Made by a program: the position numbers and the translations under genes. The notes below the pieces were generated by a model, which made no database searches, was not told the origin of the DNA, and saw only the letters and a list, made by a program, of their open reading frames with translations. From Candidatus Parcubacteria bacterium (GTDB taxonomy: Bacteria > Patescibacteriota > Minisyncoccia > Phycocordibacterales > UBA5272), in contig JBDKJD010000002.1 in the NCBI GenBank assembly GCA_039796775.1, positions 76,574-140,573 on the forward strand: a DNA stretch of 64,000 nucleotides. Reading direction: 5' to 3'. Below are positions 1-64,000 of this stretch, one piece after another (the first letter of the stretch is position 1; each line of letters opens with the position of its first letter).

Positions 1-1220
1 TTATTTTGCACATGGATGGGGATGCCTTTTTCGTAGCGGTGGAAGTGGCCAAGAATCCGAAGCTCAAAGGGCTACCTGTTGTTACTGGTGCTGAGAGGGG
101 GATAGCATCAGCTTTTTCGTATGAAGCAAAGGCGCTCGGCATTACTCGTGCGATGCCGATACAAAAGATAAAGAGACAGTTCCCGCAGGTCATCGTACTC
201 GATGGTGACTACAAATCATACAGTAAGTATTCTCGGGCGATGTTCGATATCGTGCGTAGGTACGCAGATGACGTAGAGGAGTACAGTATCGATGAATGCT
301 TCGCAGAGTTAACCGGACTAGATAAGCCTCTTAAGATGACGTATCTAGAAATAGCTGAGCGCATCAAGAAGGAAGTGAATGAAGAGCTTGGGCTCTCGGT
401 AACAATTGGCATGGCTCCGACGAAGGTACTCGCAAAGGTCGCGTCCAAGTGGGTGAAGCCAAACGGCCTCACTGTTATCACCGTAGACACAGCGAGTGAT
501 TTCTTGAAGACGTTTCCTGTCGAGAAGGTGTGGGGCATTGGTCCGAAGACCGCGGAGAGTCTCAAGAGAAAGGGGGTTCTTACGGCGAATGACTTTGTAT
601 CCAAAGATGAGAGGTGGGTGAATGCGAACTTTTCTAGTAACTACCTTGATCTGTGGAAAGAGCTTCGTGGAATATCGGTGATGAAGGTCAATCAAGAGAT
701 GAAGTCATCGTACTCCTCGATACAGCGAATGCATACCTTTCACCCAGCAACTGACGATACAAAGTTCCTTCTCATGCAGCTATCGAAACATGTCGAAGAT
801 GTCTGTGCTCAAGCAAGGCGTTATTCGCTCGTACCGAAGAAGTTCATGATCGTACTGCGCGACAAGACACTCAGATTCTCGCAGCTACCTGTGACACTGC
901 ACGAACCAACGAATGCCCCAGAGATTATCCTCGGTCTGGTCCAAGAAAAGTTGGGCGAGCTTTTGGTAAAGGGGATGACGTACCGTGCGACTGGTATCAC
1001 CTTACAGAACCTCAGCAAGAAGAACGATGTGCAGACGACACTTTTTGATCTCGCAGATACCAAGAGTGACAAGTTCGAGGAGATACATAAATCGCTCGAC
1101 GCTCTCGAGAATAAGTTCGGCAAGCATGTGGTGCATCTCGCATCTACCCAAGGCGCCTTGAAACATATGACCGAGGAGATTGATGTGGAAGGCCTAGATA
1201 GAAGCCTTTTGTTTACATAG
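1..1220 (+). CDS. dinB: DNA polymerase IV (Y-family, DinB), 5'-truncated by window edge
   Basis: Translation has Y-family motifs (DGDAFFVAVE..., SIDECF, GIGPKT); frame is open to nt 1. Confidence 0.85.
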   Translation, partial: ILHMDGDAFFVAVEVAKNPKLKGLPVVTGAERGIASAFSYEAKALGITRAMPIQKIKRQFPQVIVLDGDYKSYSKYSRAMFDIVRRYADDVEEYSIDECFAELTGLDKPLKMTYLEIAERIKKEVNEELGLSVTIGMAPTKVLAKVASKWVKPNGLTVITVDTASDFLKTFPVEKVWGIGPKTAESLKRKGVLTANDFVSKDERWVNANFSSNYLDLWKELRGISVMKVNQEMKSSYSSIQRMHTFHPATDDTKFLLMQLSKHVEDVCAQARRYSLVPKKFMIVLRDKTLRFSQLPVTLHEPTNAPEIILGLVQEKLGELLVKGMTYRATGITLQNLSKKNDVQTTLFDLADTKSDKFEEIHKSLDALENKFGKHVVHLASTQGALKHMTEEIDVEGLDRSLLFT

Positions 1221-1264
1221 CTAGCACTTTTCTTTTGTTAAAGCAGGCATGATATAGTAGATAC

Positions 1265-1585
1265 ATGAAGAAAATCTTTGGCACAGTCCTCGCCCTTATT
1301 ATTATTGCAGCTGGTTTGTACTCTTATTTTATTTTAGGTAATCAAATGCGTGCCTCACGCGGTATCTCAAAAGGAGAAGACTACGCTTCCAAGATGTACA
1401 GTGATTATGCAATCGTTGGGAAGAACTGTCAGGGAGAAGATTCTAATGGTGACGGATATATTACGTGTAATCTAAGATTAAAGAGTGCTACAAACGAGAA
1501 GACTGTAACTCTCCAGTGTCCGACATTTATAAAAAGCTTTATGGCGACTAGTTGTAAGGAGCAGGGCATCGTGATTAGTCAGTAG
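1265..1585 (+). CDS. small hypothetical protein with N-terminal TM/signal segment, Cys-containing
   Basis: ORF with hydrophobic N-terminus; hairpin terminator follows at 1601-1640. Confidence 0.35.
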   Translation: MKKIFGTVLALIIIAAGLYSYFILGNQMRASRGISKGEDYASKMYSDYAIVGKNCQGEDSNGDGYITCNLRLKSATNEKTVTLQCPTFIKSFMATSCKEQGIVISQ

Positions 1586-1600
1586 ATACAGGGTGAAAGA

Positions 1601-1640
1601 AAAGAGCGAGGGCGAAGGCATCGCTCTTTTCTTTCTTTGA
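1601..1640 (+). terminator. rho-independent terminator
   Basis: aaagagcga-loop-tcgctcttt followed by T-run. Confidence 0.5.
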
Positions 1641-1663
1641 TACTTCGGTGTTAGAATAAAAAT

Positions 1664-2644
1664 ATGAAAAAGATCGTGACAGTTGGAGGAGGAACTGGAA
1701 GTTTTACAGTATTATCTGGGATTAAGAACATTCCGCATATTTCTATCACAGCGCTTGTCTCCATGGCGGACGACGGTGGTTCGACAGGGGTTCTTAGAGA
1801 TGAGCTCGGTGTATTGCCTCCAGGAGATGTGCGTCAATGTTTAGTAGCTCTTTCTGAGCATTCAGACATTGTTCGTAAGCTTATGAGTTACCGATTCCAT
1901 GAAGGATCCCTTTCAGGGCATAGTTTTGGTAATATCTTTCTCGCAGCACTTGAGAAAGTATCAGGGGACTTTGTTCATGGAATACAGGTCGCATCTGAAA
2001 TCTTGAAAGTAAAAGGAAGTGTCGCCCCAGTAACGAGCAATAAAGCTGATCTCATTATTTTGCTCAAGAATAATAGATTATTAATAGGAGAAGATGAGCT
2101 CAATCATTCTAACATACAAGAGGTTGGTATTGAGAAAATGTTTTATAAACAAGAAGTTGTTCTTAACGATCATGCAAGAAAGGCGATATTAGAAGCAGAC
2201 TATATTATTCTTGGCCCAGGTAATTATTATTGCTCACTCGTCCCTTGTCTTATTGTTGAAGGGATGAAAGAGGTTCTTCATGAAACATCTGCGAAGATTA
2301 TATTCCCAGCGAATCTCACCAACAAACATGGTCATACCATGGGGTGGAAAATAACTGACTATGTTAAAGATATAGAATCATATATAGGCAAGGAGGTTGA
2401 TTGTGTACTCATTAATAATGAATCTCCTACACAAGAGCAAATAGACGCATACAAAATAGAAGAAGGAGATGGTGTGATGGTACTTGATGATTATGACAAA
2501 GATAATGCCGTAAGACAGCCACTTCTTTCTCATACGGTTATTCAAAAAATAGAAGGAGATGCCATTCATTCAGTGAGAAGTTTCATTAGACATGATTCAC
2601 ATAAATTAAAAGAATCAATAGATACTATTATTTTTTCTTCATAG
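1664..2644 (+). CDS. yvcK: YvcK/CofD-like gluconeogenesis factor (UPF0052 family)
   Basis: N-terminus MKKIVTVGGGTGSFTVLSGIK...DDGGSTGVLRDELGVLPPGDVRQCLVAL closely matches B. subtilis YvcK motifs. Confidence 0.85.
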   Translation: MKKIVTVGGGTGSFTVLSGIKNIPHISITALVSMADDGGSTGVLRDELGVLPPGDVRQCLVALSEHSDIVRKLMSYRFHEGSLSGHSFGNIFLAALEKVSGDFVHGIQVASEILKVKGSVAPVTSNKADLIILLKNNRLLIGEDELNHSNIQEVGIEKMFYKQEVVLNDHARKAILEADYIILGPGNYYCSLVPCLIVEGMKEVLHETSAKIIFPANLTNKHGHTMGWKITDYVKDIESYIGKEVDCVLINNESPTQEQIDAYKIEEGDGVMVLDDYDKDNAVRQPLLSHTVIQKIEGDAIHSVRSFIRHDSHKLKESIDTIIFSS

Positions 2645-2645
2645 T

Positions 2646-3269
2646 ATGAAATTAGTTTTGGATTTTGACGATGTGATATTTAATGCCAAAGCGTTCAAAG
2701 AACTTATGTTTTTCTATTTAGCTGAAAGAGGTATCAGGAACGCGAAGGAGGTGTACGAACAGATGAGGCAGAGAGAAAGGGCGTTCTCGGTTATTCGTTA
2801 TCTTGATGAGTTGGGGATTAAAGAAGAAGAAGAAAGGGACGAAGTATATGAAGGCATTATGACCCCATGCGTCTGGCTTGCGAATAAAGAAGTGATTGCA
2901 TTAATGGAGCAGATCGGGAAAGAAAACATATTCATTCTCTCCCAAGGAGATGGAGCTTTTCAAAGAGATAAGATAGAAAGATCTCTTGGTGGTAACGTCT
3001 TAGGAAGTCATGTAGTCGTCGTTCCTGAGTCTAAAACAGAAGAATTAAAAAGAATCTGTCACATGTTTAATACTGAAGAAGTTATTTTTGTTGACGATAA
3101 GGTTGAATTTTTAAATGCAATACCAGTAACTAATATCCAGAATCTAAAAACAGTATTATTTAATGAGAATGGATTAGATACATTGCGTTCAGAGATTAGA
3201 GAATCAAGAAGATTAGAGCAAGAAAGAGCAAATCAAGAGCGTAACACCAAGGGCCCGACAATGAGATAG
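2646..3269 (+). CDS. HAD-superfamily hydrolase-like protein
   Basis: [10 protein letters not shown] (DxD motif I) and VIFVDDK (motif IV-like). Confidence 0.4.
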
Positions 3270-3288
3270 TTTTGCTATACTGGTTCTT

Positions 3289-3900
3289 ATGAAAATTACT
3301 ATGTATACAGATGGGTCAAGCAGGGGGAATCCAGGACCGGGGGGATGGGGGGCAATTTTAATCATCAATAGACAAGAGACAGCAGACAATAGAGAATACG
3401 AAGATGTGGATGAAGTGATAGAACTCGGTGGAGGAGAGAAATTAACGACAAATAACAGAATGGAATTAATGGGAGCGATCGAAGGCCTAGGACATGTCAC
3501 TAGTTACTCGTCACTAGTTACTGATGAATCAGGAGAAAAACTACAAGCTAGTAACTACAAGCTAGTAACTAGTGTTGAGGTGTGTACTGATAGTGAGTAT
3601 GTGAAGAAGGGGATAACTGAATGGATTAATGGATGGATTGCGAAGGGATGGAAGACATCAACCAAGAAGCCTGTACTCAATCAAGACTTGTGGGAACAAT
3701 TATATAAAGAAGAGAAGCGTCTAAAAGACGCTGGAGTAAAAGTCGTTTGGACATATGTTCCTGGTCATGCTGGTATTCCCTTAAATGAAAGAGCAGATGT
3801 TATCGCTACTTCGTATGCCGATGAAGAGATAGAGAAAGGTGCGAGTAATTTGCAACTTTATCGAGGATCAAAAGAAGCATACTCTCATCTTCACGAATAA
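3289..3900 (+). CDS. rnhA: ribonuclease HI
   Basis: [45 protein letters not shown] catalytic motifs. Confidence 0.8.
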
Positions 3901-3908
3901 CATTTTTC

Positions 3909-5411
3909 ATGCGAGCACATCTCAAAGTATTACTTGCTTGCTTTGGAATAATACTTGGAATCATTAGTGGATTATTGTCACCACTTTCTACAGAGCTTTT
4001 TATACTAGGAGCTTTAGGGACGGTTGTATCGTTTGTTGTTTATGTAATCAGTCTCTCGTATCAACATCGTTCACAGGTGGCGATTGTAACCAGTATAGTT
4101 TTATTTTGTTTTTGTGTTGGAATAGTGCGGACACAATTAATAGAAGAGAAGAGTGTTTTGTCGTGCGAGACCACATGCTCGTTTAAGGGAGAGATAATTT
4201 CTCTTGTAGAAGAAAAGGATGACAAACAAGTAATAGTCATTCAAGAAGAAGGCGGAGAATTATATGATGTGATGATACGTGTTCCGCTTTATCCAGCCTT
4301 TCAAAAAGGTGACACAGTGTCTGTAGAGGGAAGTACAAAAAAAGTAACACAACACTACGTGGGGGTTAATCAAAAAGTTTTTGATTATGAAAATTTTTTA
4401 TTATCCAAAGGTATTGGATCTCAAATGATGTATCCAAAAGTCTCTCTTGTTGAAAAGAGGGGGAATTCTTTTTTGCACAGATTATATTCTTTTAGAGATG
4501 CTTTACATGTAAGAGTTGTAGAGATGGTGCAAGGTGTTGAAGGGGTGATAGCATCCGGGATGTTACTCGGGAGTGCGACTCTCTATGATGATGAAAAAGA
4601 ATTATTTAGGATAGCAGGACTCAGTCATATTATCGTATTATCTGGATTCAATATATCGATACTCATCATCGCGCTCTTTGTGATATTACGCATGCTTCCG
4701 GTGCCTCTTCGAGTTATTGCATCTCTCTTTGTGATTGCGATTTTCATCATTATGGTTGAAGGTGGAATAAGTGTCATACGTGCCGCACTCATGTCTTTTG
4801 TGGCGCTTACTGCTTTTGCTTTAGGGAAGCGCTACTTTGCTTCCCAAGCATTACTCTTATCTGCGATCGCGATAGTGATATATTCTCCCCCACTACTTCT
4901 GTATGATGTTTCTTTTCATCTTTCTTTTTTGGCAACCGCTGGAATTATTTATTTGTATGACATGATACACACTCGTCTTTACGCAATGCCTGAGCTAATG
5001 CGTACAGTTGTAGCAACTACAGTCGCTGCATATATCAGTACTACACCATATCTCATCTACACATTCGAATCATTGTCTACGTATTCTGTTATCGCGAATA
5101 TTTTTGTAGTGCCGCTTGTGCCAATTGCGATGCTTATGACACTTATAACAGTAGTTGTCTCTTATGTCTCTTTGTCCTTTGCTACTGTATTTGGCTTTTT
5201 GACTTCATGTAGTATTGCGCTCATTGTTGCTGTATCAAAAGTGATTAGTATGATGCCATTTGCTACGATCTCACTGTCGATTGGATTGTTGGAGATGAGT
5301 ATTGTGTACCTGAGCATTATTCTTGTTTATGTGTTTCTCGTAACAAGAACGAATAATGAAACAACAGAAACAAAACAAGGAGAAACCATTTCCTCGATTA
5401 TCTCCTTTTAA
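3909..5411 (+). CDS. comEC: ComEC/Rec2-family competence membrane protein (membrane/competence domain only)
   Basis: Polytopic membrane protein; GLSHIIVLSGFNISIL matches the ComEC competence-domain signature. Confidence 0.7.
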   Translation: MRAHLKVLLACFGIILGIISGLLSPLSTELFILGALGTVVSFVVYVISLSYQHRSQVAIVTSIVLFCFCVGIVRTQLIEEKSVLSCETTCSFKGEIISLVEEKDDKQVIVIQEEGGELYDVMIRVPLYPAFQKGDTVSVEGSTKKVTQHYVGVNQKVFDYENFLLSKGIGSQMMYPKVSLVEKRGNSFLHRLYSFRDALHVRVVEMVQGVEGVIASGMLLGSATLYDDEKELFRIAGLSHIIVLSGFNISILIIALFVILRMLPVPLRVIASLFVIAIFIIMVEGGISVIRAALMSFVALTAFALGKRYFASQALLLSAIAIVIYSPPLLLYDVSFHLSFLATAGIIYLYDMIHTRLYAMPELMRTVVATTVAAYISTTPYLIYTFESLSTYSVIANIFVVPLVPIAMLMTLITVVVSYVSLSFATVFGFLTSCSIALIVAVSKVISMMPFATISLSIGLLEMSIVYLSIILVYVFLVTRTNNETTETKQGETISSIISF

Positions 5412-5420
5412 TATAAGGTT

Positions 5421-5996
5421 TTATTTGTTCTCCAGTTTTTGATACTTTTTGTAGAGAATGAAGATGATGAGCGTTGCTATAGAAAGTGAAACGATAGGAA
5501 GATAGGTGAGTGATACATTTTTGCCAAAGAAATATCCAATACTGATGAGTAACCCTCCCCAAATAAAAGAGGTGAATAAGAAAATGAAGAACATGATGAG
5601 GTTTCTTATTTTGGATAGCCCTGCGATGATAGGAACGAATACTTTTAATGATGGTATAAGCTTGGCGATGAATAGCCACCAAATGCCTTTTTGGTCAAAA
5701 AGTTTTTTTATTATGGAGTGACCTTTTTCAAATGTTGCATCATCCATAAGAAGTAGTTTTTGAGCGAGAGGCTTGTCATACTTTTTGATGAGGAGAAACG
5801 ATATCATATTCCCAAGTGTATTCCCAAGAGCTCCCGCTATGAGGCTTGGCACAAAAAGAAGTGGAGATGTAGCGATGAGGAATCCAACCAAGAGGTAGAG
5901 GATTTGTGAAGAAGGGAAGTTGACTACACCGTTTAATGTCATGAGAACAAAAATTCCTATATAAGAAAAATTGATGAGTATTGTTTCGAGTTCCAT
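5421..5996 (-). CDS. DedA/SNARE-associated family membrane protein
   Basis: DedA-like conserved N-terminal region and TM pattern. Confidence 0.65.
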   Translation of the reverse strand: MELETILINFSYIGIFVLMTLNGVVNFPSSQILYLLVGFLIATSPLLFVPSLIAGALGNTLGNMISFLLIKKYDKPLAQKLLLMDDATFEKGHSIIKKLFDQKGIWWLFIAKLIPSLKVFVPIIAGLSKIRNLIMFFIFLFTSFIWGGLLISIGYFFGKNVSLTYLPIVSLSIATLIIFILYKKYQKLENK

Positions 5997-6086
5997 AGGA
6001 GACAGTATATAGTTAGTGGCTATTTGTTACTAGTTTTTGAACTCAAACCTACTGACGTCTCTCCATAGAGTGATATCATATATGAT

Positions 6087-6983
6087 ATGAATCTTCCCGA
6101 CAAAGAAGTGATGGAATTTGTAAGAGAGAACAGTAAGACACTAATTGCTTCTATGTTCATCAGTATGATTACTCTTCTCTCTTATTATACCTTTGAAGAA
6201 GTGAAGCCAAAGAATCTACGCGTTACCTTTTTTGATGTTGGACAAGGTGATGCTGTCTTTGTCGAAACTCCATCCGGGAAACAAATACTCATTGACGGCG
6301 GGAGAAGTAATTATGTGAGAAGATTACTCTCACAAGAAATGTCATTTTTTGATAATTCTCTTGATGTGATTATCGCGACACATAATGATAGTGATCACAT
6401 CACAGGACTCGTCGAAGTGATTAGACATCTCGAAGTGAATCACATCCTTCTAGGGTCAGAAAAAAATGACGGAGAGATAACGAATGCTTTTTTGGAAGCA
6501 GTGAAAGAAGAAAGAGAAAGTGGAGCTACTGTCTGGCGAGCGATAAGAGGTATGACTATTGATATGGGTGATGACGTTATTCTCTATGTGCTTCATCCAA
6601 GAGAAGAAGTCTCGTATGACGATACTAATGATATGTCAGTGACAGTCCTTATGAAGTACAAAGAGCATTCATTTCTTTTGACAGGAGATTTGTCAAAAGA
6701 ATATGAGGCAGGGATTATCACGAGTGATATACCTAAGCAGGTGACTGTGTTTAAAGCAGGACATCATGGTAGTAATACTTCAAGCGGAGACCTTCTCCTC
6801 TCTCGTATACGTCCAGTCTACGGAGTGATCAGTGCTGGAGAGAATAATACATACGGACACCCGAGCCCAGCTGTTCTTGAGAGACTGCAAAAATTTGGAG
6901 CACGTATTCTCTCAACGATAGAGTATGGATCGATTAGCTTTGTAAGTGATGGGAGATTGATACAAGTTTTTTCAACAAAGTAA
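6087..6983 (+). CDS. membrane-anchored metallo-beta-lactamase-fold protein (ComEC C-terminal-like domain as a separate gene)
   Basis: FFDVGQGDAVFV, ATHNDSDHITG, AGHHGS, YGHPSP motifs typical of the ComEC MBL domain. Confidence 0.7.
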   Translation: MNLPDKEVMEFVRENSKTLIASMFISMITLLSYYTFEEVKPKNLRVTFFDVGQGDAVFVETPSGKQILIDGGRSNYVRRLLSQEMSFFDNSLDVIIATHNDSDHITGLVEVIRHLEVNHILLGSEKNDGEITNAFLEAVKEERESGATVWRAIRGMTIDMGDDVILYVLHPREEVSYDDTNDMSVTVLMKYKEHSFLLTGDLSKEYEAGIITSDIPKQVTVFKAGHHGSNTSSGDLLLSRIRPVYGVISAGENNTYGHPSPAVLERLQKFGARILSTIEYGSISFVSDGRLIQVFSTK

Positions 6984-7095
6984 GTGATACGCAAGAGTTG
7001 TTATTAACGCGAGTCATTTGCAAGTAACATATAAAGATATTAACAAACAAAAAGAGCGCTTAGATAAGCGCTCCTATGAAAGAGGAAAACATATT

Positions 7096-7824
7096 TCACT
7101 CTTCTGTAAGTGTGAAGGTGAGTACGCCGCCCGGTAGTGATCCACACCAAGAGTTATCGATACGAATGAACTTCCCACTAGTATTACAGAACGTTGGTAA
7201 TTCCTCGAACATAAGCTCTATGCTTCCATCTTGATCGTCATATGCGGTCGCACGGAAGGTGGTCTTAGAGATTCCTAATTTAGTTGTCGGCGGTTTGTTC
7301 ACCAGAGTTCTTTTCCTGGCTTGTCCTTTTGAGAAAGGTAAAGGGGTAGCAAATTGGCATTCTCCAGCCCAGAGGGGCCAGTCGTCTACACCTTCTCCTG
7401 TCTGTTCTAAGCAACCAGTGAAGATAGACTGTTTGCGGTTATGAGTAAGTGTTCCACTAAGTAAGAGTTTCATAATAGATTTCTCCAATGAAGATAACTC
7501 AGGTTGAGATAACGGTTCGAATGTGCAGTGAAGAGCATTCTGGCATTGTCGGCCATATTGCAATTTCACAAATTGATTCTGGAAACTCAAGGTTGCTGTA
7601 AGTCTTCATCGTTTCAATGATTTTTTTACTTGCGATACACACCCCACCTTCTCTTTCTTTATTCGGTATAGCATACTCCCAAATATAGTAACCATCTAAC
7701 CCCATATTTGTCTGATTGTCTGGCTCTCCGAGAAGTTTCTTCACTTTGCCAAAGAATTCCCCACAATCAAAAGGTTCTTCTCTTTCTTTTGTGAAGGAAT
7801 AATTACTGGTACTGTTTTATTCAT
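7096..7824 (-). pseudogene. frameshifted gene, three consecutive frames (7824-7744, 7744-7499, 7590-7096) with SD+ATG at 7824; product unknown
   Basis: AGGAG-6nt-ATG at the 5' end; a -1 then a +1 compensating frameshift; third segment returns to the first frame. Confidence 0.3.
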
Positions 7825-7894
7825 CTCAAACTCCTTTCTTACTGCAATATGGTAAGATCTTTCTGGATTCTAGATGAATAGTGTATGAAAGTTA

Positions 7895-7926
7895 AAAGCG
7901 GCACCGTCAGGTGCCGCTTTTTTTAT
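7895..7926. terminator. bidirectional hairpin terminator, GUCAG loop, downstream of rpmB
   Basis: aaagcggcacc gtcag gtgccgcttttttt. Confidence 0.55.
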
Positions 7927-7936
7927 TGTTATCAAC

Positions 7937-8143
7937 CTACGCAAGCTTGATTTCGAGGTGGAGACCTCTTTTGATGCAAGAGGTGCAGATACGAATACGA
8001 GGACCATTAGGAATACGAGCCCATTGTAAGTTAGGGTATACACGGCGATTTCCGCAAGGGTTGAACTTGGTAGCACGAACAGAGTTAGAGTATTTTCCTA
8101 CTACTTTTGTTCCTTTTGCGCAGAGTGGACAGATGTTTGCCAT
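7937..8143 (-). CDS. rpmB: 50S ribosomal protein L28
   Basis: MANICPLCAKGTK...SNSVRATKFNPCGNRRVYPNLQ resembles the L28 pattern. Confidence 0.7.
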   Translation of the reverse strand: MANICPLCAKGTKVVGKYSNSVRATKFNPCGNRRVYPNLQWARIPNGPRIRICTSCIKRGLHLEIKLA

Positions 8144-8310
8144 AAATGGTTACTAGTTATTGGTTAAATAGTTATGATATATACATAATTATCATAACAA
8201 AAATTGTTTGATTATCTTACCATAAAGAGAGTTTTTTCGCAACATCGAACGGGTGGTCGTTAGATCGGGCTTTAGTGGGTGGGTGAGGTGTAGAACATAA
8301 AACAGAAGTC

Positions 8311-9021
8311 ATGAATCGATATATATCAAATACTGTACACATAGTATATATAAAAACCAGCATATACTTCCCCTCTACAGTCTATGGTATGCTGTTTCAT
8401 ATGATTGAACTACTCGCTGTTTCACCAAAGTTTTTTACTTTTATTATTGTTATTTTCTCAATTATTTTACATGAAATAGGTCATGGATATGCTGCTTTTG
8501 TGCAGGGAGACTATACAGCATATAGAGCAGGGCGTCTCACGCTTAATCCAATCCCCCATATTGACGTGATTGGGTCACTTGTTGTTCCGTTCCTTGCGTT
8601 TCTAACAGCATCGACATTTTTTGGTTGGGCAAAGCCCGTTCCATACAACCCTCATAATATAAAAACAAAGATAGGAGAAGCTTTTGTAGCATCAGCTGGG
8701 ATTTTGACCAATATTTTGATTGCGCTTGTGATGATGGGAGTCTTTATTATGCTTAAATCAAATAGCATCTTAAATGCTGAAGTGGCACAAGCGTTATTCA
8801 TCATTATCACTATTAATGTTTCACTTGCTTTCTTTAACTTGATACCTATTCCTCCGTTTGATGGAATGGCTATTATACAAGCACTTTTTCCTCGTATGCA
8901 TATAGACAATCGTTTCACCTTCAATCCTTTATATATGGTGATGGCTATTATTGTAGCTTCGGTTATCTATGCGATGTTCGCACCATATTTGTTTGATTTT
9001 ATAAGAGAGATACTCCTATAA
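8311..9021 (+). CDS. M50-family (site-2 protease-like) zinc metalloprotease; start may be internal (~8398)
   Basis: HEIGHG zinc motif followed by LTLNPIPHIDVIGS, multiple TM segments. Confidence 0.6.
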   Translation: MNRYISNTVHIVYIKTSIYFPSTVYGMLFHMIELLAVSPKFFTFIIVIFSIILHEIGHGYAAFVQGDYTAYRAGRLTLNPIPHIDVIGSLVVPFLAFLTASTFFGWAKPVPYNPHNIKTKIGEAFVASAGILTNILIALVMMGVFIMLKSNSILNAEVAQALFIIITINVSLAFFNLIPIPPFDGMAIIQALFPRMHIDNRFTFNPLYMVMAIIVASVIYAMFAPYLFDFIREILL

Positions 9022-9089
9022 TCAAAGCGCTGGAGAGTTATACACAATTTTGTCTTTTATAATGTCTTTTATATTGTACAATAAAAGAC

Positions 9090-9542
9090 ATGAAACAGTC
9101 TCGTGTCACCAAGCCAGTCAAAAAAGTGATACGTACCCGTACCAAAAAAACATTAGCGAGCTCTCTCTCTCGTCACGCGAAGATTCTGTGTAGAAGTTTA
9201 TTACTCTCAGGATTGTTCCAAAAATCAGTCAAGACTATTACTCTTATTATGTGCGTGTCTGTAGTTGGTTATAGTTCGTATCAATTCATCAGCAAAAGTT
9301 TCGCTTCAGATGTGGTTGTGTCTAAGAGTGAGATAATAAACAGAGTTTCAAAATTAGTCGAAGTGCCAGATACGAAGCCTTATAGTATTGTAAGAGTAGA
9401 AGACGCTGACCTTCTTAAAACTCAAAACGATTTTTATAAAGAAGTACAAGAAGGTGACTACATTATTATGTATAAAAATGTAGCGATTATTTATAATTTG
9501 CGTACAAATATGATTGTTTCGATGCGAAAAATAGGAGAATAG
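9090..9542 (+). CDS. hypothetical membrane-anchored protein, basic N-terminus
   Basis: ORF with one TM; no recognizable domain. Confidence 0.3.
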   Translation: MKQSRVTKPVKKVIRTRTKKTLASSLSRHAKILCRSLLLSGLFQKSVKTITLIMCVSVVGYSSYQFISKSFASDVVVSKSEIINRVSKLVEVPDTKPYSIVRVEDADLLKTQNDFYKEVQEGDYIIMYKNVAIIYNLRTNMIVSMRKIGE

Positions 9543-9575
9543 TGACAAATAATAGATACTTTTACTCAAACGCTC

Positions 9576-9604
9576 TTGCGCAAAAAGCTTTTCTTTGATA
9601 GTAT
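9576..9604 (+). promoter_or_regulatory. sigma70-like promoter TTGCGC-N17-(TGa)TAGTAT upstream of rpsL
   Basis: -35/-10 hexamers with 17-nt spacer and TGn extended -10. Confidence 0.4.
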
Positions 9605-9624
9605 AGTAGCTACTTTATTCATAT

Positions 9625-10065
9625 ATGCCAACAATCAGCCAACTCGTAAAGAAACCTCGAACAAAAGTGGTACGTAAGTCACGTTCTATTGCCATGACTC
9701 GTGGATTCAACTCTATTTTAAATAAACCTAACTTTTACAATTCTCCTTTTAAGAGAGGTGTTTGTACAAAAGTAACAACAACAACTCCTAAGAAGCCTAA
9801 CTCCGCGCTCCGTAAAATCGCTCGTGTTCGTCTCACTAATGGATTGGAAGTAACAGCATATATTCCAGGAGAGAAGCATAAGCTACAAGAACACTCAGTA
9901 GTTATACTTCGTGGTGGACGTGTGAAAGACTTGGCTGGTGTGCGTTATCATATCGTTCGTGGACGACTTGATGCAACAGGAGTAGATGCTCGTCGCCAGG
10001 GTCGCTCTCTTTATGGAGCTAAGCGTCCAAAGGCTGGAGCTGCTGCACCTGCGAAGAAGAAGTAG
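9625..10065 (+). CDS. rpsL: 30S ribosomal protein S12 (with ~13-aa insertion near N-terminus)
   Basis: [31 protein letters not shown]...[18 protein letters not shown]. Confidence 0.95.
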
Positions 10066-10118
10066 GGAACAGTTCTTAGTTCCTAGCCATTAGCTTTTAG
10101 CAAATACCATACTAATAC

Positions 10119-10148
10119 AAAAGCGCGACTGAAGGTCGCGCTTTTGAA
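10119..10148 (+). terminator. terminator after rpsL
   Basis: aagcgcgac tgaag gtcgcgctttt. Confidence 0.5.
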
Positions 10149-10200
10149 TTTCATTTGTTGCCCACTTTTTATTTTTTTATAGAGCGATATACTCATCCTC

Positions 10201-10284
10201 TAATGTCTAATGTCTAATGTCTAATGTCTAATGTCTAATGTCTAATGTCTAATGTCTAATGTCTAACGTCTAATGTCTAACATC
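10201..10284. repeat. heptanucleotide tandem repeat (TAATGTC)x12, last copies TAACGTC/TAACATC
   Basis: Perfect period-7 tandem array seen directly; overlaps the first ATG of the downstream nuclease gene. Confidence 0.95.
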
Positions 10285-11214
10285 TTTCCTCGTGTTACAA
10301 TCAACAACATGAAAATAGCTACGTATAATATCCGTAATCTCTACGATGCAGGAACCTTTATTGACGAAAGAGCTGAGAATGCTGTGCATGAAGACCTTTT
10401 TAATACTCGTGTTGCACACTTTTCTTCACTTTTTAAAGAACGTAACGTAGATGTTATATGTTTACAGGAAGTGGGAGGAGAAGAAGGGATTAAGAAAATA
10501 GCAGAAAACATTGGCTACGAATATGTATGTGCTAAACCAAACAAAAGAGGTATAAGAGTCGCTGTTCTCTACAAAAAAGAACACAACAATTCTATCCAAA
10601 CAGAAAGTCTCTCACTCGGAGACCTTCATTTGCCAGCTATTCAAAAAAAGGGTGATACAGATAGTGTTGATCCTATTGCTCAAAGAAGAGATGTACTTGT
10701 TATTGATATCAAAAAAGAAGGCAAGAGGTCAATGCGAATAGTAACCTTTCATCTCAAAAGTCTCATACCAACATATTTAGAAGGGGAAAACGAAGAAGAA
10801 ATGAATGCTCACTCTGATGCTAAGTTCCGTTCAGTGTTGTACAAAATGATGGAATTAAGAGCGCTTAGATCATATACAACCAAAAGCATACAAGAAGGAT
10901 ATGATGTTGTTCTTTTGGGAGACTTCAATGAACATAATAATAGTAGTGGTATAGATATATTGAAAAGTTCAATGCTCGATGATTACAGGTTGTATGATGT
11001 TACTGTCGGATATGCTGGAGATAAGACAACTCATATTCATAGAGGGAACAAGATTACATTTGATACCATCTTAGTATCAAATGGATTAAAAGATTCATAT
11101 TCTCAAGTCATAATCTATAACGAAGGACTCAAAGATTATAGTACGCTACCCCCAGGAGATATAGAATATGTGGTAGAGGCTGATCACGCGATGGTTTCTG
11201 TTTCGATTGATTAA
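10273..11214 (+). CDS. endonuclease/exonuclease/phosphatase (EEP) family protein; alternative start MKIATYN at 10309
   Basis: MKIATYNIRNL, DVICLQEV, LGDFNE motifs. Confidence 0.7.
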   Translation: MSNIFPRVTINNMKIATYNIRNLYDAGTFIDERAENAVHEDLFNTRVAHFSSLFKERNVDVICLQEVGGEEGIKKIAENIGYEYVCAKPNKRGIRVAVLYKKEHNNSIQTESLSLGDLHLPAIQKKGDTDSVDPIAQRRDVLVIDIKKEGKRSMRIVTFHLKSLIPTYLEGENEEEMNAHSDAKFRSVLYKMMELRALRSYTTKSIQEGYDVVLLGDFNEHNNSSGIDILKSSMLDDYRLYDVTVGYAGDKTTHIHRGNKITFDTILVSNGLKDSYSQVIIYNEGLKDYSTLPPGDIEYVVEADHAMVSVSID

Positions 11215-11347
11215 CGATATAAACATATGAAAAAGAAAATAACAGAAACTAAAAAGTCCCCCCTTGAAAGAATTGCGCTTAGTTATTAAATCGTCCAAAA
11301 GATGAATCAGAGGCGAGGTTATTAGGAGGAGAAGGATCTGGCTTTGC

Positions 11348-11803
11348 TTGTGCTTTTGTTTTCTTAAGAAATTTAGAACAGGTGGAATACGTGAGGGGTA
11401 CTCAGCTTTTCCGAAGATGATATGCAGAGACTGTGCGATTGTTCAATATCAAAAAGATAACAGTATTGAAACTTTTAAAGAAGCAGAGATTATGCGTGAT
11501 CGCATGTTTGATATTAATCATAAAATTAATGAGAGCATCTACGAGAGAATGTGTTATATGGAAGAAGTAGATCCTCGTACAGAAAACAAAGAAATTTTTG
11601 AAAAAGCATGCCTTCTGGGTAATGCCTTTTGGAATGATTTGGATAAAGATTTTAAAAAAGAATTAGAAGAAGAGAGGGACGCGCGAGTTCTTACATTTAT
11701 AGCGCACGATCTAGCAGAAGGTGCGCTCGATGACTTTCTTGATTTTGCAGAAAAAATGGAAAAGAAAGAGAAAAAAAGTTTTAACAAAATGTGCATAAGT
11801 TAA
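11348..11803 (+). CDS. hypothetical protein (true start probably internal)
   Basis: ORF only. Confidence 0.25.
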   Translation: MCFCFLKKFRTGGIREGYSAFPKMICRDCAIVQYQKDNSIETFKEAEIMRDRMFDINHKINESIYERMCYMEEVDPRTENKEIFEKACLLGNAFWNDLDKDFKKELEEERDARVLTFIAHDLAEGALDDFLDFAEKMEKKEKKSFNKMCIS

Positions 11804-12008
11804 GAAAAAATAAGACTGATTAAGGGTCGGTCTTTATGCAAAACTCAACAAGCTTAAAGGGGTAATAATTGTTTTCTAAGGGCTCAGCGCTTAAGAAGCC
11901 CTTAGGTCCTATTTTGTATAAGAGATAAACGGGACACGCGAAACAGGGGATGCTTGCAAAATTAAAGAGAGAGAGATACTTAAGAGGTTATTCATTTAAT
12001 TTTTACCT

Positions 12009-12701
12009 ATGGAACAATTTGGATCAAAAGTAGAGGGTTTTCGGGAGCAAGGATCAATTATTGATGGTGACCCAACTAAAGGTACTTTAGAAAAGCCCCT
12101 CAAAAACATTGACGGGTTAATGGAGTCAGCTGACCAGTTAGGAACGTTGCTTGATTCTGAAACATTAGACCGCCTTACTCCAGAAGCACAGAAACAAATC
12201 GCCAAAGCGGTTGAACGCTTTGAGTTAAAAACCAAAGGAACAGTAGCAGGTTTCCAGGAGGCTCTTGCTGCGGCAGGTATTGGGTCTGCTATTGCTGCTA
12301 TTGCTGCTCTTAGCTTGCCTGACCTTCATGCCGCTGGTTATGTTTCACAAGAATCATTTAATAGTGCAGTGTTGTTCTACGAAAGAAACTTGTCTCAAGT
12401 TTTGGATCCTGTGTGGAATACTGTTGCAACAGTTGCCCAAAATTTAGGACTTAAAATAAGCACACACGCAGATATAGATCTCCTTATTCAGCGTAATCAG
12501 TATGAGACCACAAATGACGCACTTCGGTCGTTAACATTTAAAAGTCTTTCTTCCACTAGAGATAGTATATACGCACTCTCTGCTGCTGCGGCAGGCATTA
12601 GTACAGCATCAGCATTTGCGCTCAGTACACTTATCCCCAATAAAGTAAAAAACATGCTAAAGAAAAGAAAAGTAGAGTCCTTGGCATCCGACCTTTATTA
12701 A
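12009..12701 (+). CDS. hypothetical protein, Ala-rich segment
   Basis: ORF only. Confidence 0.3.
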   Translation: MEQFGSKVEGFREQGSIIDGDPTKGTLEKPLKNIDGLMESADQLGTLLDSETLDRLTPEAQKQIAKAVERFELKTKGTVAGFQEALAAAGIGSAIAAIAALSLPDLHAAGYVSQESFNSAVLFYERNLSQVLDPVWNTVATVAQNLGLKISTHADIDLLIQRNQYETTNDALRSLTFKSLSSTRDSIYALSAAAAGISTASAFALSTLIPNKVKNMLKKRKVESLASDLY

Positions 12702-12716
12702 TATAATAACAACACT

Positions 12717-12932
12717 ATGGTACAGAATATAAAAGATCAGTTACTAGCTTCCTTTGAGTCTATAGTTTTAGAGATAAAAAAACTTTCACCAGAAGAACAG
12801 GAAAAGTTTTTGTCTGCTTCGAATGATTATACGAGCAATATGTTGATGCACATAGAAGAGCTGAAACGAGAAGTCCAAGATATTGTAGAAAAAGCTCGCA
12901 TAGAAGAACTAGCGTCTAAGCTGGAATCATAA
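12717..12932 (+). CDS. small coiled-coil hypothetical protein
   Basis: ORF, charged heptad-like sequence. Confidence 0.25.
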   Translation: MVQNIKDQLLASFESIVLEIKKLSPEEQEKFLSASNDYTSNMLMHIEELKREVQDIVEKARIEELASKLES

Positions 12933-13226
12933 AAATAAGTAGCAGTGTTTAATTTAAAAAATTTTGAAAGAAGTCTATTATATCCCACTACTGTTTTGTT
13001 ATGGTCATAGAGCATAGCGGGGTGTGCTGCTATGCTCTATAGTTTACAACATTTAATTTGAGATGGGTTCTAGAAATGCTATACTGAAGTTAGACAAAAC
13101 GCTCACAGAAGAAAAATTACACTAACATTTAATTATGAGACATGAAGTCTCTCAGATAAGTGATGTTTTGTAAGAAGTCTAAAATTGTCCTATTAACATT
13201 TGAGCGTTTAAATACGCATAGGAGTT

Positions 13227-13802
13227 ATGATGTCTAGTTCTTTTTTACGATTCGACATAACTGAAGACGATACTGGTTTGCTTCAAAATAAGCAACTTGA
13301 TCAGGTGATAGCATTGGTTCCCTTCATCCTGTTTTTCTTCATAGGAGTGGTTGCGGTTATGACTAAGGGGGACTTCAGTGGTTACAAGAGCACAGTAGAG
13401 AGCACTTTCGCATTCTGTGTTTACGTCTTTTTCACGTTTGGGTGGGTTTTTCAAATTCGAAAAAAAGATTTTCTGATTCAGTTTCTAAAAAAAGATCAAG
13501 CGGAAGGTATTGCTAAAAAATCTTTTTGCCAACAGCTTCTTCTTTATGATCTCACCAACCCCTTCAACTTTTTTGCCAAGCAGATTTTGGTTGAGCTTGG
13601 GCAGAATAATTCCTGTACCCAAGCATATATCGCTTATATGAATGCGATGAAGGAAGCTATCAATGACCTTGAGAGTGTTGATTTAGGAAAAGCTGAATCT
13701 TTGCGTAGAGTGCTCATGAATACATCTGGGTACAAGCAAGCAATGATTTTTGCTGACAGGTGTCAAGCGAAAACTGGTGGACACCTTCGTGCTGTAGTTT
13801 AA
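13227..13802 (+). CDS. hypothetical membrane protein
   Basis: ORF with 2 TM segments. Confidence 0.3.
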   Translation: MMSSSFLRFDITEDDTGLLQNKQLDQVIALVPFILFFFIGVVAVMTKGDFSGYKSTVESTFAFCVYVFFTFGWVFQIRKKDFLIQFLKKDQAEGIAKKSFCQQLLLYDLTNPFNFFAKQILVELGQNNSCTQAYIAYMNAMKEAINDLESVDLGKAESLRRVLMNTSGYKQAMIFADRCQAKTGGHLRAVV

Positions 13803-13866
13803 GAATCATGAATGCTGCGAAACTGATTAAAAGCGCGCACTTGCTACAGGTGAGCGCTTTTTCTTT

Positions 13867-13895
13867 TTGCGTAAAAGTGTTTTTTGTTGTAGTAT
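13867..13895 (+). promoter_or_regulatory. promoter TTGCGT-N17-TAGTAT, ~200 nt upstream of rpsG
   Basis: Same hexamer pair and spacing as the rpsL and tuf promoters. Confidence 0.35.
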
Positions 13896-14100
13896 GATAA
13901 TCACTCGTTAAAGAGTATTGAAGCAATTACAGAAATAACATCTTGTGGAGTACCCACTGCTTCGGGGAACTACAACACAGGAAAACTAATAAGGATGTAG
14001 GCTATCTTATTTGCGTCGATTTTATTTTTTAAAAAAGAATAAAAATAAAAACGACGTGATTGATTTTTATAGTCGTTACACTCCTTAAAAATCTAATCAT

Positions 14101-14571
14101 ATGCGCCGAAAAGTAAAAAATCGAAACATGGTGGGACCAGATTCTCGCTATAATTCAACAAAAGTTTCTAAGTTTATTAACTATGTAATGATTGGTGGAA
14201 AGAAAACTGTTGCACAAGAGATTGTGTACGGAGCTTTTGATGTCATTAAAGAAAAGTTGAAAACAGAAGACCCTCTCGAAACATTTAATATGGCACTTCA
14301 GAATGCAGGGCCTATAACTGAAGTTCGCTCACGCCGCATCGGTGGAGCTAACTATCAGGTTCCTCGTGAAGTACGCGAGGAGCGTCGCTTTATGCTCGCA
14401 TTTCGTTGGATTATCGATGCCGCGAACGCGAAGAAGGGAAAGGCTATGAAAGATAAGCTTGCAGATGAACTCATCGCAGCTGCGAATAATGAAGGGACAG
14501 CTGTGAAGAAGAAAGACGATACTCACAGAATGGCTGAAGCCAACAAGGCTTTCGCTCACTTTGCTTGGTAG
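14101..14571 (+). CDS. rpsG: 30S ribosomal protein S7
   Basis: Full-length S7-like translation. Confidence 0.95.
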
Positions 14572-14587
14572 TCTAAAGAAAGAACAC

Positions 14588-14622
14588 AAAAGCACGACCC
14601 TTCGGGTCGTGCTTTTGTGTTC
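14588..14622. terminator. 19-bp-stem hairpin terminator with UUCG tetraloop
   Basis: gaacacaaaagcacgaccc ttcg ggtcgtgcttttgtgttc. Confidence 0.6.
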
Positions 14623-14732
14623 AATTACAACTAATTTTTCTTGCTAGGGTTGGTTTTCTTTTGTACACTAATGTAGTTGCCTAAATATTTTAGGCTTTCC
14701 TTCAATCCAAACACTTTAGAAAGGGTGATGTA

Positions 14733-15320
14733 ATGGATACAATTCGTTTCAGTATAGATGTTGAAGCAGGTGGCGATAATCCTCATGATAGAGCTCTCCT
14801 AGAGATCGGAATAAGTGTCGTAGGGGATGAATCTCAAGCTTTTGAGATCATGTTCAAACCGGACCCTCTTCCTTTTGACCGCCACGCTCTAGGTGCGATT
14901 CGTAGGCCAATCAAAGAGTTTATCGAGAAAGGAGTTGATTTAGTCATCGGTATCAATCAGATGCTCGATTGGATAGATCAAACATCAGTAGGTAGGAAAA
15001 TTGAATTCGTTGGGCTCAACATGCCCTATGATTGGATGTTCTTTAAAGTCTGTGTTGCAAAAGTGAGAGCGGTTAACACTCTCCCACATAAAGCATATGA
15101 TATTCCATCATACGGGGCGGGAGTATTCGGGGTACCTCTTTCAGAAGTCGGGGATAAGCGACTTATTAAAGAGATGATGGTTCGACGCCCTGAGCTTGTG
15201 TCTAAATATTCCCTATATAAATACGATTCACGTTGTCATACTGGGTTAGATGATGCCAAGTACCAAGGAAGACTCCTGCTTGCACTTGAGGAATACGCAA
15301 GTGTTTGGTCTAAGCTTTGA
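14733..15320 (+). CDS. DEDD-family 3'-5' exonuclease (DnaQ/RNase T-like)
   Basis: Exo I DVEAGG, Exo II YDWMFF, Exo III HTGLDDAKYQGRLL motifs. Confidence 0.55.
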   Translation: MDTIRFSIDVEAGGDNPHDRALLEIGISVVGDESQAFEIMFKPDPLPFDRHALGAIRRPIKEFIEKGVDLVIGINQMLDWIDQTSVGRKIEFVGLNMPYDWMFFKVCVAKVRAVNTLPHKAYDIPSYGAGVFGVPLSEVGDKRLIKEMMVRRPELVSKYSLYKYDSRCHTGLDDAKYQGRLLLALEEYASVWSKL

Positions 15321-15446
15321 TTGCCCAAAGACCGCTTTTGTGGTAGGATTATTCCTACTGCAAACGCGGTTTTTTCTTTTCACAAAGAACGAATTCGCGA
15401 AGCGAATTCGTTCCCAACTAACAACAATTAACTATTAACTATCCAT

Positions 15447-17591
15447 ATGGCTCGCGATTATCCACTCAACAAAACTCGTAACTTCGGTGTTATTGCTCAC
15501 ATCGACGCTGGTAAGACCACAACTACCGAGCGTATTCTTTTCTATACAGGTGTTTCTCATAAGATTGGTGAAGTGCACGATGGTGCGACAGTGATGGACT
15601 GGATGGAGCAAGAGCGTGAGCGTGGTATCACTATCACGTCTGCTGCTACAACCGCATTCTGGAGTCCTACATATATGGACAGTAAAGATATTTCCAAGAA
15701 GTGTCGTTTTAACATCATCGACACCCCAGGGCACATCGACTTTACAATCGAAGTTAAGCGTTCACTTCGTGTTCTTGACGGTGCGGTAGTTGTATTTGAT
15801 GGAGTAGCGGGAGTCGAGCCACAATCAGAAACCAACTGGAGATATGCGTCTGATGCTATGGTTCCGCGTATTTGTTATATCAACAAGCTCGACCGTATGG
15901 GAGCTAATTATGACAGAAGTTTCAATTCAATCCTTGATCGCCTCTCAAAGAAAGCTGTCAAAATGCATATGCCTCTTGGTGAAGAAGAAAATTTTGACGG
16001 CATTATAGATCTTCTCACAATGAAGGAAGTTAAGTTTACAGGAGATAAAGGAAAGGATGTTTCTTTCCACGAGATTCAACCTGAGCATCTAGAAGAAGCC
16101 AAGACTCGTCGTGCTGAAATGATCGAGAAGATTGTTGAAACTGACGAGAATATGATGACTGCATACTTAGAAGGTAAGGAATTTTCTCTCGAAGAGTTGA
16201 AGGCAACAATTCGTAAAGCAACTATTGCCAACGAACTTTTCCCAGTATTTTGTGGTTCATCACTTAAGAATCGTGGAGTACAGTTAGTACTCGACGCTGT
16301 TGTTGATTATCTCCCTTCCCCGCTTGATATTGCTGCACCTAAAGGAACAGACCCAAATACCGGAGAACAAGTTGAGTTAGAAGTTTCAGATACAGCACCA
16401 TTTGCTGCGCTCGCTTTTAAGTCTATGGCGGATCCATTTGTAGGACAGCTCACCTTCTTCCGCGTATATGCAGGAACTCTCGAAGCTGGTTCATATATTT
16501 ATAACTCTACAAAAGATAAGAAAGAGCGTGTATCTCGCATTCTCCGTATGCATGCCAATGAACGTGAAGAAGTGAAGGTGGTATACGCAGGAGAAATCGC
16601 GGCAGCTGTAGGTCTCAAAGATACGATTACTTCAGATACCATGTGTACTGAAGATAAGCCGGTAGTTCTCGAGAAGATCGTAGTCCCTGAACCAGTAATC
16701 TCAATGCGTGTAGAACCGAAGACAAAAGCCGATCAGGAGAAGATGGGTATTGCGCTATCAAAGCTTGCTATCGAAGACCCAACATTCCGTGTTAATTCAG
16801 ATCCAGAAACAAATGAGACTATCATCGCAGGTATGGGTGAACTTCACTTAGACATCATCGTTGATCGCATGAAGCGTGAGTTCAATGTTGAAGCGGTTAC
16901 AGGTAAACCTCAAGTTGCTTACAAAGAAACAATTCTCGGCTCAGCTTCAGGAGAAGGAAAATATATTAAGCAGTCAGGTGGTCGTGGTCAATATGGACAT
17001 TGTAAAATCAATATTAAACCTATCGACTATTCTATCGCTACTGAAGATCTTCCAAAGAATGTGAAGCGTTACGATAATTTTGAATTTATTAACTCGATCA
17101 AGGGTGGTGTTATTCCACAAGAATTCGTACCAGCTGTAGAAAAGGGTCTACGTGAATCCATGGATCGTGGTACGCTCGCTGGGTTCAAGATGGTAGATGT
17201 ATCATGCGAAGTGTATGATGGATCATTCCACGAAGTCGACTCTTCAGAAATCGCCTTTAAGCTTGCAGCTGGAATGGCTCTCGCTGACGCTGTATCAAAA
17301 GCAAAGCCAGTTATTCTTGAACCAATCATGAAAGTGGAAATCGTTACCCCTGATAAGTTCTATGGAGACATTACAGGCAACATTTCTTCAAAGCGTGGAC
17401 AGATTGAGTCTATGGGTGAACGAGGAATGGATAAGGTCGTTAACGCTATGGTGCCACTTTCTGAAATGTTCGGATATGTTAATAACCTTCGTTCAATGAC
17501 AGAAGGACGTGCGACATTCACTATGGAATTCGGGAAGTATGATGTGGTGCCTTCTAATATCGCAAAAGAAATTGCAGAAAACAAGAAGTAA
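15447..17591 (+). CDS. fusA: elongation factor G
   Basis: [13 protein letters not shown]1 motif onward, full-length EF-G. Confidence 0.97.
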
Positions 17592-17634
17592 TATATCTAG
17601 AGCACAGAACGTAGAACATAGAATGTAGAAATAC

Positions 17635-17672
17635 AACAAAGCGCGGCACCGTAGGTGCCGCGCTTTGTGTGT
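17635..17672. terminator. terminator after fusA, GUAG tetraloop
   Basis: caaagcgcggcacc gtag gtgccgcgctttg. Confidence 0.6.
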
Positions 17673-17717
17673 TGTATAACTTTTTCTGTTACCTCCCCCC
17701 CCCGCACAAGCTAACGA

Positions 17718-17909
17718 TTAAGCATTCGCTTTCACGTAATTCACTAGTTGCACTACACCTGATGCGCCGACGAGAAGATATACCAATTGTTCAACAGATG
17801 GCATTCCTCCCAAAAGCATAGAAACGACATTAAATCCTAAAGCACTCAACCCCCAATTCAAAGCTCCTACAATAACAAGCACATACGTAATTGTTTGTAA
17901 TGATTTCAT
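17718..17909 (-). CDS. DUF378-family small membrane protein
   Basis: VGALNWGLSALGFNVVS matches the DUF378 signature. Confidence 0.55.
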   Translation of the reverse strand: MKSLQTITYVLVIVGALNWGLSALGFNVVSMLLGGMPSVEQLVYLLVGASGVVQLVNYVKANA

Positions 17910-18050
17910 AGAGAATTATTTTGTAACTTATGATAATTAATGCACTCCACTAATAAGTATATCGTTTTTGAACATAAAAAAGACCTACTATTCACATTTT
18001 CATCCTTCTGTGTCTTATCCAAAAGATAATCGAGGCTATATACTATACGT

Positions 18051-19652
18051 ATGAAAAAACTAGTACTTTCTATTCTCTTTGTTATGAGTACGACGCATAC
18101 TCTCTTCGCGTCTTCTTGTGTTGACATCACCAAAAATCTTTTTCGTAGAGATGAGAATTCAGACGTTCTTTTATTACAAAACTTTTTATCCCAAGAAGGA
18201 TATTTAAAAGCCACCCCCAATGGTTATTATGGTGCAGGAACATTCGCTGCTGTACGAGGGTTTCAAAAAGATAATGGCATATCTCAGACAGGTGCAGCAG
18301 GGAGATTAACGAGAGCAAAGATCAAAAGCATCACATGTACATCTCAGACTACAACTACTACATCACCCTTAACCAATAAAACCGTTACTGCCGAATCAGT
18401 TAGTAAAACAGTAGCCGTAATTCCTCAAAAAGAAACCATTACAACAAAACCACTTTCACATAATGAGGTTCGGTTCCGTGATAGCGAGAGAATATTAGTA
18501 GCGCTCTATAATGCTTTTAAAGATAGAGGAGGGGTATGGCCTGTAGCGATTTCTACATCATCTCCACTTGAGTTGTGTGTTGAGCCGCGTAGAAGAGAGA
18601 TGGAAGTTATGGCATTTGCGACTGACACTGCTCAAACAGTCAAAACACCAGATTCAAAATGCAAAGAGTATATAGATGTCTCATATCTTGAACCTAATTA
18701 TTTCTCTGTCACACCGAGAGATCCAAGTCTTTCTACAAGTAGTATCGCTCTCGGATACACTATTTCACGTGGTGAATACGGTGATATAACTATAGCTCCA
18801 AAAAAGACTGACAACGGTGAACATATAAAAGTACGTTGTTCTTTTAATGGTTCTTGCAAAAGCGTGACACGTCTTAACAAAGAAGAGTACAACACACCTT
18901 ATCTTGAACGCTTACAAAGAAATACTTTCATCGCAGATTCTATTCAAAAAGAAGGTGTGATCATCTACGGGCGTAATCTAAATGCTACCAATACGCTCAT
19001 TATTCAGTCAAAAACTACTCAAAGAATCTACACAGCTCAAGCATCAACGTCTGTTGATATAAAAAATCGTTCAACTCAAGCTATTATTCCAGCTTCAATA
19101 ACGAGAGACATGTTGTCATGTGGTGTCGGGTGTAGAGAAAAGCTTCCAGTTGGAGATTACTCCCTTCAAGTGAGCAATGAAGGAGGCAAGAGTGATTTTG
19201 TATACTTCTCTGTGAGAGCTTTTACTACAAGTACATTATCTCTTCGCGCTAATACAAGCGCGCCACCTAATACTAATTCAGTCAAACTCGCGACTGTGTC
19301 AGTAAGTAGCGGTGTACCGCTTGTGCTTAAATCTTTAGTACTCACATCATCCACTACCCCATTTGTCGGTACATCTACGCCAAACACAGCATCTAAGATC
19401 ACTAATTTCAAACTAATAGACGCGGTGAGTGGATCTTCAATTACAGGAAGCGGGCTCACATTTACTTTGGGTGATATTCAATTAATAGAAAACAGCTCAC
19501 GATTCTATGATATTTCTGCCGCTATTGGAGACATCCTAGTTCAAGATTCAGCATTTATGACGTATGGAGGCAAGTTCGTTGTTAAGGATACACTCACTGG
19601 AGCCGAGTTTGATTTACCAATAAAAGAATTCTCTTTCTCAGTATCTCCATAA
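18051..19652 (+). CDS. secreted cell-surface protein: signal peptide, Cys-bracketed PG_binding_1-like domain, Thr/Ser-rich C-terminal region (paralog 1)
   Basis: MKKLVLSILFV signal; DVLLLQNFLSQEGYL...GAGTFAAVRGFQKDNGISQTGAAGRLT. Confidence 0.55.
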   Translation: MKKLVLSILFVMSTTHTLFASSCVDITKNLFRRDENSDVLLLQNFLSQEGYLKATPNGYYGAGTFAAVRGFQKDNGISQTGAAGRLTRAKIKSITCTSQTTTTTSPLTNKTVTAESVSKTVAVIPQKETITTKPLSHNEVRFRDSERILVALYNAFKDRGGVWPVAISTSSPLELCVEPRRREMEVMAFATDTAQTVKTPDSKCKEYIDVSYLEPNYFSVTPRDPSLSTSSIALGYTISRGEYGDITIAPKKTDNGEHIKVRCSFNGSCKSVTRLNKEEYNTPYLERLQRNTFIADSIQKEGVIIYGRNLNATNTLIIQSKTTQRIYTAQASTSVDIKNRSTQAIIPASITRDMLSCGVGCREKLPVGDYSLQVSNEGGKSDFVYFSVRAFTTSTLSLRANTSAPPNTNSVKLATVSVSSGVPLVLKSLVLTSSTTPFVGTSTPNTASKITNFKLIDAVSGSSITGSGLTFTLGDIQLIENSSRFYDISAAIGDILVQDSAFMTYGGKFVVKDTLTGAEFDLPIKEFSFSVSP

Positions 19653-19656
19653 GAAC

Positions 19657-19974
19657 ATGAAAACCTTTAGCCAAAGAGTGGTAGAAGCAGCACTTTCTAT
19701 TCCAGAAGGTCGTGTTACTACCTACGGGAGACTCGCTCGTGCGTGCGGCGCAGGTCAAATGGCATCACAATCAATTACAGGGATTTTAGCTAAGGCATAT
19801 AAGGAAGGTGAGAAAAACATCCCATTTCATCGCATCGTTTACGCAAACGGTACTATATGGATAAATGACGAATATAAAACTAAGCGCATGAAGCTTTATA
19901 AAAAAGAAGGTATCGAAGTAGACGACAAAGGAAAGATAAAGAATTTTGAAGAAAGGTTGTTTGAGTTCATCTAA
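19657..19974 (+). CDS. alkyltransferase-like (ATL) protein, MGMT DNA-binding domain with active-site Cys replaced (PFHRIV)
   Basis: TYGRLARACGAGQMASQSITGIL...IPFHRIVYANG aligns to the Ogt C-terminal domain; PCHR replaced by PFHR. Confidence 0.6.
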   Translation: MKTFSQRVVEAALSIPEGRVTTYGRLARACGAGQMASQSITGILAKAYKEGEKNIPFHRIVYANGTIWINDEYKTKRMKLYKKEGIEVDDKGKIKNFEERLFEFI

Positions 19975-20054
19975 AGTCAGCATAAAAAGCTTGCCAAATC
20001 GAAGAGAGAGATTTAAAGGTGTCAGTTTAATCAATAATTAAAGTATCTCATTGT

Positions 20055-20546
20055 ATGGAAGGATTTAATATGTCAAAACAAGAATTGCAAAGACCTGGTG
20101 AAAATTCTTTTGAGGAAGCTGACCAGCTTAGTCTTGTGAGATCAAAAGAAGAAAACAGAAAATATAATGAGTTACTAATCAGTGAATTCAAAGATTTTAA
20201 ATCTGGCGATGAAATAACTGTTCGTATAATAACCGAAGTTTATGACACAGATGATAACAGCAGTGGTGGTTCTTACCATACTCATTATTCGTATGTAAAG
20301 ATGTTTTTTGACAAAGTCGCCACAGCAGATAATCGAGTCGTTTTGTATGGTTTTGATTATGAATTTGAAAGAAACAGTGCTCATGAAAAAGAGAAGAAGG
20401 GGCTTTCTTTTTATATTGATAAGAACGCTATTGGTAATTTAGGATCAGTTGAAGTTCTTCCTGGTTTTCTTACAGATGAGCAATTTGAAAAGGTGCTAGA
20501 GTTTGATCCTGGTATCGAAGAAGATAAATATCTTACAGATAAATAA
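20055..20546 (+). CDS. acidic hypothetical protein
   Basis: ORF only. Confidence 0.3.
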   Translation: MEGFNMSKQELQRPGENSFEEADQLSLVRSKEENRKYNELLISEFKDFKSGDEITVRIITEVYDTDDNSSGGSYHTHYSYVKMFFDKVATADNRVVLYGFDYEFERNSAHEKEKKGLSFYIDKNAIGNLGSVEVLPGFLTDEQFEKVLEFDPGIEEDKYLTDK

Positions 20547-20802
20547 TTTCTCAGAAGAAACATTAGGAAACTAAAATGGAAACCAAGGGTTTCTGTTTTT
20601 ACATTTTACACAACCCCAAGCTTTTCACGAGAAAAAGCTTTTCGGAGCGCTCGGCGCGAGAAAGAAGGAAGTTTTCAGCAGAAAACTATCCAGTCTTTTT
20701 CGACGGAAAGCTTAAAGAACAAGAAATCTTGTACAGAAATATTGAAATTAGCACCCTCCCCTAACTTCCTGGCGGCCAACTCCTGACTTATGTCTAATGT
20801 AT

Positions 20803-20831
20803 TTGCGTATTTATACAAAATATGATAAGAT
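20803..20831 (+). promoter_or_regulatory. promoter TTGCGT-N17-TAAGAT upstream of tuf
   Basis: Hexamers with 17-nt spacing. Confidence 0.35.
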
Positions 20832-20967
20832 TGCATGACTCACTTAGCAACTACTTTTCTTATTGCTTGGCTAAGTAGTGTGCATTTATTGTTATTTATT
20901 AAAATTTTAATTTAAAGTCCAATACCTCCCAAATATAAGTCGGGACGGCACGACAACACAAAAACAT

Positions 20968-22161
20968 ATGGCAGACGCATTTGATCGATCAAAACCACAC
21001 GTAAACGTAGGAACTATTGGCCACGTAGACCACGGTAAGACAACCCTTACAGCAGGTATTTTAAACGTACTTCACCTTAAGGATGCTTCAATTAAGACAA
21101 AAGGTGTAGATGATATTGATAAGGCTCCTGAAGAAAAAGCTCGTGGAATTACTATTTCACTTTCTCACTCAGAATATTGGACAGACGCTCGTCACTACGC
21201 GCACATCGACGCTCCTGGTCACGCTGACTATATTAAGAACATGATCACAGGTGCGGCTCAAATGGACGGAGCTATCCTCGTAGTAGCTGCAACTGACGGT
21301 CCTATGCCTCAAACACGTGAACACGTACTCCTAGCCAAGCAGGTAGGCGTGCCACGATTCGTTGTATTCCTTAACAAGTGTGACATGGTTGATGACAAAG
21401 ACATGATCGACCTCGTTGAAGAAGAAATCCGTGAACTCCTCACAAAGAACGGCTTCGACGGAGCTAATACTCCAGTTATCCGTGGTTCAGGACTCAAAGC
21501 CTCAGAAGCTACTTCACTTGATGATGAATGGGCTCAAAAGATCGTAGAGCTTATGAATGCTCTCGACACTTGGATTCCTCTCCCAGAACGTGATATTTCA
21601 AAGCCTTTCCTTATGCCAGTCGAAGATATCTTCACTATCGAAGGACGTGGTACTGTAGTAACAGGACGTATTGAACGTGGTGTTATCAAGATCAACGAAG
21701 AAATCGAAATCGTAGGTCTCAAGGATACTGTTAAGACAACAGTTACTGGTATCGAAATGTTCAACAAGTCACTCAATGAAGGACAGGCTGGAGACAATGC
21801 TGGTATCCTCGTTCGTGGTATCAAGAAAGATGACATCATGCGTGGTCAAGTACTTGCGAAGACTGGTTCTATCACTCCTCACACAGAATTCGAATGTGAA
21901 GTGTATATTCTTAAGAAAGAAGAAGGAGGACGTCACACTCCATTCCTTAATGGTTACAAGCCACAGTTCTATGTACGTACAACTGACGTAACAGGAGAAG
22001 TTACTCTCCCGTCTGGAGTTGAAATGGTTATGCCTGGAGACAACACGAAATTCACAGTTAAGCTTCTCGCCCCAATCGCTCTTGAAGAACAAGGACGTTT
22101 CGCTATCCGCGAAGGAGGCAAGACAGTAGGAGCTGGTGTCGTTACTAAGATACTCGCTTAA
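20968..22161 (+). CDS. tuf: elongation factor Tu
   Basis: [14 protein letters not shown] and full-length EF-Tu similarity. Confidence 0.97.
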
Positions 22162-22239
22162 TTAACTCTTACAAGAGGGTATATCTAACTAGTTCATTCT
22201 AGATAGTAAACCCTATACCCTTAAGTACTATTACTCAAC

Positions 22240-22587
22240 ATGGCAACTAGAGCAACAACAAAAACTGTAAAGAAAGAAGAATCTCAAAAGCTTCGTATTC
22301 GTGTACGAGCGTATGAAAGCAAGGTTCTTGATGCTTCAGTAAAACAAATCATCGATACCGCTGAACGTTTTGAAGCGACAATACTTGGGCCAATTCCTCT
22401 TCCTACAGAAATCAAGCGCTACACAGTAAACAGAGCTTCATTCGTGTACAAAGATGCCCGAGAACAGTTCGAAATGCGCGTACATAAGCGTCTAGTTGAT
22501 ATCATCAACCCTCAACCGAAACTTATCGAAGCTCTCACGAACCTCTCTCTCCCTTCTGGAGTTGACATCGATGTTAAGATGGCATAA
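22240..22587 (+). CDS. rpsJ: 30S ribosomal protein S10
   Basis: Operon position and S10-like translation. Confidence 0.95.
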   Translation: MATRATTKTVKKEESQKLRIRVRAYESKVLDASVKQIIDTAERFEATILGPIPLPTEIKRYTVNRASFVYKDAREQFEMRVHKRLVDIINPQPKLIEALTNLSLPSGVDIDVKMA

Positions 22588-22610
22588 CAGAAAACCCTAA
22601 GACTACCACT

Positions 22611-23213
22611 ATGAAATTCACATTAGCAACAAAACAGCATATGACACAATTCTTCTCTGAAGATGGTCAAGTTCATACTGCTACAATTCTAAAAGCTTCT
22701 CCGATTACGGTAACAGCTTTAAAAACTATCGAAAAGGATGGTTATGAGGCGATACAAGTAGGACAAGGAGATCAAAAAGCTTCTCGAATGTCAAAAGCTT
22801 TAAAAGGTCATCTAAAGGATACTACTCCTATGATACTCAGAGAGTTCCGTACCGCACCAGGTGATTTGGCTATTGGAGCAACTATCGCTTGCGATCTTTT
22901 CCAAAAGGGAGAGACTGTAGTAGTTTCTAGTATCTCAAAAGGAAAAGGGTTCCAAGGTGTGATGAAGCGACATGGTTTCACAGGTGGATGGGGTCAGCAC
23001 GGACAGAAGCACTCGATGAGAGAAGCTGGATCTATTGGAGCTACTGGACCACAGAGAGTTCTTAAGGGTAAGCGTATGGCAGGACGTATGGGTAGTGATC
23101 GTATCACTAAAAAGGGAGTTACCATCTTAGACGTCGATGCTACTAATGGACTTATCTTAGTGAAAGGTGCAGTAGCTGGTAAGCGCGGAACGCTTGTTGA
23201 AATAAAAGGTTAA
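22611..23213 (+). CDS. rplC: 50S ribosomal protein L3
   Basis: Operon position and translation. Confidence 0.95.
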   Translation: MKFTLATKQHMTQFFSEDGQVHTATILKASPITVTALKTIEKDGYEAIQVGQGDQKASRMSKALKGHLKDTTPMILREFRTAPGDLAIGATIACDLFQKGETVVVSSISKGKGFQGVMKRHGFTGGWGQHGQKHSMREAGSIGATGPQRVLKGKRMAGRMGSDRITKKGVTILDVDATNGLILVKGAVAGKRGTLVEIKG

Positions 23214-23223
23214 TTAAAAGCAT

Positions 23224-23889
23224 ATGAAAGTAAACGTCTATACAACAGAAGGAAAAGTAAAATCATCTCTTGATCTCCCAGAGAATATTTTTGCTGCTAA
23301 ATGGAATGCTGATCTTGTTTCTCAAGTGCTTTATTCTCAAGCGTCTAATCGCCGTGCTGGAACTGCTCACACAAAAGATAGAGGTGAGGTTTCTGGTACT
23401 AACAAGAAACCTTGGAACCAAAAAGGGTCAGGACGTGCTCGTCATGGTTCTACACGATCTCCGCTCTGGCGTCATGGTGGTGTTACTTTCGGCCCAAGAA
23501 ATGATAAGGATTACAAGAAAGTAATTCCTAAGGGAATGAAAGTAGTTGCCCTCTTCTCTCTTTTGTCTGCAAAAGTAAAAGAAGGCAAAGTTATTTTCTT
23601 AGACGACGCATCTGTAGCTACAGGCAAGACAAAAGACGCTGACACAGTACTCAAGAATCTTTCAACAATAGAAGGATTCTCTACTATTCGTCACAAGAAG
23701 TTAAACAACATCTATCTTTCTGTGAAGAAGGGTGATCTCTCAACAAAGAGAGCGTATCGCAATCTTCCATGTATGACCATTCATAATATGGACGATCTTA
23801 ACCCACTTGATCTTGCTAACTCACGTTACCTCATCATTTCTAATCCTGAAGAAACAATTGCTTATCTCTCTTCTAAAGTAACTAAATAA
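23224..23889 (+). CDS. rplD: 50S ribosomal protein L4
   Basis: Operon position and translation. Confidence 0.9.
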   Translation: MKVNVYTTEGKVKSSLDLPENIFAAKWNADLVSQVLYSQASNRRAGTAHTKDRGEVSGTNKKPWNQKGSGRARHGSTRSPLWRHGGVTFGPRNDKDYKKVIPKGMKVVALFSLLSAKVKEGKVIFLDDASVATGKTKDADTVLKNLSTIEGFSTIRHKKLNNIYLSVKKGDLSTKRAYRNLPCMTIHNMDDLNPLDLANSRYLIISNPEETIAYLSSKVTK

Positions 23890-23895
23890 ACTACT

Positions 23896-24210
23896 ATGGC
23901 AACAAAGAAAACAACAACAGAAGAAAAGAAAGTAGTAGCACCATCTCTTATCGTAGCTCCACGAGTTACAGAGAAGGCGTCTCTTCAGTCAAATGCCAAT
24001 GCGTATACATTCGTAGTATCAAAAGAAACTACGAAGCTTACACTAAGAGAAGCTATTAAGAAAGAGTATAAAGTTACTCCACTTAAGATAAATATCATCA
24101 ACCTTCCTTCAAGAAACGTATTTGTTCGTGGAAAGTTCGGTGTACAAGCTGGAATGAAGAAAGCTATAGTCTTTCTAAAAAAAGGTGACTCTATCAACCT
24201 TGCTAATTAA
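23896..24210 (+). CDS. rplW: 50S ribosomal protein L23
   Basis: Operon position and translation. Confidence 0.9.
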   Translation: MATKKTTTEEKKVVAPSLIVAPRVTEKASLQSNANAYTFVVSKETTKLTLREAIKKEYKVTPLKINIINLPSRNVFVRGKFGVQAGMKKAIVFLKKGDSINLAN

Positions 24211-24230
24211 TTATCATTAACTAAAGAATT

Positions 24231-25073
24231 ATGAAAACGTATCGACCAACAACTCCATCACGTCGCAAGATGACCACGGTAACATATCGAGGGGTTTTGA
24301 CAACAAATGAACCACACAAGCCTCTCACAAAAGGTTTCAAAAGAGGTGTTGGACGCAATGCGTTTGGAAGAATCACTTCTCCTTACAAAGGAGCAGGGCA
24401 CAAGCGTTCTTATAGAGAGATTGATTTCAAGTATGACAAAATAGACATCCCTGCAAAGGTTCAAACTATAGAGTATGATCCGAACCGATCTGGATTTATT
24501 GCTCTTGTGGCATACAGAGATGGTGCTAAGCGATATATTCTTGTTCCTAAGACTGTTAAAGTAGGGGATACATTTATTGTGTCAGAAAAAGCAGACCTCA
24601 TCCCAGGTAATCGTCTTCCGCTTAAGTCAATTCCAGTGGGTACGTTTATCTACAACATCGAGATTAAATCAAAAGCAGGAGCTAAGCTTGTTCGTTCAGC
24701 TGGTGTGTATGCTCAAGTGATTGCTCATGATGGTGGGTACACATCAATTAAACTTCCTTCAACTGAAGTGAGAAAAGTAGTTGACTCATGCTTTGCATGT
24801 ATCGGTGAAGTGTCAAACGAAGAGTATAGACTTCGCAATCTAGGAAAGGCTGGAACCGCGCGCCATCTTGGTCGTCGTCCTAAGACTCGTGCCATGGCTA
24901 AGAACCCAGTTGATCACCCATACGGTGGAGGTGAAGGAGCTCAACCACGAGGTACTCGTCGTCCTAAGACTAAGTATGGTAAGACAACGGGAGGTCGCAA
25001 GACTCGTGCTCCTAAGAAATACTCTAACGTTCACATTGTGTCACGTAGAGTAGTAGGCAAGAACAAAAAATAG
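24231..25073 (+). CDS. rplB: 50S ribosomal protein L2
   Basis: Translation. Confidence 0.95.
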   Translation: MKTYRPTTPSRRKMTTVTYRGVLTTNEPHKPLTKGFKRGVGRNAFGRITSPYKGAGHKRSYREIDFKYDKIDIPAKVQTIEYDPNRSGFIALVAYRDGAKRYILVPKTVKVGDTFIVSEKADLIPGNRLPLKSIPVGTFIYNIEIKSKAGAKLVRSAGVYAQVIAHDGGYTSIKLPSTEVRKVVDSCFACIGEVSNEEYRLRNLGKAGTARHLGRRPKTRAMAKNPVDHPYGGGEGAQPRGTRRPKTKYGKTTGGRKTRAPKKYSNVHIVSRRVVGKNKK

Positions 25074-25131
25074 CCAGAAAACGCTTTACTTTTAAGAAAA
25101 ATTTGATATAATATCCATACTTTAAACAACC

Positions 25132-25476
25132 ATGACACGATCAATTAGCAAAGGACCATACGTAGATGAGCGAGTACTCAAGAAAGTTCTCGGTAAGAAA
25201 CCTGAAGAGACAGGTGTTATTAAGACATGGATTCGCAGAAGTGACATCTCTCCAGAAATGGTTGGCTTCACATTCGGGGTGTATAACGGACGAACTCATG
25301 TTGAAGTCCTTGTTACAGAAGATATGGTGGGCCACAAGCTCGGTGAATTCTCTCCTACTCGCAAATTCCTTCGTCATGGTGGAAAGATGCAAAAGGAAAT
25401 TGACCAGAAGAAGAAACAAGCAGAAATCGATGCTGCTAAATCTGCTAAGTCAGCAACAGACACTAAGAAGAAATAA
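25132..25476 (+). CDS. rpsS: 30S ribosomal protein S19 (Lys-rich C-terminal extension)
   Basis: [13 protein letters not shown]...[13 protein letters not shown]. Confidence 0.92.
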
Positions 25477-25487
25477 TATAACATAGT

Positions 25488-25814
25488 ATGAAAGCATCAA
25501 TTAACAATTACAGACAAGCTCCAAGAAAAGTACGCTTAATAGCCGACTTAATTAAAGGTAAATCAGCAGAACAAGCTCAAGGTATTTTGTCACACCTAAT
25601 CAAAAGAGGAGCGCTCCCTATAAAGAAACTTCTAGATTCTGCTGTTGCTAATTCAGGAAAGGATGCTTCTACATTGATTGTTAAGAAAGCTACTGTAGAC
25701 AAGGGGACTGTTATTAAGAGATGGATGCCTCGCGCTATGGGAAGAGCGTTTCCTATTCATAAGCACACATCCCATATTGCTATTGAATTAGCTCCTAAGA
25801 ACTCTAACGAATAA
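25488..25814 (+). CDS. rplV: 50S ribosomal protein L22
   Basis: KVRLIADLIKGK...LLDSAVANS. Confidence 0.9.
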   Translation: MKASINNYRQAPRKVRLIADLIKGKSAEQAQGILSHLIKRGALPIKKLLDSAVANSGKDASTLIVKKATVDKGTVIKRWMPRAMGRAFPIHKHTSHIAIELAPKNSNE

Positions 25815-25818
25815 ATTT

Positions 25819-26520
25819 ATGACACACATAGTACACCCATATTCACACAGACTAGGAATTATTCGTGACTGGAAGTCTCGTTGGTTCGGTAAGAATACAA
25901 AATCGTATGTAGATTATCTTCGTGCTGACACACTCGTACGTGGTTGGCTCTCAAAGAGATTAAGAGGAATGTATGTTTCTCTTGTTGAGATCGAAAGAAG
26001 TGAGAAGCAATATCGTATTATGTTACACACTTCACGACCTGGTATGATTATCGGTCGCGGTGGAGATGGTATGGATAAGCTCAAAGCTGCTCTCAAAAAA
26101 GAAATGCATCGCCTCAAGATTATAACTCCACAGGATGTGAGAGTTGATATTGTAGAAGTTTCTAACCCAGAAGCTGATGCGTCTATCGTAGCTCAAATGG
26201 TAGCAGAAGGAATCGAGAAGCGTCTTCCTTTCCGTAGAGTTCTCAAGTCTACAATCGAAAAGGTTATGGCTAACCGTGAAGTGAAGGGTGCTCGCATTCA
26301 AGTGTCAGGTCGTCTCGGAGGAGCTGAAATGGCTCGTAAGGAACAGATCAAAAAAGGTGGTATTCCACTTCAAACACTTCGTGCTGATATTGATTTCGCT
26401 CGTGAGAAAGCGTATATGACATACGGTGTTATCGGAATCAAAGTGTGGATCTATCGAGGAATGAAGTTCTCAGATACTGCTCCACAAAAAATCTCACCAA
26501 AGTCTCGATCAGAGAAATAA
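25819..26520 (+). CDS. rpsC: 30S ribosomal protein S3
   Basis: Translation. Confidence 0.95.
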   Translation: MTHIVHPYSHRLGIIRDWKSRWFGKNTKSYVDYLRADTLVRGWLSKRLRGMYVSLVEIERSEKQYRIMLHTSRPGMIIGRGGDGMDKLKAALKKEMHRLKIITPQDVRVDIVEVSNPEADASIVAQMVAEGIEKRLPFRRVLKSTIEKVMANREVKGARIQVSGRLGGAEMARKEQIKKGGIPLQTLRADIDFAREKAYMTYGVIGIKVWIYRGMKFSDTAPQKISPKSRSEK

Positions 26521-26544
26521 TTATTACCATTTAATAGAACGCCT

Positions 26545-26964
26545 ATGCTATTCCCAAAAAAAGTAAAACATCGAAAGTGGCAGAATGCCCGCCTCTCAGA
26601 GGATAAGCTTGCACGTCCAGAAACAAAAGGAGTAGACGTTTCTTTTGGAGCGTTTGGTCTTAAGGCAGAGACTCCAGCTCGTGTAGCCGCTAATCAAATC
26701 GAAGCTGCTCGTCGAGCTATGCAACGTCACGCTGGCAAGACCGCCAAGGTGTGGATTCGTATTTTCCCTGATCGTCCAGTGACCAAGAAAGCCGCTGAGG
26801 TTCCTATGGGTAAAGGAAAGGGGGATCCAGATCGATACGTTTTTGAAGTTCGTCCAGGAAGAGTGCTTTTCGAGATTGATGGTGTTGGAGAAGATGTTGC
26901 TCGTGAAGCGCTTCGCAAAGCAGGGTGCAAGCTTCCTGTGAAAACTAAAGTAATCGCTCGCTAA
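26545..26964 (+). CDS. rplP: 50S ribosomal protein L16
   Basis: FGLKAETPARVAANQIEAARRAM...RMGKGKG. Confidence 0.95.
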   Translation: MLFPKKVKHRKWQNARLSEDKLARPETKGVDVSFGAFGLKAETPARVAANQIEAARRAMQRHAGKTAKVWIRIFPDRPVTKKAAEVPMGKGKGDPDRYVFEVRPGRVLFEIDGVGEDVAREALRKAGCKLPVKTKVIAR

Positions 26965-26968
26965 ATAT

Positions 26969-27223
26969 ATGAAAAAAGAAATTATAATTAATCGCAAAAA
27001 AATAACAGGGACAGTAGTCTCAGACAAGATGGATAAAACCGTTGTTGTTAACACTATGAGATACGTTGCTCACAAAAAATACGGCAAGTATTACAAAATA
27101 GACAAGCGTTACAAAGCTCATGACGAAGCTAACGAATACAAGGTTGGAGACAAAGTCATCATCGAAGAGTGTAGACCAATGTCAAAAGACAAAAACTTTA
27201 AAGTTGTTAGCAAGATTTCATAA
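26969..27223 (+). CDS. rpsQ: 30S ribosomal protein S17 (directly after L16; no L29 gene between)
   Basis: Translation; only 4 nt separate it from rplP. Confidence 0.9.
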   Translation: MKKEIIINRKKITGTVVSDKMDKTVVVNTMRYVAHKKYGKYYKIDKRYKAHDEANEYKVGDKVIIEECRPMSKDKNFKVVSKIS

Positions 27224-27263
27224 TTATTCTAACTACTATTATTAATCAATAATTACTACCAAT

Positions 27264-27644
27264 ATGATACAAGCAGGAACAAACGTTATCATCACCGATA
27301 ACTCAGGAGGAAAAAGAGGAAGAGTATTCAAGGTACTCGGTGGATCAAAGCGTAGATACGCTTCTCTTGGTGATATGGTAGTACTTTCGATTAAAGTAGC
27401 TGAACCACGAAAGCAGGTTAAGAAGAAAGATGTAGTATACGGTGTTGTTGTTCGTACAACAAAACAAGTACGTCGAGCGGATGGTTCATACATCTCATTT
27501 GATGACAATGCTGTTGTTATTGTCGACAAGAACAAAAAAGAACCAAAAGCAGGACGTGTCTTCGGGCCGATTCCACGAGAAATATCTCTTACAGGGATAG
27601 ATGGTTACAAGAAGATAGCTTCTCTTGCGCCAGAAATTATTTAA
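27264..27644 (+). CDS. rplN: 50S ribosomal protein L14
   Basis: MIQAGTNVIITDNSGGKR...VLGGS.RRYA. Confidence 0.95.
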   Translation: MIQAGTNVIITDNSGGKRGRVFKVLGGSKRRYASLGDMVVLSIKVAEPRKQVKKKDVVYGVVVRTTKQVRRADGSYISFDDNAVVIVDKNKKEPKAGRVFGPIPREISLTGIDGYKKIASLAPEII

Positions 27645-27670
27645 CAGCCGTTAGCTTTTAGCCTTTAGCT

Positions 27671-27958
27671 ATGAGCACATACAAAACTAATTTTAATATC
27701 ATGCACGTAAAAAAAGGAGACAATGTCATAGTGATAACAGGAAAGTACAAAGGACAAAAAGCCGATGTTGCTAAAATTCTTAAAGATGAGAACCGTGTTA
27801 TCTTAGAAGGGGTAGGGAAGGTGAAGCGCCATATGCGTCCTAAGAAGCAAGGTGAAAAAGGGGGTATTGTAGAAATAGCTACATCAATCCACGCCTCGAA
27901 TGTGAAATTAGCTGAAAAAGCTGCTCCAAAAAAGAAGGTTACCAAGAAAGCCGCTTAG
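27671..27958 (+). CDS. rplX: 50S ribosomal protein L24 (start may be MHVKKGD at 27701)
   Basis: KOW motif KKGDNVIVITGKYKGQKADV. Confidence 0.85.
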   Translation: MSTYKTNFNIMHVKKGDNVIVITGKYKGQKADVAKILKDENRVILEGVGKVKRHMRPKKQGEKGGIVEIATSIHASNVKLAEKAAPKKKVTKKAA

Positions 27959-28065
27959 CTTTTTCAGATAATTTCATCCAGCACTTTCAAGCTCAGTAGT
28001 CTTTCTTGGAAATATGCTTGAAAGTGTCGGAAAGATATATTCAAACTAGTAAGAACTTTGGCGCT

Positions 28066-28125
28066 GAAAAAGCTGCTCCAAAAAAGAAGGTTACCAAGAA
28101 AGCTGCTTCAAAAAAAGCTGAATAA
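28066..28125 (+). repeat. duplicated copy of the rplX 3' end (44/46 nt identical to 27910-27955)
   Basis: gctgaaaaagctgctccaaaaaagaaggttaccaagaaagc[c/t]gct present twice, 112 nt apart. Confidence 0.85.
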
Positions 28126-28187
28126 GAAAAGAAAAACGACACCTCATGGGTGTCGTTTTGAATTGCTACAGTTTCTTGATTCAAAGA

Positions 28188-29282
28188 TTAATTCAAAGGA
28201 AGCGAGAGTTGTATATTGTCATACTCATTATCTCCCGTCACTTCCTCTATCACTGGCAACCAAGGAGGGATTCTCACTTTGGTGTCGATAGAAGTGAGTT
28301 CTATTTCAAGAAGTATCAATGCCCCATTTTTTTGTGCACAAGCATACTCCTTTTCAAAAAAGTCGAGCTCAAAGTATTGATGGTCATAGACGAAACAGAC
28401 TCGTTTTTTGTGCAGAGAGGAAATTGCTTCATTTTTGAGCATTCGATATTCTCTCCCTGTTATATTCTCCTCTCTTTCTATACGAACACCTTTCCTCCCT
28501 GTGCTGTGTTTCCATGTCCGCGTATACACACTCACACCACCCTCTGTCCTACTGCGTACCCTACTTTTGTCGCTCAGATAATGTTGCTCGATCGAAGACA
28601 CAACATAGTTAACAGGAATCTTTTCCAAGCAAAAAGAAGAGTCAACTACGAATTTCTTTTCTATTTCAAGTGGTTCTGGTTCTCCTAGATGATGAAGAAT
28701 CACTCCAACAACGTGCGCCATCTTATGTTCAAAAGAATTTTGATTCTCAATCACATGAAGATGAGGATGCCCATTCCAAGCATTTAATGTCTTTTCACAA
28801 AGCGCTCTTGCTTCTTCTTTGGTCTCCTTTCTGGCGCTATTGTTGATAGTTGTATAGGAATCATCTTCACCAAATGCTGCTGTACGCAAATGAATGATAG
28901 CATCATAACGGCAGTTAATTGCTGTGTCAGAAAGATTGAATTGCTCCAGAAGATCGATCCACTCACTTTCTTTGCAATAGGCTTTATTGTCTTTTAATCC
29001 TCTATCAAAAAGAATGACGACTTTTTGATTCATTACCTTCTCTGCAAAAGTGAGATACGCTTGCTCACGAGCGAGTTGGCCTTCCATGATGCATTCTTGG
29101 AACTCATAGAAGGAGGTGCTTCCATTTGGGGTGATGCCAGATGAGATGAGCTCAGTCGCCATTTCTGGAACGGTGATGACCAAGTAACCAAGGTCATGTA
29201 ACTTTGACCGTATCTTGCTCATGCCTGTTGACTTGCCTGCGCATGGCCCACCAGTGATACAAAAACGATATATTTGCTTCAT
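28188..29282 (-). CDS. P-loop NTPase (AAA_28/nucleoside-kinase-like) fused to a C-terminal CYTH triphosphate-tunnel domain
   Basis: Walker A GGPCAGKST and Walker B VVILFD; C-terminal EIEKKF (ExExK), RVRSR, ELDFFE, LLEIEL CYTH signature; AAGGAA SD before the ATG at 29282. Confidence 0.6.
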   Translation of the reverse strand: MKQIYRFCITGGPCAGKSTGMSKIRSKLHDLGYLVITVPEMATELISSGITPNGSTSFYEFQECIMEGQLAREQAYLTFAEKVMNQKVVILFDRGLKDNKAYCKESEWIDLLEQFNLSDTAINCRYDAIIHLRTAAFGEDDSYTTINNSARKETKEEARALCEKTLNAWNGHPHLHVIENQNSFEHKMAHVVGVILHHLGEPEPLEIEKKFVVDSSFCLEKIPVNYVVSSIEQHYLSDKSRVRSRTEGGVSVYTRTWKHSTGRKGVRIEREENITGREYRMLKNEAISSLHKKRVCFVYDHQYFELDFFEKEYACAQKNGALILLEIELTSIDTKVRIPPWLPVIEEVTGDNEYDNIQLSLPLN

Positions 29283-29348
29283 ACTATTTCCTTTCATGAT
29301 TAAAACAACATCCAAAGTAATTATCTGACATAGTAAGCTATATGTAAT

Positions 29349-29407
29349 AGCTACATATAGCCATATTTGTTATATTTTTTGTTATACTATAGCTATATAT
29401 TGCTATG
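29349..29407. promoter_or_regulatory. two imperfect palindromes (GCTACATATAGC; ATAGCTATATATTGCTAT) in the divergent intergenic region, candidate operator (NrdR-box-like?)
   Basis: Seen in sequence; the second overlaps the nrdR-like ATG. Confidence 0.25.
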
Positions 29408-29866
29408 AAATGTTTTTATTGTAAGAGTAATAAAACACACGTTATTAACTCAAGAAAAATTAATACCACTTCTTCCGTGTGGCGTAGAAGAAAATGTCTT
29501 TCTTGTGAAGAAGTTTTCACAACAGAAGAATCTATCGCCACATCTTCGTTTTTTGTTATTAAAAAGAATCGTACCCGCAAACGTTTTGTATATGAAAAAC
29601 TATTCCTTTCAATTTTTATAGCGACCTCTCAAACTAAAAAAGTCGACATAGGGGACAGCTCTTTGTTAGCAAAAACGATAACTCATGAAGTATTGCATGA
29701 TCTAAGCATGCTTCGTTCAACACTCTTTTCCTCCAAAGAAATTATCTGCATGGTCTATAAAAAGTTACTTAAAAGAAACAAAAGCGCAGCGTTTCTCTAT
29801 GGAGTATATTCTCCATATCGTATAAAAGTTTTGCACAGTAATGGTTTTTTGAAAGATATACAATAA
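29405..29866 (+). CDS. nrdR: NrdR-like transcriptional repressor (zinc ribbon + ATP-cone)
   Basis: MKCFYCKSNKTHVINSR...VWRRRKCLSCEEVFTTEE matches the NrdR N-terminus MxCPxC..T.VIDSR...RRR.C..C...FTT.E. Confidence 0.65.
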   Translation: MKCFYCKSNKTHVINSRKINTTSSVWRRRKCLSCEEVFTTEESIATSSFFVIKKNRTRKRFVYEKLFLSIFIATSQTKKVDIGDSSLLAKTITHEVLHDLSMLRSTLFSSKEIICMVYKKLLKRNKSAAFLYGVYSPYRIKVLHSNGFLKDIQ

Positions 29867-29981
29867 GTAATCATCATCTGCTTTATTCTATCGAGCGTCT
29901 TGTTTTGAGTCATAGCTCAAGATTCTTTTATATGATAGAGTTGAAACAACCTGTTCTTTAATCATTTTTAGGAGATGTGAG

Positions 29982-30380
29982 ATGAAAGCTAGAAATCCAT
30001 TGTTGGATGTGGTTATTACTACCTCCTTCTCAGCCCTTACCTTTTTCTTGTTGTTGAAAATCAAACTCTTCGATGACAGTGTTGGCAATTTTGTTGTATG
30101 GCTGCATATCCTTTATCTGCTTGTGTTCATTATTGTCGTGATTGATAACAAATTTAGGGTTCGAGACATGAACGGAAAACTTTCCACCAAAATAAAAGAG
30201 TTGTTTTTTAGGTCGGAAGATTTTTTTGATGAAAATAATGCTATTTTTTATAGTTTCGCTCGCTTACTGTACACCCCTTTGGTATTTCTTCCATTCGGAA
30301 TAACCTTAATTTTCTTCTGTTCCCTGATTGATGGTCTCTGTCGATACATTAAAACAGGGCAGTGGAAAGAGAGTGTGTGA
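29982..30380 (+). CDS. hypothetical polytopic membrane protein
   Basis: ORF, 3-4 TM. Confidence 0.35.
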   Translation: MKARNPLLDVVITTSFSALTFFLLLKIKLFDDSVGNFVVWLHILYLLVFIIVVIDNKFRVRDMNGKLSTKIKELFFRSEDFFDENNAIFYSFARLLYTPLVFLPFGITLIFFCSLIDGLCRYIKTGQWKESV

Positions 30381-30392
30381 TCTGTCACTTTA

Positions 30393-30428
30393 GAGCCACT
30401 AATGCCGTAGGCATTAGTGGCTCTTTTC
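30393..30428 (+). terminator. terminator, GUAG loop
   Basis: gagccactaatgcc gtag ggcattagtggctc tttt. Confidence 0.6.
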
Positions 30429-30542
30429 ATATCATTCTTTTTATGGTAGAGTAATACAACATTATCAATTAAGAAGTGACGTATAACGTCTGGCTAGATA
30501 CGAAATATCGCCCCAGCTAATCGTGCTTCAAATATATACAAT

Positions 30543-31094
30543 ATGTCAAATTTTGTCAGTGTTAAAGAAATAGAAAAGAAGTCGTTTGAGATGCTCTCAA
30601 AACAATTTGGTTACAAGAATGTAATGGCTTCCCCTCATCTTACTAAGATAACAGTCTCAGTAGCTACAGGCACTGCGATGAAAAAAGATCGTCATCGAAA
30701 TGATCTTGTTATGGACCGTCTCGCTAAGATCACAGGGCAGAAGCCAACACTTCGCAAGGCGAAGAAGTCTGTCGCATCATTTAAGACTCGTGAAGGGGAT
30801 CCGATCGGAGTAGCTGTAACTCTAAGAGGGGATAGAATGTTCGCTTTTATTGATAAAGTACTTCACGTTGCTCTTCCTCGTACAAAAGACTTTAGAGGTA
30901 TCAATAGTACATCAGTCGATAATATCGGTAACATGACCTTTGGTGTTAAAGAACACACTATTTTCCCAGAAATCAAAGACGAAGAATTGAAAGATGTATT
31001 CGGTATGGCTATCACGCTTGTGACTACCGCAAAGACCAAAGAAGAAGCTAAAGCTTTCTTCGATATCATCGGTATTCCTTTCAAAAAAGCATAG
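30543..31094 (+). CDS. rplE: 50S ribosomal protein L5
   Basis: Translation. Confidence 0.95.
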   Translation: MSNFVSVKEIEKKSFEMLSKQFGYKNVMASPHLTKITVSVATGTAMKKDRHRNDLVMDRLAKITGQKPTLRKAKKSVASFKTREGDPIGVAVTLRGDRMFAFIDKVLHVALPRTKDFRGINSTSVDNIGNMTFGVKEHTIFPEIKDEELKDVFGMAITLVTTAKTKEEAKAFFDIIGIPFKKA

Positions 31095-31111
31095 TCTCTA
31101 TTCAAGATTTA

Positions 31112-31146
31112 AAAAACACTCGCAGCTTGCGAGTGTTTTTTGTTTG
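31112..31146 (+). terminator. terminator after rplE
   Basis: cactcgc agct tgcgagtg ttttttg. Confidence 0.55.
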
Positions 31147-31192
31147 TGACATAATGTCATTCTCATAGTTCTTTAATCAACATAAGGAGATA

Positions 31193-31480
31193 GTGATGGC
31201 AGTTGCACAGAGACGAATTCAGAGAGTTAATCCTTTTAATTTGAGTCGATATGAAGGTGGGTCAGGTGGAGAGCGAGCCCATATTCAACCAGCGATTGCT
31301 TTTTGGGGGACAGTCGGACACGTGAGTGATGGCTGTGCACCTGACCCACAAGAAGAGCTAGACGCTCTCCTTGGGCACGAAAAACAACAGCGAGTATTTG
31401 ACTTTTCAATGGTTGTGGGAGAGTTTTCTGATCCTTTATTATTTTTGATCGCTCTTGAAGAGGGTGAGAGAGAAGGTTAA
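31193..31480 (+). CDS. hypothetical protein in GC-enriched island
   Basis: ORF; local GC clearly above window background. Confidence 0.25.
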   Translation: MMAVAQRRIQRVNPFNLSRYEGGSGGERAHIQPAIAFWGTVGHVSDGCAPDPQEELDALLGHEKQQRVFDFSMVVGEFSDPLLFLIALEEGEREG

Positions 31481-31560
31481 TAAAACAAGAACAGCTTCAC
31501 ATCATCATCTAATAAAAAAACTGTCTCAAAAAGACAGTTTTTATATTCTAATTAAAAAAG

Positions 31561-31590
31561 AAAAAACCGCCGAGATGGCGGTTTTGTTAA
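31561..31590 (-). terminator. terminator for the minus-strand lipoprotein gene
   Basis: aaccgcc gagat ggcggtt with U-run on the minus strand. Confidence 0.5.
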
Positions 31591-31631
31591 CTGTAATCTT
31601 TTCAGATCGAGCTAACTTCCGGAAGTTGTAA

Positions 31632-32098
31632 TCAGCTCTTTGGTGCAGACGATGCAGCTGTCGGAGGCTGAGCGTTCGCGGCGCAAGGAGACTGTGACGG
31701 GGGAGCCTTTTTGAGGGCAGGATTCGCCATATTGCACGGTGTGCAAGAGTGGGTGCATGGCATCGAGGTGTGCCAAGTTGTCACCGTTTGTTGGTTGGGC
31801 TCTTCAAAGCCGCAAGCCTTGCCTGGCACCGATGTGATCGATGTTGAAACCTCATCACGGAACCATAAAAATCCGGTACGGATCTCAGTCACCTTTGCCA
31901 AACACGTCTTTGACGCGATGTCACCGATGAACACAGTGTTCGTGTAACCCATCTTTTTGACCACGATTTCGTTGTTGGCGATGGTTGTGACCCGGCCAGG
32001 ATCTCCAACAGGAATCGTTGGGGTGTCACCAGTGCGGCCGCAGCCAGTAAGCAGTGCCGCAAAGGCGACGGCGAAGAGCGCGAGGGTCTTTTTCATGA
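31632..32098 (-). CDS. putative lipoprotein (signal peptide + lipobox LLTGC), GC-rich (~55%) gene
   Basis: MKKTLALFAVAFAALLTGCG; compositional anomaly. Confidence 0.45.
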
Positions 32099-32254
32099 TG
32101 TTTTCTCCTATAAAAGTGGGCATCACCCCGTTTGAAAGTGCATACGTTTACAAAGCAATGCTTTAAAAACGATATGATAATTATATCATTTATTATATTA
32201 ATGTCAATAGACTATATTGACATTAAAATATAAATATGGTAGGGTGCATATATT

Positions 32255-33565
32255 ATGAAAAAAATAGCAACAATTATTACATTAATAGTGAGCGCTTTTG
32301 CGCTTCAAAACAGCGCTTTTGCTGGGTATTTTAGTACCACCCCGCTTCCTGTTTGTGATGCGAGAATCAGCAACAATCTTGCGCGAGGGAGTGAAAATGA
32401 TGATGTTTTGAGACTTCAGAATTTGCTTGCGCGTACAGGATATCTTAACGCTTCTCCAAATGGATACTTCGGATATCAAACAGAAAGAGCAGTCAAAGCG
32501 TTTCAGCGAGATAACGGTCTTCATGGATCAGGTATCGTTGGTGAACAAACCCGTAATTTTGTTAATGAGAGAATGTGTGACACGGATTCTTTCTCAGATG
32601 AAACATTATATTATGGTGGATACTCTTCACTCACAACATATGTAAATACTGAAGATCCTTTTGTTAAAGTTGTGCTCCCGAACACATCATCTGCTATTTT
32701 GAGTACCCCCTCTGTTAGTTCTCTTACTTCAACTTCGCTTTCTAGTGTATTACCAGTCAACACATCTGTTGCTGTGACTAATCCAGAGATTGCAGGAACT
32801 TCTATTGTATATAATCCAGCTATTGGATACACCTATAGTATTATTCCAGCAAGTGGTTCTCTTACTGTCACTTCTCCGGTAGCTAATAGTGTGTTTAAAG
32901 AAGGGGATACGGTTACTGTTGTATGGGGGACTAAGAATTTAACCGCATCTACCTATTCTATTTTGCTTGAGAATACTTCAGTTGGTCAAAGCTATACTGT
33001 CGCTCAAACAAATAACACTTCATTTTCTTTTGTACTCACAAAAGAAATATTAGATGGCGCTTGTGCTGGAGCATGTAATGCTTCTAATCAAGGGTCATAT
33101 AGAATTGTTGTGGCTACTCCAACCAAAGATATAGCTGGAACTATCTCAACACTTCGTGCTGCTGTACAACCAATTACTGTAGTACGTCAATTCGGTTATT
33201 CAGGACAGGTGAGTATTACAACAAACAAGACCCCTGTTACTTCTGGTGAACCATTCAAGCTCTATATTAATATTCCACGAGGTGCTTCATGGGATACATA
33301 CTTGGCAGGTAATTATTCAATCAAAATAAAAGCGAGTTGCCCAAGTGGAGTCTCTGCATCTATTGCTGGTACTCTTTGTGGTCAAGAATTCGTGATTCCT
33401 TTTGCGCCAACATTTTATCAACAAGAGGTTCCTGCTGTTATTACAAATGGAACATGGTTTAGACAAAATGTTCAATTCGACTTAACAGTGACGAATTTGG
33501 CAGGTCAAACAATTGGTACATCTCAAACAAATGTTATCGTAAACGGGACACCATTTAGTTGGTAA
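32255..33565 (+). CDS. secreted protein with Cys-bracketed PG_binding_1-like domain and Ser/Thr-rich region (paralog 2)
   Basis: Signal peptide; DVLRLQNLLARTGYL...GYFGYQTERAVKAFQRDNGLHGSGIVGEQT. Confidence 0.55.
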   Translation: MKKIATIITLIVSAFALQNSAFAGYFSTTPLPVCDARISNNLARGSENDDVLRLQNLLARTGYLNASPNGYFGYQTERAVKAFQRDNGLHGSGIVGEQTRNFVNERMCDTDSFSDETLYYGGYSSLTTYVNTEDPFVKVVLPNTSSAILSTPSVSSLTSTSLSSVLPVNTSVAVTNPEIAGTSIVYNPAIGYTYSIIPASGSLTVTSPVANSVFKEGDTVTVVWGTKNLTASTYSILLENTSVGQSYTVAQTNNTSFSFVLTKEILDGACAGACNASNQGSYRIVVATPTKDIAGTISTLRAAVQPITVVRQFGYSGQVSITTNKTPVTSGEPFKLYINIPRGASWDTYLAGNYSIKIKASCPSGVSASIAGTLCGQEFVIPFAPTFYQQEVPAVITNGTWFRQNVQFDLTVTNLAGQTIGTSQTNVIVNGTPFSW

Positions 33566-33607
33566 GATGATAGTTACTGGTTTATAGTTACTGGTTACTG
33601 CAAATAC

Positions 33608-33638
33608 AAAAGCCGCCCCTTCGGGGCGGCTTTTGTAT
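33608..33638. terminator. bidirectional terminator, UUCG tetraloop
   Basis: aaagccgcccc ttcg gggcggcttttg. Confidence 0.6.
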
Positions 33639-33652
33639 TGCCTCACAGCACT

Positions 33653-34057
33653 TTAAGATAAAAGGTTTTTTATATAAAACATTATAGCTGAAGTAACTCC
33701 CATGAGAATTGTCCCCCATAATACATCGACTACTACTAGCTTGAAAGGCCAAGAGCTTAGTGTTGCCATATTGGTGAGATCATAGAATGCATACATGAGG
33801 AATCCAAGTATTGCTCCCCATAACAACGCTTCTTGAAGAGTATTTACTCTTGATAAAACAAAGACCCATATAGAGATAATCGCAACGATATAGAATCCAA
33901 CAACAGCAGGGAAGTAAGGGACGAGAGAACCATTTTCTATAGTGATATGAGATGCTAGTTTGTCCAAATAAAAAGCCTTAGCAACGTTGGCAAGCCACAC
34001 ATAGTCCATAATAGTAATAGTGATAATTCCTACAAAAGAAGTGATGACATGAAGCAT
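33653..34057 (-). CDS. DUF2177-like small membrane protein (ORF is open up to 34261; internal Met at 34057 preferred)
   Basis: ALLWGAILGFLMYAFYDLTN conserved-looking motif; the longer N-terminal extension would overlap a plus-strand promoter and small gene. Confidence 0.4.
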   Translation of the reverse strand: MLHVITSFVGIITITIMDYVWLANVAKAFYLDKLASHITIENGSLVPYFPAVVGFYIVAIISIWVFVLSRVNTLQEALLWGAILGFLMYAFYDLTNMATLSSWPFKLVVVDVLWGTILMGVTSAIMFYIKNLLS

Positions 34058-34153
34058 GATGATTGTAGTGTACACCTTTTGACTTTGTTTTAGAAATGGT
34101 ATAAAGTCTAAACATCGTAATCGTTCTTTAACTATTTTTAAGGAGACACGATC

Positions 34154-34354
34154 ATGTCTAAAAGTGAAATGGTCTCGCCTGGAGAAGGGGCTTTTTTCCA
34201 AAGTGTAAAAGATTTCAAGCCAAGTCACTTCTTCCTTTTGTTGCTTAAAATAACCACTCAAGGTTCAAGGTTTGGCATGGAGACGCAGAGTATCGTTGAC
34301 AGAGTAAACCGCCAGCTCCAGAGAGACCTGGGATGTAAACCGAGATCTCTCTAA
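34154..34354 (+). CDS. small hypothetical protein (66 aa) with SD, promoter-like TTGACT-N15-TATAAA (34079-34105) and downstream hairpin (34391-34420)
   Basis: AGGAG 8 nt before the ATG. Confidence 0.3.
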   Translation: MSKSEMVSPGEGAFFQSVKDFKPSHFFLLLLKITTQGSRFGMETQSIVDRVNRQLQRDLGCKPRSL

Positions 34355-34581
34355 AAGGTATTGATGGACAAACGGGTGATACCTCTTTAAGCAGAGCGCA
34401 GCAGAAGCGCTCTTTCTTTTTGTCTTATTCTGTGGTATTATATTTCTGTTCTTCATTTCTCCATACCTTAACCCAAGATTAAATTAGTTTTGTGTAAATG
34501 TATGCGATAGGAGAAGAACAAAACCAACCTCACTTCTCGTGAATCATTGGTTGTATTATTTATTCAATTCTCTACTCTCTT

Positions 34582-34767
34582 ATGGCAAAAACATCAACAA
34601 TTGCAAGAAGTAACAAGAAACCTAAATTCTCAACACGTATAGTGAACCGATGCTTTAAATGTGGTCGAAAGCACGGATTTATGAGAGATTTTGGTCTTTG
34701 CAGAACATGCTTCCGTGAGCTCGCTAACGAAGGAATGATCGCAGGGGTCAAGAAGGCGTCTTGGTAA
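34582..34767 (+). CDS. rpsN: 30S ribosomal protein S14, zinc-ribbon Z type
   Basis: 61 aa, CxxC...Cxx[17 protein letters not shown]. Confidence 0.9.
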
Positions 34768-34779
34768 TATTTCAAATTT

Positions 34780-35163
34780 ATGGATCCAATAGCAAACATG
34801 CTCGTAGCCATCAAAAACGGTGGCCTCGTCAAAAAATCTTCAGTCGTTATTCCTTCATCAAAAATGAAGGTGGCGATTCTAGAAGTTCTCAAGAAAGAAG
34901 GATTTGTGAAGACATATCATGTAAGTGACACAGTTACTCCTACTGTAGAAGTGGTAATCGCTTACGAAAAAGGTCTTCCAAAGATTAACAATGTTACTCG
35001 TGTTTCTAAGCAATCAAAGCGAGTGTACAAAGGGGTTAAGAAAATCACTCCTTACAAATATGGTCATGGAATGACTGTATTCACTACCCCTAAGGGGATA
35101 CTCACTGATAAAGAAGCGAAAGCTTCTCATGTCGGAGGTGAGGCATTATTCACAATCTGGTAA
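34780..35163 (+). CDS. rpsH: 30S ribosomal protein S8
   Basis: MDPIANMLVAIKNG... Confidence 0.95.
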   Translation: MDPIANMLVAIKNGGLVKKSSVVIPSSKMKVAILEVLKKEGFVKTYHVSDTVTPTVEVVIAYEKGLPKINNVTRVSKQSKRVYKGVKKITPYKYGHGMTVFTTPKGILTDKEAKASHVGGEALFTIW

Positions 35164-35172
35164 TTAAAACGT

Positions 35173-35706
35173 ATGAGCAGAATAGGAAAACAAATCATCA
35201 ATATTCCAGCAGGTGTCGAAGTACATATCGATGCCCATGCTGTACGTGTCAAAGGTCCACAAGGAGAACTTGTGCGCCCAGTTCGTGACGAGGTTGCTTT
35301 CACAGTAGAAAACAATACAATCACGAGCTCTCCAAGAAGAAACGACAAATTCTCTCGTTCACTGTGGGGAACTTACATGTCTCATGTAAGTAATATGATA
35401 CAAGGAGTTACTACTCCGTTTACAAAAAAGCTTCTTGTTGAAGGAGTCGGATTCAAATGGGATGTTAAGGGTCAACAACTCAATCTCTCACTTGGATTCT
35501 CTCACCCGGTAGTAAAGGATATTCCGCAAGGATTAACCGTTGTTGCTGAAAAGGGGGCACTCACTATTACAGGAATTGATAAAGAGTTAGTCGGCCTCTT
35601 CGCCAATCAAGTACGCTCGCTTAAGAAACCTGAACCGTTCAAAGGTAAAGGTATTCGTTATGAAAACGAAGTTATTCGTCGTAAGCAAGGTAAGAAATCT
35701 GCATAA
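35173..35706 (+). CDS. rplF: 50S ribosomal protein L6
   Basis: Translation. Confidence 0.95.
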
Positions 35707-35723
35707 TCTGTAGCACAACATCT

Positions 35724-36074
35724 ATGAAAACTAATATCAAAACAGAAAAGAGACTACGTCTTCACAAGAAGATTCGTTCTCGTGTTTCGGGAACACAAGA
35801 GAGACCTCGTCTTGCTGTGTTTCGTTCTAACAAGTTTATGTATGCGCAGCTTATTGATGACGTCGCACAGGTAACACTTGCGTCAGCTTCAGATATTTCT
35901 CTTACTGATAAGGTAACAAAAGTAGAGCGTGCAAAAATCGTTGGCAAGAAATTAGCTGACGAAGCAAAGAAGAAAAATATTACTACGATCGTCTTTGATC
36001 GTGGCGGGTTCTCGTACCGTGGTCGAGTACAAGCTCTTGCAGAAGGAGCTCGTCAGGCAGGTCTAATTTTCTAA
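35724..36074 (+). CDS. rplR: 50S ribosomal protein L18
   Basis: Translation. Confidence 0.9.
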
Positions 36075-36078
36075 CACT

Positions 36079-36723
36079 ATGACAGAACAAATAACAAAAA
36101 CAGAAACCCCCACAACTGTAGTTGAAACAGGGAGTGTGGCAGTTGCTGAGGATCGTCAAGCTCCTCGTGGCAAGAAGGGAGGTAGACCAGGAGGCAAGGG
36201 AGGTAATCGTCCACCACGTGCTCCTCGTGAGAAGCCTGAATTTGATTCAAAGACTATCAGTATCCGTCGCGTAACTCGCGTGGTATCTGGAGGTAGACGT
36301 TTCTCACTCTCAGTTGCTCTTGTGGCTGGAGATAGAAATGGTCGTATCGGTCTTGGAACTGGAAAAGCTCAAGATACTCAAGTAGCTATAGAAAAAGCTC
36401 TCAAAGCTGCTAAGCGTAACATGATAACTCTTAAGCTCTCAAAGCAAAAGTCTCTCTATCATGATGTTAACGCTAAGTTCAAATCATCTGAAGTTACCAT
36501 GATGCCTAACCGTGGTCGTGGTCTTATTGCTGGATCTTCAGCTCGTATTATTCTTTCGCTTGCTGGGGTTGCTAATATCACAGCTAAGTTCCATTCAGGA
36601 TCAAAGAATAAGCTTAACAATGCTCGCGCTACTATGAAGGCGCTTGAGACTATTGCTTACGCTCATGATGAAGCTCCTGTGCCAAAGGTGAAGATGGAAA
36701 AGGCTCCTATTACTAACGAATAA
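36079..36723 (+). CDS. rpsE: 30S ribosomal protein S5 (Gly/Arg-rich N-terminal extension); followed directly by L15, no L30
   Basis: Translation. Confidence 0.95.
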   Translation: MTEQITKTETPTTVVETGSVAVAEDRQAPRGKKGGRPGGKGGNRPPRAPREKPEFDSKTISIRRVTRVVSGGRRFSLSVALVAGDRNGRIGLGTGKAQDTQVAIEKALKAAKRNMITLKLSKQKSLYHDVNAKFKSSEVTMMPNRGRGLIAGSSARIILSLAGVANITAKFHSGSKNKLNNARATMKALETIAYAHDEAPVPKVKMEKAPITNE

Positions 36724-36733
36724 CGAGAACATT

Positions 36734-37258
36734 ATGCAGATACATCAAATCAAACGTGTTCATCCGAACAAAAAATCAAAGCTCGTAGCTCGTGGTGGTA
36801 AGCGTGGTAAAACTGCCGGTAAGGGTGGCAAAGGTCAAACAGCGAGAGCTGGGCACCGTGTACGTCCTGCTATGCGTGATATCATCAAGAAGCTTCCTAA
36901 GCTCCGAGGTTATGGCAAGAATCGTTCGAAGTCAGTATTCGATCGAGGGCCAGAAACTGTAGTTAACGTTAATCTTCTTAATGCCTTTGAAAAGGGAGCT
37001 CAAGTTACTCCAGAAACTCTTTTGGCTAAAGGTATTATCAAGAAAGTGGTTGGTCGCTTCCCTAAGATTAAGATTTTAGGAACAGGCGAGATAACTACCG
37101 CAGTCAACATTTCTCTCTGTGAAGTATCTGTTACTGCTAAAGAAAAGATAGAAAAGGCAGGCGGTACAGTAACTCTTCCAGAAGTTAAGGAGGTTGCTCC
37201 AAAAAAGGAGAAGAAAGAAAAGAAAGTTGCTAAAAAAGCTATCTCTAAGAAGAAATAA
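36734..37258 (+). CDS. rplO: 50S ribosomal protein L15
   Basis: Translation. Confidence 0.9.
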   Translation: MQIHQIKRVHPNKKSKLVARGGKRGKTAGKGGKGQTARAGHRVRPAMRDIIKKLPKLRGYGKNRSKSVFDRGPETVVNVNLLNAFEKGAQVTPETLLAKGIIKKVVGRFPKIKILGTGEITTAVNISLCEVSVTAKEKIEKAGGTVTLPEVKEVAPKKEKKEKKVAKKAISKKK

Positions 37259-37524
37259 GAAAACAGCTTTTGGTTGTGAGTCCTTAGCTTCTAGTTTGAA
37301 CAACAAAGAGCGACGCCGTAGGCGTCGCTCTTTGTTGTTCCCGTCGATTCTCTACAATAACAGAAAATCTCTCATCTTGAAGAAGATGATTAATTCAGCT
37401 ACACTTGTCCCGCTAACCGCTAAATTAGCCCTACACTTGCTTGCTCCGGGCATCTTCGTCGAGCCCAAGGCACTCACTTACTAGTTCGTCTTCGCTCCTC
37501 GAGCTAATGGCTAATGGTTAAGTA

Positions 37525-38808
37525 TTGTGGTATAATAGTCAAATTATGAAGACAATAAAGGCTATTTTTTCGGACGCGCAATTACGAAAGCGAATCCTCT
37601 TTGTGATCGGTATTCTTATTTTTACTAGATTTTTATCGGCTATTCCAATACCAGATATTAACACTTCTGAACTCGCTTCTTTGCTTGCTGGCAATAAAGC
37701 TATCAGTTTCTTGAATGTGTTGTCAGGAGGAGGACTCGCTTCTTTCTCTATTGTGATGCTCGGAGTCGGTCCGTATATTACTGCATCTATTATTATGCAG
37801 CTCTCAACAGTACTTTCTCCACGTCTTAAGGAAATGTATCAAGAAGAAGGAGATAGAGGTCGCAAGCGATTCGTACAATATGGTCGCATCTTGTCACTCC
37901 CTCTTGCTGTTATACAAGGGTATGCACTCCTCACCCTTCTTGTTCGTCAAAATGTATTACCACAATTATCTGTTGATCAAATGACATCTAATCTCATCAT
38001 TATTACAGCAGGAACAATGCTTATGATGTGGCTAGGTGAACAAATTAACGAGCGTGGTATCGGAAACGGTGTTTCCCTTATCATTTTCGCTGGTATCGTA
38101 GCTGCTATCCCTACAACACTTGGTCAATACTTCCTCACTTTTGATCCGTCTCAGATACCTATGCTTGTAGGACTTCTCACACTTTCACTTATCGTTATCG
38201 CTGGTATTGTGTATATCACAGAAGCTGAGCGCAAGATTCCTGTGACATATGCCAAGGAATCACGACTTGGTGCTTCAAGTGGATTCGGAGCTACGACTTA
38301 TCTCCCGCTTCGTCTTAATCAAGCTGGAGTTGTGCCAATTATATTTGCTATATCAATTCTTATATTCCCTCAAATCATCGCACAGCTTCTTATCACTTCA
38401 GACAACAGCACATTACGTTCAGTTGCCCGCTTCATCAATGAAGCAATTGCTAATCAGTGGATATATGGAGTCGTGTACTTCTTCTTGGTAGTAGCGTTCA
38501 CCTACTTCTATACAGCTATTACGTTTGATCCACAAAAGACAGGAGAGAATCTTGCCAAGAATGGTGCATTTATCCCAGGGTATAGACCTGGAAATGGAAC
38601 AGTGGAATATATTAGTTATGTGCTCGCTCGTGTTACATTAGTCGGTGCTATCTTCCTCGGACTTATCGCAGTACTTCCAGTTGCTGTTCAAGGGATTACG
38701 GGAATCACAGCTATTGCGGTAGGTGGAACATCTATCTTAATTGCAGTGTCTGTTATTCTTGATCTTATCAAGAAGATTGATGCACAGCTTTCGATGAGAG
38801 AGTACTAA
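37525..38808 (+). CDS. secY: preprotein translocase SecY
   Basis: 10-TM translation with SecY motifs. Confidence 0.95.
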   Translation: MWYNSQIMKTIKAIFSDAQLRKRILFVIGILIFTRFLSAIPIPDINTSELASLLAGNKAISFLNVLSGGGLASFSIVMLGVGPYITASIIMQLSTVLSPRLKEMYQEEGDRGRKRFVQYGRILSLPLAVIQGYALLTLLVRQNVLPQLSVDQMTSNLIIITAGTMLMMWLGEQINERGIGNGVSLIIFAGIVAAIPTTLGQYFLTFDPSQIPMLVGLLTLSLIVIAGIVYITEAERKIPVTYAKESRLGASSGFGATTYLPLRLNQAGVVPIIFAISILIFPQIIAQLLITSDNSTLRSVARFINEAIANQWIYGVVYFFLVVAFTYFYTAITFDPQKTGENLAKNGAFIPGYRPGNGTVEYISYVLARVTLVGAIFLGLIAVLPVAVQGITGITAIAVGGTSILIAVSVILDLIKKIDAQLSMREY

Positions 38809-38845
38809 GGGTGGCTTTTAGCGATTAGCTTTTGGTTTCTAGCAA

Positions 38846-38880
38846 ACAAAGCGCCGTACGGCGCTTTTTGTTTTTGGTTT
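38846..38880 (+). terminator. terminator after secY
   Basis: aagcgccg tac ggcgctttttgttttt. Confidence 0.55.
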
Positions 38881-38930
38881 CCTGTAATTTTGTTAATGGC
38901 TAATGGCTAATTTCGTGGTAGTATTGTGTT

Positions 38931-39539
38931 ATGGAAAAACGTTTTATCATCATCATGGCCTCTCCCGGAGCTGGTAAGAGCACACAGGCTAAGCTCCTTA
39001 AAGAAGCATTGGCTAAGCATTATTCTGACGTGATTCATGTTACTACTGGAGGTACATTCAGAACCTTTATCCAAGGAGAGAGTTTTATGGCAAGACGTGC
39101 TAGAGAGGAGCAGAATAGTGGAGGATTACAACCTGAATTCTTGGCGATCTGGAATTGGGTAAATGTGTTTATAGAAAAGTTACAAGAAAATACAACAGTT
39201 ATTTTAGATGGTGCACCAAGAAAAATAGTTGAGACACATGCAATTCACAATCTCTTCTCATTCCTTGGATACAAAAGACCGGTAGTATTCTATCTTGAAG
39301 TGACTGCTCAAAAAGCAAAAGAGCGTCAATTGTTACGAGAAGCAACAGCAACAGAAAAAAGATCAGATGCAAGCAGTGATGAAGAAATAGAAAAACGCAT
39401 CAATCTTTTTTATGAAGACATACTCCCATGTGTTGAAATATTTAAGAATGATCCACGATATGACTTTTATCGTATTAACGGAGAAGAGACTATTGAGGCT
39501 ATTCATCAAGAAATAGTAGAGAAGCTTGACCTTGTTTAA
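38931..39539 (+). CDS. adk: adenylate kinase-like NMP kinase
   Basis: P-loop SPGAGKST, LDGAPR, operon position after secY. Confidence 0.7.
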   Translation: MEKRFIIIMASPGAGKSTQAKLLKEALAKHYSDVIHVTTGGTFRTFIQGESFMARRAREEQNSGGLQPEFLAIWNWVNVFIEKLQENTTVILDGAPRKIVETHAIHNLFSFLGYKRPVVFYLEVTAQKAKERQLLREATATEKRSDASSDEEIEKRINLFYEDILPCVEIFKNDPRYDFYRINGEETIEAIHQEIVEKLDLV

Positions 39540-39554
39540 ATATACGTTATAGTA

Positions 39555-39749
39555 TTGAATATGGTATCAAAAGTAACAGTAGATAATAATGAAATACAGC
39601 TTTCTTTTAATAAAAAGAATTTTCTAACGTTTCTCCATTCAATGGGATTTTTAAGCGATGAGGCAAAAAAAAGTACAGATCTCTCATGGCGTCAGTACAA
39701 GAAGGGAAATTTTAAAGTTCTTAAGAGTGCTAAAGATTTACTTGCATAA
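39555..39749 (+). CDS. putative antitoxin (small protein immediately upstream of RelE/ParE-like toxin)
   Basis: 64-aa ORF ending 3 nt before the toxin start. Confidence 0.35.
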   Translation: MNMVSKVTVDNNEIQLSFNKKNFLTFLHSMGFLSDEAKKSTDLSWRQYKKGNFKVLKSAKDLLA

Positions 39750-39752
39750 AGC

Positions 39753-40034
39753 ATGTTAGAAGTTCGCTATACTGAAGAATTTTTAAAGCGATTCAAAGAT
39801 CTTCCGTTAAGTATTCAGAAAAAAGCTGCGAAGCAGATAGATATATTAAAAGTGTTTCCGTTTTATCCGTCACTTCACAATGAAAAGATAGAACCGACAT
39901 CTAAAGGTTTGTGGAGTATTCGTATAGATCAGAAGTATAGAATATTGTATCGTCACGATGAAGGAAATGTGGTAGTGTTATTATCCTGTGGAGCTCATGA
40001 TTGGCTCTATTCTGTGAGTAAATTTTTCAAATAA
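39753..40034 (+). CDS. RelE/ParE-family type II toxin
   Basis: C-terminal YRILYRHDEGNVVVLLSCGAHDW resembles the RelE/ParE core (YR.IY.ID...V.V..IGHR). Confidence 0.55.
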   Translation: MLEVRYTEEFLKRFKDLPLSIQKKAAKQIDILKVFPFYPSLHNEKIEPTSKGLWSIRIDQKYRILYRHDEGNVVVLLSCGAHDWLYSVSKFFK

Positions 40035-40065
40035 ATATCTTTACTCTTTAATCCTCATTCTTTTT

Positions 40066-40836
40066 ATGAAATACAACATAAAACTCAAAACCGAAAGCGA
40101 TATCAAAATACTCCGAGAATCAGGGAGACGGCTTTCGGCTGTCCTAACAGCAGTTTCAAAAGAAGTAAAGCCTGGTGTTTCTACAAAGTATTTGAATGAC
40201 TTCGTCTACACAATGATAACCGACATGGGGGATAAGCCTGCGTTCCTTAACTATCAACCGTTTGGTGCATCGTATCCATATCCTGGAAGTATTTGTATAT
40301 CGGTGAATGAAGAGGTGGTGCACGGTATCGGAAGCGAAGATCACATTCTAGAAGAAGGAGACATTGTAGGGCTTGATGGTGGGGTTAATTATAAAGGAAT
40401 GATATCAGACAGCGCTCGTACTGTAGCTGTTGGGAAGATAAGCGAGGAGGATGAAGAGCTTCTTAGGGTAACTAAAGCAGCGCTTATGGCAGGGATTAAA
40501 GCTGCGGTAGTAGGTAATTATGTGAACGATATATCAAAAGCAATTGAAGCTGCTATTCCAAAAAAGTATGGAGTGGTGAAGATTCTCTCGGGCCACGGTG
40601 TTGGATACAAGGTGCACGAAGAGCCGTATGTTCCTAACTTTGATGACGGTATTAAAGGTCCTAAACTTGTGCCTGGACTTGTGCTTGCTATTGAGCCAAT
40701 GGTTAATATGGGCACAGATGATGTGTATCTCGCTGAAGATGGATACACGTTTATAACAGCAGACCATAAACGCTCAGCCCATTTTGAGCATACTATTTTG
40801 ATTACAGAGAAGGGGCCTGAGATCTTAACAGCTTAG
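40066..40836 (+). CDS. map: methionine aminopeptidase type I
   Basis: Translation. Confidence 0.95.
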   Translation: MKYNIKLKTESDIKILRESGRRLSAVLTAVSKEVKPGVSTKYLNDFVYTMITDMGDKPAFLNYQPFGASYPYPGSICISVNEEVVHGIGSEDHILEEGDIVGLDGGVNYKGMISDSARTVAVGKISEEDEELLRVTKAALMAGIKAAVVGNYVNDISKAIEAAIPKKYGVVKILSGHGVGYKVHEEPYVPNFDDGIKGPKLVPGLVLAIEPMVNMGTDDVYLAEDGYTFITADHKRSAHFEHTILITEKGPEILTA

Positions 40837-40876
40837 AGCTTTTGGTTTTTGGTTACGTGAGATACACTTATTCTAT

Positions 40877-41302
40877 ATGATAGCTTTTTTCTTAAGCAAT
40901 ATTCTTATCAGCTCTCTTTCCCTACTTGCACTTGTTCTCTTTATTATTTCGCTTATTGTTATCATGATGAGATCTCACAAAGGAGATGAGGTGTTAGATG
41001 CGGTACCAGATGCAGCCTCTTCGTCTACTCCTCAAACTACTCCACTGCTACCTACAGATATTCGAGTATCGGATATGTCTATGCGTGAACATGATACGTT
41101 GCCGAGTGTTGATGTGCAAGATCCATTACCGATGGTTACTGCTACAGAATCTCCTCAGTCAACACTTCAGACACAATCATTGCCACCTCTTAGTTCTTGG
41201 AAGCCAAGTGAAGCACAAGCTCCGATAGTGTCAGAAGATACAGATGATCCAAAAACAATAGGGGAAGAGGTGTTATCTACACAAAAGGAAGAGAATAGAT
41301 AG
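40877..41302 (+). CDS. N-terminally membrane-anchored protein with Pro/Ser/Thr-rich disordered region
   Basis: ORF. Confidence 0.35.
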   Translation: MIAFFLSNILISSLSLLALVLFIISLIVIMMRSHKGDEVLDAVPDAASSSTPQTTPLLPTDIRVSDMSMREHDTLPSVDVQDPLPMVTATESPQSTLQTQSLPPLSSWKPSEAQAPIVSEDTDDPKTIGEEVLSTQKEENR

Positions 41303-41343
41303 TTTTCCCTGTTATTTAATCACAATCTTTATATACTTGATAT

Positions 41344-44055
41344 ATGAATAAAGATTTTGGGCTTCTTCAGAATGAAGTCGACCTTCTCCGAGAAAGAATA
41401 AAAGAAAAGCAAGAAAAAGCAAAAGGGTATGAAGACAGATTCACACCAAAAGATAGTGCTCATGAAGTAGTGAGAGACTATAAGTCCACCCCTACAGAAC
41501 GGGTTATTGAAGATAAACACAGAATAAGCGAAGGAGAAAAACATCGCCTTCTAGAGTGGCTCACTCCTCGAGATACTGACAGTCAGGTGAGTATGCTCGC
41601 ACAAGTAATGGCAGAAAAGGGGATCAAAAATGCTCTTGTGATGGCGGAGCAATTATCGAACCCTCAAGTCGAAGATGATTTTGAGCGATTCCTGGTGCAA
41701 TATTTACTCTCAGGTCATTCTGCCAAGAATGATATCAGTAAAGAAGAATGGAAAGCGCTTCATATGAAGCTTTTTGAAGTTGTGCTTCCTCAAGCTGCAG
41801 AAGGCCAAGGGAAACAAATAAAAGAGATGATGGGGCTTATGGAGCAGTGGTACGCTTCTATGCAGGCGCTCGCGAGTGATGTTCTTAATAAAGAAAAAAA
41901 CTATTACTCTCTTGAGCTTTCTGTGGCTAACGGTCAAAAGACAGCTGTATTTTATTGTGCTGTACATATTGATTATGCTCCGCTTTTTGAAAAAGTTGTC
42001 ATCGGAGTATTCCCAACTGCAAAAGTAAAAGAAAATAAAGAAGACTACAATATATTCCACCCTCACGCTATCACGGCGTGCTCATACGCAACCCATAGCA
42101 CTCACCCAGCTCTTCCTATCAAAACGTATGCGAGTATGGAAGGGGATCCGATGTCGCTTCTCTTGTCGTCATTTACTAAAATAGCCAAAGATGATGAAGG
42201 GTTGGCACTACAGATACTGATTCGTCCTTCTGGAGATGTCTTCGCTAAACGTTTCGGTACAATGCTTGAAGATTTGAGAAAAGGGGAGACCTTGAAGCGA
42301 GTTATTGATAAGCAAAGTCTTTTCAAGGAATCGCTTCACATGATAGGAGAAATGTTCTCTTCAAAAACAAAAGAGGAAAAAGAAAAAGAAAAAAAGGATA
42401 ATTTCACCCATGTTGATGAGAATGCGAGCAAGCTTATTCAGGAGAAATTATCTAAAACAATTATAGAAACCAATGTGCGTATTATTTCTGCAGCTCCTAC
42501 TCTCTCCCGCGCTCAAGCACTTCGTGCCGATCTAGAATCCGCTTTTGCTCAATTCTCAGAAGTGGGCGGTAATAGCATTATCTGGAAAGAGGTAGAAGGT
42601 TCTAAACAGAGAGCACTTCTCCACCGTTTCTCATATCGTTTATGGAATGATGATGAGAGTTATCCTCTTAATGTGTCAGAACTTGCTTCACTTTTTCATT
42701 TCCCGATGCAGTCAAAAGATGTTGGGAATGTCCAAGCTGCAACATATACCCAAGCCCAAGCACCAGAAGATCTCGGACAAGAGGGTTCTATTATTGGCAA
42801 AAATATGTATAGAGGAGAAGAGACAACAATTCACTTTGGAAAGGAGGACAGAGTAAGACATATGTATGTTATCGGACAAACAGGTACCGGTAAAACAATT
42901 CTCTTGAAGAATATGATTATTCAAGATATCAAAAATGGTGACGGATGTTGCTTCATTGATCCTCACGGTAGTGATATTATTGATATTTTGGCGAATATTC
43001 CACCTGAGCGAGCAAAAGATGTTGTGTATTTTGATCCCTCATATACCGCGCGCCCAATGGGGCTTAATATGCTCGAATATGATAGAGATAAACCAGAGAC
43101 GAAGACATTCGTAGTAAATGAACTTCTTGGAATATTCAATAAGCTTTTTGATATGAAAGCAACAGGGGGGCCTGGGTTTGAGCAATACTTCCGTAATGCC
43201 ACACTTCTTGTAATGGAACATCCAGAAAGTGGTAATACACTGCTTGATATTTCTCGCGTATTCTCTGACAAAGATTATCGTGACTACAAACTCTCAAAGT
43301 GTAAGAACCCTCTTCTTAATCAATTCTGGGCGAATGCTGAGAAGACTACAGGAGACCAAGGGCTTCAGAACTGGGTACAATATGTTAACTCAAAGTTCGA
43401 TATTTTTATGACCAATGACATCATGAGACCGATCATTGCTCAAGAGAAAAGCGCTTTTAATTTTAGAGAGATTATGGATTCGAAGAAAATTTTCCTCGTG
43501 AATCTTTCAAAAGGACGTCTCGGAGACATGAATGCTTATCTTCTTGGTCTTATCATTGTCGGCAAGTTCTCCCAAGCGGCACTCTCGAGAGTGGATACTC
43601 ATATTCGTCCTGACTTTTATCTTTATATTGATGAATTTCAAAATGTGACTACACCAGCGATTGCGTCTATATTGTCAGAAGCTCGTAAGTATAGATTATC
43701 TCTTACCGTGGCACATCAGTATATTGCACAGCTTCCAGAAGATATTAAAGGGGCAGTCTTTGGTAACGTCGGGTCGATGGCGGTATTCCGCATTTCGCCT
43801 GAGGATGCCAAGTTTTTGGAGCCGCAATTTGCCCCAACGTTTACTGCTAATGATATTATTAAAATTGAGAATTGGCATGCATATGTGAAGTTATTATCAA
43901 ACGGTCAACCGAAGCGACCTTTTGATATAGCTACACTTCCCCCAGATCAAGGGGATAGGAGTAGGATAGAGCCGCTCAAGGAGTTAAGTTATCTCACCTA
44001 TGGTCGTCCGCTTGAAGAAGTTAATGAGGAGATAATGAAGAAGTTTCAGTTTTGA
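41344..44055 (+). CDS. 903-aa HerA/DUF87-like P-loop ATPase with TraG/TraD-type C-terminal region (T4SS coupling-protein-like) and ~450-aa uncharacterized N-terminal extension
   Basis: GQTGTGKT then FIDPHGSD; Walker B YLYIDEFQN; ARKYRLSLTVAHQ. Confidence 0.6.
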   Translation: MNKDFGLLQNEVDLLRERIKEKQEKAKGYEDRFTPKDSAHEVVRDYKSTPTERVIEDKHRISEGEKHRLLEWLTPRDTDSQVSMLAQVMAEKGIKNALVMAEQLSNPQVEDDFERFLVQYLLSGHSAKNDISKEEWKALHMKLFEVVLPQAAEGQGKQIKEMMGLMEQWYASMQALASDVLNKEKNYYSLELSVANGQKTAVFYCAVHIDYAPLFEKVVIGVFPTAKVKENKEDYNIFHPHAITACSYATHSTHPALPIKTYASMEGDPMSLLLSSFTKIAKDDEGLALQILIRPSGDVFAKRFGTMLEDLRKGETLKRVIDKQSLFKESLHMIGEMFSSKTKEEKEKEKKDNFTHVDENASKLIQEKLSKTIIETNVRIISAAPTLSRAQALRADLESAFAQFSEVGGNSIIWKEVEGSKQRALLHRFSYRLWNDDESYPLNVSELASLFHFPMQSKDVGNVQAATYTQAQAPEDLGQEGSIIGKNMYRGEETTIHFGKEDRVRHMYVIGQTGTGKTILLKNMIIQDIKNGDGCCFIDPHGSDIIDILANIPPERAKDVVYFDPSYTARPMGLNMLEYDRDKPETKTFVVNELLGIFNKLFDMKATGGPGFEQYFRNATLLVMEHPESGNTLLDISRVFSDKDYRDYKLSKCKNPLLNQFWANAEKTTGDQGLQNWVQYVNSKFDIFMTNDIMRPIIAQEKSAFNFREIMDSKKIFLVNLSKGRLGDMNAYLLGLIIVGKFSQAALSRVDTHIRPDFYLYIDEFQNVTTPAIASILSEARKYRLSLTVAHQYIAQLPEDIKGAVFGNVGSMAVFRISPEDAKFLEPQFAPTFTANDIIKIENWHAYVKLLSNGQPKRPFDIATLPPDQGDRSRIEPLKELSYLTYGRPLEEVNEEIMKKFQF

Positions 44056-44085
44056 GGATAGTTATCGATTATACATGAATCGATA

Positions 44086-44120
44086 AAAAGAACGAGGCCG
44101 TAGGCCTCGTTCTTTTTAAG
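44086..44120. terminator. bidirectional terminator between the ATPase gene and efp, GUAG loop
   Basis: aagaacgaggcc gtag gcctcgttcttttt. Confidence 0.6.
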
Positions 44121-44148
44121 ATATTTTAGAATAACTTTTCTTATTATA

Positions 44149-44736
44149 TTACTCCTTCCCTGCTCGTTCTACGTATTCACCAGTGTCGGTGTTAACAATG
44201 ATTTTTTCTCCAGCTTCAATGAAAAGTGGTGTAGTAACCTGAGCTCCTGTTTCTAGGGTGACGAGCTTACCTCCGCCGGATGCGGTATTACCTTTGATGG
44301 CAGGAGGGGCTTCTTTGACCTCAAATGTCATCTTCACTGGAAGTGTGACACCGATGTACTTTTCTTCATCATCTAAGGTGAATACTTTAACATCAACCAC
44401 TGTGTTATCTTTTAAGAATTTTGATTGATCTCCAATTATCTCTCCATCAATCTGGAAGCGCTTAGCGCGATCCTTTGGATCACAGAACCAGAACTCCCCC
44501 TTGTTGGCGTAGAGAAAGATAGCCTCTTTACGACTTATTTCTGCTTCTTCTGCTGTGTCTGATGCATGAAATGTACCTGGAACAACTTTTCCATTTAACA
44601 TGTTACGCATGCGTACTTGGTTTTGAGGCTTACGCTTTTGTGTGCGAGCTACGTGTGATTCAAGTATTTCAAAAGGAACGTCATCAACGAGGATGAACTT
44701 GCGAGGTTTAATTTCATCGTAATCAAGTGTTGCCAT
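44149..44736 (-). CDS. efp: elongation factor P
   Basis: Translation. Confidence 0.9.
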   Translation of the reverse strand: MATLDYDEIKPRKFILVDDVPFEILESHVARTQKRKPQNQVRMRNMLNGKVVPGTFHASDTAEEAEISRKEAIFLYANKGEFWFCDPKDRAKRFQIDGEIIGDQSKFLKDNTVVDVKVFTLDDEEKYIGVTLPVKMTFEVKEAPPAIKGNTASGGGKLVTLETGAQVTTPLFIEAGEKIIVNTDTGEYVERAGKE

Positions 44737-45099
44737 AGGTGGTTAATAGTTACTGGTTAATAGTTACTGGTTAAATACAGAATGCAAAAATGCAAAACAG
44801 TATTTGAATAGTAGAATTCTATCAAAAATAGGGGAATGTGGCAAAAGTAAAAGATACAGTGTAGAACGCTCAAAGATTATGATATATCGTCATAAACACC
44901 TTTTTAAGGAGAATGTTTTATGCGGGTACAAGAAAAGATTTACCGAAGAGGGGAAGTTCCAGAACTTTCAGTACCCAAGAATCTACCTCACAATATGTTT
45001 GAGGTGAATGTTAAGTCCCACTCTCAAGAAGGGACATTGATGTATCGCTAGATTGATGCAGCTGCTGCACTTGCTCACATTGATTTCATCGAGAAACAG

Positions 45100-45342
45100 A
45101 TGACACGCAGCGATCGTGCCGCTAATCCAAGTGATTATTGGCTTTCTGTGCACACAGAAACAGTCCACTTCCAGAGGATGGAGATGTTCTGCCCACTTCC
45201 TCGCTTCATGAAACCGAGGAGTTCTGGCTGTGTGCCAAAAGGTTTCACTTTAGCAGACGTTTTTGTCAAAAAGCAAAGTAGGTGGAAACATGACGTGCCG
45301 AAATATGCTAAGCATAAACCAAAATCCTTCGTCGCCAAATAA
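45100..45342 (+). CDS. small hypothetical protein; followed by G-U-containing hairpin terminator at 45377-45404
   Basis: ORF plus terminator. Confidence 0.2.
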   Translation: MTRSDRAANPSDYWLSVHTETVHFQRMEMFCPLPRFMKPRSSGCVPKGFTLADVFVKKQSRWKHDVPKYAKHKPKSFVAK

Positions 45343-45471
45343 CGATTAAGCAAAAATGGTTGAACTTTCTCAAAACAGCCTCTCTACAAGAGGTTGTTTT
45401 CTTTTTTGGTTGTGATTGTTTTAACCCAAATAAAGGGCAAAGGGTTAATAAGAGAGGTATGAGTGAGCATC

Positions 45472-45503
45472 AAAAGGGTCGCGCGAAGCGCGACCCTTTT
45501 AAG
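45472..45503. terminator. terminator downstream of recA
   Basis: aagggtcgcgc gaag cgcgaccctttt. Confidence 0.55.
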
Positions 45504-45545
45504 GCTCTAGACTAGTTACTAATCACTAGTCGCTAACTCACTGCC

Positions 45546-46637
45546 TTACTCCGGCTGCTCGTCTTCTTCAGAGTCAGGGGAGCCTGCATACGACAATGCT
45601 CCAGATTCTAATTCTTTACGTATTGCTTTATCAAGAGCATTTTTTACTTTTGTATTTTCACGGAGATAGGTACGTGCAGCATCATATCCGCGACCAAGTT
45701 TTTCTTCACCAAATGAATAGCTAGCACCTGATTTGGTAACAAGCTTGAACTTCTCACCGAGCGCCAAGAGTTCTCCTTCTTGTGAGATACCTTCGTTATA
45801 CATAATATCGAACTCCGTTGTCTTAAATGGTGCTGCGACTTTGTTCTTTACTATTTTCACCTTTGTACGAGCTCCGACAACTTCTTCTCCTTTCTTTATC
45901 TGTGCAATTTTACGAATATCGATACGAACAGAGGAGTAGAACTTAAGTGCCTTTCCTCCTGGAGTTGTCTCTGGATTACCGAACATCACACCAATCTGCA
46001 TACGGATTTGATTGATAAACACAATTACAGTCTTAGACTTGTGTGCGATACCTGTTAACTTGCGAAGTGCTTGAGACATGAGACGGGCTTGCTTGCCTAC
46101 ATGTTGTGCACCCATATCGCCCTCAATTTCATCTTTAGGTGTAAGAGCAGCTACTGAGTCGATGATGAGCACATCCACTTGTCCGCTTCTGACGAGAGAC
46201 TCTGCAATTTCGAGCGCTTGTTCTCCATTATCTGGTTGAGAGATGAGAAGTTCATTGATATTAACACCAAGCTTCTTGGCGTATTCTGGATCCATCGCAT
46301 GTTCAGCATCAACAAAGGCACAAATGCCTCCCATTTTTTGAGCCTCTGCGATGACATGTAATGTAAGTGTTGTTTTACCTGAAGATTCTGGTCCGAATAT
46401 TTCTACGATTCTTCCACGGGGGAGTCCGCCTACACCGAGTGCAGCATCAAGTCCAATAGACCCAGTAGGCACAACACCGATATCTACCTTTGGAGCGTCA
46501 CCAAGTTTCATAATAGCTCCTTCACCGAATTTGTTTTGTATTTCACGGAGGAGGGCATCAGAATTAGCTTTTCCTGTTGTGTCGGATGATTTTGTGCCGA
46601 GTGTTTTTTCTGCTTTTTTGACTTTCTTTTTCATCAT
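45546..46637 (-). CDS. recA: recombinase RecA
   Basis: [10 protein letters not shown] and full RecA core. Confidence 0.97.
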
Positions 46638-46643
46638 AGAGAT

Positions 46644-46997
46644 TTATTGGGGGATAATGTGAATAGTTTTTGTAACTGTCTTACCATAAAAGTCAGTAGC
46701 AGTTAGTACAAGTATAGTATAGGGAGGGGAAGCAACCAAGCGTTCTCTAAAATGCCCTCCAGTATCTATAGGAATAGGACGACCTTGCAAAGTTATTTCT
46801 TTGACTTTGGTCACTTTGCCTGATATTTCAAAAGAAGATGTTGCTACATAATCTCCATCATTTGGGTAATATACTTCAATGTTTGGACCAAGGAGAAGTG
46901 GGAGCGCTCGTAATGTTCCGTAGATAACACCAAAACTAAGTAGAGAGACGAGGATTATCTTTTCTATTCTTTTTCTGGAATCTTCGTGAGGGAACAT
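46644..46997 (-). CDS. small membrane-anchored hypothetical protein between ftsK and recA
   Basis: ORF. Confidence 0.3.
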   Translation of the reverse strand: MFPHEDSRKRIEKIILVSLLSFGVIYGTLRALPLLLGPNIEVYYPNDGDYVATSSFEISGKVTKVKEITLQGRPIPIDTGGHFRERLVASPPYTILVLTATDFYGKTVTKTIHIIPQ

Positions 46998-47005
46998 GAG
47001 AGCTT

Positions 47006-49315
47006 TTATCTAAAGAGATTATCTACCGTTGTATCTTTTTGATGTGAAGATGTTTCTCCAAGCGTTATTTCTTCTTCGGGATTAGAAGGGGAGTCAGTCT
47101 TACCGAGAAGTATTTCTCTGTATCGTTCGCCACTTTTTGCGCTGCCTATAACACCAAAGTGTTCAAGATCATTCATGATACGAGCAGCTTTGTTATACCC
47201 CCAACGGAATGCAGTCTGAAGTGCCGATGTGGATGCTTTGCCTGTAGCGATGACATAATCTTTAGCACTTAGATAATCTTCATCATCTGGTTCTTCTCCA
47301 CTTGCTTCACCAGGCTCTTCACTGTTTCCACTTGTTTGGCCTACTTTTACTTTTGATATATCGATCATATCAGGTACGAAATCTATATGAGATTCTTTGA
47401 TATGAGAAACCACAGCTTTGATCTCTTCCATTGATATGAATGGTGCTTGTATGCGCACTAGTCGTGGATTATCAGATGCCATATAGAGCATGTCACCATT
47501 ACCGAGAAGATCTTCGGCACCGGATGCGTCCAAGATGGTACGAGAGTCTATTTGAGACGTTGTCTTAAGCGCTATACGAGCTGGGATATTGGCCTTGATT
47601 GTTCCGGTGATTACTTTTACATCCGGTCTTTGTGTGGCCAAGATAAGATGAATACCCGCTGCACGGCCTTTTTGGGTGAGGGAGGTGATAAGCGGACTTA
47701 TTTCTTTTGGATACGAGAGCATGAAGTCGTTGTATTCATCGAAGATAATCACAACATAAGGAAGCTTAGGAGGGAGACCTGTGACTTGATCACCTACATG
47801 GCCTTTTTTGCGAGCTTTATCCAACGCAGGGGAGAGAACTTTTTTGTTATAGTCACTCACGTTTACTTGACCGTGTTCTGCGAGTACCTCATAACGGCGT
47901 TCCATTTCTTGAATCGCCCAGTTAAGTGCTTTGATTGCCCCCTTCGGCTCTTTTATTACCGGAGTGTAGAGATGAGGGAGATTGTGGTATGCGGTGAATT
48001 CTACACGCTTAGGATCGAGGATGATGAGCTTCAGATCATATGGAGAATTCTTATAGAGCATTGAAATGATCAAGTTCTGAAGCGTTACTGACTTACCTGT
48101 TCTGGTAGCTCCAGCTACGAGTAAGTGCGGCATCTTCTCTAAGTCTCCAAATACGGGCTTACCGATGATGCTTTTACCAACAGCCAAAAGTAATGGTCCT
48201 GCATTTTTGAACTCATCAAGTTCAAGCATAGAACGGAGTCCGAGCGTTGCCTTTCTTTCATTTGGTACTTCTATACCTACCAGCGTCTTACCTGGTATCG
48301 GAGCTTCTATGCGAAGGAATTCTGAACCGAGTTCCATGGCGAGGTTGTCATGGAGCGCGACGACTTTGGAGAGGTTCACACCTTGAGCTGGCTTTAAGGT
48401 GAATTGTGTTACTGTTGGGCCGACGGTTACCTCACCCATCTCTACATTAATACGGAAGTGTGCGAGTGTGCGTTTGATAGTTTCCATCTTACTCTTACTG
48501 TCACCTGCACCTGACTTCCCACTGTCAACATTTAATAGATCAAGCGGAGGAGGAACGAATTCGGGGGTGAGGATGATTGGTTTCTGTAGAGACACTTTCT
48601 TTTCTTTTCTAGGAGCTTCTTCTTCTGGAGAAAGTTCGCCAAAAAGTTCATTACGTAAATCCCTTGTCTCATCTTCTTGTTCGTTTTCTATGATAGGTGT
48701 CTGATCTCCTATTGTTGCCACTTCATCAACAGTCTCTTCTTCTTGCTCAGGTGACACCTGTGTAGGCACTTCTTTTTTTGTAAAAAGTGTAGACACAAAA
48801 GAAACAAGGGAGAGGATTAGCACTTCTACTTTTTCAAAAGAAGGTTTTCGCTCAAGAGTGATGATCGCTCCAATAATAGACAGCCCTAATACAATAAAGA
48901 AACTAGGGAGCTTAGAGAACGACTCAACAAGCGGAGATGATGTCGCAACTCCGAGCCATCCACCAAAATTTTTACCAAAGAGAATAGTACCAAGAGCGCT
49001 CACTCCTATCATAAGAATGATTCCACCAATACATGGCATAGTTCTTAGCTCAGGTAATTCTTCTTTCCATAAATGATATGATGCATACAAAAAAACAAGG
49101 GGGGTTAAGTATGTGTACACGCCAATTAAATTGTATATACCATTAAAGAGAACCTCACCTCCTTTTCCTCCTGCGTGCACCATAGAGAAGATGAGCAAGA
49201 CGGCGACCATGAGACATACAACAGCGAGCACCCCTAGTATTGTTTCAGTCAAGAGAGGTTCTTTCGTTTTTCTTTTTCGGAGACGAGGAACATCCTCAGA
49301 GATTTCTTTTGGCAT
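47006..49315 (-). CDS. ftsK: DNA translocase FtsK/SpoIIIE
   Basis: N-terminal TM region, motor domain AGATRTGKSV...ILDPK, gamma-domain-like C-terminus. Confidence 0.9.
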   Translation of the reverse strand: MPKEISEDVPRLRKRKTKEPLLTETILGVLAVVCLMVAVLLIFSMVHAGGKGGEVLFNGIYNLIGVYTYLTPLVFLYASYHLWKEELPELRTMPCIGGIILMIGVSALGTILFGKNFGGWLGVATSSPLVESFSKLPSFFIVLGLSIIGAIITLERKPSFEKVEVLILSLVSFVSTLFTKKEVPTQVSPEQEEETVDEVATIGDQTPIIENEQEDETRDLRNELFGELSPEEEAPRKEKKVSLQKPIILTPEFVPPPLDLLNVDSGKSGAGDSKSKMETIKRTLAHFRINVEMGEVTVGPTVTQFTLKPAQGVNLSKVVALHDNLAMELGSEFLRIEAPIPGKTLVGIEVPNERKATLGLRSMLELDEFKNAGPLLLAVGKSIIGKPVFGDLEKMPHLLVAGATRTGKSVTLQNLIISMLYKNSPYDLKLIILDPKRVEFTAYHNLPHLYTPVIKEPKGAIKALNWAIQEMERRYEVLAEHGQVNVSDYNKKVLSPALDKARKKGHVGDQVTGLPPKLPYVVIIFDEYNDFMLSYPKEISPLITSLTQKGRAAGIHLILATQRPDVKVITGTIKANIPARIALKTTSQIDSRTILDASGAEDLLGNGDMLYMASDNPRLVRIQAPFISMEEIKAVVSHIKESHIDFVPDMIDISKVKVGQTSGNSEEPGEASGEEPDDEDYLSAKDYVIATGKASTSALQTAFRWGYNKAARIMNDLEHFGVIGSAKSGERYREILLGKTDSPSNPEEEITLGETSSHQKDTTVDNLFR

Positions 49316-49660
49316 AGATGTATAGTAGAGAATACATATAGTATATCAGCACATGAAGAGTGTTCTGTAGGGATAAATGAATATGATCGATACTGGTACG
49401 AAACCTCTAGAGTGAGAGAGTGTGTGCTATCTGTATTGAGTAAAGAAGGTGGAAATAAAGATAAGCAAGAGTCGAAAGAAAAGGAACACAAAATATATAT
49501 AAGACAAGTCTTTACAGGAAAAATAAAAGGCATAGAATAGGGGACATAGAAATGAAATGTGTACTTTATTTATTGAAAGTAAAAGATGTAGTCTTTTATG
49601 CAATAAGACAAAAGATAACACATATTAAAAGACATATTAAAAACTAAAAGACAATCGATT

Positions 49661-50527
49661 ATGGACAGCATCTCTGCAAATGAACATAAAATAATGATTT
49701 CTAAAAAGACAGAAAGATTGGTCTCTGCTCTCTATTTGGTAATTAACTTGGTTGAAGAAAAAGAACCGATAAAGCACGCTATTAAAATGAATGCAGTTAC
49801 TCTCCTCGCGAATGTCGCCAATCTCAACCAAAGAGACTTAAAAGACATAAATAAATTCGTACAAGAATCATCAAAGACAATAGAAGAAATATTGTCCCTT
49901 ATCACTGTGGCGCTGAACACTGGACTGGTCTCCGAGATGAATGCCACACTACTGAGAAATCATTTTGTTAAGTTACAGTCCGCGATACAAAAAAGACAAT
50001 TCACAGTACATGAACATTCTCTGATGATAGATGATGAGAATAAACTTGATTCAGAAATAGAGAAGAAAAAAGTATCTGAGTCACCTTCGCTTTCATTAGC
50101 CCAAAGGCTTCACTACTTAGAAGAAAGCAAAGAAGCAAGCGCAAGAACTGGGGAACAGATAGAAAGAGAAAGACTTCTTAGGTCTCTTGAGCGAGATAAG
50201 AAGCCGCCCATTAAAGACAATAATATGTCCTTAATGAATAAGACAAAAATATCTCCTTCATCAACTCAATCTACTCACACCTTTTTGTTTAAAGAGTCTT
50301 ATGCTAAAGATAAGCTCTCTTCTTCATTCCAGATGAAGAAGACTTCAAGACGAGATCAGATTCTGGCCCTTTTTGTAAAAGGAGTAGATGTGAGTATAAA
50401 AGACATAGCTTCAAAAATACGAGGATGTAGTGAGAAGACTATACAAAGAGAATTGAACACCCTCGTGTATGACAATGTTATTGAGCGAATAGGGGAAAAG
50501 CGTTGGAGTAGATATATCCTTAGATAG
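49661..50527 (+). CDS. putative transcriptional regulator with C-terminal DeoR-type winged helix
   Basis: C-terminal SIKDIASKIRGCSEKTIQRELNTLVYDNVIERIGEKRWSRYIL. Confidence 0.4.
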   Translation: MDSISANEHKIMISKKTERLVSALYLVINLVEEKEPIKHAIKMNAVTLLANVANLNQRDLKDINKFVQESSKTIEEILSLITVALNTGLVSEMNATLLRNHFVKLQSAIQKRQFTVHEHSLMIDDENKLDSEIEKKKVSESPSLSLAQRLHYLEESKEASARTGEQIERERLLRSLERDKKPPIKDNNMSLMNKTKISPSSTQSTHTFLFKESYAKDKLSSSFQMKKTSRRDQILALFVKGVDVSIKDIASKIRGCSEKTIQRELNTLVYDNVIERIGEKRWSRYILR

Positions 50528-51208
50528 TTACTAGTTTTTAGTTACTGGTTACTAGAGATTAAAGACTCGCATAATAGATTTACTAATGTTTCTTTGTTAT
50601 CTATTTTGTTACAGTATCTGCCCTCCCAAGATTCTGAGCGTTGAGCAGCTATTTTTCCTCACTGTTTAGGTTATGTGTGAGCTTCGGCACCCTAGTAACC
50701 ATAAACTGGTAACCAGCAACTATTTTTGACTTTTGATGGCTAAAATGAGATAATAAAGGGATAGTACAGTAATGTACTATAAATAGTTTTATCCACATGT
50801 ATCCGAAGAGAATCATTGATTCTCTTTATATGCATAGATATACTATTTGTAGACGTCTCTGTTTGAGAGCGTCCTCTGGTATTTGAGATACATTTATAAG
50901 GTATCTTGAAGACAGGTTAAGATCATTGACAACAGAATAGTGACGCAAGAAGACTAAGTGAGCCTTTCCTTACAATGTTATTTTTTATTGAGGCGATAAC
51001 AATAATCTATTTAAAACATAGATCGTTACCTTCTTTAAAAAAATGTGATGGTAAGAAAAGTACTCGTTATCTATTACGCTTACATTCGATTGTTAAAGAT
51101 CGTCTGTCAAAAAAATGTACATGTTAGTTTATGTCGAAACTATTACAAACATGTACAGTGTGCTTCCTTAAAAGAAGTACATCACGTACTTATAAAAATC
51201 ATAACGTT

Positions 51209-54200
51209 ATGTCTAATTTCTCAATGAAGATTGCTACAGGAGTAGCGGTCATCGGAGGTATCGTAGCTGGTGCAGTTTCTGCACAAGCTGCTCTCAACCT
51301 TCCAACAATGAGCTGTGGATACACATTCAACACGAATATGCGTCTCGGTTCACGTGGTACAGATGTAATGAACCTTCAAAAGGTTCTTAACATGTATCCA
51401 CAAACACAAATCGCTTCATCAGGAGCTGGTTCTCCAGGAATGGAAACTACAACTTTTGGTCCAGCGACTCGTGCTGCAGTTAACAAGTTCCAAGCTCTCC
51501 ATTTAGCTGAGCTCGGAGTTACTGCTCCTACAGGAAACGTGTTCGCAGGAACTCGTGGACTCCTTAACCAAGTTTGTTCAGGTACAACCTCAACAACACC
51601 TACAACACCAGGTAACGTTGTATCAGGTCCAGTGTCTGCGATGCTTGGATCATCACAACCTACAGGTATGCTTGTAGCTAGCCAATCAGGTGCTCGTCTC
51701 GCTGATATTACTTTCTCAGGTAATGGGACTGTAACTAACATCGAACTCCAAAGAACTGGAGTTTCAGCAGACTCAACACTTACAAACGTATACCTCTATG
51801 ATGGTAACGTTCGTATTTCTGATGCAGCATCTGTAATCACAGGTGGATTCATCAGATTCAACTCATCTACTGGTCTTTTCTCAGTGAGTGGAACTCGTAC
51901 TATTACTGTACGTGCTGACATCGCTTCAGGAACATCAGGACAATCAGTTGGTGTGAAGCTTAATTCAGTAACTGCAGGAGGTGCAGCATCTACTTACACT
52001 AACGTGATGGGTAACATGCTCCAAATCGGTTCAGCAACTCCAGCTACTGTTAACTTCTCAACAATCACTACATCAGACACTAACGTTGACGCAGGAACTC
52101 AAGGTTACAAGCTTTGGGAAGGTACTGCTTCAGTTGGTACACGTGATGTAATGTTTAGATCTGCTACATTCAAGTTCGTTGGTTCAGCTCCAGTTGATGC
52201 AGCTGCTAACATCTCTCTCTATGTAGATGGATCTAAGGTTGCTGGTCCTATGATGATCAACGCTGCGAACAACAACAAGCTCTCATTTGATCTTGGTTCA
52301 GGTGTTCTTCTCCGTACAGGATCTCGTACAATCGAGGTTCGTGGAGACATCGTTAAGGGTTCAAACCGTACTATGACTTTCTCAGTAGAGAACGTTGCTG
52401 ATCTTATGTTCGAGGATACATCACTTGCTGGTGTTAACTCAGCTGCGACAGTTTCTAACGCTGCTTTGACTCAGTCAAACACAACATACAGAACAATCAC
52501 TGTTAACTCAGGATCTGTAACTGTAAACGTTGACCCTGCTTACTCTGCAAACAAAGTAACAGGTGGAGCAACTAATGTAACAATTGGTCAATTCACTCTT
52601 AAGGGATATGGTGAAGATGTGAAGGTTAACAACCTCCAAATCGCTCCTGCTCTTACAAGTGCATCTCCTTACAACGGTGGTATGTCAAATGTGAGCCTTT
52701 ATGTAAACGGTGGACAAGTCGGAACTTCACAGAACTGGACTGGATCAGCGCTTACATATAACCTTGGTTCATCACTTATCATCCCTGCTGGTCAAACTGT
52801 AACTCTTGCAGTTAAGGCTGACGTTCGTAACGCTACTTCATCAACTTCATATACAGCTGGTTCTGTATCTGTAACAATTGGTGGTGTTGCTTCTAACGCA
52901 CAAGGACAATCTTCTAACCAAATTGTAACTGTAGCTGGTGGTGCTGGTGTAACTGGTAATACTCTTACTGTTTCATCAGGTGCTGGATCATTCGCTCGCA
53001 CATCAGGTTTTGCTGCTGTGACTATCGCTCCTAACACAACTAATGTTAGAATCGGTTCATTCACACTACAAGCTGATTCATCTGAGGATATTCGTGTAAC
53101 TTCAATTGGAGTTAATCCAGCTGTTACTACTTACGCGATTACTAACCTCTCAAACCTTACTGTTCGTTCAAATGGTGTTGTAGTGGGTACTCCAGTTGGT
53201 AACCCAGCTGCTGGAACTTCTACATACTCATTCTCTGATATTGTTATCCCTGCTAACTCAACTCGTACTTTCGAAGTATTCGCTGATGTGGCTGGTGCAA
53301 CTTCAGGTAACGTAAATGCAGCAATGCAAATTACTTACAGAGGATCAGTTAGTAACACTACTACTACTTCATCAGCTTCTGGTGTAGCTATCACTTCAGC
53401 CGCTTCAACTCTTGCAGCAGCTACTCTTGTGAGCTCATCTCCAGTTGCTCAATTCGTAGTAGGTGGAACAACATTCGGTATCGCAACATTCAAGCTCTCT
53501 ACAGCTGCGGCTGGAACAGTAGCTAATGTTCGTGAGCTCCGCTTCACAACTACTGGAACTGACGCTATTGAGTCAATTACAGTAGGTGGAGTAACAGCTC
53601 CTGTAATCTCAGGAGGTACAACTACTGTTTCAGGTCTTAACATCGCTATCTCATCAACTGGTACTGATGTTCCTGTAACTGTTAAGTACTCTGGATTCCA
53701 GAACTCAACTACAGGTGGTTCTCTCACAGCTGGTGTAGCGTCTGTATACGTAACACTTGGTCATATTGAAGCTACTTCAGGATCAGGTACTGTTATCACA
53801 AGCGTTACTCCTGTTAACTCAAATACAATGACACTTGTTGCTTCAAAGCCAACTGTTACTGTATCAGGAACTCAAGGAGGAGTACTCATCCTTGGTGCTG
53901 AAAACAAAGTGGGTGAATTCACTGTAGCTGCTGATGCTAACGGTAAGGTTTCTATCTCTACAACAACTGTAAACCTTACAGGTAACAACATTACAGGTGT
54001 ACAATTTGCATCACCTCGTATTGCTGATGGAAACACAACAATTTCTTCAGGTTCTGTAACTGGTTCATCAACAATGGTGATCTCATTTGTTCCTGGTTAT
54101 GAAATCTCTGCTGGTCAGTCTAAGACTTTCTCACTCTACGCAACTGTAACAGGTGCTTCAGTATCTGGAACAACAGCGTATGTAGCGTCTAGTCTTACTG

Positions 54201-54301
54201 CTTCAGGATTCCAATGGCGTGATGTGATTGGTGGAGGTACACAGTACGCTGGTACTAACATCATCAACTTCCCAACTAACAGCTACACAACAGCTCGCTA
54301 G
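51209..54301 (+). CDS. giant (~1030 aa) secreted Thr/Ser/Gly/Val-rich putative surface-layer protein with N-terminal Cys-bracketed PG_binding_1-like domain (paralog 3); start at 51209 or 51224, not 51131
   Basis: Signal peptide MKIATGVAVIGGIVAGAVSAQA; strong codon bias and elevated GC; low-complexity beta-rich sequence. Confidence 0.55.
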   Translation: MSNFSMKIATGVAVIGGIVAGAVSAQAALNLPTMSCGYTFNTNMRLGSRGTDVMNLQKVLNMYPQTQIASSGAGSPGMETTTFGPATRAAVNKFQALHLAELGVTAPTGNVFAGTRGLLNQVCSGTTSTTPTTPGNVVSGPVSAMLGSSQPTGMLVASQSGARLADITFSGNGTVTNIELQRTGVSADSTLTNVYLYDGNVRISDAASVITGGFIRFNSSTGLFSVSGTRTITVRADIASGTSGQSVGVKLNSVTAGGAASTYTNVMGNMLQIGSATPATVNFSTITTSDTNVDAGTQGYKLWEGTASVGTRDVMFRSATFKFVGSAPVDAAANISLYVDGSKVAGPMMINAANNNKLSFDLGSGVLLRTGSRTIEVRGDIVKGSNRTMTFSVENVADLMFEDTSLAGVNSAATVSNAALTQSNTTYRTITVNSGSVTVNVDPAYSANKVTGGATNVTIGQFTLKGYGEDVKVNNLQIAPALTSASPYNGGMSNVSLYVNGGQVGTSQNWTGSALTYNLGSSLIIPAGQTVTLAVKADVRNATSSTSYTAGSVSVTIGGVASNAQGQSSNQIVTVAGGAGVTGNTLTVSSGAGSFARTSGFAAVTIAPNTTNVRIGSFTLQADSSEDIRVTSIGVNPAVTTYAITNLSNLTVRSNGVVVGTPVGNPAAGTSTYSFSDIVIPANSTRTFEVFADVAGATSGNVNAAMQITYRGSVSNTTTTSSASGVAITSAASTLAAATLVSSSPVAQFVVGGTTFGIATFKLSTAAAGTVANVRELRFTTTGTDAIESITVGGVTAPVISGGTTTVSGLNIAISSTGTDVPVTVKYSGFQNSTTGGSLTAGVASVYVTLGHIEATSGSGTVITSVTPVNSNTMTLVASKPTVTVSGTQGGVLILGAENKVGEFTVAADANGKVSISTTTVNLTGNNITGVQFASPRIADGNTTISSGSVTGSSTMVISFVPGYEISAGQSKTFSLYATVTGASVSGTTAYVASSLTASGFQWRDVIGGGTQYAGTNIINFPTNSYTTAR

Positions 54302-54352
54302 TCTTCGCGTCAGTTAATTCTGTAAAGAATTTTCTAAGCAATTAGGAAGTAA

Positions 54353-54388
54353 CAAAACCGCCCCGCAAGGGGCGGTTTTGTGTTTTTG
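54353..54388 (+). terminator. terminator, GCAA tetraloop
   Basis: aaaaccgcccc gcaa ggggcggttttgtgttttt. Confidence 0.6.
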
Positions 54389-54756
54389 GGAGGCAGAGTA
54401 TAGAACAAAGAATGTAGAGTGTGCAAACAATCAAAATATACTCATGTGCTCACTACGCTCTAATATCTATGATCTATATTCTTTTCTAGTCTATTTGCCA
54501 ATTACGCACTTCCTGTGATAGTATTATGCCTGTAAACCAAAGAAGTAGGTCGAGAAGCTTAGCTTCGAAGATGTCCGTAGGTAGCAACCGAAGGACATAA
54601 GATATAGCTAAGCATCGATAATTCCTACGGAGGTGAATCAAGAGACTTGTAGCTTTGCTGTTGGTAAGCTTGATTCCTACTCTCATTTCGTTTATCAGAT
54701 ACAACTAGATATCTGCCTCATTTACTTAAGCACTGGTAGCTAGTAACTAGTGCCTA

Positions 54757-55257
54757 ATGACTATATACATGGCATTAACACGCACAAAAAAAGCAGAACT
54801 TATTGAGTCCTATACAGGAGCTCTTAAGGAAGCTAAAAGCGCTGTGTATGTTAAGTTCAAAGGACTCTCAGTGGCTGAGACTAGTGGTCTTCGAAAGCAA
54901 CTCTTTAGTGAAAATATTCACTATACAGTTGTTAAGAAAACTCTCTGGACTCGTGCAACTAACGCAGTCGGAATTAAAGGCGAAGCACCAGCTATCGGCG
55001 AAGAACTCGCTGTTATCTATGGAACTGATCTTTTGGCTCCCGCTCGTGTGTCTTATGAATTTAGCAAGACTCACAAGGATACCTTTGGTATCTTAGGAGG
55101 AATCTTTGATGGTGAATTCAAGTCTCAACAAGAGATGCTCTCTATTGCAACCATTCCTTCTCGTGAAGTTCTTCTTTCACAGATTGCTTATCTACTTAAG
55201 TCTCCGATGACAAGACTTGCTGTCGGACTTGGAGAAGTAGCAAAAACAAAAAACTAA
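54757..55257 (+). CDS. rplJ: 50S ribosomal protein L10
   Basis: Translation. Confidence 0.9.
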   Translation: MTIYMALTRTKKAELIESYTGALKEAKSAVYVKFKGLSVAETSGLRKQLFSENIHYTVVKKTLWTRATNAVGIKGEAPAIGEELAVIYGTDLLAPARVSYEFSKTHKDTFGILGGIFDGEFKSQQEMLSIATIPSREVLLSQIAYLLKSPMTRLAVGLGEVAKTKN

Positions 55258-55330
55258 AACTCTTAGTTTTTAAAGGTAATTAGTATCCTAACTAATAACC
55301 ATTAACTAATAACCATTAACTATTTAAACT

Positions 55331-55699
55331 ATGGAAAAATTCGCAGATCTTTTAACTAAGATTGAAAATATGTCAGTAATTGAACTTAACGAACTCGTTA
55401 AGGCAATTGAGGAAAAATTCGGTGTATCAGCGCAAGCGGTAGCAGCGGCTCCAGCAGCTGGAGCAGGGGCATCTGATGCAGAAGAGAAATCAGCGTACAC
55501 TGTTCATCTAGCTTCAGCTGGTGAAGGCAAAATCGCTGTTATGAAGGTTGTTAAAGAAGTTCTTGGTCTTGGACTCAAGGAAGCTAAGGATCTTGTGGAC
55601 GCGGCTCCATCTGATCTTAAGACTGACATGAAGAAGGCTGAGGCTGAAGATTTCAAGAAGAAACTCGAAGAAGCAGGTGCTTCAGTTACACTTAAGTAA
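55331..55699 (+). CDS. rplL: 50S ribosomal protein L7/L12
   Basis: Translation. Confidence 0.95.
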
Positions 55700-55718
55700 T
55701 TAACGTACGGATTAAACA

Positions 55719-55750
55719 AAAAAACTCTCATGATGAGAGTTTTTTTGTTT
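55719..55750 (+). terminator. terminator after rplL
   Basis: aaactctcat g atgagagtttttttg. Confidence 0.6.
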
Positions 55751-55762
55751 ATAATAAATGCT

Positions 55763-56087
55763 CTTATTCACACATACCCCGGGCATTAGCCCGTGGGAAC
55801 TTTGTAGGAAAGTTTGAAAACCTCGGTTTTCAATAATCCTTGCGGAGCTTTCCTAGATACCCCGCCGATACGAATGGAATGAGTGAGGGAAGGTCTCTGA
55901 CCCGGGGAGCTTCGTTGATGAATGTGAATCAAAAATATTCACAGATTGTTACCCTGCAACAACCGGGCGATATGTAAAAGCGTGTCCTTGTTGGGGGTAA
56001 AGACCCAACTAACATTCGGCTCGTTGAGTGGCAATCAAAAGATTAGATGGTTTTGTGTTAAGAGCGCCACAAGTGGCGCTCTTTTTA
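55763..56087 (+). ncRNA. structured GC-enriched ncRNA (~325 nt), possibly a divergent RNase P RNA
   Basis: TATAAT at 55750-55755 upstream; nested hairpins; partial CR-I (AGGAAAGU), CR-II-like (GAGGGAAGG), CR-III-like (GUAAAAGCGUGUCC) matches in the expected order; terminator at 56059-56087. Confidence 0.4.
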
Positions 56088-56150
56088 CATCATTTGATGT
56101 ATCTGACAAGACTAGAATTAGAAAAGGTTTTTCTATACAATACGTGATAT

Positions 56151-56756
56151 ATGGAACTTTTATCACGATTATTCGGTAGCGCAGAAAGAGTTAAAGTTAT
56201 TAGATATTTTTTGCATCATGAGGATGTTTTTGTCACAGAAGAGATGGTGCGAGAAGCGACTAAGTCAAAAGTTCCTATCTTAAAAAAAGAGCTATCTCTC
56301 CTCACCGCTATTTCATTTTTGGAAAAAAAGAAAACCAAAATGTATATAGCCTCAGGTACAAAAAAACAACCAAAATTAAAAGAAGTAACAGCCTATGCTC
56401 TTGTGAGCAGTTTCGCTTACATTGCTGTTTTAAAAGAACTTCTTTTCACCTACAGCGAAAATGATTTAAAAGAATTAGCTGCTAGATTCAAAGGGCTCGG
56501 TCGTATAAAACTATTCCTTGTTTCTGGTATCTTTGTTTCAGATGATAAGGCGCGCCTCGATATACTACTTGTTGGTGATGCTTTCAAAAAACCAAAAGTA
56601 GAAAAAGTCTTTGATAGTATATCAGCCGAAACAGGAAGAGAGATTCGTTATGCTCTTATGGACTCTGAAGAATATGAGTATCGTATCAAGATGTATGATA
56701 AATTTGTATTAGACGTTTTGGAATTTCCTCACAAAAAGATTATTAATAAGTTTTGA
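56151..56756 (+). CDS. hypothetical protein
   Basis: ORF. Confidence 0.35.
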   Translation: MELLSRLFGSAERVKVIRYFLHHEDVFVTEEMVREATKSKVPILKKELSLLTAISFLEKKKTKMYIASGTKKQPKLKEVTAYALVSSFAYIAVLKELLFTYSENDLKELAARFKGLGRIKLFLVSGIFVSDDKARLDILLVGDAFKKPKVEKVFDSISAETGREIRYALMDSEEYEYRIKMYDKFVLDVLEFPHKKIINKF

Positions 56757-56780
56757 TTCTAGTGTTAGTTAATGAGCGAA

Positions 56781-56833
56781 ATAGCAGAAGAAAAAGCGGA
56801 AGCCTGCGGCTTCCGCTTTTTCTTCTGCTATTT
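56781..56833. terminator. 53-nt perfect palindrome, bidirectional terminator (24-bp stem)
   Basis: atagcagaagaaaaagcggaagcc tgc ggcttccgctttttcttctgctat. Confidence 0.55.
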
Positions 56834-57769
56834 CCCACGTTCAACAGCTCGAATATACGATTTGTAATAAGAAATATAATATTGCAACCTGGCTATATCT
56901 TCCGATGTTGTTTTTGCATCTTGATCTACAGATTCAAAATATGTAGAAGACATACCAAGAGATGCAGCTTTTTTGTTCATAGCATTAACAAACATCGCCT
57001 CACCAAGAGATGATGCATAGAGGTCAACTATCATTTGGTCATTGCTAGTATCATTATCTTGCATAAGGTAAAGGAGTAATTTTCTTCGCGTGCTTATTGT
57101 ATTCTCAAACGGTACTGGGCTATCTTGTGAGAGTAGTTCAAGCGATATAATCGCACTCATTAAATGAGTCACTTTAAGAGAGTTTGTGTCAGGATTTTTT
57201 TTACGTGTAGGGGAGAATTCGTCAACACTTTTCTGTACCACAATAATTGGCATATCTTTCGTCACGAATTCATACACCTGCTTAGCGTCTTCATCAGATA
57301 GTCGTATACATCCACCACTGTATTCGCTTGTCACTTTTTGACCATTTGGATAATAGGGGATTCCATGAATAAAATAATTACCAAAAATTTGCACACTATA
57401 TGGCATATACACGTGCCCGATGGAGCTAAAATGAAGCGGGGTTTTATATGGAGAAGTGTGGTTGCCGCCTATGGTTTCATAATAGCTTCCAGGTACTCCT
57501 TTTGAGATAATTGGAAATGATTGTTTTGTTGTGGTCCCATTACGTAATTCGATTCGCATCACGTCAAGTAATGCAACCACATGATCTCCAGAGGTGGCAC
57601 TATTAGAAACAGGTCGCACATCTACGCTCTCCGCTTTGGTGATAGTGGAGAAAAAAAAGGAGAAAAGAATTATGGCTACAAAAGAAAGAATAAACGCTAT
57701 AACAAAAAAAAGAGTAGTGAATGAGAGTTTCTTAAGAACCATAATGATAATAAAAATACATCCTATCAA
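56828..57769 (-). CDS. L,D-transpeptidase (YkuD domain) with N-terminal TM
   Basis: YFIHGIPYYPNGQ...SGGCIRLSDEDAKQVYEFV catalytic motif. Confidence 0.6.
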   Translation of the reverse strand: MIGCIFIIIMVLKKLSFTTLFFVIAFILSFVAIILFSFFFSTITKAESVDVRPVSNSATSGDHVVALLDVMRIELRNGTTTKQSFPIISKGVPGSYYETIGGNHTSPYKTPLHFSSIGHVYMPYSVQIFGNYFIHGIPYYPNGQKVTSEYSGGCIRLSDEDAKQVYEFVTKDMPIIVVQKSVDEFSPTRKKNPDTNSLKVTHLMSAIISLELLSQDSPVPFENTISTRRKLLLYLMQDNDTSNDQMIVDLYASSLGEAMFVNAMNKKAASLGMSSTYFESVDQDAKTTSEDIARLQYYISYYKSYIRAVERGK

Positions 57770-57891
57770 AAAAGTGGATAATTAACAAATAAAATCCTCA
57801 GTGAAAGGATATACTTAGAGTACCTTTATATACGTTTATATAAAGGTGTATGCATACACTTTATTATTAACGTTAAGCTATTAATTACTTT

Positions 57892-58563
57892 ATGTTTAAA
57901 GATTCTGTAGACATTTTGGGACAAGCTCTTGTGGACACAGGGATGACTCTTATTTCATTCTTGCCTAATATCGTTATCGCTATAGTGATATTCGCTTTGG
58001 GGTGGTTCGCAGGATCAGTTCTTGGTAAGGCGGTTGAGCATCTTGTGTCTGTGCTCCGTGTAGACAAAGCTCTTCACAAAGCAGGGTTCGATGTATTAAG
58101 TGAGAAGGCAGGCTTCCATGTTTCTGTTGCTCGTTTTATGGGAGGTATTATTAAGTGGTTAGTTATTGTGGCGTTCACAATTGCTTCAGCTGAGATTCTT
58201 AATCTTTCTCAGATTACTGAACTATTGCGTGATGTTCTCTTGTATGTCCCTCAAGTGATTATCGCAGCGACTATACTTGTGATATCAATGCTTCTCGGTG
58301 ACTTTGTGTCACGTCTCGTTTCTCATTCTGTAAAAGCTACAGGAATGAATGGAGAGCTTGCGGCGCAGATGTCTAAGTGGGCTATTATCATAGTTGGTGG
58401 TGTCTTCCCGGCGCTTACACAACTTCGTATTGCTCCAGGGTTGATTGAAGTGCTTTTCACTGGAATCGTATTTGCTCTCTCTTTGGCTTTAGGGCTCGCA
58501 TTTGGATTAGGAGGACGTGATGCGGCATCTCGCGCATTAGACAAAATGAAAGGATCAGAATAG
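57892..58563 (+). CDS. membrane protein with repeated 'conserved TM helix' motifs
   Basis: Two repeated TM-helix segments. Confidence 0.35.
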   Translation: MFKDSVDILGQALVDTGMTLISFLPNIVIAIVIFALGWFAGSVLGKAVEHLVSVLRVDKALHKAGFDVLSEKAGFHVSVARFMGGIIKWLVIVAFTIASAEILNLSQITELLRDVLLYVPQVIIAATILVISMLLGDFVSRLVSHSVKATGMNGELAAQMSKWAIIIVGGVFPALTQLRIAPGLIEVLFTGIVFALSLALGLAFGLGGRDAASRALDKMKGSE

Positions 58564-58589
58564 TTGTGAGGTAAGTCTTTTTGATTCAA

Positions 58590-58625
58590 AAAGAAGCGCA
58601 AGCCGTAGGCTTGCGCTTCTTTAAC
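58590..58625 (+). terminator. terminator, GUAG loop
   Basis: agaagcgcaagcc gtag gcttgcgcttcttt. Confidence 0.55.
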
Positions 58626-59238
58626 TTTTGAAATGTTTAGGAATAGGATTCAAGCAGTTGTTACTTTTATTCAAAGGAGAAATAAGATGATCTCGGTTAT
58701 ACGCAAAGGGGATACATCTCTTGTCACATTTATTGAATTTTCAGCTTCGGAAACAGGTGTCACTGTTTGTGTTCACCCAGATAAGGACAGCACCCCTGTT
58801 TCTGAAAGCATACGATTATGTGGTGCGAATGCCGGTGGCGTTCACGACATATGTATGCAGCTTTAGCGGTCATTGAACAAGAAGAGAGAGGGGGGGAGTC
58901 AGGCGTCACATAAAGAAAAGTATGTTCTTAATGGTGACAATGGTTGCGTCACTGTTATGCGGGGAATAGGGGATTCTGGTTTCATTGTCAAAACAAATAA
59001 TCCTCTTTCTTCGGATGATGATCAGTTCTGTGGCGCTAAAGTTTTTTTGGGGCGGCGAATCAAGACTACACGAGAGTTGTCAGTCTTATGAAAGCTGTAG
59101 AGAAAGATAATCAAGAGCGGCCAATTCCTTGATTGTTTTTCTTTACTTAAAAAGCCCTCATTTTTGGGGCTTTTTTATTTGTACAACAGGCTTCTTCTAA
59201 TTTTTTATAACGTAATAGATACCCTCATCACAATTTCC

Positions 59239-59267
59239 TTGACTTTACTTAACTCTTTTGATAAGAT
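59239..59267 (+). promoter_or_regulatory. promoter TTGACT-N17-TAAGAT ~300 nt upstream of 23S rRNA
   Basis: Hexamers and spacing. Confidence 0.4.
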
Positions 59268-59864
59268 AGCTATCACTGACTAATGAAGAAAAACGTTAAC
59301 AAAAACCACTAAGAAATTCGGGGCCGGGTAACGTTCGTTACTAAGCCGCCGAAAGGCGGATTTTGTTTTTTTAATAAGTCAGTTTCTGTAGTTACTTTGA
59401 CAATAGAATCCCATGCATCTCACGCACACAACAATACTGTTATCCAGTAGTAGTAATATTCACTGGGGTCTTGCGGAGTAGATGACATGGACACATGAAA
59501 AGACAACACATCACACAGCGACGGAGCGGTCCTTAGCTGTGTGGTAATTATGTTTCCTAATAGGAACATTAAGAGCATACGGTGGATGCCTTGGATCTAA
59601 CAAGCGACGAAAGACGTGGTCAGGCGACGATACGTTTCGGGGAGGTGCCTAACAACCTTCGATCCGGAAATTTCTGAATGGGGAAACCCTACACGAGTAA
59701 TGTCGTGTAACCATAGAGAGCATTCTCATGGAGCAAACTCAGGGAAGTGAAACATCTCAGTACCTGAAGGAAAAGAAACTAAAATAAGTATTCCGCAAGT
59801 AGCGGCGAGCGAAAACGGAGAAGCCCAAACCTACGCATCACACAGTGTGTGATGCAGTATTGGT

Positions 59865-59945
59865 AATTAGTAATTGGTAATTGGTCAAATGCATTTTGTA
59901 TTTAACTAATAACTAATAACTAATAACTAATAACTGCATCGCGCT
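59865..59945 (+). repeat. AT-rich expansion in a 23S domain I variable helix containing (TAACTAA)n and (TTGGTAA)n microsatellites
   Basis: Seen in sequence between the conserved blocks GCCCAAACC and GGGGGTAGTAAG. Confidence 0.6.
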
Positions 59946-60165
59946 TTGCGTGATGCGTGGGGGTAGTAAGACAGAAACGTAGATTTCTAGAAGAGTTACA
60001 AAAGATATGTATAGATAAAGTTGTTGGAAAGCAACGCCAAAGAAAGTGATAGCCTTGTTATCGAAATGCATATCTCTCTTTTGTTTCTGATCTTGAGTAA
60101 TTCGAGACATGAATAGCTCGGGTGAATCAGCCAGAACTAACTGGTAAGGCTAAATATTGTTAGAT

Positions 60166-60210
<45 letters not shown>

Positions 60211-60895
60211 GGGAGGGGAGTGAAATAGAACTGAAACCGTATGTTTACAAAGAGTAGAAGAGGACTTGTTCCTCGACTGCGTGCCTATTGAAGAATGAGC
60301 CAACGAGTTGTAGGTTACTGCAGGCTAAGTGGTATAAAGTCACGGAGCCATAGCGAAAGCAAGTGTGATAAGCGCGAACAAATATTGTAGTAACTTACAG
60401 ACCCGAAGCCGGATGAGCTTACCATGAGCAGGGTGAAGTATCTCGAAAGAGATATGGAGGCCCGAACCAGTAGGTTGTACGACTCCTTTGGATGACTTGT
60501 GGTAAGGAGTGAAAAGCTAATCGAATTCGGTAATAGCTGGTTCTCTCCGAAATAGTTTTTGGACTAGCGTCGTGTGTTCCCTTTGGGGGTAAAGCACTGG
60601 AAGGTTTTGACTAGTAGAAATACGGCAACACCTATCAAACTCTGAATACCAAAGGTTAAAAACGCGGCAGTAAGACCACGGGGGCGAAGCTCCGTAGGTC
60701 AAAAGGGAAACAGCCCAGATCGCAAGTTAAGGTCCCTAAGTATAGATTAAGTGTAAGCGAGGAGGTGGAGTTTCATTGACAATGAGGATGTTGGCTTAGA
60801 AGCAGCCATCATTGAAAGAAAGCGTAACAGCTCACCCATCGAGAGACTCTGCGCCGTAAATGATCGGGACTAAAATCTATCACCGAAACTGCGGG

Positions 60896-61131
60896 CTTGT
60901 GAATTTCATAGAGGACTTTATGTTCTCAACAGTGGAAAGGGGAAAGGTGTCAGGCGCGAAAGGCCTAGACTTTGGAGGTCAACACACGCTCGGAACGTTG
61001 CACTAGGACGCTATGGCATGCCTTGCGTTAGCCGGCAAGACCCCCACCTTTGGATAACGTTGCGCGTCAGCGCATCCTTCCCCCGACCTTACTCGAATTA
61101 CAATATTCGAGTCCTCTATGAAATTCACAAG
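60896..61131 (+). other. ~235-nt hairpin insertion (intervening-sequence-like) at the 23S helix-45 position
   Basis: 21-nt perfectly complementary flanks cttgtgaatttcatagaggac / gtcctctatgaaattcacaag enclosing 194 nt. Confidence 0.55.
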
Positions 61132-61721
61132 CGGTAGGAGAGTGTTCCACTCTGCGCTGAAGCGGAAGGGGTAACCCACCGTGGAGCGTGTGGAAGTACG
61201 AATGTTGGCACAAGTAACCGCAAGGCAGGTGAGATCCCTGCCCGCCGAAAGAATAAGGTTTCCTTTCCAATGATTGTCAGGGAAGGGTTAGTCGGGCCTA
61301 AGCTGATGGCAAACGCCGGAAGCGATGGACATAAGGTTAATATTCCTTAACTCGGTAGTAATGTGATGGGATGACGCAGGGTTGTATGTAAAGCGTATTA
61401 TTGGATTTACGTTTATGGCATGAGGAGCTTGTACAGGGAAATCCGTACGAGAATACTCCAAGTGTTGTATGAAGATGAGAGGCAACTCGATTCAACTTTA
61501 CAAAGCATGCTGCCAAGAAAAGTCTCTACATTCTGTGAATACAGAACGTCTACATATGCTTTGCTTGCAAGGTATATGTGGATGCTTAAGTTACTATTGA
61601 TCCGTACCGCAAACCGACACAGGTATTCAAGTCGAGTAGACTAAGGCGAACGAGTGATTTCTCCCTAAGGAACTAGGCAAAAAAGCGATCGTAAGTTAGC
61701 GATAAGATCTGCCTCCACCAC

Positions 61722-62001
61722 TTTGTTTTCAAAACAAGCTTACAAAATTACTTCATCTACTTCGTTGAAGCAAATTTTTTCTTCCGCAATGTACGTCTAG
61801 TACATTTTGGTCGCAAAATTTGCTCCGCCTCGTAGCTAAAGCAATTTTCTAACCTTGTAATACTGAAAGCATTTAGTGTTGGTTCTAGGAAATTAGATGA
61901 ATTGAGACAAACGTAACTATCATAGAGCTATGATAGTTACACAAATGTGAGTAAGTGTGATGGAAATAATTTCCTACGATCAAAACTACTTTGAAAATAA
62001 A
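61722..62001 (+). other. ~280-nt expansion/intervening sequence in a domain IV variable helix (helix 63 region)
   Basis: Flanked by complementary gcctccaccac / gtggtggaggc; absent from the E. coli-type sequence. Confidence 0.5.
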
Positions 62002-62158
62002 GTGGTGGAGGCCGCAGCGAAAGTTTCCCTAGCGACTGTTTACCAAAAACACAGCTTCCTGCGAACACGTAAGTGGATGTATAGGAGGTGACGCCTGACC
62101 AATGCGGGAAGGTCAAATATCGGCGGTTCTTCGGAGCTGGATGATATAAGCCCCCGTC

Positions 62159-62389
<231 letters not shown>

Positions 62390-63054
62390 AGCGAAATTCC
62401 TTGTCTGGTAAGTTCAGACGTGCACGAATGGCGTAACGACTGGGGAACTGTCTCAGGGAGTAGCTCGGTGAAAATACAGTGGGGGTGAAGATGCCCCCTT
62501 CCTGCAGATAGACGAAAAGACCCCGTGAGCTTTACTCCAGCTTGGTATTGCAAATGTTCAATTACTGCGTAGTGTAGTGGTGAGAGGTTTGATGTTCATG
62601 ATTTCGGTTGTGATCTACTCGTCAATGAAACAGCCATCTTTAATTGGGCATTTGCTAACGTGTACGGACAAAACGTACGCAGACAGTATCTGGCGGGGAG
62701 TTTAACTGGGGCGGTTTCCTCCCAAAAGGTAACGGAGGAGTACATTAAGATCATCTAGGCGCGAATGGAAACCGTGCCGATAGCGCAAGGGCATATGATG
62801 GTTTGACTGTAAGACGGGCATGTCGAGCAGACGCGAAAGCGGGTCCTAGTGAACCTACTCTTGGCTTTAGACACCGGAGCAGATTAACGGATAGAAGCTA
62901 CCACGGGGATAACAGGCTAGTTGTGCCCAAGAGTTCATATCGACGGCACAGTTCGGCACCTCGATGTCGGCTCATCTTATCCTGGTGGTGAAGAAGCTAC
63001 CAAGGGTTTGGCTGTTCGCCAATTAAAAAGATACGTGAGCTGGGTTCAAACCGT

Positions 63055-63570
63055 AGGGGGTTCAAGCTTTTAGCAATTAGCTTTTAGCTTTTAGCAAATA
63101 CAATTTTGTGTTTTCTAAAGGCTAACGGCTAAAAGCCAATAGCTTGAGTCTCCTTAGTTTGAACCCGAGGTGATGAGACTCAACTCATCAAAAAAGACAT
63201 TGATCACGGCGGTTATATACAGTGATGTATATGAACAAGCTGACTAATATCGGTGAAATCCTTTTCTAAACAATGTGATAAGAAAGGACAACACCGAGGG
63301 AAGCAAAATAGATGATAGGCAGTAGATTATGGACAATAGAAATGCATTCTGTATTTTCTTATGTCTATTGTCTCATGTCTTTTCTTTAGTAATTTTGTAC
63401 CCGTAGAGACTACACGTCAGCGAGCTAGTTCTGGTTATGGTATTTAGTATTAGTATTTTAACTAGTAACTATTAACTATTAACTAACAACTAGTTCAAGC
63501 TATAGTCCGATCCCTCTAGTAATAGAGGTTCATGAGTATTGAAACCACATCATGATGTAAAACAGAAATG
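63055..63570 (+). mobile_element. 516-nt group-I-intron-like insertion at 23S position L2593 (GGGTTCAAACCGT|CGTGAGACAG), no homing-endonuclease ORF; contains mini-repeats
   Basis: Interrupts the conserved PTC sequence; U at the 5' exon end and G at the intron end; restores an E. coli-like junction when removed. Confidence 0.55.
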
Positions 63571-63623
63571 CGTGAGACAGGTTGGTTTCCTATCTTCTGC
63601 AGGCGTTCGAATATTGAGAAGAT

Positions 63624-63654
<31 letters not shown>

Positions 63655-64000
63655 TAACCTCTGGTGTATGGGCTCTAGCGCCAGCTGGACCGCCCAGTAG
63701 CTATGTTGGGAATGGATAAGTTCTGAAAGCATCTAAGAACGAAGCCAACTTCAAGATAAGTATTCGTTTGAGGGTCGTAAGAGATGATTACGTTGATAGG
63801 AGCTAGATGTACGCACAGCAATGTGTTTAGTCAAGGCTTACTAATTACCCGAAGTCCTATTAGGAAACATGATTATCACTGATAATTGTGTCTCTACAAG
63901 TCTATGTAGAGAAAAATGTGTTGCTTTCATGTGGTGCGGAAAATAGATAAGTAGACAACAGACATATAGACAGCAGGTAATGCAAATGCATTTTCTGATG

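Follow-up and report, generated by a model that had tools for sequence, protein, structure and literature searches.

Within the window, the 64-kb stretch of DNA analysed here, the interval between rplX and rplE holds three genes: a minus-strand gene encoding a P-loop kinase fused to a CYTH domain (kinase-CYTH), a divergent nrdR and a small membrane ORF. This arrangement had been given in a preliminary description of the locus, and all three genes are present. The upstream ribosomal block is closed by the ORF called as rplX (L24; 27671..27958, plus strand). At the rplX position in relatives there is a match to the Pfam family Ribosomal_L24, and the tblastn identity of rplX is 55-65%. A terminator-like hairpin on the minus strand with an 11-bp stem (28133..28159), which probably works in both directions, separates rplX from the 3′ end of kinase-CYTH. 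Kinase-CYTH itself occupies 28188..29282 on the minus strand and encodes 364 aa, with the kinase domain at residues ~1-200 (29282-28683) and the CYTH domain at residues ~204-364 (28673-28191). It is followed by nrdR (29405..29866, plus strand; 153 aa) and by the membrane ORF (29982..30380, plus strand; 132 aa). An intrinsic terminator with a 15-bp perfect stem and a T run (30392..30424, plus strand) ends the unit of nrdR and the membrane ORF. The ribosomal cluster restarts at rplE (L5; 30543..31094, plus strand), for which Pfam Ribosomal_L5/L5_C matches were recorded in L001, a record of the same organism reached through the nrdR product. An Rfam scan of positions 27000-35000 gave no match at gathering score. 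The locus shows the spc ribosomal operon of the clade broken up by insertions.

The membrane ORF contains ~3-4 hydrophobic segments, three of them long, and fits the small polytopic membrane protein described earlier. No family match was found for it, and it is not conserved in the loci of relatives. It is a strain-specific passenger of the nrdR transcription unit. The idea of a three-gene cassette kept as a unit holds for the pairing of kinase-CYTH with nrdR, which recurs in relatives (40-51% identity), but not for the membrane ORF, which lies outside the conserved cassette.

The kinase-CYTH ORF was called at 28188-29315 (375 aa). The true start is the ATG at 29282 (MKQIYRF..., 364 aa), as indicated by the AAAGGAA just upstream, the N-termini of all homologues and an independent 364-aa call in L001. 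The N-terminal half, previously described as AAA_28-like, matches the profile of this family (PF13521) across residues 17-197 of the ORF as called (375 aa), scoring 72.8 bits where the cut-off is 27. The Walker A motif, GGPCAGKS, is invariant among the homologues. A structure search with an AF2 model showed an NMP-kinase-like fold, with NadR-RNK, TMPK and dNK as the closest structures. The likeness to the ribosylnicotinamide kinase of NadR and to thymidylate and deoxynucleoside kinases lies in the strong AAA_28 match, the Walker A motif and a DRG (DRY-like) motif. NadR also has an N-terminal HTH, which is found on Firmicute homologues of kinase-CYTH as well. However, the NMN adenylyltransferase domain of NadR is absent from the window protein, and no solved kinase exceeds 17-20% identity to it. 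The domain is best described as a predicted AAA_28 small-molecule kinase, NadR-RNK- or thymidylate-kinase-like, in which no residues diagnostic of a phosphoryl acceptor such as nicotinamide riboside could be picked out.

The assignment of the C-terminal half to the CYTH family was not returned by the Pfam search of the window protein itself, as CYTH (PF01928) gave no match at E<=0.1 and the NCBIfam CYTH models likewise gave none. It is nevertheless upheld by three other lines of evidence. A phmmer search with the window protein retrieved NeuTTM (2fbl/3typ) at E=0.02, and a family profile searched against the PDB covered essentially the whole NeuTTM chain at E=2e-12. The AF2 model (pLDDT 90.3) is all-beta from residue 205, and its best Foldseek match is NeuTTM (7e-10), followed by YgiF and SaTTM. 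The PF01928 miss is attributed to limited HMM sensitivity, since many homologues of the window protein carry PF01928 and the family profile matches NeuTTM so well. The ExExK motif is present as E206-I-E208-K-K210, invariant in 17 homologues and aligned with the EIERKF of NeuTTM. Also invariant are the basic residues R241/R243/R245, K258 and K292/R294, the tyrosine Y235, and the acidic pairs E269/E271, E305/D307 and E326/E328, which are aligned along the NeuTTM chain. The ExExK and acidic motifs noted in the preliminary description align to NeuTTM in the profile search, and every catalytic motif is intact.

NeuTTM is the NE1496 protein of Nitrosomonas europaea (PDB 2FBL/3TYP), a specific inorganic triphosphatase. 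It stands with the CthTTM-type bacterial CYTH proteins as the nearest known system, and is the best match in both sequence and structure over residues ~204-364. The ExExK motif, the Arg/Lys tunnel residues and the acidic metal-binding pairs are common to both, and the proposed Tyr28/Lys52 dyad of NeuTTM corresponds to Y235/K258. NeuTTM stands alone, whereas the window CYTH domain sits behind a P-loop kinase. As the nearest CYTH relative, NeuTTM simply hydrolyses inorganic triphosphate and is neither a cyclase nor an alarmone synthase (PMC3440374). The CYTH half, NeuTTM-like and with its catalytic residues intact, is predicted to be a triphosphatase, most likely one that acts on inorganic triphosphate or on nucleoside triphosphates.

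A parallel had been drawn with the plant proteins TTM1 and TTM2. The order of the domains, a P-loop kinase followed by a CYTH tunnel domain, is indeed shared, but the parallel does not extend further. The plant kinase is UCK/PRK-type, whereas that of the window is AAA_28/NadR-RNK/TMPK-like and its Pfam match is not PRK. The C-terminal coiled coil and transmembrane tail anchor of the plant proteins have no counterpart in the window protein, whose last residue, 364, belongs to the CYTH domain. The tunnel domain of AtTTM1 is catalytically incompetent (PMC9582702); in contrast, all of the catalytic residues are kept in the window CYTH domain. These differences in kinase type, catalytic residues and C-terminal architecture point to a fusion that arose independently of plant TTM1/TTM2.

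The product of the divergent gene contains a zinc ribbon followed by a probable ATP-cone, and its earlier identification as NrdR-like is borne out by profile and structure matches. The zinc ribbon (Zn_ribbon_NrdR, PF22811) matches at E=3.1e-14, its 53 bits exceeding the cut-off of 27.2, and its four cysteines (C3, C6, C31 and C34) are invariant in the clade. The ATP-cone (PF03477) is found at E=6e-4 with 20.7 bits, below the cut-off of 25.8, and PF03477 is carried by most clade relatives. The TIGR00244 equivalog model scores 67.6 bits, also below its cut-off (124.65), and structures of E. coli NrdR match residues 1-129 at E~6e-9. The label ‘divergent’ is accurate in view of these scores. The nrdR ATG has no upstream Shine-Dalgarno sequence.

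Similar to the canonical NrdR of E. coli, S. coelicolor and Streptococcus/Listeria, the clade protein has the four-Cys zinc ribbon ahead of a probable ATP-cone, and R17, R27-R29, V51, K53 and K65 are present. DNA recognition by NrdR involves D15, R17, R26, R28 and R37, and nucleotide contact involves V51, K53, E59 and K65, of which E59 contacts the inner-site ATP (PMC12176259). Three of the five DNA-recognition residues are changed and fixed in the clade (D15N, R26W and R37V/I), with R17 and R28 kept. Many of the more distant NrdR-like proteins of the CPR have N15 and W26 as well. V51, K53 and K65 are conserved, whereas E59 is replaced by K in the window protein, by K or R in nearly all clade members and by V in one (L095). 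From a reading of the sequences, the more distant CPR NrdRs mostly retain Glu at this position. The window protein also has no basic residue at the position that aligns with R126 of E. coli. As a result of these substitutions the effector, and even DNA binding, could differ from those of canonical NrdR. A further difference from known NrdR systems is that the clade nrdR lies inside a ribosomal-protein cluster and not beside nrd genes. It is a local variant of a known regulator and not a new kind of system.

The intergenic region between kinase-CYTH and nrdR is 122 nt long (29283-29404). Near-palindromes had been reported in this shared control region of ~120 nt; they are real, and the predicted functional units are two 16-bp NrdR boxes. 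Box 1 (TAGCTACATATAGCCA, 29348..29363) and box 2 (TAGCTATATATTGCTA, 29390..29405) are separated by a 26-bp spacer, and the final base of box 2 is the A of the nrdR ATG. Six positions of the NrdR box, C4/A6/A8/T9/T11/G13, are highly conserved (PMC13584703); all six are present in both boxes, and the same positions are the most conserved columns among 26 clade boxes. Known NrdR systems likewise have two 16-bp partially palindromic boxes over a promoter. The 26-bp spacer falls in the long class of four helical turns described in Streptococcus, where spacers of 24-27 bp are native; in vitro, four NrdRs bind boxes spaced in this way (PMC12051234). The nrdR gene is reported to be often under the control of its own product (PMC9110341). 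Autoregulation is known for nrdRJ of S. coelicolor, and the window nrdR has a predicted operator at its own promoter. The clade boxes are flanked by T1...A16, whereas the classical NrdR-box consensus has a...t. A further box-like sequence (AAGCTATATGTAATAG, 29335..29350) forms a 10-5-10 palindrome with box 1 (29337-29361) and is not conserved in relatives.

A candidate sigma-70-like promoter of kinase-CYTH (ATTACA-17-GATAAT, 29320..29348, minus strand) was recognised by its consensus match, and the -35 hexamer of this promoter touches box 1 or overlaps it. Judged by eye, the sequences of most relatives appear to have a -10-like hexamer ~22 nt from the edge of box 1. In the window, a box-pair scan returned this pair only, against one pair in total over 20 shuffled windows, with a position weight matrix (PWM) that was trained on these very sites. 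Stronger evidence against chance is the same positioning of the boxes in 13 diverged loci. Two box-like cores at 12836/12876, 40 bp apart, were rejected; they fall within a 71-aa ORF, their flanks are not symmetrical and the PWM pair scan does not recover them.

In all 13 related loci the two boxes hold precisely the same places, -57 and -15 relative to the nrdR ATG, with the spacer of 26 bp. The nrdR gene lies between L24 and L5 in 12 of the 12 loci whose flanks reach either gene. The divergent partner is more variable: kinase-CYTH in eight loci, the kinase alone in one (L093) and unrelated small ORFs in three (L094, L097 and L098). Both boxes and nrdR are kept in these last four. The invariant element of the clade is nrdR with two boxes at a fixed distance from its ATG, and the persistence of the boxes without the kinase indicates that an autoregulated nrdR is the conserved core. 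Other genes around the slot in relatives include T2SSE, large surface proteins and small ORFs. Where kinase-CYTH is present, it is still divergent from and adjacent to nrdR even though both proteins have diverged to ~40-50% identity. In eight of the nine kinase-bearing loci the intergenic region is 122-132 nt, with 65-75 nt between box 1 and the kinase ATG, a distance that leaves room only for a promoter touching the box; in the ninth (L114) the distance is 215 nt. The nrdR-linked kinase-CYTH genes form an exclusive clade in a neighbour-joining (NJ) tree of 90 sequences, which argues for one old association inherited with nrdR. Kinase-CYTH is plausibly an old, monophyletic and co-repressed neighbour of nrdR.

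The AAA_28-CYTH family is much wider than this clade; at least 577 matches were confirmed among the GTDB species genomes, mostly in gut Firmicutes. Outside the clade, neither an NrdR neighbour nor a strong upstream box pair was found in 79 other genomes. A scan for canonical-consensus pairs upstream of kinase-CYTH in 80 GTDB genomes gave a strong pair in the clade member L013 alone, the remaining pairs being noise at a lax threshold. The sole recurrent neighbour of the Firmicute homologues is an ECF-type S component (8/80 loci), and these homologues often carry an XRE HTH of their own. Involvement in anti-phage defence was considered and rejected; PADLOC returned nothing for the three proteins, with HTH matches only for a fused Firmicute homologue. 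A phage origin was likewise rejected, as PHROGs gives only a CYTH family of unknown function. In the literature searched, no paper was found that joins NrdR to CYTH or AAA_28 or deals with NrdR in Patescibacteria, and none that names both CYTH and AAA_28.

The reported absence of nrd genes nearby is confirmed within the 64-kb window by a Pfam scan of 20 large and mid-size ORFs, including every ORF of at least 500 aa. The scanned ORFs encode FtsK, RecA, EF-P, EF-G, ComEC, a DinB-like protein, CofD, RNase H, SecY, MAP and similar proteins, and two large ORFs have no Pfam match. There are also no nrd genes in ~200 kb of clade loci. The PWM pair scan found no further operators in these ~200 kb or in 75 more distant NrdR loci (467 kb). 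The distant CPR nrdR genes are near a GT-like membrane protein, thrS and tgt, and not near RNR genes. The only target seen for the clade NrdR is its own divergent promoter region, as predicted from the boxes.

The reading considered somewhat probable is that this clade of Saccharibacteria-like bacteria (CPR/Patescibacteria) has a resident, autorepressed nrdR set permanently between rplX and rplE, with a two-box operator and probable co-repression of the divergent kinase-CYTH. NrdR loaded with deoxynucleotide/nucleotide effectors would assemble as a tetramer on the boxes at 29348-29363 and 29390-29405. On this four-helical-turn operator it would sit over both the promoter and the start site of nrdR, repressing its own gene. 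As box 1 abuts the -35 of the divergent promoter, its occupancy would probably silence the neighbouring gene too. In most clade members this neighbour would be a bifunctional enzyme, combining an AAA_28 kinase with a NeuTTM-like triphosphate tunnel domain. Conserved divergent pairs of regulator and enzyme genes are usually a sign of regulation. The co-repression would be optional, since the boxes are in fixed register with nrdR rather than the kinase and are also found in loci without the kinase. A rival and rather doubtful view is that the two genes are neighbours only. In that case nrdR would be autoregulated and kinase-CYTH would be a long-lived occupant of a variable slot, with its own unregulated promoter and functionally unconnected to NrdR or dNTP metabolism. 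The changing contents of the slot, down to small ORFs or a kinase alone, the other genes around it and the wide gap in L114 all agree with this, as does the family elsewhere, which is free of NrdR neighbours and strong box pairs and is accompanied by an ECF-type S component or an XRE HTH. Set against it are the divergent adjacency kept despite extensive protein divergence, the monophyly of the linked kinases, and the difficulty of placing an operator-free promoter in the short intergenic region of eight of the nine kinase-bearing loci.

The preliminary description had instead proposed a nucleotide-pool or alarmone-type module. In this scheme a repurposed NrdR-like protein, possibly with a changed effector, would act as a dedicated sensor-regulator of kinase-CYTH apart from RNR. 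Agreeing with it are the E59K/R change at the inner-site ATP contact (PMC12176259), where distant CPR NrdRs mostly have Glu, the ATP-cone below the Pfam cut-off, the 64 kb without nrd genes or another operator, the old and monophyletic divergent pairing and the fully intact CYTH catalytic residues. However, the box sequence and geometry are canonical and tied to nrdR, the operator and nrdR are kept in three loci without the enzyme and in one without its CYTH half, and NeuTTM, the nearest of the CYTH relatives, is simply an inorganic triphosphatase (PMC3440374). A single window without nrd genes is also silent on the rest of the genome, and elsewhere the family is NrdR-free. The module is unsupported by these data and is regarded as improbable. 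A bolder extension of the preferred reading, under which resident NrdR also co-represses kinase-CYTH, is that NrdR has gained a non-RNR target. The four-turn operator would co-repress kinase-CYTH in (deoxy)nucleotide salvage or triphosphate clearance, and NrdR with E59K/R would read a nucleotide signal different from that of canonical NrdR. This is held to be unlikely; if true, a host-dependent bacterium without de novo nucleotide synthesis would have rewired a universal dNTP sensor onto salvage.

NrdR is seen as an RNR-specific repressor and has been explored as an antibacterial target. The locus offers a compact predicted operator of ~60 bp, with a 26-bp spacer kept in 13 loci, and a natural NrdR variant in which DNA-contact and ATP-contact residues are changed. 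It also points to a candidate member of the NrdR regulon outside RNR, kinase-CYTH, whose family is large and uncharacterised. If the co-regulation fails, the locus would still be a clean predicted case of nrdR autoregulation and of insertion into the spc operon. If the co-regulation is real, it would be the first clue to what the AAA_28-CYTH family does, linking it with the dNTP and nucleotide economy of host-dependent bacteria.

An nrdR-like gene (29405-29866, plus strand; 153 aa) sits within the S10/spc ribosomal-protein cluster, which the window, a region of low GC content (about 0.38-0.40), carries on its plus strand. The gene is one of three non-ribosomal genes that separate rplX (27671-27958, plus) from rplE (30543-31094, plus), which confirms the three-gene insertion noted previously. 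Divergent from nrdR is a minus-strand gene, kinase-CYTH, whose product fuses an AAA_28 P-loop kinase to a C-terminal CYTH (triphosphate tunnel) domain. The ORF listing gives this frame as 28188-29315 (TTG start, 375 aa). The gene is taken here as 28188-29282 (ATG at 29282, 364 aa), as the N-termini of all homologues match residues from this ATG (MKQIYRF...), AAAGGAA stands upstream of it, and a separate gene call from the same organism (L001) also has 364 aa. The third gene (29982-30380, plus) encodes a 132-aa protein with three long hydrophobic segments. Its proposed membership of a module is not upheld, as a search of the compared loci found it elsewhere in L001 alone. A hairpin terminator (28133-28159) lies between rplX and the 3′ end of kinase-CYTH and another, with a perfect 15-bp stem (30392-30424, plus), 3′ of the membrane ORF, which suggests that transcription of the ribosomal cluster is broken between rplX and rplE.

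The cluster has further irregularities. The final 46 nt of rplX (27911-27956) are repeated with 98% identity 152 nt downstream (28063-28108), and the approximately 106 nt between the copies are rich in inverted repeats. As relatives carry a 179-205-aa ORF at this spot, the duplication resembles a scar left by deletion or rearrangement. A second insertion (31100-34580) parts rplE from rpsN and comprises a small ORF (31193-31480) and a lipoprotein-like ORF (31632-32126, minus), followed by the genes of a 436-aa PG_binding_1 protein (32255-33565) and a DUF2177 membrane protein (33653-34261, minus). The recurrence of a PG_binding_1 gene 3′ of rplE in the related loci L003, L005, L093 and L094 points to a fragmented spc operon as a clade trait. 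Adjoining the 3′ side of the lipoprotein-like ORF, in a GC-richer kilobase (0.45), a sub-threshold match to the Rfam rimP leader (31516-31617, minus; 38.1 bits vs a gathering score of 47, E=0.0017) probably reflects no more than a structured terminator region. rpsQ follows rplP after just 4 nt (26964-26969) with no intervening rpmC (L29), as in L002, L003, L093 and L094; L30 is missing between S5 and L15 in L094. Two ORFs of 903 and 1056 aa (41344-44055 and 51131-54301) have no Pfam match (E≤1e-5).

The 122-nt region between kinase-CYTH and nrdR contains two 16-bp putative NrdR boxes, box 1 (TAGCTACATATAGCCA, 29348-29363) and box 2 (TAGCTATATATTGCTA, 29390-29405), the last base of the latter being the A of the nrdR ATG. 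Both possess C4, A6, A8, T9, T11 and G13, the positions highly conserved in NrdR boxes (PMC13584703). The two near-palindromes of the preliminary description survive as two conserved boxes; the larger palindrome (29337-29361) comprises box 1 and an overlapping third box-like sequence that is not conserved in other loci. The spacer is 26 bp, with 42 bp, or four helical turns, from centre to centre. Most streptococci natively use spacers of this long class, and in vitro all four NrdRs tested had a further, weaker optimum of affinity at 24-27 bp, where E. coli NrdR binds better than at its own short-spacer sites and the other three bind 7- to 70-fold worse (PMC12051234). nrdR has no upstream Shine-Dalgarno sequence. 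Elements resembling promoters occur between the boxes or overlapping them (TGtTATACT at 29380-29388 in the window), so that box 2 likely covers the nrdR start site. On the minus strand, the best promoter match (ATTACA-17-GATAAT, 29348-29320) touches box 1 with its -35 element.

The clade was represented by 13 loci (the window, L002, L003, L005, L013, L093-L099 and L114), gathered by exact-protein look-ups and by genome and metagenome scans; L013 is labelled Candidatus Saccharibacteria. Identities are 45-51% for NrdR and 73-80% for L5. The boxes begin exactly at -57 and -15 from the nrdR ATG in all 13, and sequence upstream of -60 is unconserved. Columns 1, 4, 6, 8, 9, 11, 13 and 16 are the most conserved across the 26 boxes. 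In 12/12 loci with flanks reaching at least one of L24 and L5, nrdR is placed between these two genes. As described previously, no nrd genes are nearby: neither these nor other box pairs were found in the window or in the roughly 200 kb of sequence from clade loci, which is uninformative on the rest of the genome.

The regulator itself is divergent. The zinc ribbon is recognised (E=3e-14), the ATP-cone match (20.7 bits) is under the Pfam cut-off and the score is half the TIGR00244 equivalog cut-off; E. coli NrdR structures align over residues 1-129 (E about 6e-9). Among the functionally important residues listed in PMC12176259, R17 and R28 for DNA recognition are retained, and the clade has D15 changed to N, R26 to W and R37 to V or I. 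The nucleotide-binding residues V51, K53 and K65 are retained in the window. E59, which contacts inner-site ATP (PMC12176259), is replaced by K in the window, by K or R in nearly the whole clade and by V in L095. The site aligned with E. coli R126 is Leu in the window and Lys/Arg in relatives. N15 and W26 are shared with many more distant CPR NrdR-like proteins, most of which retain Glu59 in the printed sequences compared, so the E59 change appears particular to the clade. Distant genes of the N15/W26 type (L100-L174, 30-43% identity) repeatedly have as neighbours the gene of a glycosyltransferase-like membrane protein of ~530 aa (43 loci), thrS (25 loci) and tgt (17 loci), and never have RNR genes within 4 kb.

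The divergent partner of nrdR is less constant. Full kinase-CYTH occupies the slot in eight loci (the window, L002, L003, L005, L013, L096, L099 and L114), an AAA_28-only protein in L093 and unrelated small ORFs in L094, L097 and L098. In eight of the nine loci with a kinase, box 1 and the kinase ATG are 65-75 nt apart. In a neighbour-joining tree of 90 sequences the eight linked proteins group together to the exclusion of all others, which argues for a single origin of the association and its inheritance along with nrdR, followed by loss or replacement. The L093 protein (5259-5873; 204 aa) is 35% identical to the kinase half and has no CYTH, indicating that the two domains can exist apart in the lineage. 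L097 (9424-9912) and L098 (9452-9868) share a small protein family with the motif GxVDRSDLxxGNFTYSE.

Pfam AAA_28 recognises the N-terminal part of the fusion protein (residues 17-197 in the 375-aa ORF; 72.8 bits vs a cut-off of 27), and the top structural match of the kinase domain, of TMPK/dNK-like fold, is NadR RNK. The Pfam CYTH model gave no match at E≤0.1, a result set beforehand as counting against the proposed domain. Despite this, the C-terminal half is assigned as CYTH from several profile and model comparisons: phmmer matched it to NeuTTM structures 2FBL/3TYP (E=0.02), many homologues contain PF01928, a 17-member family profile matches NeuTTM (E=2e-12) over virtually its full length, EIERKF strand included, and an AlphaFold2 model (mean pLDDT 90.3, pTM 0.88) retrieved NeuTTM as best Foldseek match (7e-10), then YgiF and SaTTM. 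Family-invariant residues are ExExK (E206, E208, K210), R241/R243/R245, K292/R294, E269/E271, E305/D307 and E326/E328, together with Y235 and K258, which align with Tyr-28 and Lys-52, the proposed catalytic dyad of NeuTTM (PMC3440374). The tunnel domain thus looks catalytically competent, whereas that of plant AtTTM1 is incompetent (PMC9582702). The suggested parallel with plant TTM1/2 extends to domain order only, as those proteins have a UCK-type rather than an AAA_28 kinase and their own coiled coil and membrane anchor; AtTTM1 is not among the Foldseek matches listed.

A word-indexed protein search with kinase-CYTH gave 2433 matches, and at least 577 pattern matches in GTDB species genomes were confirmed (577 of the first 600), mostly from gut and rumen Firmicutes, with some from Bacteroidota and other CPR. 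An N-terminal XRE-type HTH is present in many Firmicute members (about 434 aa), and an ECF-type S-component gene (PF07155) is immediately upstream in 8/80 GTDB loci. In such examples as L009 (4454-6305) and L010 (325-2176), HTH-fused homologues follow an S-component gene that often overlaps. This layout recalls NadR/PnuC-type salvage units. Outside the clade, 0/79 GTDB loci have an nrdR neighbour and 0/79 a convincing NrdR-box pair upstream. PADLOC returned no defence match for the enzyme, and a literature search found no paper on the AAA_28-CYTH architecture. A copy sharing about 40% identity with the window protein (L044, 6001-7077) lies on a contig binned as Candidatus Nanoarchaeia; its nearest tree neighbour is from Azambacteria (CPR), and it could be a transfer or a binning error.

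Given its conservation across the clade, a self-regulated nrdR lodged in the ribosomal cluster appears to be the primary feature of the locus; control of nrdR by its own product is known (PMC9110341). Kinase-CYTH would be an old neighbour. Conserved divergent regulator-enzyme gene pairs usually indicate regulation, and co-repression with nrdR is plausible because the kinase-CYTH promoter can hardly avoid the operator. It is not required by the evidence, since the boxes stay at a fixed distance from nrdR and are retained where the enzyme is missing. Participation of the enzyme in (deoxy)nucleotide economy would agree with its modelled TMPK/dNK-like fold and NrdR logic; the NadR RNK match and the genomic settings in Firmicutes (HTH fusion, ECF S component) are equally suggestive of vitamin or nucleoside salvage. 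The alarmone-type module of the preliminary description is not borne out: no evidence for alarmone or cyclase chemistry was found, and the nearest CYTH relative, NeuTTM, is simply an inorganic triphosphatase. The analysis confirms the observation and supports its first interpretation in part. NrdR and its operator constitute a known system; what appears new is the unusual genomic home, the residue substitutions and a candidate non-RNR target of NrdR, which comes from an uncharacterised enzyme family.
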